Source: a virus | Taxonomy: Duplodnaviria > Caudoviricetes | Direction: 5' to 3' (one strand) | DNA length: 40,432 nucleotides | Virus record (IMG/VR): IMGVR_UViG_3300024420_000006 | Coordinates: 1 to 40,432 of that record | Shown: positions 1-40,432 of the stretch, one piece after another | Position numbering within the stretch: position 1 is the stretch's first letter | Layout: every line of letters begins with the position of its first letter | Notes under the pieces: generated by a model | What the model was told of the DNA's origin: nothing | The model's input: only the letters and a program-made list of their open reading frames with translations | Databases searched by the model: none | Position numbers and translations under genes: made by a program

Positions 1-1
1 T

Positions 2-1762
2 AAAAGATTCATTTACTAATGGCTCTTTAGTGTTTGCAGACTCGGCAGCAGTTTTACTTTCATTAATTGTTTCTGTAACCATTTGAGAACTTCTTAAGTC
101 TCGTGTTGCCCAGAAATTATTAATTCCATATTGATTACCTACAGGGTGGAACCTAGATTCCGAAATAATTTGTTGTTGTCTTGCCTCAGAAAGGTTATTC
201 CATTTTTCTTTAAACTTTTCTGGCATATCAGTAACAACATCTAATTCTCTTTTCTTTTCAACAAAATTAGATTCCCAAATATTTTCAGCCTGTATAGTTG
301 ACATAATAGGTTTAGCATTCATAGATTCTACAATCATAGCTTGCTTCTCTTCAGATAAAGAATTAAATTCATTCTTTTTAGATTCACCTAAGAAATTCAT
401 AAAGTGCATTTCAGATAAATTTTTAGTTTCAGCAGCTGAAATAAGTTTATTTAATTTTTCTTCAATTGAATCTTTATAGTTTTCTGATTCATGAGCTTTA
501 CCACACGATTCGTACATTTCTTTTAATTTTCCTTTATCTGCATCTGGATACTTTTCGCAAACTTGTTCGTATGTCATGCCTTCATTAGCACATTTCTGTA
601 CTTCTTCCATTGTTGGCATAGCACCTTCCATTTTACCATATTCATTAACTGTACCTTCATTAATTGATTCAGCATTAGGAGTGTTTACATTTTCAGCAAT
701 ATACTCAGAATATTTAATACTCTTTTCTAATCCTTCTCCAAGATATTCAGAATAAGCAATATTTTGATCAACCTTTTCAGCAACATATTCAGAATAATCA
801 ATACTTTTTTCTAAGTTTTCAGCAACATAGTTAGAATATTGAATTCCTTTGTCAGCCATTTCAGCTACATGTTCAGCATATTGAATACTTCCATCAAGTT
901 CTTCAGCTAAGTAAGACGCATAGTCTTTAATTGAATTTACATTCTCTGCCAAATAGTCAGAGTATGAAATGTTCTTATCAAGATTCTCAGATAAGTATTC
1001 AGCATAATCAGTAACCTGATTTACTTTCTCCGCAATATGTTCAGAATACTTAATAAGTTTTTCCATCACCTCATCATTATTAGAGTTGGTTGATTCTTTA
1101 ACGTTACTTAGAACTCCAGATACATATTCCGTGTACTTTTGAAAATCTTCAACAGTTACAAAATTATTATTTTCCATTGTTAGATCTTTTTTATTATCGG
1201 TGTTATTTTCAGTTTCTTCCATTTCATAAATTAAAATACCATCATCATTACTAAAACCAAAAGATTCATTTACTCTTGATAACTCAGCATTCTCAAAGCC
1301 AGGATCTGCTACTAAGTCATAAGTAAAAAACTTTTTAATTTTAACCTTTCCACTTTCATCTACTGTACCAGCAGCTCTACTTGAAATATGTAAAGGGATG
1401 CCATCTTTAATAAGGGCTTGTGCCTCCTTACCTTTAGATGTATTTAATAATCTGATTTTACCAATAACTTGTTTTTTATCTTTATCATAATCTAAAGATT
1501 CAACAACGTGAGAGACGTTAGCCAAACTAACATCAAAATCTTTAGGGTGGTCTAATTCACCTAAAAGCTTATTGGTTTTAACTTTTTCTTGTAATTCATT
1601 AATATGAGGCATTACTTCCTTTTCCTCATATATTCTGTTATTCTTGTTACGAACACCAAATTCAGTAAAGACACCTTCTAATACAACTGAACCGTCATCG
1701 GCTGTAGTTATATCTAAATTTGATTTTGCTCTTTCAAGAATCAATAATTTTTTTCCTGACAT
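2..1762 (-). CDS. Prohead protease (T4 gp21-like) fused to an acidic scaffold/core domain; 3' end runs off the window
   Basis: Not in the ORF track; translated by hand from ATG at 1762: MSGKKLLILE...VRNKNNRIY...LGELDHP...NVSH...HISSRAAG...TYDLVADPGF (gp21 motifs). It continues in frame into 14-aa Tyr/Glu repeats and stays open to the window edge. Follows the portal gene. Confidence 0.9.
   Translation of the reverse strand, partial: MSGKKLLILERAKSNLDITTADDGSVVLEGVFTEFGVRNKNNRIYEEKEVMPHINELQEKVKTNKLLGELDHPKDFDVSLANVSHVVESLDYDKDKKQVIGKIRLLNTSKGKEAQALIKDGIPLHISSRAAGTVDESGKVKIKKFFTYDLVADPGFENAELSRVNESFGFSNDDGILIYEMEETENNTDNKKDLTMENNNFVTVEDFQKYTEYVSGVLSNVKESTNSNNDEVMEKLIKYSEHIAEKVNQVTDYAEYLSENLDKNISYSDYLAENVNSIKDYASYLAEELDGSIQYAEHVAEMADKGIQYSNYVAENLEKSIDYSEYVAEKVDQNIAYSEYLGEGLEKSIKYSEYIAENVNTPNAESINEGTVNEYGKMEGAMPTMEEVQKCANEGMTYEQVCEKYPDADKGKLKEMYESCGKAHESENYKDSIEEKLNKLISAAETKNLSEMHFMNFLGESKKNEFNSLSEEKQAMIVESMNAKPIMSTIQAENIWESNFVEKKRELDVVTDMPEKFKEKWNNLSEARQQQIISESRFHPVGNQYGINNFWATRDLRSSQMVTETINESKTAAESANTKEPLVNESF
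683..1048 (-). repeat. About 9 degenerate 14-aa (42-bp) protein repeats in the scaffold domain
   Basis: YSEHIAEKVNQVTD / YAEYLSENLDKNIS / YSDYLAENVNSIKD / YASYLAEELDGSIQ / YAEHVAEMADKGIQ / YSNYVAENLEKSID / YSEYVAEKVDQNIA / YSEYLGEGLEKSIK / YSEYIAENVN. Confidence 0.85.
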
Positions 1763-1779
1763 TTTCTCTAGTTATTTGA

Positions 1780-1789
1780 TTTATATATT
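1780..1789 (-). promoter_or_regulatory. Putative late promoter AATATATAAA upstream of the protease/scaffold gene
   Basis: The same 10-mer sits 17-22 nt upstream of the ATG of four genes; it resembles the T4 late promoter TATAAATA. Confidence 0.6.
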
Positions 1790-1807
1790 ACAATCTTTGT
1801 GGAGTTT

Positions 1808-3457
1808 TTATCCAAGTCCTGCCAATGGATCTTCATCAGCAGCTCCTTCTTTCTTCTCCGGTTTAAAATCGGCCTTATCTGCACCTAAAAGGATCTTTTC
1901 AATATCTTCCTCAGAGTAATTCTCTTTCTCTAAATCAGCTCTTTCTTTGGCTCTTGCATTTGCCTTAAGGTCATCTCTCGTAAACCCACCATATCTCTTA
2001 ACCAAGAATCCTAAATCGAAGTATGGAATTTCCTCCATTTCTGCTGTCATAGTACTTAATTGAGTTTTTAGGTTACCAATAAAATCAACTCTTTTTGTTT
2101 GTAACTCCATTTCTTTCATCTCCTCAAAAACATTATCTTTTACAAAATCAAGTCCTAAACCAGATTTAAATGATACATCATTTTTTAATTCAGGATGATT
2201 AAGACACATTTGAAGATACATTGGTTTTACTAGTATTTCCTGAAATATGGATCTTAAGCGATCTACAAATTTAGAAAATTTAATTTCATCTCTTAACATA
2301 CCACTGGCATCCATATCATATGTATTACCACCTTCTTTATCAAATCTTGAGAAAGGAATTTTTGAAGCCATTTTTAATCTATCAGCAAAATACTTAAGAG
2401 ATTCAGTATCTCCTAAATCAGGACCATCACCTCCAATTGTACTAATCTCTGGTGATTCCCCATCCTTTGAAGGTAACCAATATTCTTTATTGAATGGCAT
2501 CATTGGTTTTCCGTTAGTTACAATTTCACCACTCTCTTGATTAAAATCAACCACCTCTCTATATGAATTCATTAACTGTGCAAGTGATTGCTTTGCTCTA
2601 GTTTTAGATTTACCACCAACTGGTATAATAAACTGAGTTTTAAATGAAGCATTAGAAACAGCCCAAATAATTCTAGTTGTTTCCATAATTCTTAAAAGAT
2701 TAAACGATCTTATTAATCTCTCAACATAAGATATTCTCATTGGTGAATTTACCTGGGAGTATGAAAGGTAAATAATTTGAGAATCCCAAAGTTTTCTTTC
2801 CTTTGCACCTTGACCTTTATATTGTACCCATTGTTTCTTTCCAGTGTCAGTATCAATACCAGGCATTAAGGAAATAGGATCCAATTCTTTAAATCCTATA
2901 ATCTCCGTTTGTTTATCATTATAAACTATTTCAAAGGCAAGGAATCCATCAACTAACCATTTCCTAAAATAATTCCAAGGCTGTACTGAATCATTAAAAC
3001 CAAAGTAATTATAGATATTATTGTATACATCACCTATTTCATCTTCTATAGAAGCAGCAATATGACCATTAAAATGAGAGTATGCCATATAATTAGATTC
3101 ATCAAATACAATTGCCTCATCTGTAATTACATCTAAGATATCTTCTATTTCATCTTGTACTGCATATTGTCTAAGCTCATCTCTCTTTCTTTCATAATCT
3201 TTATCAAAAATAGAAATGTTTTTCTTAAGTGTAGTATCAGTTAATGAAAGTGCCGCAAATGCTCCATACATATCATCAGCATCTGAGCCCATAGGATTAA
3301 ACGTATAACCCATTTGGTTTTCAGTAAAACCTACTGCACGTGAATTACGAATGATCATATCATCGTATGCCATGCCTAAATTAGAAAGATCTTTTAAAAT
3401 TTTTCTAACTGGGTTACCAGTACTTAAGGGTCCTCTTCTATCAGTAAAACCTGCCAT
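1808..3457 (-). CDS. Portal protein (T4 gp20-like)
   Basis: 549 aa; EIEDILDVITDEAIV, FRKWLVDG, NLLRIMETTRIIW, EYWLPSKDGESPEISTIGG, KMASKIPFSRF and RDEIKFSKFVDRLR match gp20 blocks; adjacent to the protease gene. Confidence 0.92.
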   Translation of the reverse strand: MAGFTDRRGPLSTGNPVRKILKDLSNLGMAYDDMIIRNSRAVGFTENQMGYTFNPMGSDADDMYGAFAALSLTDTTLKKNISIFDKDYERKRDELRQYAVQDEIEDILDVITDEAIVFDESNYMAYSHFNGHIAASIEDEIGDVYNNIYNYFGFNDSVQPWNYFRKWLVDGFLAFEIVYNDKQTEIIGFKELDPISLMPGIDTDTGKKQWVQYKGQGAKERKLWDSQIIYLSYSQVNSPMRISYVERLIRSFNLLRIMETTRIIWAVSNASFKTQFIIPVGGKSKTRAKQSLAQLMNSYREVVDFNQESGEIVTNGKPMMPFNKEYWLPSKDGESPEISTIGGDGPDLGDTESLKYFADRLKMASKIPFSRFDKEGGNTYDMDASGMLRDEIKFSKFVDRLRSIFQEILVKPMYLQMCLNHPELKNDVSFKSGLGLDFVKDNVFEEMKEMELQTKRVDFIGNLKTQLSTMTAEMEEIPYFDLGFLVKRYGGFTRDDLKANARAKERADLEKENYSEEDIEKILLGADKADFKPEKKEGAADEDPLAGLG

Positions 3458-3476
3458 ATTGTTTTATCTTTTATTG

Positions 3477-3487
3477 TTTATATATTC
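3477..3487 (-). promoter_or_regulatory. Putative late promoter GAATATATAAA upstream of the portal gene
   Basis: Recurrent motif located 19 nt upstream of the ATG at 3457. Confidence 0.6.
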
Positions 3488-4053
3488 TTGTAATATAATG
3501 CTTGTGCCTCATTTATATTTCCTCCAAAGAAATGGTTTTGATTGTTAACGGCACCTATATACCAATCTTCATATCCTAACATTCTTGGTTTTTTAATTCT
3601 ATCCATTCTATACTGTCTAATAGCATAGGTTATATTATACTTTCTACCTAATGAAGACTTTAAGTTTTCATATGTAAATTGACTTAGTACGGTTTGTGAT
3701 TTAGGTTTACCTGGAGCCTTCTTTATTGCAGATTGTATAGTACCCTGAAATGATTTAACTACATCATTAAGAAATGGAATTCTAGCTTCATAAGGAATGT
3801 AATGTAAATTTAAACCTAATTGGTGATTATCTATACTTTTACCTAAACCTAAAACAATAGGATAAGTATCATAAAAAGTTTCATCAGGTGTAAAATATTG
3901 AAAAGAATACATTTTACCATTTTCTAATGTTCCTTTCCCACTACTTCCTATTTTATTTAAATCTTTATCAGATGCTTTAGATGCCCCACCTCTACCTTTA
4001 TTTTCAGTAAGGTAAACATTTAAGTCTTTTTGAAATGATCCTTCTATTGCCAT
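3478..4053 (-). CDS. DNA end protector protein (T4 gp2-like)
   Basis: GKMYSFQY...YDTYPIVL...GLNLHYIPYEAR motif typical of gp2; next to a gp4-like gene as in T4. Confidence 0.75.
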   Translation of the reverse strand: MAIEGSFQKDLNVYLTENKGRGGASKASDKDLNKIGSSGKGTLENGKMYSFQYFTPDETFYDTYPIVLGLGKSIDNHQLGLNLHYIPYEARIPFLNDVVKSFQGTIQSAIKKAPGKPKSQTVLSQFTYENLKSSLGRKYNITYAIRQYRMDRIKKPRMLGYEDWYIGAVNNQNHFFGGNINEAQALYYKNI

Positions 4054-4529
4054 TAGAATAATTTTGAATCTTCGGTTAAAAGCATTACTTTAAAGTTTCT
4101 CTGTTTTGCAGCTTTATTTAATGCTTCAGTTTTACAAAGGTTTCTAACATATGTTTCATAACCATACTGAAAGTTTTTTAATGCCTTTGCTGTTTTTCTC
4201 TTTGGTGGTTTAGGTTTTTGTAATTGTGCCTTAGGTTTTATTTCTACTACATACTCTTCAATAATACCTTCCTTATTCATCTTAACATAAAAGTCTGGGT
4301 AATAATTATGAAACTTTTTATCTAGCATATTAAAATACTTTATTGAGAATGGCTCAGATATCCAATTTATTACCTCTTCATTATGATCACACCAATGACA
4401 AAACTTTCTTTCCCAACTGCTTCTGTATATAATAGGACCTGGTCCCATATACTTTTTAGGATTATGTGGTTTATAATAACCTTGCTTAAATCCTGATTTT
4501 GCAGTTGGTTTTACTTTCTTTATACTCAT
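4053..4529 (-). CDS. Head completion nuclease (T4 gp4 / TnsA N-terminal-like)
   Basis: GYYKPHNPKKY, IIYRSSWE, WISEP, YYPDF and VEIKP (PD-(D/E)xK nuclease). Confidence 0.88.
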   Translation of the reverse strand: MSIKKVKPTAKSGFKQGYYKPHNPKKYMGPGPIIYRSSWERKFCHWCDHNEEVINWISEPFSIKYFNMLDKKFHNYYPDFYVKMNKEGIIEEYVVEIKPKAQLQKPKPPKRKTAKALKNFQYGYETYVRNLCKTEALNKAAKQRNFKVMLLTEDSKLF

Positions 4530-4534
4530 TAACT

Positions 4535-4900
4535 TTAAATAGTGTAAATGCCGTCACTATCCGCACTACCATTAATTGATACAGTACCAGCATATTTCTT
4601 TGGATGTAATTTATTCCACCCTTTTGCAAATCCTCTTTTAGCTATTTCAGTAAAATAAGCAAATGCATTAGTACTTTTCTCTGGATTAAAATTTCTCCAA
4701 TATCTATAAAGATCCATATAAGCATAAGCTATACAATCTTGTCTATCATCAGGGTTTGCATATGATAATTTTCTAGAACATTTATCTGCTAATAACATTA
4801 GGAACTCTAATGCCTTTGGTGTTAGTTCTCCCTGTTCTTTAGATATAATAATCTGTTCAAGGAGATCTCTATTATTTAAGTAATTTCTTTTTCTTGCCAT
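4535..4900 (-). CDS. Late-transcription sigma factor (T4 gp55-like), compact
   Basis: NYLNNRDLL and NFNPEKSTNAFAYFTEI match the gp55 signatures; 121 aa. Confidence 0.8.
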   Translation of the reverse strand: MARKRNYLNNRDLLEQIIISKEQGELTPKALEFLMLLADKCSRKLSYANPDDRQDCIAYAYMDLYRYWRNFNPEKSTNAFAYFTEIAKRGFAKGWNKLHPKKYAGTVSINGSADSDGIYTI

Positions 4901-4921
4901 TCCATAAAGGTTTTATTTATT

Positions 4922-4949
4922 ATTATATACAAAAAAAGCCGATAGTTTA
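4922..4949 (-). promoter_or_regulatory. Putative middle promoter TAAAC-N17-TATAAT (gp55-like gene)
   Basis: One of 10 copies of DAAAC-N17/18-TATAAW found just upstream of gene starts. Confidence 0.7.
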
Positions 4950-4969
4950 TTATTGACTACCGGCCTTTT
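4931..4969 (-). terminator. Intrinsic terminator after the 683-aa gene, overlapping the next promoter
   Basis: Minus strand GCCGGTAGT-loop-ACTATCGGC followed by TTTTTTT. Confidence 0.75.
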
Positions 4970-4988
4970 AGTTGGGGTGTGTATAAAA

Positions 4989-7040
4989 TTATATCTTAAC
5001 GTTAAGTTGACCTTTAGGACAAATTGTAGTTTTTCCAGATTTAGGATCAATACATTCTAATGAATCATTATCACCTAATGAAGTATAGTCTTCAGCACTT
5101 ACCATAACTTCTTGACCTTTTCTAAGACCATTTCCGTTCTTATTAATTTCAGCTTCAACGAAACCGTCATTTAAATAATCGTTACGACTTTTTTTTTCTG
5201 TTAAAGATTTTACATTTAATTTTTTAGGTTCACCTTTCTTTTTAAGTTCATCTTCAATATCTTCAGCTCTATCTTCATCAACCGATTCATCTTTCTTATC
5301 CTCATCTTCTTCTTCATAATCTTCACCGTCATGAGTTTTAGATTTATCGCCTTTATTTCCACCTAAAACAACTCTGTCATAAGTTTCTTGTAAAGATTTT
5401 TCAAACTTAGAAATTTCTTCTTCTAATAAATTCATAGCTTCAGTAAGTTCTTCAGTTTCACCAAGCTTATCAATAGCTTCTTTAACTTTAGTCTTCTTTT
5501 CTTCCAAGAAAGATATCTTGTCAGAAATATCAGATCTTTCTTTTTCTATTTTAGCAACTTCATTATTTTCAGCAATTAATCGCTCAGAAAGAATTGGGCT
5601 AGCATCATAATTAATAAATTCTTTTACTAATTTAACAGTTTCTGTTGCAGATTCTACTAATATCATTTCATTTAAGTGCATTGCAGAATTTACCTTATTA
5701 ACATAGATACCTTCTTGAACAGCAATCATAGTTAAAAACAAATTAGTAAATTCATTTGAAGTAATATTTGTAAAATTATCCATTTCAGCAAGAAGATCAA
5801 CAGATTCAAAGAACTTACATACATTATCAATTTTCCATTGATTTCTATAACCAAAGAAGTTAAGAGCCATTAAAGATTCTTTTAGTTCGATAATACTTGC
5901 ATTACTTAAATCAGTTTCTCCTAATTTTAAAGTACCTTCAGATAAATTGTATTCTAATGTTTTATTATTACCTTCACCGAAAGTTATTAAAGTACCATTA
6001 ATATTTTTAAACATTCCTAAACCTTCTAATACATCGAAGAATCTTGGATCTTTAACTTCAGCTTCAGTAATTGATTTTCCATCAAAGTTATAATTCTTTC
6101 CATGTAAGTGGAATGTTAAACCATTTTCAGATTCTAAAACTGGTGAAAGGATTGTAGAAATTATTCCTCCTCCATTTGCAGTAGCTTTATTATCTTCAGC
6201 TTTCATTTCATTAATGATTGACTTACAATCTAATGACCAAGGGTTTTTTGCAGCAATTGCAGAAAATTTAGATTTAATAGAATCAGAAGATTCTGAAAGT
6301 AAACCTTCTAAATCAGTTACTAATCCTTCATATAATTTTCCTCTTTGTGTTTTTGTTCTTTCAATAGCCTCAGATATTCTGAAAGACCATTTAGAATCAG
6401 TATAAGCACCTTCAATATAAGATCTTAACTCATTAACTGGATTTAACCATTGTGAAGATCCTAAATTTCTATGAAGATCTTTTGCAATGCTAAACTTAAG
6501 CATAGGATTAACACTGTTTTCTATCTCTTCACTGATTACTTCAGTTTCTTCGTTTTTAAATCTCATAGGAAATGCCTTCAGAGATTCTTCTAAAATGTTA
6601 AGGGCATTCTTAGCAGTATAAGAAGTTCTCGAATTATCCGAGTTCATTTCCTTTAAAGCCTCAATGCTCTTCATAACATTTTCGTGCAGTTCAGCAATTG
6701 TAAATTTCATTTTGTTATGATTTTTTTGTTTATTATTATTTTCTGTAATTTGATTTCCTTTGAAGGCATTAATTGCACTCATTCCTAATTGTTGAGGTAT
6801 ACCCATACCTACAAGAATTGCAAGTACTTGTGAGTCTGTCATTGGACCACTTTCAATAACCTTACCATTTTTACCATCTAGTTTTGTTTTACCACTCTGG
6901 TTAAATAAAACACCAACAATATCAATTAATTGTTGGTTAGGTGCATTAAGGTAAGGTGCATCAGTATTTACGCCAGCTTGTTTCTCAATTGAACCATCAA
7001 CGTAAACTTGAGTTTGACCTTCTTTAATAACTTTTTCCAT
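4989..7040 (-). CDS. Hypothetical large acidic coiled-coil protein, probably virion/head associated
   Basis: 683-aa ORF with a late-type motif upstream, many (I/L)-x-E sites, and a C-terminal coiled coil plus acidic tract. No family recognised. Confidence 0.55.
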   Translation of the reverse strand: MEKVIKEGQTQVYVDGSIEKQAGVNTDAPYLNAPNQQLIDIVGVLFNQSGKTKLDGKNGKVIESGPMTDSQVLAILVGMGIPQQLGMSAINAFKGNQITENNNKQKNHNKMKFTIAELHENVMKSIEALKEMNSDNSRTSYTAKNALNILEESLKAFPMRFKNEETEVISEEIENSVNPMLKFSIAKDLHRNLGSSQWLNPVNELRSYIEGAYTDSKWSFRISEAIERTKTQRGKLYEGLVTDLEGLLSESSDSIKSKFSAIAAKNPWSLDCKSIINEMKAEDNKATANGGGIISTILSPVLESENGLTFHLHGKNYNFDGKSITEAEVKDPRFFDVLEGLGMFKNINGTLITFGEGNNKTLEYNLSEGTLKLGETDLSNASIIELKESLMALNFFGYRNQWKIDNVCKFFESVDLLAEMDNFTNITSNEFTNLFLTMIAVQEGIYVNKVNSAMHLNEMILVESATETVKLVKEFINYDASPILSERLIAENNEVAKIEKERSDISDKISFLEEKKTKVKEAIDKLGETEELTEAMNLLEEEISKFEKSLQETYDRVVLGGNKGDKSKTHDGEDYEEEDEDKKDESVDEDRAEDIEDELKKKGEPKKLNVKSLTEKKSRNDYLNDGFVEAEINKNGNGLRKGQEVMVSAEDYTSLGDNDSLECIDPKSGKTTICPKGQLNVKI

Positions 7041-7059
7041 ATTATAGAATTTGATTTGT

Positions 7060-7070
7060 TTTATATATTC
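7060..7070 (-). promoter_or_regulatory. Putative late promoter GAATATATAAA
   Basis: Recurrent motif located 19 nt upstream of the ATG at 7040. Confidence 0.6.
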
Positions 7071-7087
7071 TAAGATCTTAGAGTTAA

Positions 7088-8044
7088 TTATCCTTCGTCA
7101 CCGTTAGCATTTCTATAAACCTTACTAGCATCTGTTTCTGTAGGTGATGGAGAAGAATCTATCTCCCTTTCATCATAAGGACCGCCTACTTCCTTATTTG
7201 TTATAGTGTTATATCCTTGATTACTTAATAGGCTTTCAAACGGAGCAACTTTTAAATCAGTATCCGTGAATTTAAAGGTTTGGAATACTCCACCAAAATA
7301 AATTCCCATATTGCCATTATCATCACATCTTAATTGACCTACACCAACAGCATCAGGATTAAGCCTAATAGCTTCTTGTGTTATATAGTCTATTTCTGGT
7401 AAAAGAATACCGCTTTCAAACACTGGCATAAATGATCTTAATTCCATATCAAAGGTAACCTGAAATTCTTTCTTGTCATTTAATCCCCATTCAAATAATC
7501 TATCTTGTGAAAAATCTTCTGGTACTGACATAGATGCATTAACTCTAAACATTCCTAAATCAACGTTAAATAATGTACCTTTGTAAAGCTTGCTCATTAT
7601 AGCTTCAGTTACCTTTAACATTTCCAAATTATTTGAACATATAATAGTTACACCGAAACCTACAGTAACAGGTAAAAAATTTGTCATTAAAGAAAATGTC
7701 TTTAATACACCATCCCATTCTCTAACAAACTCAGCTCTTGTAAATTTGTTTGTTTGCTCATCTGAATTAATAGACATTGAATTCATTTGAATAATACCCC
7801 TAGGTACTACTTCATAATCACCTATTGCCTTGCCTTCCTTTTCGGCATCAAACATAAAATTATCTAAAAGAAACCTTTCATTACCGGATATTGAATAGAA
7901 AAAAGGTACTTCAATCTTTTTTAAAGTATCTTCATCTACTTGGTTATAATAATAAACCTTTTTACTTAATTCGGCAAGCATACCTACTACTAGGTATCTG
8001 AGAATAGTGTTATCTTTATTAAATTCTTGATTATATGCTGACAT
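7088..8044 (-). CDS. Tail sheath stabiliser / tail terminator (T4 gp15-like)
   Basis: KKIEVPFFY, VPRGIIQM, PVTVGFGVTI and EMLKVTEAI follow the gp15 pattern. Confidence 0.6.
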   Translation of the reverse strand: MSAYNQEFNKDNTILRYLVVGMLAELSKKVYYYNQVDEDTLKKIEVPFFYSISGNERFLLDNFMFDAEKEGKAIGDYEVVPRGIIQMNSMSINSDEQTNKFTRAEFVREWDGVLKTFSLMTNFLPVTVGFGVTIICSNNLEMLKVTEAIMSKLYKGTLFNVDLGMFRVNASMSVPEDFSQDRLFEWGLNDKKEFQVTFDMELRSFMPVFESGILLPEIDYITQEAIRLNPDAVGVGQLRCDDNGNMGIYFGGVFQTFKFTDTDLKVAPFESLLSNQGYNTITNKEVGGPYDEREIDSSPSPTETDASKVYRNANGDEG

Positions 8045-8069
8045 TCATTGGTCTTTGTTTATATACTAT

Positions 8070-9740
8070 TTATCCAATAGATTCAATGTTAAATTCACTA
8101 AAGCCTGCATCCTTGGTAATTTCAATCTTTTTATCAAAATATTCGCTCGGTAAAACTGTATGGTTGATAACAAAGGTATTAAGGCCTATATCTTGAATAG
8201 TATTATGAAGTATATTAATTATATGGTGGACACCATCAGAGTCAATAGAAGAGAAGATTTCATCTAAAAATAAAATATTTAGAGATGGGAACCTAACTTT
8301 AATCATTTTCATTAATGCCATAATAATTACAAAATCTACTTTCTTCTTTTCACCTGTACTCAATGTCTTTGGGCTTATTTCAGTTCCTAGATGATGGAGA
8401 GAGCAATAAAACTTTTCATTAAATCTAATACCAAAAGGTATACCCATTTCTCTTCCCATCAAAAGAATATGATTATTAAAAGAAGGGAGTATAGATCTTA
8501 CTGCTAAATTCTTAATACCATTTTCTCCCATTATGTTTTCTAAGATAGTTAAATAATAATCCTCACCTTCACTTTTAAGCTTACCGGTAGTTTTATCATC
8601 TTTACGAACTTTAAAGTCTTTTACTAATTGCTTAAGGTGTGTGGATGATTCTGATTCATCTTTATCTGCCATTTCAATTAACTTATCTTTAATGGCTTCC
8701 ATTTGAGTTTCTAATTGACCAACCTTAACATGAATCTTTCTTCCTTTTTGTCTTAAGTCAACCAAATCAGCTTCAGCCTTTTCAGCATCTGCTTTTATTT
8801 GATTCCATTCAGTAAATAAAGAATCTAATTTTTCTTCCTTTTCTTTTTTAATATCTAAATGAAAATCAGAGTTAAGAGGAGCTGTACATGTAGGGCATGC
8901 ATTATTTTCATAAAGCTTAAGCTCCTTCTTAACTGTATTGATTTTATTATTTAAGGAAGATTTTTGATTATTCTTTTTTCTAGAGTTCTCATCTAATTTT
9001 TCAAGGTTTATTTTTGTCGCTGCTGTTAAGTCTTTTAGTTTTTTTCTATTTACATTTAATTCTACTAATTTCTCTTTAAGCAATTTAATCTTTTCAGCAT
9101 CTTTAGATTTACTTACCTTTTCAAATTGTTGAATTTTTTCAATAACCGATTCTATAGATTCATTAAGGGTACGAATTTCATCTTCATATGTTCTGATTTC
9201 CTCAATAATTGATCTCCTCTTTTCTTTAACAGCTTCAGCCATTTCATTAATAATAGAAAAACCAAATATCTTATCAATGATTCTTTTCTTATCATACGGA
9301 GACATTGTTATGAATGACTTAAAATCATTCACAGATAAAATAATTACATTCTTAAATACGTGATATGGGATTTCATAAATTTCGGTTTCTAAAAAATCCT
9401 GAAGATTTACTTTACCTGCAACATCATATTCAGAACCATTTATTTTGACATTAAAAATACCTGGATTAATTCCTCTTTCTATTTCAACAGTATTATTTTT
9501 AGATTCTAATTCTATTCTACCCCAAAGAGCACCGTTTACTCTGTTAGGTAAATCTTTTAATGTAGATCCTTCAACTTTACCATAACATAAATATGTAATT
9601 ACTTTAGCAAGTGTACTTTTACCTGCACCGTTTCCACCAAGAACTAAATAAAGATCACTTTTATCTTTATCAAATTCTATTACCTGAGTTCGGTTTCCAT
9701 AACTTGCAAAGTTTTTAAATTCTACTTTTTTAATCTTCAT
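8070..9740 (-). CDS. Recombination ATPase (T4 gp46 / SbcC / Rad50-like)
   Basis: Walker A GGNGAGKST, coiled coil with CPTC zinc hook, signature LSTGEK, Walker B LFLDE. Confidence 0.95.
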   Translation of the reverse strand: MKIKKVEFKNFASYGNRTQVIEFDKDKSDLYLVLGGNGAGKSTLAKVITYLCYGKVEGSTLKDLPNRVNGALWGRIELESKNNTVEIERGINPGIFNVKINGSEYDVAGKVNLQDFLETEIYEIPYHVFKNVIILSVNDFKSFITMSPYDKKRIIDKIFGFSIINEMAEAVKEKRRSIIEEIRTYEDEIRTLNESIESVIEKIQQFEKVSKSKDAEKIKLLKEKLVELNVNRKKLKDLTAATKINLEKLDENSRKKNNQKSSLNNKINTVKKELKLYENNACPTCTAPLNSDFHLDIKKEKEEKLDSLFTEWNQIKADAEKAEADLVDLRQKGRKIHVKVGQLETQMEAIKDKLIEMADKDESESSTHLKQLVKDFKVRKDDKTTGKLKSEGEDYYLTILENIMGENGIKNLAVRSILPSFNNHILLMGREMGIPFGIRFNEKFYCSLHHLGTEISPKTLSTGEKKKVDFVIIMALMKMIKVRFPSLNILFLDEIFSSIDSDGVHHIINILHNTIQDIGLNTFVINHTVLPSEYFDKKIEITKDAGFSEFNIESIG

Positions 9741-10815
9741 AGTTAGGTGATAATGTTCTTTTGTATAGTTCTTGCACAGATGTCTTTAATCTGTCCTTTA
9801 AATCTTCTTCATATTCCAAAGAATTAATATATTCGGCAGCAATATTCATTAGGTTAAGCTCTCCGTTAAAATCAGACATTTCCCCATCTTCTCTATCATA
9901 AGGATTTTCCTCATCATAAATTCTTGGCTCTAATTTTCTGGCAACACCGTCAAGATAATCCATAAACATATTAATGTTATACTTTCCTAATACATTTGAA
10001 GGTATAAAAACATCTACAAAATTATCCTTAATTTCATTCTTTATATCATCCATACGCATCTCCAAGATATCATTAATATAATACCTTATAAATTCTGGAC
10101 TCCTTTTATTCATAAAGAATTGGTGCTTTCCAGTTTCTAAATCTAATAAGTATATACCTTTTTGATTACCTCTATCAGATCTAGTCATTTGATAAGGATT
10201 ACCTACCAAAACAAAATTCTGTTTATCTTGCCTATAGTGAATATGACCAGAGTATACTCTTTTAAATCTTTTAAAGATACCTACTTCATTACCACCTTCA
10301 TGTAAATGTTTTGTACTTGGACTAGTCTGAACACCTCTCGTTTCAGTATGACAAAACATATAATCAATTTTTTCCTTTATTGAATCTAATGTTTCCTTTT
10401 CATGTTTATGATCTCTTCTCCAAGGCATCAGTAAACATTTAGTATCTCCGTATTGTAAAATCTTAGGTTCTTTATGCACCGTAACATTAGGAATATATTT
10501 TAAACAATCAACAGATGCAATTTCATTTGAATTCTTTCTCATTATATCATGATTACCTACAATGATATGTACATCTGGAAATATCTTTCCTAATTCTTCA
10601 AATACTCTGATTGCCAAATCCTGTGCAGCTAAATTAACACTTTGTCTATTATCGAATACATCTCCTAAGTGATAAAGAACATCACCTTTCTTATATTCTT
10701 TTTTAACCAAAGGTATAAAAAAGTTAAAGAAATAATCTTCAATAATATTAAGCCACAAAACAGAATTTGATCTACAACCTAAGTGTGAATCACTAACCAT
10801 CCAAACTCTTGCCAT
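9730..10815 (-). CDS. Recombination nuclease (T4 gp47 / SbcD / Mre11-like)
   Basis: Metallophosphoesterase motifs SDSHLG, LGDVFD, GNHD and SGHIH; coupled to the gp46-like gene. Confidence 0.95.
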   Translation of the reverse strand: MARVWMVSDSHLGCRSNSVLWLNIIEDYFFNFFIPLVKKEYKKGDVLYHLGDVFDNRQSVNLAAQDLAIRVFEELGKIFPDVHIIVGNHDIMRKNSNEIASVDCLKYIPNVTVHKEPKILQYGDTKCLLMPWRRDHKHEKETLDSIKEKIDYMFCHTETRGVQTSPSTKHLHEGGNEVGIFKRFKRVYSGHIHYRQDKQNFVLVGNPYQMTRSDRGNQKGIYLLDLETGKHQFFMNKRSPEFIRYYINDILEMRMDDIKNEIKDNFVDVFIPSNVLGKYNINMFMDYLDGVARKLEPRIYDEENPYDREDGEMSDFNGELNLMNIAAEYINSLEYEEDLKDRLKTSVQELYKRTLSPNYED

Positions 10816-10816
10816 A

Positions 10817-11314
10817 TTAAAATAATTTTCGGATTTTTCTTTTCTCTAGGATATTATACTTATCATCTAATTCTTTAATAAGTTCATCCTTAAATTTGTT
10901 AGAAAGCGAATTATAAAATTTATTTGGAAATACATCAAAGTAATCTGATATAACACTAAATAAATCTACTCTTGTATAGCCTTCACCTAAATGTTCAATA
11001 ATAAAAGAATATACTCGATTTATTTGTACTTTATTTAATTTCTTAATAACACCTTCTGGTGTTGCTTCGTTTAAATGCTCATATTCACTCCCTTTAATAA
11101 TCTTATCAATTTTCTTAATAAGTAAATCATAATGCATCTTATCATCAGGATCCATACTGTCCCCATAAGTTGCGGCAACAGTAAAGTTTACTTTATTTTC
11201 AGTTATGTCTTGATCACCATAAGTGTTATTAAAAATTTTATCTTTATCTGCTAAAGACTTCTGAATAGGTTTGCCATTCTCATCTAATTTTGGTTTTTTC
11301 TTTTTACCCCACAT
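10817..11314 (-). CDS. Hypothetical protein
   Basis: 165-aa ORF tightly packed between helicase and gp47, with an A-rich leader. Confidence 0.7.
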   Translation of the reverse strand: MWGKKKKPKLDENGKPIQKSLADKDKIFNNTYGDQDITENKVNFTVAATYGDSMDPDDKMHYDLLIKKIDKIIKGSEYEHLNEATPEGVIKKLNKVQINRVYSFIIEHLGEGYTRVDLFSVISDYFDVFPNKFYNSLSNKFKDELIKELDDKYNILEKRKIRKLF

Positions 11315-11323
11315 ATTTTTATT

Positions 11324-12607
11324 TTAATTTATATCATCAGTTTCAGTTAACCTCATGTGCTCGTAATCAATATTGAACCTACACCTGGTACCTTTACCTT
11401 GACCATCTCTAATTTTTAATACCTTTAACCAATACTCACGATTTGCATGCATCATAGAATCTTGGATAAGAGCATACATAACATCTGCTGTATGCGCAAG
11501 ACCTGCAGATTCTGCAATGTTTTCCATTCTTACTTCAGTGGCATCCCATGCACCTCTATTAATTTGAGTTGCAGAAATAACCAACATATCTCTCTTAACC
11601 GCTAAGGCACGAAGATCCTCAGCAATTTGTTTAATTTTCATATAAGTATTTTCTGTATTAGGATTTCTATAATTTGCAAGAATGTTAATATAATCAACAA
11701 CTAATACATTTACTTTATGATCTTGTGCTTCTTCTAAATCCTTTAGGTAAGCTTCTATATCTAAAACTGTACCTTGTGAAGTTGGCATTTCTTTTACAAA
11801 AAGTTTACCTGGTGGTAATAAACCTCGAGATATTTTTTCAAGGCGTCTTTTCATATAATCTCTATTACCAGTCTTCTCATCATATTGTGGCATTGGTATA
11901 CCTAATAGATTTGATCCTATCCTTTTTATTACCTTTTGTGCCGACATTTCTGCCGATATGAAAACTACATTATGACCCATTCTAACAAAATTAGCAGCAT
12001 CATTTGCCAACCAAATAGATTTACCAATGTTCTGTTCACCTGCATAAACGATAAGAGATTTAGTATCATAACCACCACCTGAAACATTATCAACGAATGT
12101 CCATCCTGTTTCAATTTTTTTAGAAGTTCTTTGGATATGATCCTCAGGGTTAAAGAAGTCTAAACCTACATCGGTATCAAAATTTAAAGATCCGTCAGTA
12201 GAGATCATACCGATTGCACGAGTTACAACATCTTCAACATTTTCAGGTGATACATCTTGTGTCTTAACATATTCAATAGTTCTTACTAACTGTTTATCAA
12301 AATGTTTCCACTTAACCCAGGATTCACCGGTTCTCTTTAACCAATCCTGATCATATTCATTAATATTAATATCATATATGCTAGATACAATATCATCTGG
12401 TATTTCATTTGGATCATCTTTTATTAAGGCCTTCATTTGTTCTCTTGAAGGACTTTCACCAAAATCAACATAAAACTTTTTTGATAATTTTGCTATATGA
12501 TCTAAATCATTATTGGAAAAGAAGCCTGGACCAGTACTTTTTAAATAATGTGGCTTTTTAAGAAAGTAATTAAAAAATATTTTTTCGTGATCTGTACTGG
12601 AATTCAT
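11324..12607 (-). CDS. Replicative helicase (T4 gp41 / DnaB family)
   Basis: Walker A GEQNIGKS, ISAEMS, VVDYINI, SATQINR, AESAGL and KIRDG. Confidence 0.95.
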   Translation of the reverse strand: MNSSTDHEKIFFNYFLKKPHYLKSTGPGFFSNNDLDHIAKLSKKFYVDFGESPSREQMKALIKDDPNEIPDDIVSSIYDININEYDQDWLKRTGESWVKWKHFDKQLVRTIEYVKTQDVSPENVEDVVTRAIGMISTDGSLNFDTDVGLDFFNPEDHIQRTSKKIETGWTFVDNVSGGGYDTKSLIVYAGEQNIGKSIWLANDAANFVRMGHNVVFISAEMSAQKVIKRIGSNLLGIPMPQYDEKTGNRDYMKRRLEKISRGLLPPGKLFVKEMPTSQGTVLDIEAYLKDLEEAQDHKVNVLVVDYINILANYRNPNTENTYMKIKQIAEDLRALAVKRDMLVISATQINRGAWDATEVRMENIAESAGLAHTADVMYALIQDSMMHANREYWLKVLKIRDGQGKGTRCRFNIDYEHMRLTETDDIN

Positions 12608-12618
12608 CTTTGTTTATT

Positions 12619-12647
12619 TTTATATAGTAAAAACTATACTTAGTTTA
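12619..12647 (-). promoter_or_regulatory. Putative middle promoter TAAAC-N18-TATAAA (helicase)
   Basis: Recurrent bipartite motif. Confidence 0.7.
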
Positions 12648-13482
12648 TGTATGTACTTAATTCATCTAAATAAGAAGATAGCGATTGTTTTCTAGTCTTA
12701 TCTTTATTGTAGTAAATTGAAGTAGTTTGATTATTTACTTTTTCTGCCAATATCATTTCACCATGATGTAACCATTCAGTAAATTGATTATACCCTAATT
12801 CTTGTAACGTAGTGAGTAATTTAGTTCTTAATTTAACAACAGTGTTATTATCCCAAGGCTCTTTACCTGGGTACCAGCTTTCAAATAGAATAGGAGGATT
12901 GTTACTTTTCTTAATAGTTTCCTTGGCACCTAAAATTACATTTTCTTCAAACCCTTCAACATCTATTTTAATAAAACCAACATCACCTATATTTAAACTA
13001 TCTATAGTTCTTACTTCTATCTCTTCGGTGTTTACTTCGTCTATTTGTACAGCATCCAAATCCAAAAATCCATCCAATCCCCCTTGGCCATCATATTTAC
13101 TCGTTCTCTTATAAAATGTTAAGATATTATTACTATCTCCTATTCCGAATCTATGAGTATTAACAGTGTCATGTAAATCCTTAACGGCAATGTTTGCACA
13201 AAGATAATTAAATGATTTAGAATTAGGTTCAAATGCATATGTCTCTTTAAAGAAAGGTGCTAAATTAAATGACCACATACCATGATGAGCACCGACATCC
13301 AAAAATATTTTACTCTTATTTGCAATATATTGAGAGTCTCCACATTTAATACTGTTAATCATACCAGCTTCGGCATTATATACATCGTTAGCATATAACC
13401 ATTTTGCATAGTTTCTATCACTTATGAAATACCCATTAGTATCTAATTCTACTATACTCTTTTTATAATTATAAAACCACAT
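12640..13482 (-). CDS. FkbM-family SAM-dependent methyltransferase
   Basis: FLDVGAHHG, YAFEPN and FIKIDVEGFE. Confidence 0.9.
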   Translation of the reverse strand: MWFYNYKKSIVELDTNGYFISDRNYAKWLYANDVYNAEAGMINSIKCGDSQYIANKSKIFLDVGAHHGMWSFNLAPFFKETYAFEPNSKSFNYLCANIAVKDLHDTVNTHRFGIGDSNNILTFYKRTSKYDGQGGLDGFLDLDAVQIDEVNTEEIEVRTIDSLNIGDVGFIKIDVEGFEENVILGAKETIKKSNNPPILFESWYPGKEPWDNNTVVKLRTKLLTTLQELGYNQFTEWLHHGEMILAEKVNNQTTSIYYNKDKTRKQSLSSYLDELSTYIN

Positions 13483-13501
13483 ATTATTTTATTACTTTAT
13501 T

Positions 13502-13801
13502 TTATTCATAAGGATTTACGACTACTTCATATGTAGTGTAAGCAGAATTAGATAATGATACTTTAATAATTTTATCATTTCTAAGTTGCATAATTATTGA
13601 ATTAGCCTTTTCATCAGAAAGACTATATTTTTTTTGTAAAGAAACATTAGTGAATTTGATCTCCTTTGCTACTTTACCACAATAATCACGTATTAGTTCA
13701 TATATGATATCCTCAGCGTCTGGATAGTTTGGTAATGTTGTATGATTTCCTAATACGTGCTTTACTTTAAGTTTCGCAGTATTAAGACTTTTCTTCAACA
13801 T
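13502..13801 (-). CDS. Hypothetical protein, possibly winged-helix-like
   Basis: 99-aa ORF overlapping the 3' end of uvsX; no firm motif. Confidence 0.55.
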   Translation of the reverse strand: MLKKSLNTAKLKVKHVLGNHTTLPNYPDAEDIIYELIRDYCGKVAKEIKFTNVSLQKKYSLSDEKANSIIMQLRNDKIIKVSLSNSAYTTYEVVVNPYE

Positions 13802-14978
13802 CGGCTTCTAACATTTCGGTTAAGTTTTCAACATCTATTTCTTCACCATATTTAAATTTATCGGCTACTATAGGCTCTAAAGATTTTAAGACATCTTCAG
13901 TTAAAACTTCGGGTGTAAATAATTGATTAAGTTCAACTGTATCATTAAGGTGCTTTACACAAATCTTTCTAGCGGTTGCTGCTGGTTGAAAATAAATAGT
14001 AACTTCTTTACCATCCTTTTCATATGTATGCTCTCTACACTCAGCCTTTCCTGGATCGGTTAATTTATTAAAAGCATTTGCATTTATAAACCTACCTCTT
14101 TCAACACCACAAGTATCCCAACTAATATATTCTTCTAAACCAATATAAGGATTCATACCTTTATTGAAAGAAATGTGGAATTTAATGTTAGTAGGTTTAG
14201 CAAATCTATTTTTATTTGGTTTTGCAGTTACAATGATTCCTGTTTGTTCTATACCTTCCTTAAGTTTTGCTTTACCTAAAAATAAGATAATAGAAGCAGC
14301 ATACTCAGGACCAGTACCACCACCCCCTACTTGCCTTGAAAATAGATCTTGTGTTTGGTAAGTATGATTTGTAAACAGGAAAGGTATTTTACAAATTCCA
14401 AATTGGGTCATAATAATTCGGAAGGTAGATTTAAGAAGTTTGGCTCTTGTCATATCAGCCTTACTGCTGCCTGTTTTAGCATCATCAATTTCTTTTTGAG
14501 TTGCCAAGTTACCTGCAGAATCTAACACTACCATAATTTTAGGTAAAGCAATACCTTTTGACTTTTGTTCAATTAGTACATCGGTAATTGCAGTTACCGA
14601 GGTTCTAAATTCTTGTACGGTATTACATGGCTCATATCTGAATTTCTTTGGATCAATTCCAAATTTTTCTACTAATCTTTTATCTACAGCATTTTCAGAA
14701 TCATAAAATACAATACTATACCCTTGCTGCTGTGCCTGTTTGATTGCATTAAGGATAAGATAAGTTTTACCCGTACCAGAAGGTCCGGCTAATGCAACTG
14801 CCCTATTATTAGGATATCCACCAAACAGAGAACCTGTTAAGCATGCATTAAGATGAAAGTTACCTGTTGGTATATAATGATCAATTTCTGAAATTGTAGA
14901 TTTATCTAACGTTTCTCCATACGTGGAGTGTTTTGACATTTCCTTGTTTAAATCTGCGAATGAAAATTCTTTTGCCAT
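13782..14978 (-). CDS. uvsX: RecA-like recombinase (UvsX)
   Basis: Walker A GPSGTGKT, YDSENA, VLDSAGNL, NHTY and GGGTGPEYAAS match T4 UvsX. Confidence 0.92.
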   Translation of the reverse strand: MAKEFSFADLNKEMSKHSTYGETLDKSTISEIDHYIPTGNFHLNACLTGSLFGGYPNNRAVALAGPSGTGKTYLILNAIKQAQQQGYSIVFYDSENAVDKRLVEKFGIDPKKFRYEPCNTVQEFRTSVTAITDVLIEQKSKGIALPKIMVVLDSAGNLATQKEIDDAKTGSSKADMTRAKLLKSTFRIIMTQFGICKIPFLFTNHTYQTQDLFSRQVGGGGTGPEYAASIILFLGKAKLKEGIEQTGIIVTAKPNKNRFAKPTNIKFHISFNKGMNPYIGLEEYISWDTCGVERGRFINANAFNKLTDPGKAECREHTYEKDGKEVTIYFQPAATARKICVKHLNDTVELNQLFTPEVLTEDVLKSLEPIVADKFKYGEEIDVENLTEMLEADVEEKS

Positions 14979-14997
14979 ATTAAGTTTTTATTTTATT

Positions 14998-15025
14998 ATT
15001 ATATAGAAAAAATAAGATTTGTTTA
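14998..15025 (-). promoter_or_regulatory. Putative middle promoter TAAAC-N17-TATAAT (uvsX)
   Basis: Recurrent bipartite motif. Confidence 0.7.
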
Positions 15026-16672
15026 GTCTATTAATTTATATTTCTTGGATTCTTTTTGTAGCCAATTATCTAATCCTATCTCAAATCTATTTGGTTGCCT
15101 ATGAGATCTTGTTTGGTATTCATGTAAGACTGCCAATTTTTCTTTAATTTTACCGTATGAACCTCCCCAAAGATCTTTAAGTAATTCAAAATCATATTGA
15201 GCTCCTTCTGCCTTTTGAAACTTTCCAATATCTAACGGTCCTCTACTTACACTCCTTAGTGCAAGAGAACATACAAAATATGCTTCATGATAATCACCTC
15301 TCCATGAATAGAAATTTGATAACTTTAAGTAACCTTCTGGTCTAGTAGGATCTGCATCAATTAATCTATGCCACATTCGCCGCTCACAAATATCCCTTCC
15401 TCCTTTCGCTGCAACACAACTACTTACCATAAAATATGCATTATACTGTTCATCTTTATCTTTAGTATATTCACACGCTCTTAAATATAATCCTAACGCA
15501 GAAGCATATTGATTTTCCTGATAATAGGTCTCTGCTAAATTAAAAGCATTTTTACTATCAAATGGATTATTTATAAAATCATATAACTCCTTTCTTTTTG
15601 AGTAAGTATATTTTTTAATAGGCTGAGGTTTATTATCACTGAACCCAATAATATATTCCATTACATCTGGTGGCATTTGTAGAATAAATTGAGTATTATC
15701 CTGAAAACCGAAAGGAATTAAAAACTTTTCACCATCAAATGCCATACCGCATGTAAATTCTATCCTAGCGGTCATAAAATCAAACTCTGGGCTAATGTGT
15801 TTAATATTCCAATCTTTATCCCACATTACGATCCTATGATAATATATAGAATCTTTTCTATCCTCAGGGGTAAACCATAAATCTACTTCATGAATAATAG
15901 CAATCCAATGATCTTTATACTTAATGACATTGGACGAACCTCTCATATCTCTTTTTGTTTTGATGTGAGGTTGTTCTACAAGTTTTATTTGTTCAGACGT
16001 ACCTTCTATGGGATCAATTTTAACTATCTCAGTAGGATTTGCCCACTTTACATAGTGATAAGGCATATCATTTATAGGCATCCAATTTTTTTCACAGTAA
16101 GATCCACCATCTGCATGTGTACGTGGGTCTGGTGGTGATACTCTAACGCGTTCTAATTCTTCATAATTAGTATTTCCTACTTTTGATATAGTAGATAATT
16201 CCATCCTACCTTCACCATTAGTAGTAGTATCTCGTCTTACTCCTGATTGTGTTAATACATTATCCCAATTCTGTAACCTTGCATCTTCTAATCCTATAAA
16301 AGTCCATAAAGGTTTTTTATCAAGTAAATCTGTATTTACCTTACCCCAATCAGATACTTCGTAATCTTCATTCAATTCACAAATATAATTAGTAGTCCTT
16401 AGAACTACATCATCTTCCGGGTTAAGATAAGTCAAAGGCCCCCATGGAGCAGGAAAATTCTGCAAGTTTTCACTGTGGTATAAAAGATAACCTACTCTTC
16501 TTAAATTTAGCATCCATTTATCATTATGCCATAAAATAGAAGAATTGGTTAAACCATCACCTTTAGTTTCTGAAAACGGAATTTTAATTTGAGATATATC
16601 TCCACCATGATCTAATGTAAATTTACATAAGTTTGATAAATCTTTTCTATTTATAACGTCCGGGTTTTTCAT
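15023..16672 (-). CDS. Five-bladed beta-propeller glycoside hydrolase/phosphorylase-like domain plus TPR repeats
   Basis: NSSI, GLEDARL, CEKNWMP, RGSS and IEFTCG (GH130/GH43-clan-like); C-terminal helical TPRs (AFNLAETYY..., DPTRPEGY). Confidence 0.65.
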   Translation of the reverse strand: MKNPDVINRKDLSNLCKFTLDHGGDISQIKIPFSETKGDGLTNSSILWHNDKWMLNLRRVGYLLYHSENLQNFPAPWGPLTYLNPEDDVVLRTTNYICELNEDYEVSDWGKVNTDLLDKKPLWTFIGLEDARLQNWDNVLTQSGVRRDTTTNGEGRMELSTISKVGNTNYEELERVRVSPPDPRTHADGGSYCEKNWMPINDMPYHYVKWANPTEIVKIDPIEGTSEQIKLVEQPHIKTKRDMRGSSNVIKYKDHWIAIIHEVDLWFTPEDRKDSIYYHRIVMWDKDWNIKHISPEFDFMTARIEFTCGMAFDGEKFLIPFGFQDNTQFILQMPPDVMEYIIGFSDNKPQPIKKYTYSKRKELYDFINNPFDSKNAFNLAETYYQENQYASALGLYLRACEYTKDKDEQYNAYFMVSSCVAAKGGRDICERRMWHRLIDADPTRPEGYLKLSNFYSWRGDYHEAYFVCSLALRSVSRGPLDIGKFQKAEGAQYDFELLKDLWGGSYGKIKEKLAVLHEYQTRSHRQPNRFEIGLDNWLQKESKKYKLID

Positions 16673-16692
16673 AATTAATTTTTATTTTTAAT

Positions 16693-17811
16693 CTAAAATA
16701 GACTTGTTGTATAAATTAGATTTCTATTAAATCCTTTAAAGCCCATTGCAGTAACAACACGATTAATTGGATCAAGTATTGTTTTTTCAAATTGTCTATC
16801 ATAATCTATCTTAGGTGCAAATTCATAAGGATAATCACCAGGGGCATAAGCAAACACATCACATGATTTATCCATAGAAAAATACATTTTGCATTTTTCA
16901 CCATTACCCAATGGTTGATATTTACCTTTCTTACCTGAGTTATTTAAAAGATAATTATGATAACCAGCAGACCTTACGCCTATTGGGCATTTAGATGCAA
17001 TTTCAAACGCATCATAATCATTCACAATATACTTTTGATAATTATTTACTTTCCTAGAAAAACTAATTTGATCTACATTGGCTAATCTGAATTGCCTTTT
17101 AATATCTTTAAGTAATGCCGCAAACTTACCCATATCTAATTCATTAACAGAAAAGATATACGTTAATAATTCTTTAAGTTTTTCTCTGGCAAAAATAGGA
17201 GTTGACGATTGTATAATTTCAAAACCTTTTGAACTGATTTTTGAAAGATCATCATAGTGAATATTAGGATCTTTCCAAACAATATTTTGCATATACTTTT
17301 TCTTGGCTAACCATATTGCATTTTTAGCAATACTCTCCAACTCAAATGATAAAAAGTTTTCTGCATTGTTATCATCAGCATATTTTTGAAGAATCTTTTC
17401 AATGTAATCATTTAATCTTACCTCATAAAGCTTAAGTATGAATTCTTTTTCATCACCTTGCCACCCTTCACTCTTTTTAATAACCTCATCAAATTTAACA
17501 TAAACTGAATCCGTATCAATATAAATACCTACAGGTTTTTCAATCTTACCTGTAACAGTTATACCCATTTCAGTATGAGCTGGTATATCTCTATGCCAAA
17601 ATTCTTTAAAATATTTGTTAATAAGTTGTTCAGTATATAAAATAGCATCCTTACCTTGGAGTGTAATGGTTTCTGCTATATCAACATTAAAGAAATAAAA
17701 ATAAGGATTACCGAATGCACCATAGATAGAGTTAAGCATTAACTTAACAGCCTGTTCATAATTATAATACTTAGATGCTTCTTCTTTTATGTTCTGTAAT
17801 TCCTCAGTCAT
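16693..17811 (-). CDS. Family B DNA polymerase, C-terminal half (second finger helix, palm, thumb)
   Basis: Motif B KLMLNSIYGAFGN, AETITLQG, motif C YIDTDSVY, KKKY and KGFEIIQSSTP. Confidence 0.93.
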   Translation of the reverse strand: MTEELQNIKEEASKYYNYEQAVKLMLNSIYGAFGNPYFYFFNVDIAETITLQGKDAILYTEQLINKYFKEFWHRDIPAHTEMGITVTGKIEKPVGIYIDTDSVYVKFDEVIKKSEGWQGDEKEFILKLYEVRLNDYIEKILQKYADDNNAENFLSFELESIAKNAIWLAKKKYMQNIVWKDPNIHYDDLSKISSKGFEIIQSSTPIFAREKLKELLTYIFSVNELDMGKFAALLKDIKRQFRLANVDQISFSRKVNNYQKYIVNDYDAFEIASKCPIGVRSAGYHNYLLNNSGKKGKYQPLGNGEKCKMYFSMDKSCDVFAYAPGDYPYEFAPKIDYDRQFEKTILDPINRVVTAMGFKGFNRNLIYTTSLF

Positions 17812-17818
17812 TTTTATT

Positions 17819-17846
17819 TTTATACGGTAAGATTAGAAAAGGTTTA
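17819..17846 (-). promoter_or_regulatory. Putative middle promoter TAAAC-N17-TATAAA (polymerase C-half)
   Basis: Recurrent bipartite motif. Confidence 0.65.
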
Positions 17847-17871
17847 AAGGGCACCGTTTCTGATGCCCTTT
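17846..17871 (-). terminator. Hairpin after the clamp gene, probable terminator
   Basis: AAAGGGCATC-AGAAAC-GGTGCCCTTT; the U-tract is short. Confidence 0.55.
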
Positions 17872-17890
17872 ATTATATTGGAGTGATTTA

Positions 17891-18640
17891 TTAATCCTCG
17901 TCAGTAATGGCAACAGCCACAGTAAGATGAGTGTTTGTATCTAATGATCTAAAAACCACTTTATTTTCACATACACTTACCTTGTAATTTTCTTTATCTA
18001 AAAGATTAATATATTTCTTATAAATTACAACCTTTGCTCCTTTTTCAACATTTGAATCATAAGAGTGACAAAGTGTAGCATCATAAGAAGTACCTTTAAT
18101 ATTAATTCCTTTTTCACCAATGTAAAGAGTAAAAATATCCTCATCTTTATCAAGGTTAAATAATGATTTCATTTTATCCACATGAGTAGTAAGTAAATCA
18201 AAATCAAACATTTTAGAATCAACACCAAATGCTCTATCTGTTTCTTCTTTGCTCATTTCCATAAATGATAATGATGGATCTGTACATGCCAAATTAATCT
18301 GAAGATCTTCATTTTCTAAAATAAAATCACTTGCCATTAATTCACCATCATATTCGGTATACTTAATTCTACCTTTTACATCACCATTAAAATGGCTTAA
18401 TGCGTCAATAACTTTAGTACCGTTATAAAAACTAACCTTTACCGGTTCTTTAATATCAGCATCAAAAATATCAGAAGTTGGTGTGTTAACCAATTTTACG
18501 GCATCTCTCTCAGGAAAATACACAGAAGATACCGTACCTTCTTTTGCGATTTTCATAAAGATGAATTTGTCAATTGGAAGTAATTTGCGAACGAATGAAC
18601 TTAATTCATAACCGTCAATTTTGTTAATAGTTGTTTCCAT
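17891..18640 (-). CDS. Probable sliding clamp (T4 gp45-like)
   Basis: 249 aa, acidic, with two-domain beta/alpha periodicity and a clamp-like C-terminus (YKVSVCENKVVFRS...VAVA); adjacent to the polymerase. No diagnostic motif. Confidence 0.55.
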   Translation of the reverse strand: METTINKIDGYELSSFVRKLLPIDKFIFMKIAKEGTVSSVYFPERDAVKLVNTPTSDIFDADIKEPVKVSFYNGTKVIDALSHFNGDVKGRIKYTEYDGELMASDFILENEDLQINLACTDPSLSFMEMSKEETDRAFGVDSKMFDFDLLTTHVDKMKSLFNLDKDEDIFTLYIGEKGINIKGTSYDATLCHSYDSNVEKGAKVVIYKKYINLLDKENYKVSVCENKVVFRSLDTNTHLTVAVAITDED

Positions 18641-18661
18641 TTAAAAATTTATTTGTTTATT

Positions 18662-18689
18662 ATTATATTGATTATTGTTACTTAGTTTA
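18662..18689 (-). promoter_or_regulatory. Putative middle promoter TAAAC-N17-TATAAT (clamp)
   Basis: Recurrent bipartite motif. Confidence 0.7.
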
Positions 18690-18691
18690 AG

Positions 18692-19708
18692 CTAGAATAC
18701 AGACTTAGTTTTTAATTCTTTCTTTAAAATAAATCCATTTTTCTGTATGCTTTTAAATGAAGGTGGAGACCAATTTTTATCATAAAGAATATTCTTAAGT
18801 TCATATTTAGCTTCATACTTAAAACCATATCTCCATTCTAACCCTGGTAAAAAATCATTTAACCATAAAGGCTTTTTTACACCTATTGCATAATGAATAA
18901 TAGATGGCACAACAACCTTAAGGTATTTGTCAGGTGGAGTACCAGCCTTCATCATCTTATCTCTATTTTGCATTAGCCTTAAGTCTTTACTATCAGTAAA
19001 TTTAACCTTTCTACCTTCGGCTAAATACCTATGAATGTTAAAATGATGGAATCTCTGTTCTACTGTCCAACTTGTATATCCTGTAAAATTGAAATATTGG
19101 TGATGGATGAATGGGTGCTTCATAAATCTTTCAAAGTAATATTCTAATTTAGGATCCTCGCCATATATGATATTACCGGCATTAATAGAAAGGCCATTCA
19201 TTTGCTCTAATGTAAAATCAGTTTCAAAGATTTCATTAAACGCATCCATTACATCATACTTATCTTTATTTCTAATGTAAAATAGATTTTCTTTTTTAAT
19301 ACCGAACTCTTCGTACTCATCCCACATGTAACTTAAGTCATTTAAGATAAATACATCATCATCAGATACTAATGTTCTCTTTACTCCAAATTTTTCTTTT
19401 AGGTATATAGGCATTAAGATTTTAAATAGACATCCATGACTTAATAAAAATTCTTTTGACTTACCTTCATAGCCATGTTTCTTAATATAGTAATCATAAA
19501 GATCATTAAGAATAATAATTTGAGCATTTTTAAATATATCTAAATCGTGCTCTTTAAAAATACCAGCAAGTTTATCTAAATCTATTTTAGTATCATCCAC
19601 AAATAGGTAAATATCAAACTTCTCCTTTATCCCTTTAGGATAATAACTACATAAGATATTTGTAAACTCTAGACTGGATACGCCTATTGCTAAAGCTTTA
19701 TCTTTCAT
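18692..19708 (-). CDS. GT-A fold glycosyltransferase-like protein (GT8-like)
   Basis: DxD motif LVSDDDVFIL, INAG, EQ, and C-terminal IIHY...KP; last gene of the modification operon. Confidence 0.65.
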   Translation of the reverse strand: MKDKALAIGVSSLEFTNILCSYYPKGIKEKFDIYLFVDDTKIDLDKLAGIFKEHDLDIFKNAQIIILNDLYDYYIKKHGYEGKSKEFLLSHGCLFKILMPIYLKEKFGVKRTLVSDDDVFILNDLSYMWDEYEEFGIKKENLFYIRNKDKYDVMDAFNEIFETDFTLEQMNGLSINAGNIIYGEDPKLEYYFERFMKHPFIHHQYFNFTGYTSWTVEQRFHHFNIHRYLAEGRKVKFTDSKDLRLMQNRDKMMKAGTPPDKYLKVVVPSIIHYAIGVKKPLWLNDFLPGLEWRYGFKYEAKYELKNILYDKNWSPPSFKSIQKNGFILKKELKTKSVF

Positions 19709-19710
19709 AA

Positions 19711-20973
19711 TTAAATTATACTTTTTACTTTATACTTCTTTTTTGGTTTAGCACCTAATTCTTCAGATGCTATAACTTTTTGATTTGTGTTATCCTGTTT
19801 TAAGAAAGTGTAATTTGTCATCTTGGCATTTCCTTCACAGAATTTTTTAACTTCATTAGCCATATCCATCGCAGTGGTAACTGGTACATTTTGTGCAATG
19901 TGATTAACTTGGCGAGAAGATTCAATTTTAAAATCTAAAGGTAAACCCATTAAGTGCATCATTTCTCTTACATTTAGATAACGGTTTTCAATTGGGTGAA
20001 CACCATTAAACATATTTCTACCAATAAGAGCAGAAAAAGAATCATGGAAGAAATGTGGAGATGCATCCCAATAACCTAATCCTTGGCTTGTTTTATATTG
20101 TTGATGCTCTAACATATCAATAAAAGTCTTTGTAGATTTTTTATTTGAAAAACCTCTTTTAGGATAATGTTTTTCTAACCATTTAATACAGTCATCAATC
20201 AGATCGTTATTTTCTAAATATTGTGCAATGGTTCCTTTTTTAAATTTTGCAGCAAACTCAGCATGAGTTAATCCTTCTTTTTCTAAAACATATTCATAAG
20301 GCTTAAAGTGATCAGTAACCTTTCCTTCTACCATAAACATATCTTGTTGTGTAGCATCTTCAGGAATTTCTTTTAAATAATCAATAAGATTTTTCTTTTC
20401 TCTAAATTTCCAATTTAACATTGGAACTGTTGGTGTATTCCAAAAGAAGTAAAAGGTTCTCATTCTTCTCTGAGGAATTCCATGAAGTTCAGTATTTGTT
20501 TTAATAAGAGAAAAACTATATCCGTATTTCTGGCCTATTTCTTTTAACCTATCAACAACACCTTCTCCCATTTTAGTAAAAAGACCTGGGGCATTTTCAC
20601 CCCAAAGAACTTTAGGCTTAACATGTTCTAAAATATACTCTGAGGAATTATACATCCATTGATTTTGAGTAGCACCAGATCCTCTTGATGCAGCAGTACC
20701 TTTTGCAGAATTTAATTGTGATAAACCTGCACAAGGGCAAACTGAATTTACATAATCAACTTCATTAAAAGTTTGTTTAGGTATATCTAAATCTTCATGA
20801 TCTAATCTGTACATTGGTACATCCGGCCAATATTTTTCAATATGACTTTCGTTTGCAGCAAATGCATCATAACTTAAATGAAATGCCGGTTCATTACCTG
20901 CAGATTTTTTACATCCTATAGCACTACCACCAATTAGTGGAATTATAGTACCCCATTTTAATTCTTTTCCCAT
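19711..20973 (-). CDS. Atypical C5-cytosine DNA methyltransferase-like enzyme
   Basis: Motif IV CPCAGLS, motif VI GENAPGL, motif VIII HGIPQRRMRTF and motif IX RYLNVREMMHLMGLP are intact. Motif I reads IIPLIGG and motif X reads AQNVP, both non-canonical. Confidence 0.85.
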   Translation of the reverse strand: MGKELKWGTIIPLIGGSAIGCKKSAGNEPAFHLSYDAFAANESHIEKYWPDVPMYRLDHEDLDIPKQTFNEVDYVNSVCPCAGLSQLNSAKGTAASRGSGATQNQWMYNSSEYILEHVKPKVLWGENAPGLFTKMGEGVVDRLKEIGQKYGYSFSLIKTNTELHGIPQRRMRTFYFFWNTPTVPMLNWKFREKKNLIDYLKEIPEDATQQDMFMVEGKVTDHFKPYEYVLEKEGLTHAEFAAKFKKGTIAQYLENNDLIDDCIKWLEKHYPKRGFSNKKSTKTFIDMLEHQQYKTSQGLGYWDASPHFFHDSFSALIGRNMFNGVHPIENRYLNVREMMHLMGLPLDFKIESSRQVNHIAQNVPVTTAMDMANEVKKFCEGNAKMTNYTFLKQDNTNQKVIASEELGAKPKKKYKVKSII

Positions 20974-20974
20974 A

Positions 20975-21997
20975 TTAAATTTTTACTTTTTCAATTTCTA
21001 GATCCTCCATAAATGTTAAAGGATCAATTGTACCTTCACTGATTTCATTTTCAAGATATACTATAGTTTCTTTTATAGTATCTTTAATATCTTTTTTAGG
21101 TTCCCATCCCATTGATTTAGCCTTGGAAATATCTCCACGAATATTTAATGCTTCACCTGCAATCGGATCATAATGATCAAAAGGTATTTCACCAACACCC
21201 ATAATATCACCAATCATATTTTTAAGTTCCATTAAGTTAGTCATTTTACCTGTTCCTAAATTAAATGTTTGGTTTGCAGTATCCTCATTTTCCATACAAA
21301 GAATATGGAATGCATTAACATCAGATACATCAATGTAATCTCTTGCTTTCATATAGTCACCAAATACAATAGGATTATGACCGCCTTTAATTCTTAAGAT
21401 AAATCCTGCAAATACTGGTGGGATGGTTCTATTATAATCTTGTAAAGGCCCAGCTACATTAAAGTATCTTAGTGCAGTATAATTTAATCCTTTAGTTCTT
21501 TGATATGATTCTGCTAATAATGCAAGACATGCTTTAGTAGTAGAGTATACAGTAGTTGGATCTGATTGAGTTTCACTAAAGCCTTCATCTGGCATTTCAC
21601 AGTTTTCATATACGGCAGAAGTTTCACTAAAGATGATTCTTTTTACATCAGCCTTTAAGCACCCATTCATTACATTAATACTTCCTAATATATTATTATC
21701 TACTGCTTCATATGGATCTTCATTACAGTCATAAATAGAAACAAGACCAGCAAAATGATAAACATAATCAGGTTTAAATTCCTCTATAATGTTTTCCACA
21801 TATTGATTTCTAATATCTACTTTATGAAAATTTTCAATTTGGTCATGAACTTTAGGTATATATGTACCATGTTCCATATTATCAATAACAGCAATACATT
21901 TAGGATTATGACCTCTATTTAATAAATCGTTGATAAAATTTGTTCCAACGAACCCAGCTCCACCGGTGACCAGGATTTTTGTTTCAGAATTATACAT
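20975..21997 (-). CDS. NAD-dependent nucleotide-sugar epimerase/dehydratase (GalE-like SDR)
   Basis: TGGAGFVG, YSTTK (YxxxK), LRYFNVAG and RDYIDVSD. Confidence 0.93.
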   Translation of the reverse strand: MYNSETKILVTGGAGFVGTNFINDLLNRGHNPKCIAVIDNMEHGTYIPKVHDQIENFHKVDIRNQYVENIIEEFKPDYVYHFAGLVSIYDCNEDPYEAVDNNILGSINVMNGCLKADVKRIIFSETSAVYENCEMPDEGFSETQSDPTTVYSTTKACLALLAESYQRTKGLNYTALRYFNVAGPLQDYNRTIPPVFAGFILRIKGGHNPIVFGDYMKARDYIDVSDVNAFHILCMENEDTANQTFNLGTGKMTNLMELKNMIGDIMGVGEIPFDHYDPIAGEALNIRGDISKAKSMGWEPKKDIKDTIKETIVYLENEISEGTIDPLTFMEDLEIEKVKI

Positions 21998-23255
21998 TTA
22001 CAGTTTCAGTTTTTGTTACACGTTCATAAGCTTCCCAGATTTTGTTATCTACATGTTCTCCAGTATAATAAGAATCTTTAAGATACTTTTCTTGGAGGTT
22101 ATAGAATAATTTCTTATAATGCTCTGGGTTTGCATTTAAGAATTCAATCTTCTTTTTTAAATCTTCTGGTGATTTACATCTAATAAAGTGACCTTCAGGA
22201 AACACATTAAAGTCAGTATCGTAAGATGGGTGTAAGAAAGGTATTATACCATAATGTAACATTTCTGCATATTTAGAAGTGACCATACCTTCTTTAATAG
22301 GAACGCAGAATGTATATTTGGTACTAAGTAATTCATCGGTCATTGTTTCAATTCTTGTTTCACCTTTAAACCATTTAGGATATTTTTCTTTAATCTCATC
22401 ATCCCATTTTCCGTAAATATCAGTTTCAATATCTTGATCAACGATATACTCTTTTACTGGATCCCATCGGTCCATTCCGCCTGATCCTTTACCTTGATTT
22501 TGTAGCATCATAAATGAATTTGTCTTTTTCATTTCAAACAATTCATCTGTGTTATATCTTTTCTTATCTAAAAGAAATACCGTTTCAATACCAGAATATT
22601 CATAAGTTGATGTTATCTTTGCAGTATCTCGGAGTGGAGGATTGCAAAAATATTCTTCTTCTTTAGTAAATGTATTTTGTGCTAAATAATAAGTAGGTCT
22701 ATTATTAATTCCCCAATCTTTACATGCAAGAATATATCGGTTATCTACAAGTAATCCGACAATAGGAACTTTCTTTTCCAGTTCATTCATTGCTTTAATA
22801 ATTGGAGCTGCATAGTACTTAAAGAAGTCTAATGATTTAACTTGACCAGTACCATCTTTCTTGTTAATATATTCTGGAATATTAACAGTACTAGTCGGCC
22901 CAGTATAAAAGAAAATGTAATCCAAATCTAAACCTTGAATAATTTCAACAGTTTCATCGGTAGACTTTCTCTCTTTCATAGTAGAGTGAAATTCCTTAAT
23001 ATTGTTAGGCACAGTAGGTTCATCCGTTTGCGGTGGACCAAATAAAGAATTTACTTTTGGTTTTTGTTTTGCCCTAAACTTTCCTAAATCATTAGGGCTT
23101 AATAGCCAATATTCAATATTAGGATTTCTGTTTGCAATTGAACAAATTAATTGCTTAGGTTCACAATCTCCACCGATTGCACTCCAACTGTTTTCATTAA
23201 ACTTAATGGCTTTACCTAATTTAAAAAAGCCAATCTTTTTTACATTTTCTTTCAT
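21990..23255 (-). CDS. DNA beta-glycosyltransferase-like protein (T4 BGT family, GT-B)
   Basis: Colinear by-eye matches to T4 BGT: KIGFFKLG/KIAIINMG, LLVDNR/LFTDIR (catalytic Asp), NNRP/KNRP, YEYSGIE/FEYFPIE, VTSKYAEML/ITLRVWETM and YDT/FDT. Confidence 0.75.
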   Translation of the reverse strand: MKENVKKIGFFKLGKAIKFNENSWSAIGGDCEPKQLICSIANRNPNIEYWLLSPNDLGKFRAKQKPKVNSLFGPPQTDEPTVPNNIKEFHSTMKERKSTDETVEIIQGLDLDYIFFYTGPTSTVNIPEYINKKDGTGQVKSLDFFKYYAAPIIKAMNELEKKVPIVGLLVDNRYILACKDWGINNRPTYYLAQNTFTKEEEYFCNPPLRDTAKITSTYEYSGIETVFLLDKKRYNTDELFEMKKTNSFMMLQNQGKGSGGMDRWDPVKEYIVDQDIETDIYGKWDDEIKEKYPKWFKGETRIETMTDELLSTKYTFCVPIKEGMVTSKYAEMLHYGIIPFLHPSYDTDFNVFPEGHFIRCKSPEDLKKKIEFLNANPEHYKKLFYNLQEKYLKDSYYTGEHVDNKIWEAYERVTKTETVNV

Positions 23256-23256
23256 A

Positions 23257-23964
23257 TTAACAATTTTGAATAATGTCTTCTATTACTTGTTTATCTTGTT
23301 CATATGTTAGATCATACCAACATATATTTAATTCTTCAAATTTTAAATTATCCATCGAGTTTATAAGATGAGTAATTTCATATTCATTTCTATTTGATAA
23401 TTTAATACTGCTTAAGTTATCAAATGCTTCTTTTGCAAATATCATATATCCACAGAAGTATCTTCCGTTTACTACGCCATGAGGTTTTTCAATAACTACA
23501 TCCTCTAGGATAGTAGCAAGTTGTAAATTCCTTGCTCTAGTTTCATAATCCTTATAAGTAACTACAGTATTATTTGGATCATGATATTCTAAACCAATAT
23601 TACCTTGATAATAATTATCACCAAAGAGACATAAGAAAGGTTCATAAAATTTACCTTCCCATGCTTTAATTGCAGCACCCGGTCCGTATTCATCATCCTT
23701 TTGGAATTCATAATAAATGTTTATCTTTTCTTTATACTTAGATAAACTTTCAATAATAGGATGAGATAATTTAGTATTTCTTCCTTTAAAAAAGAAGTCA
23801 GATTTGCTTATAGTAACATATACATCTTCTATTCCATTTTCAATACAGAATTCTACACAATACTGAATTGTTGATTTTCCTAAAATTGGATCTATAAGTT
23901 TATTTGATCCATACCTAGTAGACCTTCCGGCTGCTAGAATAATTGCTTTTCTTACTCTGCTCAT
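23257..23964 (-). CDS. Sugar-phosphate nucleotidyltransferase (RmlA-like)
   Basis: AIILAAGRSTR, FGDN, IEKP, SNRNEYEIT and WYD. Confidence 0.9.
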   Translation of the reverse strand: MSRVRKAIILAAGRSTRYGSNKLIDPILGKSTIQYCVEFCIENGIEDVYVTISKSDFFFKGRNTKLSHPIIESLSKYKEKINIYYEFQKDDEYGPGAAIKAWEGKFYEPFLCLFGDNYYQGNIGLEYHDPNNTVVTYKDYETRARNLQLATILEDVVIEKPHGVVNGRYFCGYMIFAKEAFDNLSSIKLSNRNEYEITHLINSMDNLKFEELNICWYDLTYEQDKQVIEDIIQNC

Positions 23965-24707
23965 TTGCTATATTTAATTTCTAATTCGTCAAATAATTCA
24001 TGCCCTTTCTTAAGAAACATACCGGCCAATTCATATCTTTCATTTAACTCAAAGAAAGGTACTGCTCCTAGTAAATGGACTGCTAAAAAGAATTTTAATT
24101 GATATTCATCATACCATTCATACATTATGTTTTCTGCTTCTCTACAGAACTTAAGATATTTAGAATTCCTTTCATTGTATATATGGGCCTCATATTTCAT
24201 TACAAACGATTGCATCAGTTTTCCATAATCATAATAATTCTGTTCTTCAGTACCTCTAGGATCAATAAAAATAAAATCATTATCATATAAGATATTGCTT
24301 ACTGTTAAATCACCATGAACAAAACCCCAACCTGAAGAAGCATCTAAATTACCTTCATAAGTATACCCGGTTCTTCCTTCTAATTTATCTAAATAAGATC
24401 TTGTATCTACATCAGTACCATAACCATCAAAATCATTTACAATATGAATAAGATCGTCTAATTGATCAATTGATTTAATTAAAGGTTGTTCACAGATTTT
24501 ATCATACCATGTAGGGTACTTATCCATTTCAAATGAAGTATCAGATAAAGGTCTTATCTTAATAAAATTAGGGTGAGTACAATTGGCTAACCAATCCATC
24601 TGCTGTTTGAATTTTATTGGATAAACACCAGCTTCTTTAACTACCTTATTATCATGGAGATAAACGCGATCTCCACTATTTCCTACTAAAACTTTACCAG
24701 TATGCAT
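23961..24707 (-). CDS. APH/choline-kinase-fold phosphotransferase (putative sugar kinase)
   Basis: GNSG, HGDLTVSNIL, FIDPRG and YDYGKLMQS. Confidence 0.85.
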   Translation of the reverse strand: MHTGKVLVGNSGDRVYLHDNKVVKEAGVYPIKFKQQMDWLANCTHPNFIKIRPLSDTSFEMDKYPTWYDKICEQPLIKSIDQLDDLIHIVNDFDGYGTDVDTRSYLDKLEGRTGYTYEGNLDASSGWGFVHGDLTVSNILYDNDFIFIDPRGTEEQNYYDYGKLMQSFVMKYEAHIYNERNSKYLKFCREAENIMYEWYDEYQLKFFLAVHLLGAVPFFELNERYELAGMFLKKGHELFDELEIKYSK

Positions 24708-25237
24708 TTCATATTATTTTTAAGTGCGAATGTTGAATCTACTTCTGAATCACCAACCATAAGAAAATCTTTAGGTTCATAATCATCAAAGGTTTCAAAA
24801 ATTAAATCTGCCATATCTGAATGTGGCTTTTTATTAACTACATCATCTCTTGTTACAATCATGTCGAATAAATCGGTACTTATATTATGATAAGACATAA
24901 TTCTATCTACATTTTCTTTAGATGAATTAGATGCAATAATAACCTTTTCAAATTTAGAATTTTCAATAATCCATAAAAGTAATTGATTAACTTTAGTTTT
25001 ATAAAGATTCTTTGAAAAAATTTCTCTTTTATAATTTTGTGCTAAATTTGATTCAACTTTAGTTAATTGATATTTCTTTAAAAGAACATCCATACCATAA
25101 TTAATATCTGCCATTATGGTCTCTAATGGAATTTCTCTTTTTAAGACTCTCTCCAGCGCACGCCTCCAAGAATCTGCATGAGTATCTATTGTAGAAACTA
25201 ATGTATCATCAAAATCTAATATTAAGCACCTCTCCAT
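24686..25237 (-). CDS. HAD-superfamily phosphatase/mutase
   Basis: LDFDDTLV, IASN, KKPHSD and MVGDSEVD. Confidence 0.9.
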   Translation of the reverse strand: MERCLILDFDDTLVSTIDTHADSWRRALERVLKREIPLETIMADINYGMDVLLKKYQLTKVESNLAQNYKREIFSKNLYKTKVNQLLLWIIENSKFEKVIIASNSSKENVDRIMSYHNISTDLFDMIVTRDDVVNKKPHSDMADLIFETFDDYEPKDFLMVGDSEVDSTFALKNNMKCILVKF

Positions 25238-25256
25238 TTAATCTGTTTGATTTATT

Positions 25257-25284
25257 ATTATATAGAGGTTTTTAAAAAGGTTTC
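25257..25284 (-). promoter_or_regulatory. Putative middle promoter GAAAC-N17-TATAAT heading the modification operon
   Basis: Recurrent bipartite motif, immediately downstream of a terminator. Confidence 0.7.
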
Positions 25285-25306
25285 AAGTAAATAGGACAAT
25301 AAAAAC

Positions 25307-25341
25307 TAAAAAAGGACTACCTAGTTAAAGATAGTCCTTTT
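25307..25341 (-). terminator. Intrinsic terminator after the Hc1-like gene
   Basis: AAAAGGACTATCT-TTAACT-AGGTAGTCC followed by TTTTTTT. Confidence 0.85.
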
Positions 25342-25359
25342 AAATGAGTTTATGTAAGA

Positions 25360-25536
25360 TTACATATTGTTTTTAGTTTCCTGTACGTGTAGTCTTAATT
25401 CTTGTGCAAGATTTTTAACTTCCTGCATTGATTTTCTAATTCTTACAGCAGCAGCTTTATTTCCTTTCGCGTAAAATTTATCCACGTCTTCGCTTACTGA
25501 TTCGATTAAAGCTTTGATTTCTTCAAATTTTTCCAT
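25360..25536 (-). CDS. Histone H1-like (Hc1-family) small protein, 58 aa
   Basis: Below the ORF-track cutoff: MEKFEEIKALIESVSEDVDKFYAKGNKAAAVRIRKSMQEVKNLAQELRLHVQETKNNM. KGNKAAxxRxRK is the Hc1 signature. Confidence 0.88.
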   Translation of the reverse strand: MEKFEEIKALIESVSEDVDKFYAKGNKAAAVRIRKSMQEVKNLAQELRLHVQETKNNM

Positions 25537-25558
25537 AATAGTTAATTTTTATTGTTTT

Positions 25559-25569
25559 TTTATATATTC
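25559..25569 (-). promoter_or_regulatory. Putative late promoter GAATATATAAA upstream of the Hc1-like gene
   Basis: Same motif as upstream of the head genes. Confidence 0.6.
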
Positions 25570-25570
25570 A

Positions 25571-26473
25571 TTAGAATTTACCTTTTCTGTTTCGATAGAA
25601 ACTAGTTAATCTAGGTATGTACATATACTTATGACCTTTATCTTTAATTGCTTTCATCATTCTATTAAACATATCAACATCAGCTGCATTTGTTTTAGAT
25701 AAAGGTATTTTAGGTGCAGTGTTTGCTTGTTGTGAAGCATCTCTATATCTTAAATCACCACACATACTTGGCCTCCATGAAACAGCAGAGTGGCTAACAT
25801 CACCATGAGTATAACCTAAATTATTAGGCTCTATTGTTGTGGTATGTCTTTCTTCTCTTGGTTGATACATAAACTTTTTAGAACTGTTTGTTGCATCTAC
25901 CTTTTTACGGCTTCTTGTAAATACATAAGCTAATTCAGGATATTGAGTATATGCCTTTGCTAAAAGTTCTAAATGATCTGGTGTCCACTTATCGTCATGA
26001 TCAATTCTTACAATATAATCACATCCATCGTTCTTTGCCATTTGAAGACCTTTATTCATTGCACCACATCCTGCAGTATATCTAAATTGTTGTTTAGTAA
26101 ACCCTTTATCTCTTTCACCTGGTGTTGATAAGTTATGATACTTAATTTTACCTTTTGGGATTACTTCATCCATGACGGTTTTTATTTCTTCATCACCATC
26201 ATATTTATCACCAACTAAATAAACTACATAATTGTCATATTTCTGATTCTTTATAGATCCTAAAGAATCTCTAAGTAAAGAAGGTGTATCCATAAATTTC
26301 TGTCTACTTGTTTGGGCACCACCATCAGATATTTTATGAGTAGGCATTACAATACCGAACTTAATCTTTTTATCAATTTCACTAGATAGATTTTTTTCTA
26401 GTAAAATTTCAAAGTTCTTAGAACCTATATAAGATTCTAATAAGTTAAAATCATCAAAGGATATCGCTCTCAT
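25571..26473 (-). CDS. Glycosyltransferase family 2
   Basis: GIVMPTH, SIKNQKY, AMNKGL, RIDHDDKW (DxD) and ADVDMF. Confidence 0.88.
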   Translation of the reverse strand: MRAISFDDFNLLESYIGSKNFEILLEKNLSSEIDKKIKFGIVMPTHKISDGGAQTSRQKFMDTPSLLRDSLGSIKNQKYDNYVVYLVGDKYDGDEEIKTVMDEVIPKGKIKYHNLSTPGERDKGFTKQQFRYTAGCGAMNKGLQMAKNDGCDYIVRIDHDDKWTPDHLELLAKAYTQYPELAYVFTRSRKKVDATNSSKKFMYQPREERHTTTIEPNNLGYTHGDVSHSAVSWRPSMCGDLRYRDASQQANTAPKIPLSKTNAADVDMFNRMMKAIKDKGHKYMYIPRLTSFYRNRKGKF

Positions 26474-27585
26474 TTATCAAAAAATGTTTTTATAGACTTT
26501 ATTATTCTTTTTAAATCTTTATCTGTTAAATCAGATCCTGAAGGTAAACATATACCTTGTAAGAATAATAGAGCACTGTTTCCATTTATATATTTCCGAT
26601 ACTGGGTTAAGATTGGCTGTTGGTGCATAGGCTTCCAAATGCGCCTAGCTTCAATATTATCTTTCTCCAAATGTTTAATAAGATCTTCCGGTCTATCTTC
26701 AGCTTTTAATACTGCACAAGTTAACCAGCAATTTGATCTATCACTATCACTTTCACTTTGAAATGAATAAAAGTAATCACCTAATTCTTTTCTATAAGTT
26801 TCATTTATTTTTCTAGTTCTTTTAATTCTATTTTCAATAACTTCCATTTGCCCTATACCTATTGCAGCAAGAACATTACTCATTCTATAGTTATAACCTA
26901 TTTCAGTATGATGATAGAAAGGCATTGAATCTTTTGCTTGTGTTGATAAAAACCTCATCTTATCAGCTTTTTGTTTGTCATCGGTTATTATCACTCCACC
27001 ACCTGAGGTAGATAATAATTTATTTCCGTTAAAAGAATAAATGCCAATATCACCAAAGGTTCCAGTATGTTTATTATTTGTTGTAGAACCAAGACTCTCT
27101 GCTGCGTCTTCAATAATAGGTATGTCATATTCATCTGATAATTTTTTAATTGCTTTCATATTACAAGGTACACCGAAAATATGTACCGGGATAATTGCTT
27201 TAGGTTTTTTACCTATAGCGGTTGAATTAAGTATTGCGGTTTCCAATAAAATAGGATCCATATTCCATGTACCTTCTTCTGAATCTATAAATATAGGTTC
27301 AGCCCCACAATAAATAATAGGATTTACTGTTCCTATAAAAGTTAGAGATGAACATAAAACAAAATCCCCCTCGCTTACGCCTAATGCCCTTAATGCTAAA
27401 TGAATACCTGCAGTTCCTGAAGTAACAGCCACTGCATGCTTTGTACCAGTATATTCTTTTACCATATCCTCAAATTTATTTAAATGAGGTCCTACTGGTG
27501 CGATCCAATTTTGATCAAATACTTCTTTAATGTATTCCAATTCTTTGCCTGACATATGAGGCGGTGATAAGTAAATCTTTTTCAT
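26470..27585 (-). CDS. DegT/DnrJ/PglE-family PLP sugar aminotransferase
   Basis: IYLSPPH, SGTAGIHLAL, EDAAESLG, SFNGNK, GYNYRMSN and CLPSGS. Start moved to the MKKIYL ATG at 27585. Confidence 0.93.
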   Translation of the reverse strand: MKKIYLSPPHMSGKELEYIKEVFDQNWIAPVGPHLNKFEDMVKEYTGTKHAVAVTSGTAGIHLALRALGVSEGDFVLCSSLTFIGTVNPIIYCGAEPIFIDSEEGTWNMDPILLETAILNSTAIGKKPKAIIPVHIFGVPCNMKAIKKLSDEYDIPIIEDAAESLGSTTNNKHTGTFGDIGIYSFNGNKLLSTSGGGVIITDDKQKADKMRFLSTQAKDSMPFYHHTEIGYNYRMSNVLAAIGIGQMEVIENRIKRTRKINETYRKELGDYFYSFQSESDSDRSNCWLTCAVLKAEDRPEDLIKHLEKDNIEARRIWKPMHQQPILTQYRKYINGNSALLFLQGICLPSGSDLTDKDLKRIIKSIKTFFDK

Positions 27586-27586
27586 A

Positions 27587-27970
27587 TTAATTAATTTTGT
27601 CCCATTTATCATCTGAGTCTAATCTAAAAGAACCTATGTAAATTTGATTCCATTCGTCTGGTCCTATCAAAGATAAAAATAAGGTCTCATCATTTTCTCT
27701 CTGATATAAATAATAAGCCTTTCCTTTTATAGGTTTAAATCTAAAATCACTACTATAAACTAATTCATTCCACTCATAAGATTCTAATAGCTTTTTATAT
27801 TCCTCCTTTATCTCATCAAATCTTGCTTTAAAATATTGATTAGTTTTTATAACTTTTTCATTTTTATATGCAGAAATATTTGTAGGTCTAATAGCAGGAG
27901 CTCCTACACTGTCACCATAAGGCATAATAGCTTTATTTTCTGCAAACATATCTGGTTTATCTTTTCCCAT
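27587..27970 (-). CDS. DUF2452-like protein
   Basis: PYGDSVGAPAI, FKPIKGKAYYLY and LSLIGPDEW. Confidence 0.7.
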   Translation of the reverse strand: MGKDKPDMFAENKAIMPYGDSVGAPAIRPTNISAYKNEKVIKTNQYFKARFDEIKEEYKKLLESYEWNELVYSSDFRFKPIKGKAYYLYQRENDETLFLSLIGPDEWNQIYIGSFRLDSDDKWDKIN

Positions 27971-27971
27971 A

Positions 27972-28508
27972 TTATTTTATTTTTGCTGGATTTCCGTATG
28001 CAGTTGAATTATCAGGTATATCTTTTGTTACTACTGAACCTGCACCTATCATACAATTTTTCCCAATTTTTATATAAGGTAGTACTACTGAACCTGCACC
28101 AATAAAACTACCTTCCCCAACTTTAACCCCGCCGCATAAAGTTGCATTAGGTCCTATAAAGGAAAAGTCTCCTAATTGACAATCATGATCAACAGATGCA
28201 GCAGTATTAATAATGCAATGTTTACCTATCTTAGTATCTATTTGAACTACAGCACTTTGTAATATCTGACTCCCTTCACCAATATCATAATTAGATATAA
28301 TTGCAGAATCTGATATAACTGTTACATATTCTATTTCACCTAGTACCTCATCGGCTATTCTCTTTCTGGATTTATTATTGCCTATTGCTATAACCCAAGG
28401 ACCTTGTTGTAAATCAAAATCTTCATCGTTATAAAAACTTATTTGGCTACCACCTAAAACAGAACTAACCACCTTTGCATGACCACCTTTACCGTAAATA
28501 TTAATCAT
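27972..28508 (-). CDS. NeuD/PglD-family sugar acetyltransferase
   Basis: YGKGGHAKVV, IAIGNN, INTAASVDHDC, hexapeptide repeats and GNPAK. Likely start is MINIYG at 28508. Confidence 0.92.
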   Translation of the reverse strand: MINIYGKGGHAKVVSSVLGGSQISFYNDEDFDLQQGPWVIAIGNNKSRKRIADEVLGEIEYVTVISDSAIISNYDIGEGSQILQSAVVQIDTKIGKHCIINTAASVDHDCQLGDFSFIGPNATLCGGVKVGEGSFIGAGSVVLPYIKIGKNCMIGAGSVVTKDIPDNSTAYGNPAKIK

Positions 28509-29556
28509 TACTTTCTCTTTTAAATTCTGGTACAATACTCTTCATTAATAAAAGTATTTTATAAAAATCATTTAATCTGATTTTTGATAATTTTTCTATT
28601 TTAGGAATAATAGTTTTAAAATCATAATCAATATGATTCAGCTTCATAATATTATGATCATCAGTTGGTATCATATTTTCACCATTACATAATAGCTCTT
28701 CATATAATTTTTCACCTGGTCTTAAACCTATGTATTCAATTTTAGCATCACTATTAAAATGCTTAATTAAATTTTTAGCTAAATCAGTAATACTAACAGG
28801 TTCTCCCATATCAAATAAAAATACTTCTCCACCTTTACCTAGTGCACTTGCCTGTAAAACTAATTGACATGCCTCAGGTATAGTCATAAAGTATCTAATT
28901 ACCTCTCTGTGAGTGACACTTACAGGTCCTCCTCTTTCAATTTGTTTTATAAATGTTGGAATTACTGAACCTTCAGATCCTAATACATTACCAAATCTTG
29001 TAATTATAAAATTTGTGGCAGATTTTGTTTCTAAGAATTGTGTATATAATTCTGCAATTCTTTTTGTAGCCCCCATTACATTTGTAGGATTAACTGCTTT
29101 ATCGGTAGAAACCATTATAAATTTTTCTACCTCATTCATATAGGCAATATTAGAAACATTCATAGTTCCTAATACATTAGTTTTTATTGCTTCTATTGGG
29201 TTAGCCTCCATCATAGGTACATGCTTATAAGCAGCAGCATGAAAAACTATATTAGGCTTAAATGAATCAAAAACTTCTTCAAGTCGATACTTATCTCTTA
29301 CATCGCCTATTACATATTTAATATGAGACTTAGGAAATGATCTACTTATTTCTTGCTCCAAATGAAACATTGAAGCTTCGGCATTATCATAAACCGTAAC
29401 AGTACTAGTACCAAAGCTTATTAATTGTCTTACTATTTCACTCCCTATTGAACCGGCACCACCAGTTACTAATACTCTTTTTCCTTTTATGTAATCTTGG
29501 ATTGAATTAAGATCGGTAGATATAGGATCTCTTCCAAGTAATTTATTATAATCCAA
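28501..29556 (-). CDS. UDP-GlcNAc 4,6-dehydratase (PglF/CapD catalytic domain, no membrane anchor)
   Basis: LLGRDP, TGGAGSIGSE, HAAAYKHVP, STDKAVNPTNVMGATK, RFGNVLGS and GLRPGEKLYEEL. Confidence 0.93.
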   Translation of the reverse strand: MDYNKLLGRDPISTDLNSIQDYIKGKRVLVTGGAGSIGSEIVRQLISFGTSTVTVYDNAEASMFHLEQEISRSFPKSHIKYVIGDVRDKYRLEEVFDSFKPNIVFHAAAYKHVPMMEANPIEAIKTNVLGTMNVSNIAYMNEVEKFIMVSTDKAVNPTNVMGATKRIAELYTQFLETKSATNFIITRFGNVLGSEGSVIPTFIKQIERGGPVSVTHREVIRYFMTIPEACQLVLQASALGKGGEVFLFDMGEPVSITDLAKNLIKHFNSDAKIEYIGLRPGEKLYEELLCNGENMIPTDDHNIMKLNHIDYDFKTIIPKIEKLSKIRLNDFYKILLLMKSIVPEFKRESND

Positions 29557-30031
29557 AATCCTTAAACTTTAAAATATGAAACTCCTTTTCTAGTAATCCT
29601 TTTCCGACTAAATTATTAATAACAGATAATTGTGATTTCATTACCCTTTTTATTGCTTCCTTATAGTCCATAAAACCGGCCCAATCTACTTCTTCTACTT
29701 GTAATTGTTTTTTAGGAACCTTTAAATCTTTTAAGCCTATTTGATTTAAATCATCTATCTTCACTACATAATAGTAAACAATTTTTGTATACTTATATTT
29801 TCTTGTTGTTAAAGTAAATGTATATTCGGTTTTATCTATAAGATTTTTCGGTACACTTATTCCTACTTCTTCTTTTGTTTCCCTAATCGCAGCATCTAAC
29901 TTAGATTCACCTTCTTCAATACCACCTTTAGGAATTCCATAAGATCCATACCAGCCTCTGTTTGTTGTATGGGCTAATAAAACTTTATTATCATATATGA
30001 TCGCTAATCCTGCAGAAGTTTTGGTTTTCAT
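29546..30031 (-). CDS. NUDIX hydrolase
   Basis: Nudix box GGIEEGESKLDAAIRETKEEVG. Confidence 0.92.
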   Translation of the reverse strand: MKTKTSAGLAIIYDNKVLLAHTTNRGWYGSYGIPKGGIEEGESKLDAAIRETKEEVGISVPKNLIDKTEYTFTLTTRKYKYTKIVYYYVVKIDDLNQIGLKDLKVPKKQLQVEEVDWAGFMDYKEAIKRVMKSQLSVINNLVGKGLLEKEFHILKFKDFGL

Positions 30032-30774
30032 ATATTATTTATTTGAGACACTAACCAGTCTAATTCTACTTGGCTACCAGAGTCAGATATTGCATTATCA
30101 GGATCTGGGTGTGTTTCAATAAATGAACCATCATATTCAAAAATCTTTGCAGCTTGTGCATATTGTTTTGCTAACTTACGGCTACCACCAGTTATGCCGT
30201 CGCCTGCCATTTGGGTTGAATGAGTGCAATCTAAAATAACTTTATCTGCAAATTTTTTCATTACATCAACTCCTCTAAAATCTACAATAAGTCTATCATA
30301 TCCAAAATTAGATCCTCTTTCAGTTACCCATACTTCACAGTTAGGATCTACTTCTTTTATTTTTGTAACTGCATGATTCATTGCTTCAGCAGATAACCAT
30401 TGACCTTTCTTAATATTAATAATATTAAAATTTTTAGCACATTCAACTAAAAGATCTGTTTGTCTACATAAGAATGCTGGTATTTGAATAACATCTACTA
30501 CTTCGGATAGCGGTAAAGCCTGAGAAGGTTCATGAATATCTGTTATGATTTTAATATCAGGATAGTAATGTTTAACTGTTCTCATGATTTCCATCCCTTC
30601 CTCTAAACCAGGACCTCTATCAGAATGTATAGAAGTTCTGTTTGCTTTATCAAAAGAACCTTTTAAGTACCAATTTTTATCTCCCATCCAAGCATCTAAT
30701 GTTTTTGCCACAGTTAAGAAGTTATCCTCATTTTCAATGCTACAAGGTCCAAGTATATAAGTATAGTCTTTCAT
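30028..30774 (-). CDS. kdsA: KDO-8-phosphate synthase
   Basis: GPCSIE, KGSFDKANRTS, QIPAFLCRQTDLL, KKGQ, ERG, DCTHS and ETHPDPDNAISD. Confidence 0.93.
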   Translation of the reverse strand: MKDYTYILGPCSIENEDNFLTVAKTLDAWMGDKNWYLKGSFDKANRTSIHSDRGPGLEEGMEIMRTVKHYYPDIKIITDIHEPSQALPLSEVVDVIQIPAFLCRQTDLLVECAKNFNIINIKKGQWLSAEAMNHAVTKIKEVDPNCEVWVTERGSNFGYDRLIVDFRGVDVMKKFADKVILDCTHSTQMAGDGITGGSRKLAKQYAQAAKIFEYDGSFIETHPDPDNAISDSGSQVELDWLVSQINNI

Positions 30775-30786
30775 AATGTATTATTA

Positions 30787-30814
30787 ATTATACATAAAAT
30801 ATTATCTTTGTTTC
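30787..30814 (-). promoter_or_regulatory. Putative middle promoter GAAAC-N17-TATAAT heading the kdsA-pgl operon
   Basis: Recurrent bipartite motif. Confidence 0.7.
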
Positions 30815-30826
30815 ATTAAAGAAACA

Positions 30827-32602
30827 TTACCCATCACAACTAATACAGTCTTCCATTGCCTTTTGTGCAATGTCACCTCTTAGTACAGATTCAGTTCTCA
30901 TGTAATAGAGAGTTTTAATTCCTTGCTTCCATGCTTCCAAATGAACCTGGTTAATCCATTTTGGGGTAGCTTCTTTAGGAAATGCTAAGTTTAATGATAC
31001 TGCCTGGTCTACGTATTGTTGTCTAACGCCTGCTTGTTTTACTAATTCTAATTGATTAATTTCTTTAAATGTTTTAAACACATCCTTGAACGGAACACCT
31101 TCTTGATATTGTGGAACATCTTTACATTTCATTAATATGCCTTTTAAGAAACACCAATCATCTAAGAATTTTAATCCTTGTACAGATCCACCGTCAGCCA
31201 TAATTTTATCCCATACCTTTTTATTATTATGACCTATCTTTTCTAGATAACCTTCTAACTGTTGGTTCTTTCTAATAAAGGTACCTTTTGCAGATTGATC
31301 AGTCCATATATTTGCAGGTACTGGTTCAATACCGGCAGATATCCCTCCTGCTAATTTAGAATTAGAAACTGTAGGTGCGACGGCTCTTAAGTGAGTGTTT
31401 CTAAAACCAGTATCTCTGCACCATAAAGGTTCTCCATATTCCTCAGCAAGATCGCGGCTTGCCTTTTCACTTTCTATTTTGATTTGAGAAAATATATTAC
31501 GTGTTTCGTATTGTGCTTCTAACCCTTCGAATGCGATACCTCTTTGCTGTAGGTAAGTATGCCAACCTAAAACACCTAAACCAATTGCCCTACCTTTCTC
31601 GGCAGTTCTTACAGAATTCTCAAAACCTTTTCTGTATTTTGCCTTTTGTATAAATTCTTCAAGTACACCATCAAGAAACCATGTTGCATCATAGATAAGA
31701 TTAGTATTTTTCCATTCATCATACTTTGAAAGATTAAGAGAACTTAAACAGCAAACAAAAGAATGATTTTCATCTGTGTGTAAAACGATTTCGGAACAAA
31801 TGTTGGTCATAAATACTTTTAAACCATTTCTCTTATATGCCTCAGGATTTTGTTTATTTACATTCCCTCTGTACATTATGTAAGGTTGACCAGTTTGTCT
31901 TCTCTTTCTTTGTACTGCACCGTATCTTTTTCTTGCCTCAGTATCACCTTCCAAAACATTTCTCATAAACTTATCGCCTATAACAACACATTGATTTGTA
32001 TTTAAACATTGTCGGTTAATGTCACCTTTAGGTTCTCTGATTTCTAACCATTCCCAAAAATCATCATGTTCAATACTTAAGTTTGTACTTGCAGCACCTC
32101 TTCTTACTGCACCTTGATTAGTTGCAAGAATTGTAGAATCATTTATTTTTATAAAAGGTACTACACCATCACTCGTTCCATTATCAGTTATAGAAGCACC
32201 GGCTGGTCTAATCTGATTATGGCATATTCCTACACCACCTCCATGTTTAGCCAATAACATTAATTCAAGGTTCTTTTGCCCTATATCATTAATAGAATCA
32301 GCTACATCGATTCCAAAACAGCTAATAGGTAAACCTCTTTCAGTTCCAGTATTACTTAATACAGGTGATGCTAAATTTAACCATCCCTTCCAAATGTACT
32401 TCATAAACTTATCAGCCATCTCTGGTTTTTTAAGCCTATTTGCAACAGTTGTTGCAACTCTCCAATACGCATCCTTTGGAGTTTCTCCTGGTAAACAATA
32501 CCCTCTTGATATTGTATTTAAGTAAACATCAGTATGACCCCATTCTGGATAATCAACACCACGTTCCCAACCTAATTCTTTTTCTATTTGATCTGCTGTC
32601 AT
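30827..32602 (-). CDS. nrdA: Class I ribonucleotide reductase alpha subunit (short, no ATP cone)
   Basis: PISCF, GGGVG, TNICSEI, APTVSNS, KTLYY and C-terminal CISCDG. Confidence 0.95.
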   Translation of the reverse strand: MTADQIEKELGWERGVDYPEWGHTDVYLNTISRGYCLPGETPKDAYWRVATTVANRLKKPEMADKFMKYIWKGWLNLASPVLSNTGTERGLPISCFGIDVADSINDIGQKNLELMLLAKHGGGVGICHNQIRPAGASITDNGTSDGVVPFIKINDSTILATNQGAVRRGAASTNLSIEHDDFWEWLEIREPKGDINRQCLNTNQCVVIGDKFMRNVLEGDTEARKRYGAVQRKRRQTGQPYIMYRGNVNKQNPEAYKRNGLKVFMTNICSEIVLHTDENHSFVCCLSSLNLSKYDEWKNTNLIYDATWFLDGVLEEFIQKAKYRKGFENSVRTAEKGRAIGLGVLGWHTYLQQRGIAFEGLEAQYETRNIFSQIKIESEKASRDLAEEYGEPLWCRDTGFRNTHLRAVAPTVSNSKLAGGISAGIEPVPANIWTDQSAKGTFIRKNQQLEGYLEKIGHNNKKVWDKIMADGGSVQGLKFLDDWCFLKGILMKCKDVPQYQEGVPFKDVFKTFKEINQLELVKQAGVRQQYVDQAVSLNLAFPKEATPKWINQVHLEAWKQGIKTLYYMRTESVLRGDIAQKAMEDCISCDG

Positions 32603-32620
32603 TTTTGTCTTTTTTAATTA

Positions 32621-33616
32621 TTACCATATATCATCCCAATCATCACCTTCTCCTGCTTTAGCATAATCAGTTGGTCTGATTGCAAAGAAGTCAGTATGAG
32701 TATGACCACCAGTTAAATGATAAAACCAATCTAATTCATCTGCTGATTTTTCATCATATTCAAATATTGGCTCTAATCCTAATTCTTGTAATTTTTCATT
32801 TGTTCTTCTGTAAATAAAATTCTTAAGGTCATATGCCTTTAAATTTTCAATATCTCCTTGTTCAAAAATCTTATCTATATAATTATGTTCCATATTTACA
32901 ATAAGTTTTGCAGCCTCATAAACAGATTCACTAACATCAGCTCTTAGATTTTTATCTTCTTCACACATATGATTAAATAATCGACAACCCATTTTAGAAT
33001 GTAACGATTCATCTCTCACAGACCATTTCATTTGCTGACCGATTCCCTTTAAAAGGTTTCTCATTTGAAAAGAATAAAGAACAGCAAAAGAACTGTATAA
33101 ACTTACACCTTCGGCAAATGCAGAAAAGATTGCAAGACTTCTGGCAACTTCCTTTCTTGCTTCTGAATTTTCTAATAAATCTTTATCAGTATACTCAGCA
33201 TTTGTGGACATTAAAAATTCAAATTTATCTGCCATAGAAGGTTCATGTAAGAATGCAGCAAAATCTTCAAGTCCTAAAGTTTCGTTAAGATAAGAATATG
33301 CAACAGCATGAATAGTTTCTTGAGATCCGAACATCATTGCCATTTGTCTGATTTCATGTTTAGGAAACCATTTAGTTACCATCCCAGTCCAATAATCAGA
33401 TACTGCACATTCAGTTTGAGCAAATCCTAAAAGAATATTTCCAACTAGGTTTTTTTCATGAGGTTTAAGATTTTCATTCCAATCCTTTACATCACCTTGC
33501 ATTGATATTTCTGTATGTAACCAAAAGGCTTGGGCTTGTGGTAGCCAACCATCTAAATAATATTCTGGATATTCAAAGGGTTTATATTCGACGCGTTCTG
33601 TAAAGAGTTTACTCAT
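32621..33616 (-). CDS. nrdB: Class I ribonucleotide reductase beta subunit
   Basis: FW, ETIHAVAYS (radical Tyr), EGVSLYSSF, RDESLH and DFFAIRPTDY. Confidence 0.95.
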   Translation of the reverse strand: MSKLFTERVEYKPFEYPEYYLDGWLPQAQAFWLHTEISMQGDVKDWNENLKPHEKNLVGNILLGFAQTECAVSDYWTGMVTKWFPKHEIRQMAMMFGSQETIHAVAYSYLNETLGLEDFAAFLHEPSMADKFEFLMSTNAEYTDKDLLENSEARKEVARSLAIFSAFAEGVSLYSSFAVLYSFQMRNLLKGIGQQMKWSVRDESLHSKMGCRLFNHMCEEDKNLRADVSESVYEAAKLIVNMEHNYIDKIFEQGDIENLKAYDLKNFIYRRTNEKLQELGLEPIFEYDEKSADELDWFYHLTGGHTHTDFFAIRPTDYAKAGEGDDWDDIW

Positions 33617-33690
33617 GTTTAAAATTTTCTTTTTGACTAAATATGCATCGGCAGATGCATAGTTTGTTTTGTTTAATGTTAATTATTTAT

Positions 33691-35097
33691 TTAAGACTTT
33701 TTAAGTTCTTGTTCTAAATCATATGCTTTTTGCTGTAAACGGAAAGATTCTTTCTTATATTCTTTTCTTTGTGAATATAACCTAGTAAGAACATCCTTTA
33801 AGATTGATCTTTCAGTATCATATACTGCACCAGTTACCGATACAATATTATTGTCACCTCTTTCTTCTTCTCTTTTTTCTGGTGATACCTTTTTCTTAAA
33901 ACTTTCTGGTGAAACGTTCATCTGTCTCATAATAGAAGGATATAGAGAAGCAAAGTCAAATGCAGCAACCGCATTATGCATACCTGTGATAGGTTCTTTT
34001 ACAAAAGCACCTTCAAATTGTTCTCTTTTTGCAGGAGGTGCTTTAGGGTCTTTTGCCATTACAAGGTTTCTTGTTAAAAACTCTCTTGCCAATAACGCCT
34101 CAGTAATTGCAACAGGTGAAGCAGCTTTGAAAATACTAATCTGAGTCATATGAGCAATAGTTAATGCAATATCCATCGTCTTAATCTTTTGATGAATAAG
34201 ATAAACTAATGCAGTATCAATTACATTATAGAAAACATATTTAGGATAATCCTTTTCATACATGTCTTGGATAGTACCTTCATATTTAACCTTCTTAATT
34301 CCTACAACAGCTTCACCTACAGTATCTAATTTAAAATCTTCTTTAATATCAACAGTCCTATCCCATTTAGCATAAATATCTAAATAATCCATAACACCAA
34401 CATGGCATGGAAATTCATCTCTACCAAAATTTCTACCTATTGGTGAAGCTGACCCAATATCAATCCCTAATTTTTTACATCGGTTAATAATGTACTGCCA
34501 ATCAAATTTAACATAGTTCCAACCTGTCATCATTGGAAATTTTTGGACAAAGGACATCATAAAGGTTGACATCATATCATATTCAGATTTAAAACATTTA
34601 AAAGTAAATGTAAAATCATCATCTATATTTTTAAAATGTTCATCTATTTGTTTCTGAATCTTTGTTTGTGTTTGATTATCTAAGTCTTTAGTTGCTAAAA
34701 CTATACATTGTTTTTCTGGTGTAACAATACATATCGTAGTAACCGGGTTAGGTGCCTTACTTGGTTCAGGAAATGAATCGGTTACCTCAACCTCAATATC
34801 AACAAAATAAGTTCTTGGAAAATGATAACCGAAAATTAATTTTCTATCAGAAGGTGATATTTGATCCATATATTCAATAATTCTATACTTATTTAAAAAT
34901 CTTGACCTTGCCTTCTTAACTGACCGGCCATCCCAATTTTTTATTTTTGAATCTGCGTTAGGATCATCACTATCACATACTTCCCAATTAAACATATCTT
35001 CTGGTTTAAGATCATAAGTCTTAAATCTAGTTTTTCCATCAAGGTTAAAATAAGATACCCATAATTGACGATCTTCTTGTGTAATATCTAAAAGCAT
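33691..35097 (-). CDS. Family B DNA polymerase, N-terminal half (3'-5' exonuclease, motif A, first finger helix)
   Basis: ExoI VDIEV, ExoII GWNYVKFD, ExoIII YNVIDT and motif A DFASLYPSIM; ends after LYSQRKEYKK. Confidence 0.93.
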   Translation of the reverse strand: MLLDITQEDRQLWVSYFNLDGKTRFKTYDLKPEDMFNWEVCDSDDPNADSKIKNWDGRSVKKARSRFLNKYRIIEYMDQISPSDRKLIFGYHFPRTYFVDIEVEVTDSFPEPSKAPNPVTTICIVTPEKQCIVLATKDLDNQTQTKIQKQIDEHFKNIDDDFTFTFKCFKSEYDMMSTFMMSFVQKFPMMTGWNYVKFDWQYIINRCKKLGIDIGSASPIGRNFGRDEFPCHVGVMDYLDIYAKWDRTVDIKEDFKLDTVGEAVVGIKKVKYEGTIQDMYEKDYPKYVFYNVIDTALVYLIHQKIKTMDIALTIAHMTQISIFKAASPVAITEALLAREFLTRNLVMAKDPKAPPAKREQFEGAFVKEPITGMHNAVAAFDFASLYPSIMRQMNVSPESFKKKVSPEKREEERGDNNIVSVTGAVYDTERSILKDVLTRLYSQRKEYKKESFRLQQKAYDLEQELKKS

Positions 35098-35105
35098 ATT
35101 TATTT

Positions 35106-35133
35106 TTTATAAGTAAAAATTAATAATTGTTTT
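35106..35133 (-). promoter_or_regulatory. Putative middle promoter AAAAC-N17-TATAAA (polymerase N-half)
   Basis: Recurrent bipartite motif. Confidence 0.6.
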
Positions 35134-35614
35134 CTTGTCTGTTCCAATTCTCTTCATTTTTAGAGAGATAGTAATTATAGAACTCTTGTGGTGTTACACC
35201 TATGGCCAAACCTGCATTAAATACAAAGTGCATAACATCGATCCATTCCATTTTTAATTCTTTTAAATCTCCTGGAGTTAAATCTGATAATTTTTGTTTT
35301 CTTATTTCAGGGTTTGCAGATTTCCAAGGTTTCCATGCAGCATTACCTTCACCATCTTCAATACCACCTACAGCATCCATCATTTCATGTAATTCATCAA
35401 TAATTGCATGATTGGTTACCATAAGAAAATCTACAACATCACCTATGGTAAATTCGGAAAAAGGTTTTCTACCTTGTTTCTCAAAATACATAGATTGTGT
35501 TTTTGCTTGGAGTGAATAAAGATCTTCTAATGAATTTTTAGAATGATCATAACCGTTCTCTGAAAAGTAATCTCTTACCTCGAGATCTTTACATTTATTA
35601 TCAATGTTAGCCAT
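35120..35614 (-). CDS. All-alpha dimeric dCTPase/dUTPase (T4 gp56-like)
   Basis: DELHE, WKPWK, MEWIDVMHF and KNEENWNRQ. Confidence 0.85.
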   Translation of the reverse strand: MANIDNKCKDLEVRDYFSENGYDHSKNSLEDLYSLQAKTQSMYFEKQGRKPFSEFTIGDVVDFLMVTNHAIIDELHEMMDAVGGIEDGEGNAAWKPWKSANPEIRKQKLSDLTPGDLKELKMEWIDVMHFVFNAGLAIGVTPQEFYNYYLSKNEENWNRQENNY

Positions 35615-35631
35615 AAAATATTTGATTTATT

Positions 35632-35660
35632 TTTATATAGCTAATCTATACATTTGTTTA
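35632..35660 (-). promoter_or_regulatory. Putative middle promoter TAAAC-N18-TATAAA (dCTPase/dUTPase)
   Basis: Recurrent bipartite motif. Confidence 0.7.
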
Positions 35661-36494
35661 CATGTAAGCAGAAGGATTTGGGAGACCGCTGTAATGATCC
35701 CATAAAGCATCTTCATCCCATTTAGAATCATACCAAAACATTCTTCCATTTTTGTCCTTTCGCTTTGACATATTAGGATTACCGTAGCACCTCATAAATT
35801 TTCTAAGAGGTTCTGGGTCTGTACTAAATGGGCTTTCCCAATCTTTTAATTGACCACCTCCTAAAGCATATGCCTGTAATGGAATATCTCTACATAATAC
35901 AAAAATATCAGGTTCTCTTCTAAGAATATCTCTAGCAGACGCAAAAGGATTAATATGTGGAAGACGATAAAGTATTTCTGCCCTAAGATAATTTCCTATA
36001 CCGTTAAAGTAAGACTGGTTCATCAGTACTGTGTGTATAGGGTGATTGAATGCAGCTTTATCTAAGTTATGAATAATATTATCAGTAAAGGCATCATATT
36101 CAGTTGTAGGATCTGGTCCTCTGTTAGGTGACCAATCATCTACCCATTTCCACTTACCGAATCTACGGACATCTACAAATGATAATGTAGTACCATCCTT
36201 TTCAGCAAACATAAGATGAGAATGTTTTTTCTCACCTCCTGTATTTGTATGAGCAAAATGACCGCTCATTCCCATGGTCATTAGAAGATGCCGCTTTTCA
36301 CTAGAATCATTATCGGAAAGCGTAAGCATAAGTTCCTTTCCTCTACTCTCTGCTGAGATTCTAAAGAACTTAAAAGGTACTTCAATATCTTTACCTTTAT
36401 GAACCGGGTTCTTTTTAATGTTTACAAATTTTAATCCGTTTGCCGATTTATTAACATAGTCGGCGGTTAGTCTAAGTTCAGCTAATTCTGGCAT
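35658..36494 (-). CDS. Fpg/Nei DNA glycosylase/AP lyase of NEIL1 (zincless finger) type
   Basis: N-terminal PE, RGKEL, GMSG, FVDVRRFG and H2TH FNGIGNYLRAEILYR; no Cys4 zinc finger. Confidence 0.92.
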   Translation of the reverse strand: MPELAELRLTADYVNKSANGLKFVNIKKNPVHKGKDIEVPFKFFRISAESRGKELMLTLSDNDSSEKRHLLMTMGMSGHFAHTNTGGEKKHSHLMFAEKDGTTLSFVDVRRFGKWKWVDDWSPNRGPDPTTEYDAFTDNIIHNLDKAAFNHPIHTVLMNQSYFNGIGNYLRAEILYRLPHINPFASARDILRREPDIFVLCRDIPLQAYALGGGQLKDWESPFSTDPEPLRKFMRCYGNPNMSKRKDKNGRMFWYDSKWDEDALWDHYSGLPNPSAYM

Positions 36495-36497
36495 ATT

Positions 36498-37007
36498 TTA
36501 ACAGTTAAATCCTTTAATGTAAATATCTAAGGAGGTTAGTAATTCAGGGGTTCTTATACCGCTTCTACATACGGCGTCTAATGTTTTTTGTTCAGTTTTA
36601 AGTATCCAAGCAATCTTAAGATTATTAATTAAGACATCATGTATATTTTTAACTGTAATTTTTTCTAAGCCATAAAGCTTTTTTGCTATTTGAGAGACTG
36701 GTACAATATGTTCTTGGTGAAAGATACCATTTTGCCTACCTATATCTCTTAGTCCGCTTTTATGATTTTGTTCTTTCCATCTTACCCATTGGAGCCTTTC
36801 TTCGGCATCAGGTATTTCCATTTTCTTTGCTTCATTCAATGCTCCTAAGGAATACATATAAGGTATTCCATGTTGCCTAGGATTATCAGAAGAGAATCTA
36901 ATTATTCTGGATATAGCATACTTAGTATCTTTATCATCAGGATTTTCATCATACCATTTAAGTAAAGGGTATAATGTCTCGGCATATAATTTTATTCTTG
37001 GTATCAT
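36498..37007 (-). CDS. Hypothetical protein with an EHIVP (HNH-like) motif
   Basis: 169 aa, coupled to the sigma gene; the single motif FHQEHIVPVS is the only clue. Confidence 0.6.
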   Translation of the reverse strand: MIPRIKLYAETLYPLLKWYDENPDDKDTKYAISRIIRFSSDNPRQHGIPYMYSLGALNEAKKMEIPDAEERLQWVRWKEQNHKSGLRDIGRQNGIFHQEHIVPVSQIAKKLYGLEKITVKNIHDVLINNLKIAWILKTEQKTLDAVCRSGIRTPELLTSLDIYIKGFNC

Positions 37008-37576
37008 CCTTTCATCAGTTTTATAGCATTACGAATATTTCCGTTTACTGCCTGGACAGTCAGACCAAGTTCTTTGGCAATTTCAGAAGTTTTCATTTCA
37101 TGGCAGCCGATACCGAATTTCATTTTGATGATTTCTTGTTGCTTAGGTTTAAGTTTAGTAAGTAAACCTGCAATAGTATGATTCATATGAGATTCATCAT
37201 GAGCGGTTTCAATATGAGGTTGATATGAACCTTGGTAAGTAGCATCCAATACAGATACTTTAGGTGCTTCTTCAGTAAGATGAGTCTTATGAGCCGGTAC
37301 TCGGATGGTACGGCTTTTGTTGTTAAGAGCTTGGCGAATTGTTGCCTTGATCCACCATGAAGCATGAGTGGAGAATTTTGCACCGTTTGATTTTGCAGGG
37401 TTCCATTTATCCCTTGCTTGACATAATCCGATTGTACCTTCATGGATCAGATCTTCCAATGATAGTCCCATACCTTGATATTTTTTAGCAAGGTGAACGA
37501 CCAATCTTAGGTTACCTAATACTGGGTCTTTTGATGTTTTGTACTCTCCGATTTGTTTGTAGAATGTGTTATCCAT
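37004..37576 (-). CDS. Minimal sigma-70-family RNA polymerase sigma factor (regions 2 and 4)
   Basis: NLRLVVHLAKKY, EDLIHEGTIGL, KFSTHASWWIK, SRTIRVP and a C-terminal HTH (TSEIAKELGLT). Confidence 0.92.
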   Translation of the reverse strand: MDNTFYKQIGEYKTSKDPVLGNLRLVVHLAKKYQGMGLSLEDLIHEGTIGLCQARDKWNPAKSNGAKFSTHASWWIKATIRQALNNKSRTIRVPAHKTHLTEEAPKVSVLDATYQGSYQPHIETAHDESHMNHTIAGLLTKLKPKQQEIIKMKFGIGCHEMKTSEIAKELGLTVQAVNGNIRNAIKLMKG

Positions 37577-37603
37577 ATTGTTTTCCGTTTTATAATTATA
37601 TTA

Positions 37604-37681
37604 TAAATATAATAAAAATAATTGGGAAATAAAAATTTTTGGGAGACTTTTTTCTCTAAAAATGAAAAAAGTTATTAACAA
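37604..37681 (-). promoter_or_regulatory. Possible host-type (Bacteroidota -7-like) early promoter region of the sigma gene
   Basis: TATATTTA (compare TAnnTTTG) at 37604-37611, upstream T-tracts and TTGTTAATAAC at 37671-37681; I found no DAAAC-N17/18-TATAAW copy here. Confidence 0.4.
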
Positions 37682-37685
37682 TTTA

Positions 37686-37895
37686 CTAAAGATTACCTGG
37701 CTTTAGTTTATCATCTTCAATATCAGATATAAGAAATTTAATTCTTTCTTTTGCAATGTAAGGGGAATCTTCTTTTAATAAAGTTAAAATCTGATTAAGA
37801 TTTTTTAAAACTAACCTTTTACTTAATGTAGGATTTTTAACCTTTGGCGTAAAACCTGAATCTATCCAATCCTTTACAGTATCTCTAAAACTCAT
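37686..37895 (-). CDS. Hypothetical protein
   Basis: 69-aa ORF with its own promoter motif and an A-rich leader. Confidence 0.7.
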   Translation of the reverse strand: MSFRDTVKDWIDSGFTPKVKNPTLSKRLVLKNLNQILTLLKEDSPYIAKERIKFLISDIEDDKLKPGNL

Positions 37896-37907
37896 AACTT
37901 ATTTATT

Positions 37908-37936
37908 TTTATATTGATTATAAAAGGGTTTGTTTA
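37908..37936 (-). promoter_or_regulatory. Putative middle promoter TAAAC-N18-TATAAA
   Basis: Recurrent bipartite motif. Confidence 0.65.
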
Positions 37937-37985
37937 AAGTAATAATAAAATAATAGGTGAAACTAATAAAGTGAGTTTATCGCAC

Positions 37986-38276
37986 TTATTCTTGTTCTAT
38001 CTCAAGCTGTTTAATCCACTGAACCGCTCTTTGACATAATTCAAATTCTTCAGCTTTTTCAACTCTATGGAGATTAAGCTTTAATGCTTCTATATAGTTT
38101 TCTCTTTTTACTGTAATGTCCATATCAAGGTTATGTAATATACCTAGTGCTATTACATCTGCACCTTCATCTAAACCATTGCATATTCCTTCAACAATTG
38201 CTATACCAACTTCAGTGGCTTTTAAGCGAGCTTCTTCTTCAAGCTCTTCCATATTATTTGCATTAAATTCAAGCAT
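37986..38276 (-). CDS. Hypothetical protein with a C-terminal UVR-like motif
   Basis: KAEEFELCQRA helix pair. Confidence 0.65.
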   Translation of the reverse strand: MLEFNANNMEELEEEARLKATEVGIAIVEGICNGLDEGADVIALGILHNLDMDITVKRENYIEALKLNLHRVEKAEEFELCQRAVQWIKQLEIEQE

Positions 38277-38607
38277 TGATACCGTTCTTTATTTGTAGGC
38301 AAATGTGGCACTTTTCATATTCTTCATCTTCCTGGAAAACTTGAATCATATTGTCCAATAATGTATTTGCTTCTGATATGGAAACACTTTTTGTTTTTAC
38401 TAAAGACTTCACAGCAAGAACAGATTCTTCAATACTTAAATTATCAAAGTCACTGTAAAACTTTTCAGCTTGTCTCTTTGCCCATGTTTTTTGTTCTTCT
38501 TCCATATCTGCCATAGCATACATTTTGGCGATTTCATCCATTTCAATATCATGATCCTGTGGATTAAATCCATCTTCGGGATCTGAATTGTACCAATCGT
38601 TTTCCAT
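38269..38607 (-). CDS. Hypothetical acidic protein with a C-terminal UVR-like motif
   Basis: EDEEYEKCHICLQIK. Confidence 0.65.
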   Translation of the reverse strand: MENDWYNSDPEDGFNPQDHDIEMDEIAKMYAMADMEEEQKTWAKRQAEKFYSDFDNLSIEESVLAVKSLVKTKSVSISEANTLLDNMIQVFQEDEEYEKCHICLQIKNGINA

Positions 38608-38698
38608 ATTTGTTATTTTATTATTTATTTAATTATAACAAAACTAAAAAAGATCTGAAAGTTAATTCAAATCTTTTTTCTTAAATCTTTAAATTTAC

Positions 38699-39028
38699 TT
38701 ATTTCCAAAACTTTAATAAAGCTAATGCCATACCAAATAATGTTTGTACCACAATCCATACTGTTATAGCCTGTGTCTTAAATGTTTTTAAATCAGCAAC
38801 ATCTTTTACTGTTTGGTCTATCTGTGAGGGTGAGGCAACTTCATCAACTTCTTTTTTCCATCTCCAAAGTTCTTTTGCAAAATCTTCTTTAACTTTCATT
38901 TCTGCAATTTCTCTCTTAAGATCTTGAATCTCTGTATTTAAATTATTGATACCGTCATTCAATCTTTCTAATTCAGCTATAACTAATTTAGAATATTCAT
39001 TCCATCCATTTTGACTATTACTTGCCAT
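38699..39028 (-). CDS. Coiled-coil protein with a C-terminal transmembrane helix (holin/XhlA-like architecture)
   Basis: Coiled coil followed by AITVWIVVQTLFGMALALL and a basic tail. Confidence 0.6.
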   Translation of the reverse strand: MASNSQNGWNEYSKLVIAELERLNDGINNLNTEIQDLKREIAEMKVKEDFAKELWRWKKEVDEVASPSQIDQTVKDVADLKTFKTQAITVWIVVQTLFGMALALLKFWK

Positions 39029-39194
39029 CGCAAAGTTCTTTTATTTTTTTAATTTTTTGGTCAGAAGTCATCTTTTTACAATTCACTATAGACTTAACCT
39101 GTTTAAAGCTTGTCTTAAGTGAGACATCTCTATCAGCTAACCTTGAAGTTAAATCTTTTAGTTCTTGTATACAGGACGGTTTCTCCATTAACAT
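39018..39194 (-). CDS. Hypothetical small protein, 58 aa
   Basis: Hand translation MLMEKPSCIQELKDLTSRLADRDVSLKTSFKQVKSIVNCKKMTSDQKIKKIKELCDGK; it fills the gap and overlaps the next start. Confidence 0.6.
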   Translation of the reverse strand: MLMEKPSCIQELKDLTSRLADRDVSLKTSFKQVKSIVNCKKMTSDQKIKKIKELCDGK

Positions 39195-39200
39195 AATTAA

Positions 39201-39335
39201 TTATGGTTTATTTATTTCTTTAACATTTAAAGGCTTTGTAGTTGTTTGGCTTTTATTCCACATTTTTCTTAAAACCTCTTTAGTTTTTGATACCGGTTTT
39301 TGTTTAGGTACCTTTTTATTACACCCACATCCCAT
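39201..39335 (-). CDS. Small basic protein starting MGCGC, 44 aa
   Basis: Hand translation MGCGCNKKVPKQKPVSKTKEVLRKMWNKSQTTTKPLNVKEINKP; tightly packed between its neighbours. Confidence 0.65.
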   Translation of the reverse strand: MGCGCNKKVPKQKPVSKTKEVLRKMWNKSQTTTKPLNVKEINKP

Positions 39336-39338
39336 TGT

Positions 39339-39542
39339 TTACCATTTATTTTTAGGGCAGCTTTCAGTTGACCATTGCGCCTTTTTACTTAGATAACATC
39401 CACAAATGCAACATTTCTTACCACACCTATCTTTACAATTAGAACAAATTTCTAATCTTAAATCATATTCTCTCTGCTCTACTTGACTACCTATAAAGAT
39501 ATATTTTATTAGAGCTTTTATAAATCTAAATATTCTCATCAT
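39339..39542 (-). CDS. Small Cys-rich, probably metal-binding protein (DUF6171-like)
   Basis: RLEICSNC...CCICGCYL..K......CPKNKW. Start moved to 39542, just after the upstream stop. Confidence 0.7.
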   Translation of the reverse strand: MMRIFRFIKALIKYIFIGSQVEQREYDLRLEICSNCKDRCGKKCCICGCYLSKKAQWSTESCPKNKW

Positions 39543-39543
39543 T

Positions 39544-40431
39544 TTAAGTATCCCAGGCCATGCCATAAGTAACGAATGCATATCCTATACCAACGGAATT
39601 TGTAATTTCTAAAGTCAATACTACATAAATATCACAATCACCGTCCCATTTAGTAGGCTGCACAAAAAGATTACCACAATAGCCCATAACTCTTTCTGAT
39701 GAACTTATAGTAAATGATGCTGTGGCATCAATACTACATGGTGCCTGTGTACCATCACCTGTATAACATTGATATGCAGTTGCAGTTATTCTACCTTGAA
39801 AAGAAGATTCAACTCCTTTTTGAACCTCAGTACCTATTGATATACATATATCAATTCCATCTTTAGGGTTAGGATCACCATCAATTACAATTTTATGACC
39901 GAATGATGCTAAATCCCATGCTGAAAGATTTCTACCTGCTGCCTGGACAGTATCTGGTGTCCAAATCTGAGAAGCCCATCCACCAGCATTAGATTGACCA
40001 ACTTGTCTACCACCGTTAAAGAAGTCATTTCTCGCCGGGCCTTCTAATGTAAATTGATTTGCTAAGAGACCTCTTCTAGAAGTGCTACCACCATCAGTAC
40101 CTGAAGTTCCTTGCGTTCCTGTAGTTCCTTGTGGTCCTTGTGTACCTGTTCCTGTAGTTCCTTGTGGTCCTTGAACAGTTGATGCATTACCTTTTTGACC
40201 TTGTGGTCCTTGTGGACCTTGAACGGTTGATGCATTACCGGTGGTTCCTTGTGGTCCTTGAACGGTTGATGCATTACCAGTAGTTCCTTGTGGTCCTTGA
40301 ACAGTTGATGCATTACCAGTGGTTCCTTGTGGACCTTGTACCGTTGATGCATTACCAGTGGTTCCTTGTGGTCCTTGAACAGTTGATGCATTACCAGTGG
40401 TTCCTTGTGGACCTTGTACCGTTGATGCATT
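39544..40431 (-). CDS. Collagen-like fibre protein, C-terminal part (5' end outside the window)
   Basis: Not in the ORF track. The frame is open from the window end: (NASTVQGPQGTTG)n, then a Cys-containing beta-rich domain ending GYAFVTYGMAWDT-stop. Confidence 0.85.
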   Translation of the reverse strand, partial: NASTVQGPQGTTGNASTVQGPQGTTGNASTVQGPQGTTGNASTVQGPQGTTGNASTVQGPQGTTGNASTVQGPQGPQGQKGNASTVQGPQGTTGTGTQGPQGTTGTQGTSGTDGGSTSRRGLLANQFTLEGPARNDFFNGGRQVGQSNAGGWASQIWTPDTVQAAGRNLSAWDLASFGHKIVIDGDPNPKDGIDICISIGTEVQKGVESSFQGRITATAYQCYTGDGTQAPCSIDATASFTISSSERVMGYCGNLFVQPTKWDGDCDIYVVLTLEITNSVGIGYAFVTYGMAWDT

Positions 40432-40432
40432 A
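40100..40432 (-). repeat. 39-bp tandem repeat encoding GNASTVQGPQGTT
   Basis: gttgatgcatta recurs at 40178, 40226, 40265, 40304, 40343, 40382 and 40421; unit differences are mainly at synonymous sites. Confidence 0.92.

Follow-up and report, generated by a model that had tools for sequence, protein, structure and literature searches.

A phage operon for NDP-sugar supply and sugar transfer, probably part of a T4-style glycosyl-hydroxymethylcytosine pathway, and its atypical C5-methyltransferase-like enzyme

Seven open reading frames (ORFs) on the minus strand of a sequence from an uncultured T4-like tailed phage (IMG/VR record IMGVR_UViG_3300024420_000006, positions 25237-18692) encode, in this order, a HAD-family phosphatase, a kinase, a nucleotidyltransferase, a GT-B glycosyltransferase, an epimerase, a C5-methyltransferase-like (MTase-like) enzyme, and a GT-A glycosyltransferase. 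The record consists of this 40.4 kb fragment alone, and its full 40,432 nucleotides are hereafter called the window. The genes overlap or nearly abut, with successive spacings of -22, -4, +1, -8, +1, and +2 bp. Upstream, a terminator-like hairpin (25310..25341, minus strand; 13 pairs and a T tail, a consensus match only) ends the preceding unit, and a single sigma70-like promoter motif (25257..25286, minus strand; 11/12 matches) lies 20 bp ahead of the HAD start. The motif is the top-scoring of 75 such sites between 16000 and 31000; because that total is not above shuffles (mean 89.7), it counts by rank and position only. The order, tight packing, promoter, and terminator given in the initial annotation all hold, and Pfam, Atlas, and predicted folds agree on its gene labels.

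The first intergenic hairpin downstream (17845..17872, minus strand; 11 pairs and a T tail) lies past a probable sliding clamp gene (17891..18640, minus strand), which follows GT-A after 51 bp, so the transcript probably comprises eight genes, clamp included. The clamp candidate has no Pfam match, and gp45-slide_C occurs in 10% of the members of a single Atlas cluster at 0.95. Beyond it lies the C-terminal half of a split family B polymerase (16693..17811, minus strand), whose last residues are similar to the tails of the modification enzymes (see below).

Four of the enzymes would supply the sugar. The HAD protein (24686..25237, minus strand; 183 aa; Pfam HAD_2, E 1e-21) is likely a sugar-bisphosphate phosphatase, by analogy with AfhF (PMC13326640). 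The kinase (23961..24707, minus strand; 248 aa) has a weak Pfam match to the APH fold (E 0.009), Atlas neighbours at 0.97, of whose members 60-80% have APH, a weak match to a fused NTP-kinase at another locus (L031), and no match among cultured phages; it is likely a sugar-1-kinase. The other two are a sugar-1-phosphate nucleotidyltransferase (23257..23964, minus strand; 235 aa; Pfam NTP_transf_3, E 2.5e-7; a GlmU/RmlA-like NCBIfam match under cut-off) and a GalE-like NDP-sugar epimerase of the SDR type (20975..21997, minus strand; 340 aa; Pfam Epimerase, E 7e-48), which has UDP-glucose 4-epimerase as its top PDB match (E 7e-42) and reaches no NCBIfam cut-off. The combination of HAD, kinase, and NTP transferase is the published UDP-arabinose route of RB69-type phages (PMC13326640), and epimerase-dependent DNA glycosyltransferases have been published as well (10.1101/2023.12.21.572611). 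It is plausible that the sugar made here is not glucose.

The GT-B enzyme (21990..23255, minus strand; 421 aa) was examined as an AlphaFold model (pLDDT 85.8), whose six top Foldseek matches are all T4 BGT (E 4e-11 to 6e-9). The similarity in fold is modest (TM 0.50-0.55, identity 11-14%), and D171 and E331 align with D100 and E272 of BGT, the catalytic acid being retained. A PDB profile search with the GT-B alignment did not find BGT and gave a fucosyltransferase as its sole match (E 0.02). From its model, GT-B is predicted to be a DNA hydroxymethylcytosine (hmC) glycosyltransferase. The second glycosyltransferase of the initial annotation (18692..19708, minus strand; 338 aa; model pLDDT 88.8) is confirmed as a predicted GT8-like GT-A fold with a DxD motif, D117/D118, invariant in 58 sequences. 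Its Foldseek matches (XXYLT1, LARGE1, glycogenin, and LgtC) reach TM values of only 0.40-0.47 and do not settle its CAZy family, and no match was found among cultured phages. It likely adds a second sugar.

Within the clade, MTase and GT-B are coupled in all 27 distinct loci, and GT-A, missing from 10 of these, is an optional member. As for the conservation of the seven-gene order in relatives, a six-gene core is constant and the full set of seven is not fixed. Both transferases and the MTase-like enzyme likely carry a polymerase-like peptide with which they would dock on the sliding clamp. A C-terminal [LVT]F tail, a motif picked after data inspection and counted over clusters that are not independent, occurs in 26 of 46 MTase and GT clusters, compared with 14 of the 457 remaining ones, and the sugar-supply enzymes all lack it. 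The tail is present in 7/7 GT-A clusters; the window's MTase ends in SII, which is not a strict tail, and T4 BGT and AGT lack it.

The cytosine handle leads outside the window. Positions 1-6000 are 100% identical to contig G017, the end of which differs from contig G019 by 1 mismatch in 8972 bases; the overlapping contigs match at 99.99% identity and belong to the same genotype. G019 encodes, 29 kb past the window's left end, a protein with T4 dCMP hydroxymethylase as its best PDB match (E 8e-24). Its S101, D151, C154, and D185 are the equivalents of S94, D145, C148, and D179 in gp42, so that it has both the Asp that precedes the catalytic Cys by three residues, namely the hydroxymethylase marker D145 (PMC6400193), and the Asp at ThyA position 177 that marks dCMP use (PMC8670742). 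Two nucleotide kinases, candidates for the dNMP kinase of such a pathway, adjoin it, and 8 of the 9 long relatives searched carry the hydroxymethylase too. In the window itself we find a gp56-like dCTPase/dUTPase (35120..35614, minus strand), whose best phage matches are annotated as gp56/dCTP pyrophosphatase (34% to T4 gp56 and 37% to RB49 gp56, not diagnostic alone).

Pfam detects no thymidylate-synthase homolog among the 42 window ORFs, nor Tet_JBP in these, in the 30 ORFs of G019, or in sets of 4 and 5 related records; the records are incomplete, and the control yielded no true positive. The statement that the window lacks hydroxymethylase and TET/JBP genes is thus borne out, for a window that covers only 40.4 kb of the genome. 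The reading of the operon as DNA-modifying, with an NDP-sugar supply of the phage's own, a BGT-like transferase, an atypical C5-MTase, and a second GT, is supported. The further claims, namely that the operon is self-contained, that the MTase-like enzyme may install the handle, and that the route to glycosylated cytosine is undescribed, find no support, given the G019 gene and the gp56-like pyrophosphatase: the initial annotation had itself named a gp42 homolog elsewhere as the finding that would reduce its route to a variant of a known pathway.

We therefore hold, with good confidence, that the operon forms the half of a T4-style glycosyl-hmC pathway that supplies and transfers the sugar, since a gp42-type gene is present in the same genotype and in most long relatives, and GT-B folds like BGT with both residue equivalents kept. 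The modest fold match and the absence of BGT from the profile matches weaken this reading, as do the KDO, bacillosamine-like, and other glycan genes of the clade, in view of which GT-A and part of the NDP-sugar genes could act on surface glycans. The analysis establishes gene content, predicted folds, residues, and linkage, and from these each reaction, the sugar, and the clamp binding are inferred. The gp42-type enzyme would put hmC into DNA during replication, with the gp56-like pyrophosphatase removing dCTP from the pool. Kinase, phosphatase, nucleotidyltransferase, and epimerase would yield an NDP-sugar for GT-B to attach to hmC, and the optional GT-A would extend this with another sugar. 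The two transferases and the MTase-like enzyme are likely docked on the clamp.

The system most likely represents a variant of the known T4-type pathway rather than a new route. It shares with T4 glucosyl-hmC synthesis (gp42, gp1, gp56, and BGT) a hydroxymethylase with four signature residues, nucleotide kinases, a gp56-like pyrophosphatase, and a BGT-fold transferase. Only here do we find an own NDP-sugar pathway with an epimerase, a GT8-like second transferase, a C5-MTase-like gene, and polymerase-like tails, and the hydroxymethylase lies about 49 kb from the operon. In the arabinosyl-hydroxycytosine (Afh) pathway of RB69, DLP3, and HY126, kinase, HAD phosphatase, and nucleotidyltransferase likewise feed DNA glycosyltransferases (PMC13326640), whereas here the epimerase and MTase are extra, and kinase and nucleotidyltransferase are encoded separately, with only weak similarity to the fused type. 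The C5-MT/TET/GT clusters of subclass II (10.1101/2023.12.21.572611) also combine adjoining C5-MTase, epimerase, and GT genes; in contrast to these, no Tet_JBP was found here, and a pre-replicative hydroxymethylase is present instead.

The MTase-like enzyme (19711..20973, minus strand; 420 aa; Pfam DNA_methylase, E 8e-22) is not needed for handle formation. Its catalytic core is intact: C81 (PC), E126 (EN), R170, and R172 are invariant in 150 representatives. Canonical C5-MTases have FxGxGG as motif I. Here IPLIGG and AQNVP stand in place of FxGxGG and GN(A/S)V (motif X from a HaeIII alignment); motifs I and X have both been rewritten, and motif II probably has been too. The altered cofactor pocket is itself conserved, with P12/L13, N41, and Q361/N362 kept in 92-99% of the same representatives. 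The family, which comprises 433 clusters at E under 1e-30, is common to unrelated phages and often accompanies hydroxymethylases, an Asp177 hydroxymethylase lying within 10 kb of the MTase in 18 of 33 distant loci, whatever the decorating enzyme.

For its function, we give about even chances to a broad-specificity C5 methyltransferase that would cap cytosines escaping hydroxymethylation, leaving a mosaic of 5mC and glycosyl-hmC. Cyanophage S-TIM5, whose sole C5-MTase belongs to this family (YP_007006143.1, 31% identity) and which has a canonical thymidylate synthase only, reportedly has DNA methylated at purine-C, which favours this guess, as does the persistence of an intact domain in zinc-finger fusions outside phages. 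Two papers that mention S-TIM5 are silent on its methylation. Against simple methylation speak the rewritten motifs, the lack of substrate that full hmC replacement would leave, and one fusion protein (P0425) that joins the enzyme to a hydroxymethyl-pyrimidine DNA kinase domain (HMUDK_hel). CpG depletion was dropped as a specificity clue: it is 0.42 in the window, 0.28 to 1.07 in MTase-bearing phages, and 0.49-0.66 in related phages with another MTase clade, and lineage and GC confound it. Nor does palindrome avoidance distinguish these phages from T4 or RB49.

C5-MTases perform cofactor-free reactions on hmC. Within the same pathway it is possible, if somewhat unlikely, that the enzyme attacks hmC covalently at C6 and then takes off or exchanges its hydroxymethyl group, or that it transfers a non-methyl group from a non-SAM donor. 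The invariant core beside a changed but conserved pocket would fit such chemistry, as would the linkage to Asp177 hydroxymethylases, the HMUDK_hel fusion, and tandem paralogs at three loci (L113, L119, and L121). A precedent for another donor is CmoX of Synechococcus phage S-B43, a carboxymethyltransferase with the phage C5-MTase fold and a changed cofactor site (PMC12783734). However, 96% of the family have Gln where CmoX has its arginine (here Q361 at the motif X position, not Arg/Lys, via motif X rather than direct alignment to CmoX), CmoA and CmoY are not annotated among the window ORFs, and no single cofactor-making gene recurs beside the MTase at the loci examined. S-TIM5 moreover lacks a hydroxymethylase although it has the family; the 17 kb of it that we examined contain no GT. 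Bacillus phage G combines its family member gp301 (26% identity) with HAD, NTP transferase, AGT-like GT, and Asp177 synthase genes; it and Pseudoalteromonas phage XG4 are cultured phages that share the gene set. The literature searched gave no characterisation of the S-TIM5 enzyme or of gp301.

It is improbable that the MTase alone acts on DNA, with virion proteins or host surface glycans as the targets of the sugar genes and GT-A. PglF/DegT/acetyltransferase/GT2 and KdsA genes are found nearby, and GT-A is similar to glycan and protein GTs. Yet GT-B is closest to BGT, GT-A carries its polymerase-like tail throughout, and the upstream glycan genes stand behind a terminator and vary among relatives in which the six-gene core is constant. 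Handle installation on DNA by the MTase-like enzyme in an operon working alone is very doubtful. The constant coupling to GT-B, the altered pocket, and one 155 kb record (65% complete) with MTase and GT-B and no thymidylate-synthase homolog point that way, but the gp42-type enzyme argues against it, and Enterococcus phage 9183 carries the GT-B family next to a hydroxymethylase-type gene, the 21 kb examined containing no MTase. Least credible of all is 5-hydroxycytosine as the handle, leading to arabinosyl-hydroxycytosine as in RB69: the three-enzyme sugar activation logic is the same, and a KdsD-like isomerase, which the UDP-arabinose route would need, is present in 2/5 relatives, though only far away, but D169N, the signature of 5hodCMP synthases (PMC13326640), is absent, Asp169 being kept in all 79 Asp177-type matches (duplicates included).

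The nearest non-phage relatives of the MTase form a clade that has expanded and bears C2H2/CXXC zinc fingers; two of these relatives come from a copepod transcriptome. In quick trees (both MTase trees are of this kind) this clade is nested within the phage lineage of the window's MTase, and these sequences make a phage-to-animal transfer probable, of which we found no report in the literature searched. Long MTase relatives, initially regarded as phage fusions, proved eukaryote-like. The full picture is tentative and rather doubtful, namely that the MTase-like protein founds a large family for non-methyl C5 chemistry or hmC editing at the replication fork, and that this lineage gave the enzyme to copepods, where zinc-finger fusion and expansion made a phage-derived DNA-modifying system in abundant marine animals.

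Taken as a glycosyl-hmC variant, the operon leads us to expect that a widespread phage group has a further sugar coat protecting it from restriction and CRISPR nucleases, with a gene set small enough to rebuild in E. coli. The greater value lies in the MTase-like family: a C5-MTase should have little work in an hmC genome, yet it is retained across unrelated phages with a distinct pocket. If a genome confirms the apparent copepod capture, animal chromatin would have taken up a foreign DNA-modifying enzyme for a second time, the first being the bacterial N4C methylase of rotifers (cited in PMC11292947), and the product could be read in an independent setting.

The source of the window is a large T4-like phage, and this 40.4 kb fragment encodes a portal, helicase, UvsX, split polymerase B and ribonucleotide reductase. 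ORF calling reproduced the seven genes of the modification operon (25237-18692, minus strand) in the order and spacings previously described. The promoter motif before the operon was recovered as the top-scoring of 75 in 15 kb, a total not above chance, as was the terminator-like hairpin ahead of it; another hairpin follows the clamp gene. Conservation of the gene order held in part: among 27 distinct loci, each spanning HAD to clamp, the six-gene order is constant and all seven genes occur in 17, but the last gene, encoding the GT-A transferase, is absent from 10.

Directly before the terminator lies a histone H1-like Hc1 protein of 58 aa (25360-25536 (-); Pfam E 1e-23). The halves of the family B polymerase (33691-35097 (-) and 16693-17811 (-)) stand 16 kb apart, with glycan and modification genes in between. 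A second glycan cluster (25571-30774 (-)) contains KdsA, Nudix, a PglF-like dehydratase, a NeuD/PglB acetyltransferase, DUF2452, a LegC-like aminotransferase and GT2; it differs from relative to relative and likely serves surface or virion glycans. Relatives also vary in a TPR protein (15023-16672 (-)), which weakly matches a beta-1,4-glycosyltransferase, and in an FkbM methyltransferase (12640-13482 (-)).

The operon had been regarded as self-contained, a view that extension beyond the window does not support. Positions 1-6000 are 100% identical to the overlapping contig G017; a further 13,596 bases of G017 contain 2 mismatches, and its last 8972 bases show 1 mismatch to the next contig, G019. 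In the latter, 29.3 kb past the left end of the window, lie genes for a guanylate-kinase-like protein and a dNMP kinase, together with one for a hydroxymethylase-type synthase of 302 aa. The top PDB match of this synthase is T4 dCMP hydroxymethylase, and when aligned it has equivalents of S94, Y96, D145, C148 and D179 of the T4 enzyme. In published work, D145 is a mark of hydroxymethylases (PMC6400193), Asp177 is linked to dCMP use (PMC8670742) and D169N marks hydroxycytosine synthases (PMC13326640). With duplicates counted, 79 of the 83 synthase motif matches in all loci are of the Asp(-3)/Asp169/Asp177 type and four are canonical; D169N occurs in none of the 83. In long relatives, a divergent thymidylate-synthase homolog lies about 45-55 kb downstream (4/4 records, then 4/5 in a second set), and the one record lacking it ends about 47 kb past the MTase-like gene. 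As noted initially, Tet_JBP was not found, here among ORFs of the window, G019 and related records, which are partial and were searched with controls containing no true positive. A window gene (35120-35614) is gp56-like but equally close to the copy in RB49, a phage not known to carry hmC; adjoining the window gene is an Fpg/Nei-family glycosylase (35658-36494 (-)), which is also found near modification genes in phage G and locus L120. An ATP-grasp protein follows the hydroxymethylase; the coordinates noted with it and with a topoisomerase subunit are L155:4866-6743 and L155:10927-12219.

As for the sugar, the operon's kinase, HAD and nucleotidyltransferase mirror the set that converts arabinose 5-phosphate to UDP-arabinose in the arabinosyl-hydroxycytosine (Afh) pathway, as outlined in PMC13326640. 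Distant phages (XG4, Enterococcus 9183, L031 and L038) pair the GT-B family with a small HAD, an Asp177 synthase and a fused NTP-kinase, which the window's separate kinase and nucleotidyltransferase resemble weakly. The operon's SDR is GalE-like. Two of five relatives have a SIS isomerase, which, judging by sequence, we take to be KdsD-like and next to a KdsB-like gene. Host UDP-glucose is an unlikely donor because a dedicated sugar pathway and an epimerase are present.

The GT-B enzyme (21990-23255 (-)) was modeled from a 19-sequence alignment (pLDDT 85.8). Its six top Foldseek matches are all T4 BGT (E 4e-11 to 6e-9, TM 0.50-0.55), followed by BshA (E 1e-7). Two-sequence profiles align it with BGT (E 1e-4) and not with AGT, placing D171 on BGT D100, the catalytic base, and E331 on E272; a library-wide profile search did not recover BGT. 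The GT-A enzyme (18692-19708 (-)) is predicted to adopt a GT-A fold closest to XXYLT1, LARGE1, glycogenin and LgtC, with an Asp triplet at residues 116-118.

The last residues are TSLF in the C-half of the polymerase and KSVF in GT-A. At 70% clustering, the tail [LVT]F, a motif chosen post hoc, ends 26 of 46 MTase/GT clusters versus 14 of 457 others, and none among kinase, HAD, NTP, SDR or synthase clusters. The window GT-B has no tail and carries SLFG in a low-confidence loop of its model; LFG occurs at that site in 73/74 clade ORFs (near-duplicates counted). We read the tails as predicted clamp-like peptides, through which the MTase/GT enzymes may contact the putative clamp (17891-18640). 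Several points count against this reading, besides the post hoc choice of motif: the window MTase ends in SII rather than the strict tail, which is seen in just 31/132 full-length family representatives; T4 glucosyltransferases have no such tail; and the clamp is so labeled from its position and a weak Atlas match. A polymerase-like tail also ends a topoisomerase subunit (L155) and two window proteins (10817-11314 and 4053-4529).

The C5-MTase-like enzyme itself (19711-20973 (-), 420 aa) belongs to a family of 433 clusters at E <1e-30. In the best 150 representatives of these, C81, E126, R170 and R172 are invariant and a changed cofactor pocket is equally conserved (P12 97%, L13 99%, N41 92%, Q361 96%, N362 93%); motif X reads AQNVP, against GNAVP in HaeIII. 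CmoX requires an arginine, according to PMC12783734, at a position that aligns with Gln in this family. An Asp177 synthase lies within 10 kb of the MTase in 18/33 distant loci (near-duplicates counted) and elsewhere on the record in 3 more; it is absent from three partial MTase-bearing records of 70-155 kb. In the complete genome of S-TIM5, the family member is the only C5-MTase and the synthase is canonical; its DNA is reportedly methylated at purine-C. Judged from sequence, the enzyme may well cap residual cytosine by methylation, a reading we hold with middling confidence, while some other chemistry is a tentative possibility. That it makes the cytosine handle, as the initial annotation proposed, is very improbable given the hydroxymethylase-type synthase in G019 and in 8/9 long relatives searched.

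The decorating partner beside the MTase is BGT-like, AGT-like or HMUDK-like, locus by locus. The MTase is fused to HMUDK_hel in one protein, P0425, and stands beside such a helical protein in L115 (8553-9998), L131 (6750-8255), L128 and L130. Genes for inositol-1-phosphate synthase, FkbM methylase and SDR accompany it, so that hmC seems to be decorated in another way here, possibly with inositol-phosphate. L131 additionally carries two sulfotransferase-like genes. In L113, L119 and L121, two divergent MTase paralogs stand in tandem, with an AGT-like GT and an Asp177 synthase next to them. GATC is almost absent from L031 (0.08 of expected) and L078 (0.15). Two cultured phages, Pseudoalteromonas phage XG4 (L078) and Bacillus phage G (L081), carry an MTase and a GT along with genes for sugar activation, and each also has an Asp177 synthase; both offer material suited to DNA analysis.

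The top-scoring family representatives are long proteins, each on a single-gene contig, at 47-60% identity to the window MTase. They form an expanded clade (P0190-P0193, P0215, P0231 and P0357-P0417) that sits inside the phage lineage of the window and in which the MTase is fused to C2H2/CXXC zinc fingers. We examined 68 proteins (7 from the family search and 61 of 120 listed). Fifty-four, one of them a phage protein, run at least 60 aa beyond the domain; patterns resembling C2H2 or CXXC were seen in 48 of the 54. All five motifs are retained in 41. Pfam zinc-finger matches were obtained in 2/10 and 5/26 scanned proteins, one above cut-off (zf-CXXC, P0193). Two members are EukProt entries from assembly GFUD01, described in PMC8176732 as the transcriptome of the copepod Neocalanus flemingeri. 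In a quick tree, all 11 sampled members form one group (SH-aLRT 94) within a clade (97) shared with the window's lineage, and a second quick tree agrees. A probable phage-to-copepod transfer is the simplest reading, though the transcripts may derive from a transcribed virus or symbiont.

The Pyle preprint (10.1101/2023.12.21.572611) already remarked that genes for thymidylate synthases, clamps, epimerases, APH kinases and methyltransferases occur close to GT-B enzymes, and its supplements may list these contigs. A literature search that recovered the T4, Afh, TET and CmoX pathways, with subscription papers mostly outside its coverage, found no published description of the MTase family or its copepod branch. 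The main interest of the system lies in this unexplained MTase and its animal branch.

Follow-up and report, generated by a model that had tools for sequence, protein, structure and literature searches.

The DNA analysed, referred to here as the window, is the whole of a 40,432-nucleotide viral record and represents a fragment of a T4-like phage. A run of genes leads from a HAD phosphatase through a kinase, a nucleotidyltransferase, a candidate GT-B glycosyltransferase and an epimerase to the enzyme considered here, and continues with a 338-aa ORF, a sliding clamp and a polymerase. The features are as follows.

16693..17811, minus strand: family B DNA polymerase, C-terminal part, ending in YTTSLF
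17891..18640, minus strand: sliding clamp (PCNA fold), identified by fold
18692..19708, minus strand: 338-aa ORF ending in KSVF, present in part of the relatives, no Pfam or PHROG match
19711..20973, minus strand: PLIGG/QNVP-type C5-cytosine methyltransferase-fold enzyme, intact ORF of 420 aa
20975..21997, minus strand: NAD-dependent nucleotide-sugar epimerase/dehydratase
21990..23255, minus strand: candidate GT-B glycosyltransferase, weak Pfam match (PF13524, E 0.001)
23257..23964, minus strand: nucleotidyltransferase, by Pfam
23961..24707, minus strand: APH-like kinase, weak match (E 0.009)
24686..25237, minus strand: HAD phosphatase
35120..35614, minus strand: T4 gp56-type dCTPase/dUTPase homolog, 32-43% identical to T-even dCTPases

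The preference of the gp56-type dCTPase homolog for dCTP over dUTP is putative. A homolog of the GT-B candidate adjoins the same enzyme in Pseudoalteromonas phage XG4. This neighbour had been called BGT-like in a preliminary description of the sequence; its glycosyltransferase Pfam matches are weak, no match to T4 BGT was obtained by sequence profile, and the sequence did not confirm the name. The family B polymerase is divided between two minus-strand ORFs, 33691-35097 and 16693-17811, which are separated by some 16 kb that contain the modification cluster. An Fpg/Nei glycosylase with a Neil1-type C-terminal match (35658-36494, minus strand) stands beside the dCTPase homolog, and an amino-sugar pathway (26470-29556, minus strand), consisting of a DegT aminotransferase, a PglD-like acetyltransferase and a Polysacc_synt_2 dehydratase, adjoins a GT2 gene (25571-26473). 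A repetitive ORF at the window end (40062-40430, minus strand) probably arises from a collagen-like repeat read out of frame.

The product of 19711..20973 matched PF00145 with an E-value of 8e-22 (78.5 bits against a cut-off of 22), and its look-alikes in the atlas were PF00145 viral clusters only. A structure prediction, as proposed in the preliminary description, returned the C5-MTase fold: the AlphaFold2 model, for which 76 sequences were supplied, had a pLDDT of 90.9, and C5-MTases came top in the VIA fold comparison (Z 24.4, rmsd 2.9, 279 residues aligned, with many rows tied). As modelled, the ORF is a well-folded C5-MTase homolog. With the bacterial enzymes M.HhaI and M.HaeIII of PF00145 it has in common the fold, at VIA Z 22-24, and the catalytic motifs IV, VI, VIII and IX, whereas motifs I, II and X have been rebuilt. 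The class features present are the fold and the catalytic PC, EN and QxRxR, and those missing are the motif I FxGxG, the acidic residue of motif II and the Gly-Asn of motif X, where A360-Q361 is found. The motifs map to the window as follows.

20926..20943, minus strand: rebuilt motif I, IPLIGG (residues 11-16), with Leu at the first Gly of FxGxG, by alignment
20869..20874, minus strand: motif II, Ser34 for the ribose-binding Glu, aromatic Tyr35 kept, by alignment with CmoX E47/F48
20731..20736, minus strand: motif IV Pro-Cys (residues 80-81), catalytic C81, by motif and conservation
20593..20598, minus strand: motif VI Glu-Asn (residues 126-127), E126, by motif and conservation
20458..20472, minus strand: motif VIII QRRMR (residues 168-172), R170/R172, by motif and conservation
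19882..19893, minus strand: rebuilt motif X QNVP (residues 361-364), Q361 at the HhaI N304 / CmoX R350 position, by alignment

Motif IX reads REMMHLMG (residues 336-343). The motifs were mapped on a reference alignment with six canonical phage enzymes, one of them CmoX from Synechococcus phage S-B43, the CmoX contacts being taken from the available part of PMC12783734. In this alignment CmoX F25 corresponds to I11, the first motif I glycine to L13, E47 to S34, F48 to Y35 and R350 to Q361. CmoX D69, the motif III Asp, aligns to the variable R56, and the conserved Asp lies two residues on (D58, 83%). The alignment with the six canonical enzymes confirmed that motif I has become IPLIGG and that the motif II acid is missing, both of which had been remarked on earlier. 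QNVP was likewise present, but its register required correction: G-N-(S/A)-V-P pairs with A-Q-N-V-P, so that the conserved Asn is replaced by Q361 and N362 occupies the next position.

Among 120 homologs, motif I is IPLIGG in 87 and IPLVGG in 6, with gaps in 15, and QNVP is found in 110. Conservation was also evaluated over 151 more diverse rows, made up of 146 best representatives and 5 added sequences. All of the catalytic motifs that the preliminary description had listed as retained (PC, EN, QxRxR and motif IX) were located, with C81 and E126 conserved at 100% and R170 and R172 at 99%. The residues of the rebuilt pocket are held almost as firmly (P12 96%, L13 96%, S34 86%, N41 93%, Q361 97% and N362 93%; with F38 the range is 86-97%). 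Since the changes at the SAM site are conserved family-wide, they are old and selected and do not represent private drift. We infer that SAM binding has been lost. Judged from its sequence, the enzyme would activate the base as a C5-MTase does but fails on the SAM-motif features, and it appears to be neither a CmoX nor an MT/TET partner. With an intact catalytic core and a SAM site rebuilt across the family, the non-methyl chemistry suggested earlier is plausible.

The PLIGG family comprises 2121 proteins at E ≤ 0.001 and 457 clusters at E ≤ 1e-30, and about 1500 stored stretches of IMG/VR carry a member. The cultured carriers are cyanophage S-TIM5 and three relatives, phage XG4 and, with the more remote member gp301, Bacillus phage G, so the function is directly testable. 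Unlike M.HhaI and M.HaeIII, the family occurs in phages with a hydroxymethylcytosine (hmC) pathway and in copepods, and not in cellular prokaryote genomes: a GTDB scan gave two matches, both phage-like contigs, one identical to a viral record and the other a short contig with an S-TIM5-type gene. The GTDB entry JBBACR010000001.1 (L287), binned as a MAG of Pacearchaeota, is in fact a phage contig of 425 kb. The family was not met in the available parts of PMC8256090, PMC10452541, PMC12801897, PMC12697855 and bioRxiv 2023.12.21.572611, although the C5-MT alignments of PMC8256090 could include members, and a literature search on phage G gp301 returned nothing. Family members are annotated as ordinary methylases, yet the phages in which they reside are predicted to contain little unmodified cytosine.

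That prediction comes from the genes that accompany the enzyme. Thymidylate synthase homologs in family genomes were classed by the residue signatures given in the accessible text of PMC13326640, where N177D denotes a dCMP substrate, L143D/E hydroxymethyl and D169N hydroxy. When 40 family records were searched, 24 held an N177D synthase, one held a canonical synthase only and 15 held none; the latter are fragments of 39-70 kb, and all 17 records of at least 76.9 kb have the N177D form. Further family records gave 4/4 and 5/5. The enzymes were also clustered at 65% identity into 31 clusters, two of which are second paralogs in the same genomes. An N177D synthase accompanied 26 of the 31 in their locus or contig, with D143 as well in 25, and the other five are fragments of 7-52 kb. 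All five complete or near-complete genomes carry it together with a separate ThyX or canonical ThyA, which indicates that the N177D enzyme is extra. None of six control large phages with canonical C5-MTases, a small, hand-picked set, had it.

The dCMP-hydroxymethylase-type gene is not in the 40 kb window. However, the full signature (D143, D169, D177) was found in relatives whose enzymes are 84-93% identical, among them G029, G031 and G036 at 91-93%. The synthase in these relatives and the dCTPase in the window together indicate that the acceptor for the glycosyltransferase is most likely 5hmC drawn from the nucleotide pool, and we infer that the DNA of the window phage contains 5hmC. This runs counter to the earlier proposal that the enzyme itself makes the acceptor. 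Nor is the glycosyltransferase, whose co-occurrence had been put forward as a check, the constant partner of the enzyme: that partner is the N177D synthase, and the sugar genes near the enzyme vary between the alpha-glucosyltransferase family phrog_2888, the GT-B candidate of the window and other presumed transferase families. No glycosyltransferase lies near the enzyme gene in the S-TIM5 clade. The phrog_173 dCTPase was absent from S-TIM5 and from the complete genome G005, both of which may therefore have unmodified C to offer.

The N177D synthase, dNMP kinase, dCTPase, HAD, kinase, nucleotidyltransferase and GT-B genes are shared with the T-even glucosyl-5hmC and the RB69/DLP3 arabinosyl-5hoC pathways. 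Those pathways differ in that the available part of PMC13326640 lists no C5-MTase-fold gene for them. The family synthase has D169 and not Asn, which points to a hydroxymethyl and not a hydroxy product. Phage C5-MT/TET/GT clusters, as described in the accessible sections of PMC8256090 and bioRxiv 2023.12.21.572611, resemble the present locus in that a C5-MTase-fold gene adjoins glycosyltransferase genes. In contrast to these clusters, TET was found in 0/4 and 0/5 family records with PF12851, an insensitive model by which distant TETs could be missed, and 5hmC is predicted to come from dCMP hydroxymethylase. Phage G (L042, L146; 219-234 kb) encodes a D143/D177 synthase, an alpha-glucosyltransferase, a nucleotidyltransferase, a HAD protein and a divergent family member (FIFGG, QGVP), and its DNA is predicted to contain glycosyl-5hmC.

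The carboxyl end of the enzyme offers an indication of where it acts.

19711..19743, minus strand: C-terminal tail KKKYKVKSII, similar to the tail of the polymerase; by sequence pattern only, a candidate peptide for clamp binding

The enzyme tails track the polymerase tail by lineage: TLENFF accompanies a polymerase ending in TLESFFA in L242, and KSII or xSLF accompanies YTTSLF in the group of the window. An ending with a hydrophobic pair was found in 59 of 128 distinct enzymes and in 208 of 1940 other ORFs. A complex prediction of the clamp trimer with a 35-residue tail scored 0.13 (mark 0.32). The tails suggest that the enzyme may bind the clamp and act on new phage DNA at the fork.

The kept catalytic residues, the rebuilt donor pocket and the company of hydroxymethylcytosine genes together suggest an enzyme that edits 5hmC and does not add a methyl group. 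We give action on 5hmC in some form about an even chance. In the specific mechanism that we place first, though only tentatively, the enzyme would act on 5hmC in new phage DNA independently of SAM, most likely by dehydroxymethylation. The dCMP-hydroxymethylase-type enzyme, dNMP kinase and gp56-type dCTPase, whose genes are present in the relatives or the window, would fill new DNA with 5hmC, a product predicted from the signature residues. Through its tail, which is similar to theirs, the enzyme would travel on the sliding clamp as the polymerase and the glycosyltransferases would. C81 would add to C6, with E126, R170 and R172 holding the flipped base, a chemistry assigned by homology to residues that are present. 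With SAM presumably shut out of its site, the adduct would break down by expelling formaldehyde, and this would happen in certain sequence contexts. The outcome would be a patterned genome with sugar-5hmC at some contexts and plain C at others. For an enzyme whose catalytic residues are intact and whose SAM site is blocked, and which is tethered at the fork to a substrate filled with 5hmC, dehydroxymethylation would be the simplest reaction.

Dehydroxymethylation by C5-MTases without SAM has been described (available part of PMC11347137). As cited there, DNMT3A/3B and bacterial C5-MTases carry out the same proposed chemistry, but in their case SAM enzymes do so on the side and in vitro, whereas in the PLIGG enzyme it would be a dedicated function. 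If true, this would be a natural case of direct demethylation, a process that has so far figured in discussion only as a side activity in vitro, and a 5hmC dehydroxymethylase could serve as a 5hmC-sequencing tool. Any non-methyl outcome would be new DNA chemistry. Against erasure, any selective gain from the removal of a protective mark would be conjectural.

The possibility was considered that the enzyme is a SAM-dependent methyltransferase with an unusual pocket, which methylates unmodified cytosines left over at the fork by incomplete hydroxymethylation and, in S-TIM5, writes the RC pattern. This is a serious competitor, although it too falls well short of being probable. The full catalytic set and fold are present, Y35 and the nearby D58 are kept, and some genomes have no dCTPase. 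However, the Gly to Leu and Phe to Ile changes of motif I and the Glu to Ser change of motif II are fixed across the family, phages that have both hydroxymethylase and dCTPase should retain little plain C, and the model does not require the tight link between the N177D enzyme and the family.

The S-TIM5 homolog, with IIPLVGG and QNVP, is the sole PF00145 gene of its genome. Sabehi and co-workers reportedly described S-TIM5 DNA in 2012 as methylated at all cytosines that follow purines (RC), a term that may cover 5mC or 5hmC. This reported pattern is most simply accounted for by an enzyme that methylates RC, which speaks against an eraser. The S-TIM5 ThyA (L040:4763-5599) is N177D with C143/H147 and coexists with ThyX; it is a candidate dCMP methylase or hydroxymethylase, and C143/H147 would fit the methylase better. 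In the simple reading, the enzyme would methylate RC and the N177D enzyme would feed dTMP through a deaminase, as the available part of bioRxiv 2024.12.05.627091 proposes for other phages. In the other reading, 5hmC would be placed everywhere and erased at YC. C143 and the missing dCTPase favour RC methylation.

A footprint of methylation was sought in the ratio of observed to expected G or C at synonymous sites by next base. S-B43, in which 75% of GC sites are modified (PMC12783734, accessible part), had a GC ratio of 0.37, and phage Melnitz had 0.44. The family carriers gave 1.00 (window), 1.49, 0.84, 1.43 (XG4), 1.56 (phage G), 1.43 (S-TIM5) and 1.02 (G024), and the AC ratio of S-TIM5 was 1.30, like that of several controls. 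These ratios speak against dense methylation of a dinucleotide (GC, AC or CG) but not against sparse methylation, and a sparse clean-up methylase would equally leave none. Damage by UV light at YC can also influence such ratios. That S-TIM5 has lost neither GC nor AC counts against SAM-dependent methylation there and moves the balance a little toward erasing.

CpG methylation of the window was also considered, since raw dinucleotide and k-mer counts gave a CpG value of 0.42. No gain of CpA accompanied it, and the candidate was rejected; the codon-controlled test agrees (CG 0.72, CA 0.88), the pattern being found in control Fnu1 as well. In the XG4 genome (L158-L165), GATC is strongly avoided (376 against 1163 expected), as is CGACG (0 against 33); such avoidance despite a predicted hmC pathway would fit incomplete protection. 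Methylophilales phage Melnitz (L296) carries a canonical C5-MTase beside its polymerase that is a sister of CmoX in the tree, and its strong GC depletion makes this enzyme a likely GC-specific modifier.

A different use of the same adduct is group exchange on 5hmC, which we regard as possible but rather doubtful. Loss of water would leave a 5-methylene that takes a thiol, an amine, a sugar hydroxyl or a hydride, or formaldehyde would be lost and methylation follow, and the product would be a second hypermodified base. Thiols add to 5hmC. The synthase linkage and the tail evidence apply here as they do to erasure, the invariant new pocket residues F38, N41, Q361 and N362 suggest a bound co-substrate, and the benefit of an added group is more readily explained than that of an erased one. 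A precedent exists in M.MpeI, which transfers methyl to 5hmC at a low level (PMC11347137, available part). Against group exchange, no constant co-substrate gene stands alongside the family, and the unmodified YC in S-TIM5 would go unexplained if the reported pattern came from bisulfite.

The original proposal of the preliminary description, that hydroxymethyl from formaldehyde or another C1 carrier is put on DNA cytosine to make or top up the glycosyltransferase acceptor, is unlikely. It is the reverse of the same chemistry, and it would fit both RC-only protection without GC loss in S-TIM5 and the genomes lacking dCTPase. However, a nucleotide-level hydroxymethylase already exists in 25 of the 31 clusters, and in the S-TIM5 clade the gene lacks a nearby glycosyltransferase. 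The C5-MTase fold is not known to have a folate site, and free formaldehyde in cells is low. Less likely again is a helper without turnover, which flips or covalently holds 5hmC for the glycosyltransferase. A glycosyltransferase-like gene with a similar tail is adjacent in most loci, but the enzyme pairs with unrelated transferase families or with none and persists in animals without the pathway.

Carboxymethylation with carboxy-SAM, the other donor suggested earlier, is very improbable. CmoX provides the precedent: it is a C5-MTase homolog of a phage that gained a new role by a change at the Asn position of motif X, and its structure (PDB 8YF3; PMC12783734, available part) ranks with the best fold matches (Z 23.7, rmsd 3.8, 291 aligned, tied with ordinary methylases). 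But CmoX has Arg there, an SPPC motif, FxGxG, E47, a SAM-type pocket and the partners CmoA and CmoY, whereas the enzyme has VCPC and Q361, is 17% identical and belongs to a family that excludes CmoX in the tree. CmoA was found in none of 10 family records, of which 5 are incomplete, with S-B43 positive as control.

The family extends to animals. EukProt contains transcripts of the copepod Neocalanus flemingeri that share 53-55% identity with the phage enzyme and form two paralog clusters, P0038 and P0083; related unnamed proteins carry C2H2 or CXXC domains. In a quick tree, 16 rows labelled eukaryote-like, two of them named and the rest so labelled by similarity and long tails, nest inside the phage clade of the window with a support of 95. 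The nesting points to transfer of a DNA-modifying enzyme from phage to animal as the likely origin of the copepod copies, on which no literature was found. In the animal-type protein P0300 (47 members), a divergent member of the family is joined to a TET2-like domain (E 7e-12) that has the HxD motif, is cut short at its C-terminus and ends before the last strands; P0300 is a single 90% cluster on a long branch. In P0300 and P0329 this domain lies at residues ~640-830, and a C2H2 finger is present at the N-terminus. A search for further TET fusions returned the query only, and among longer forms of the family (1193-3405 aa searched) two were found, both without TET.

The TET fusion ties the family to the biology of 5hmC without telling in which direction the enzyme works. 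In the most far-reaching form of the erasure hypothesis, which is conjectural and which we hold less firmly than dehydroxymethylation in the phage, the enzyme would be a dedicated natural eraser of DNA 5hmC that gave up SAM to strip hydroxymethyl at the replication fork and was later passed into copepods, where the CXXC and zinc-finger paralogs and the TET fusion would allow 5mC to be converted to 5hmC and then to C without base excision. The copepod CXXC copies and the TET fusion would fit a methyl writer equally well, by analogy with phage C5-MT/TET pairs, and to that extent they count for SAM-dependent methylation. Paralogs are also found among the phages: tandem copies of the enzyme, 37-47% identical to one another, lie at L109:6843-9253, L114:9974-12410 and L115:9962-12378, which suggests two target contexts.
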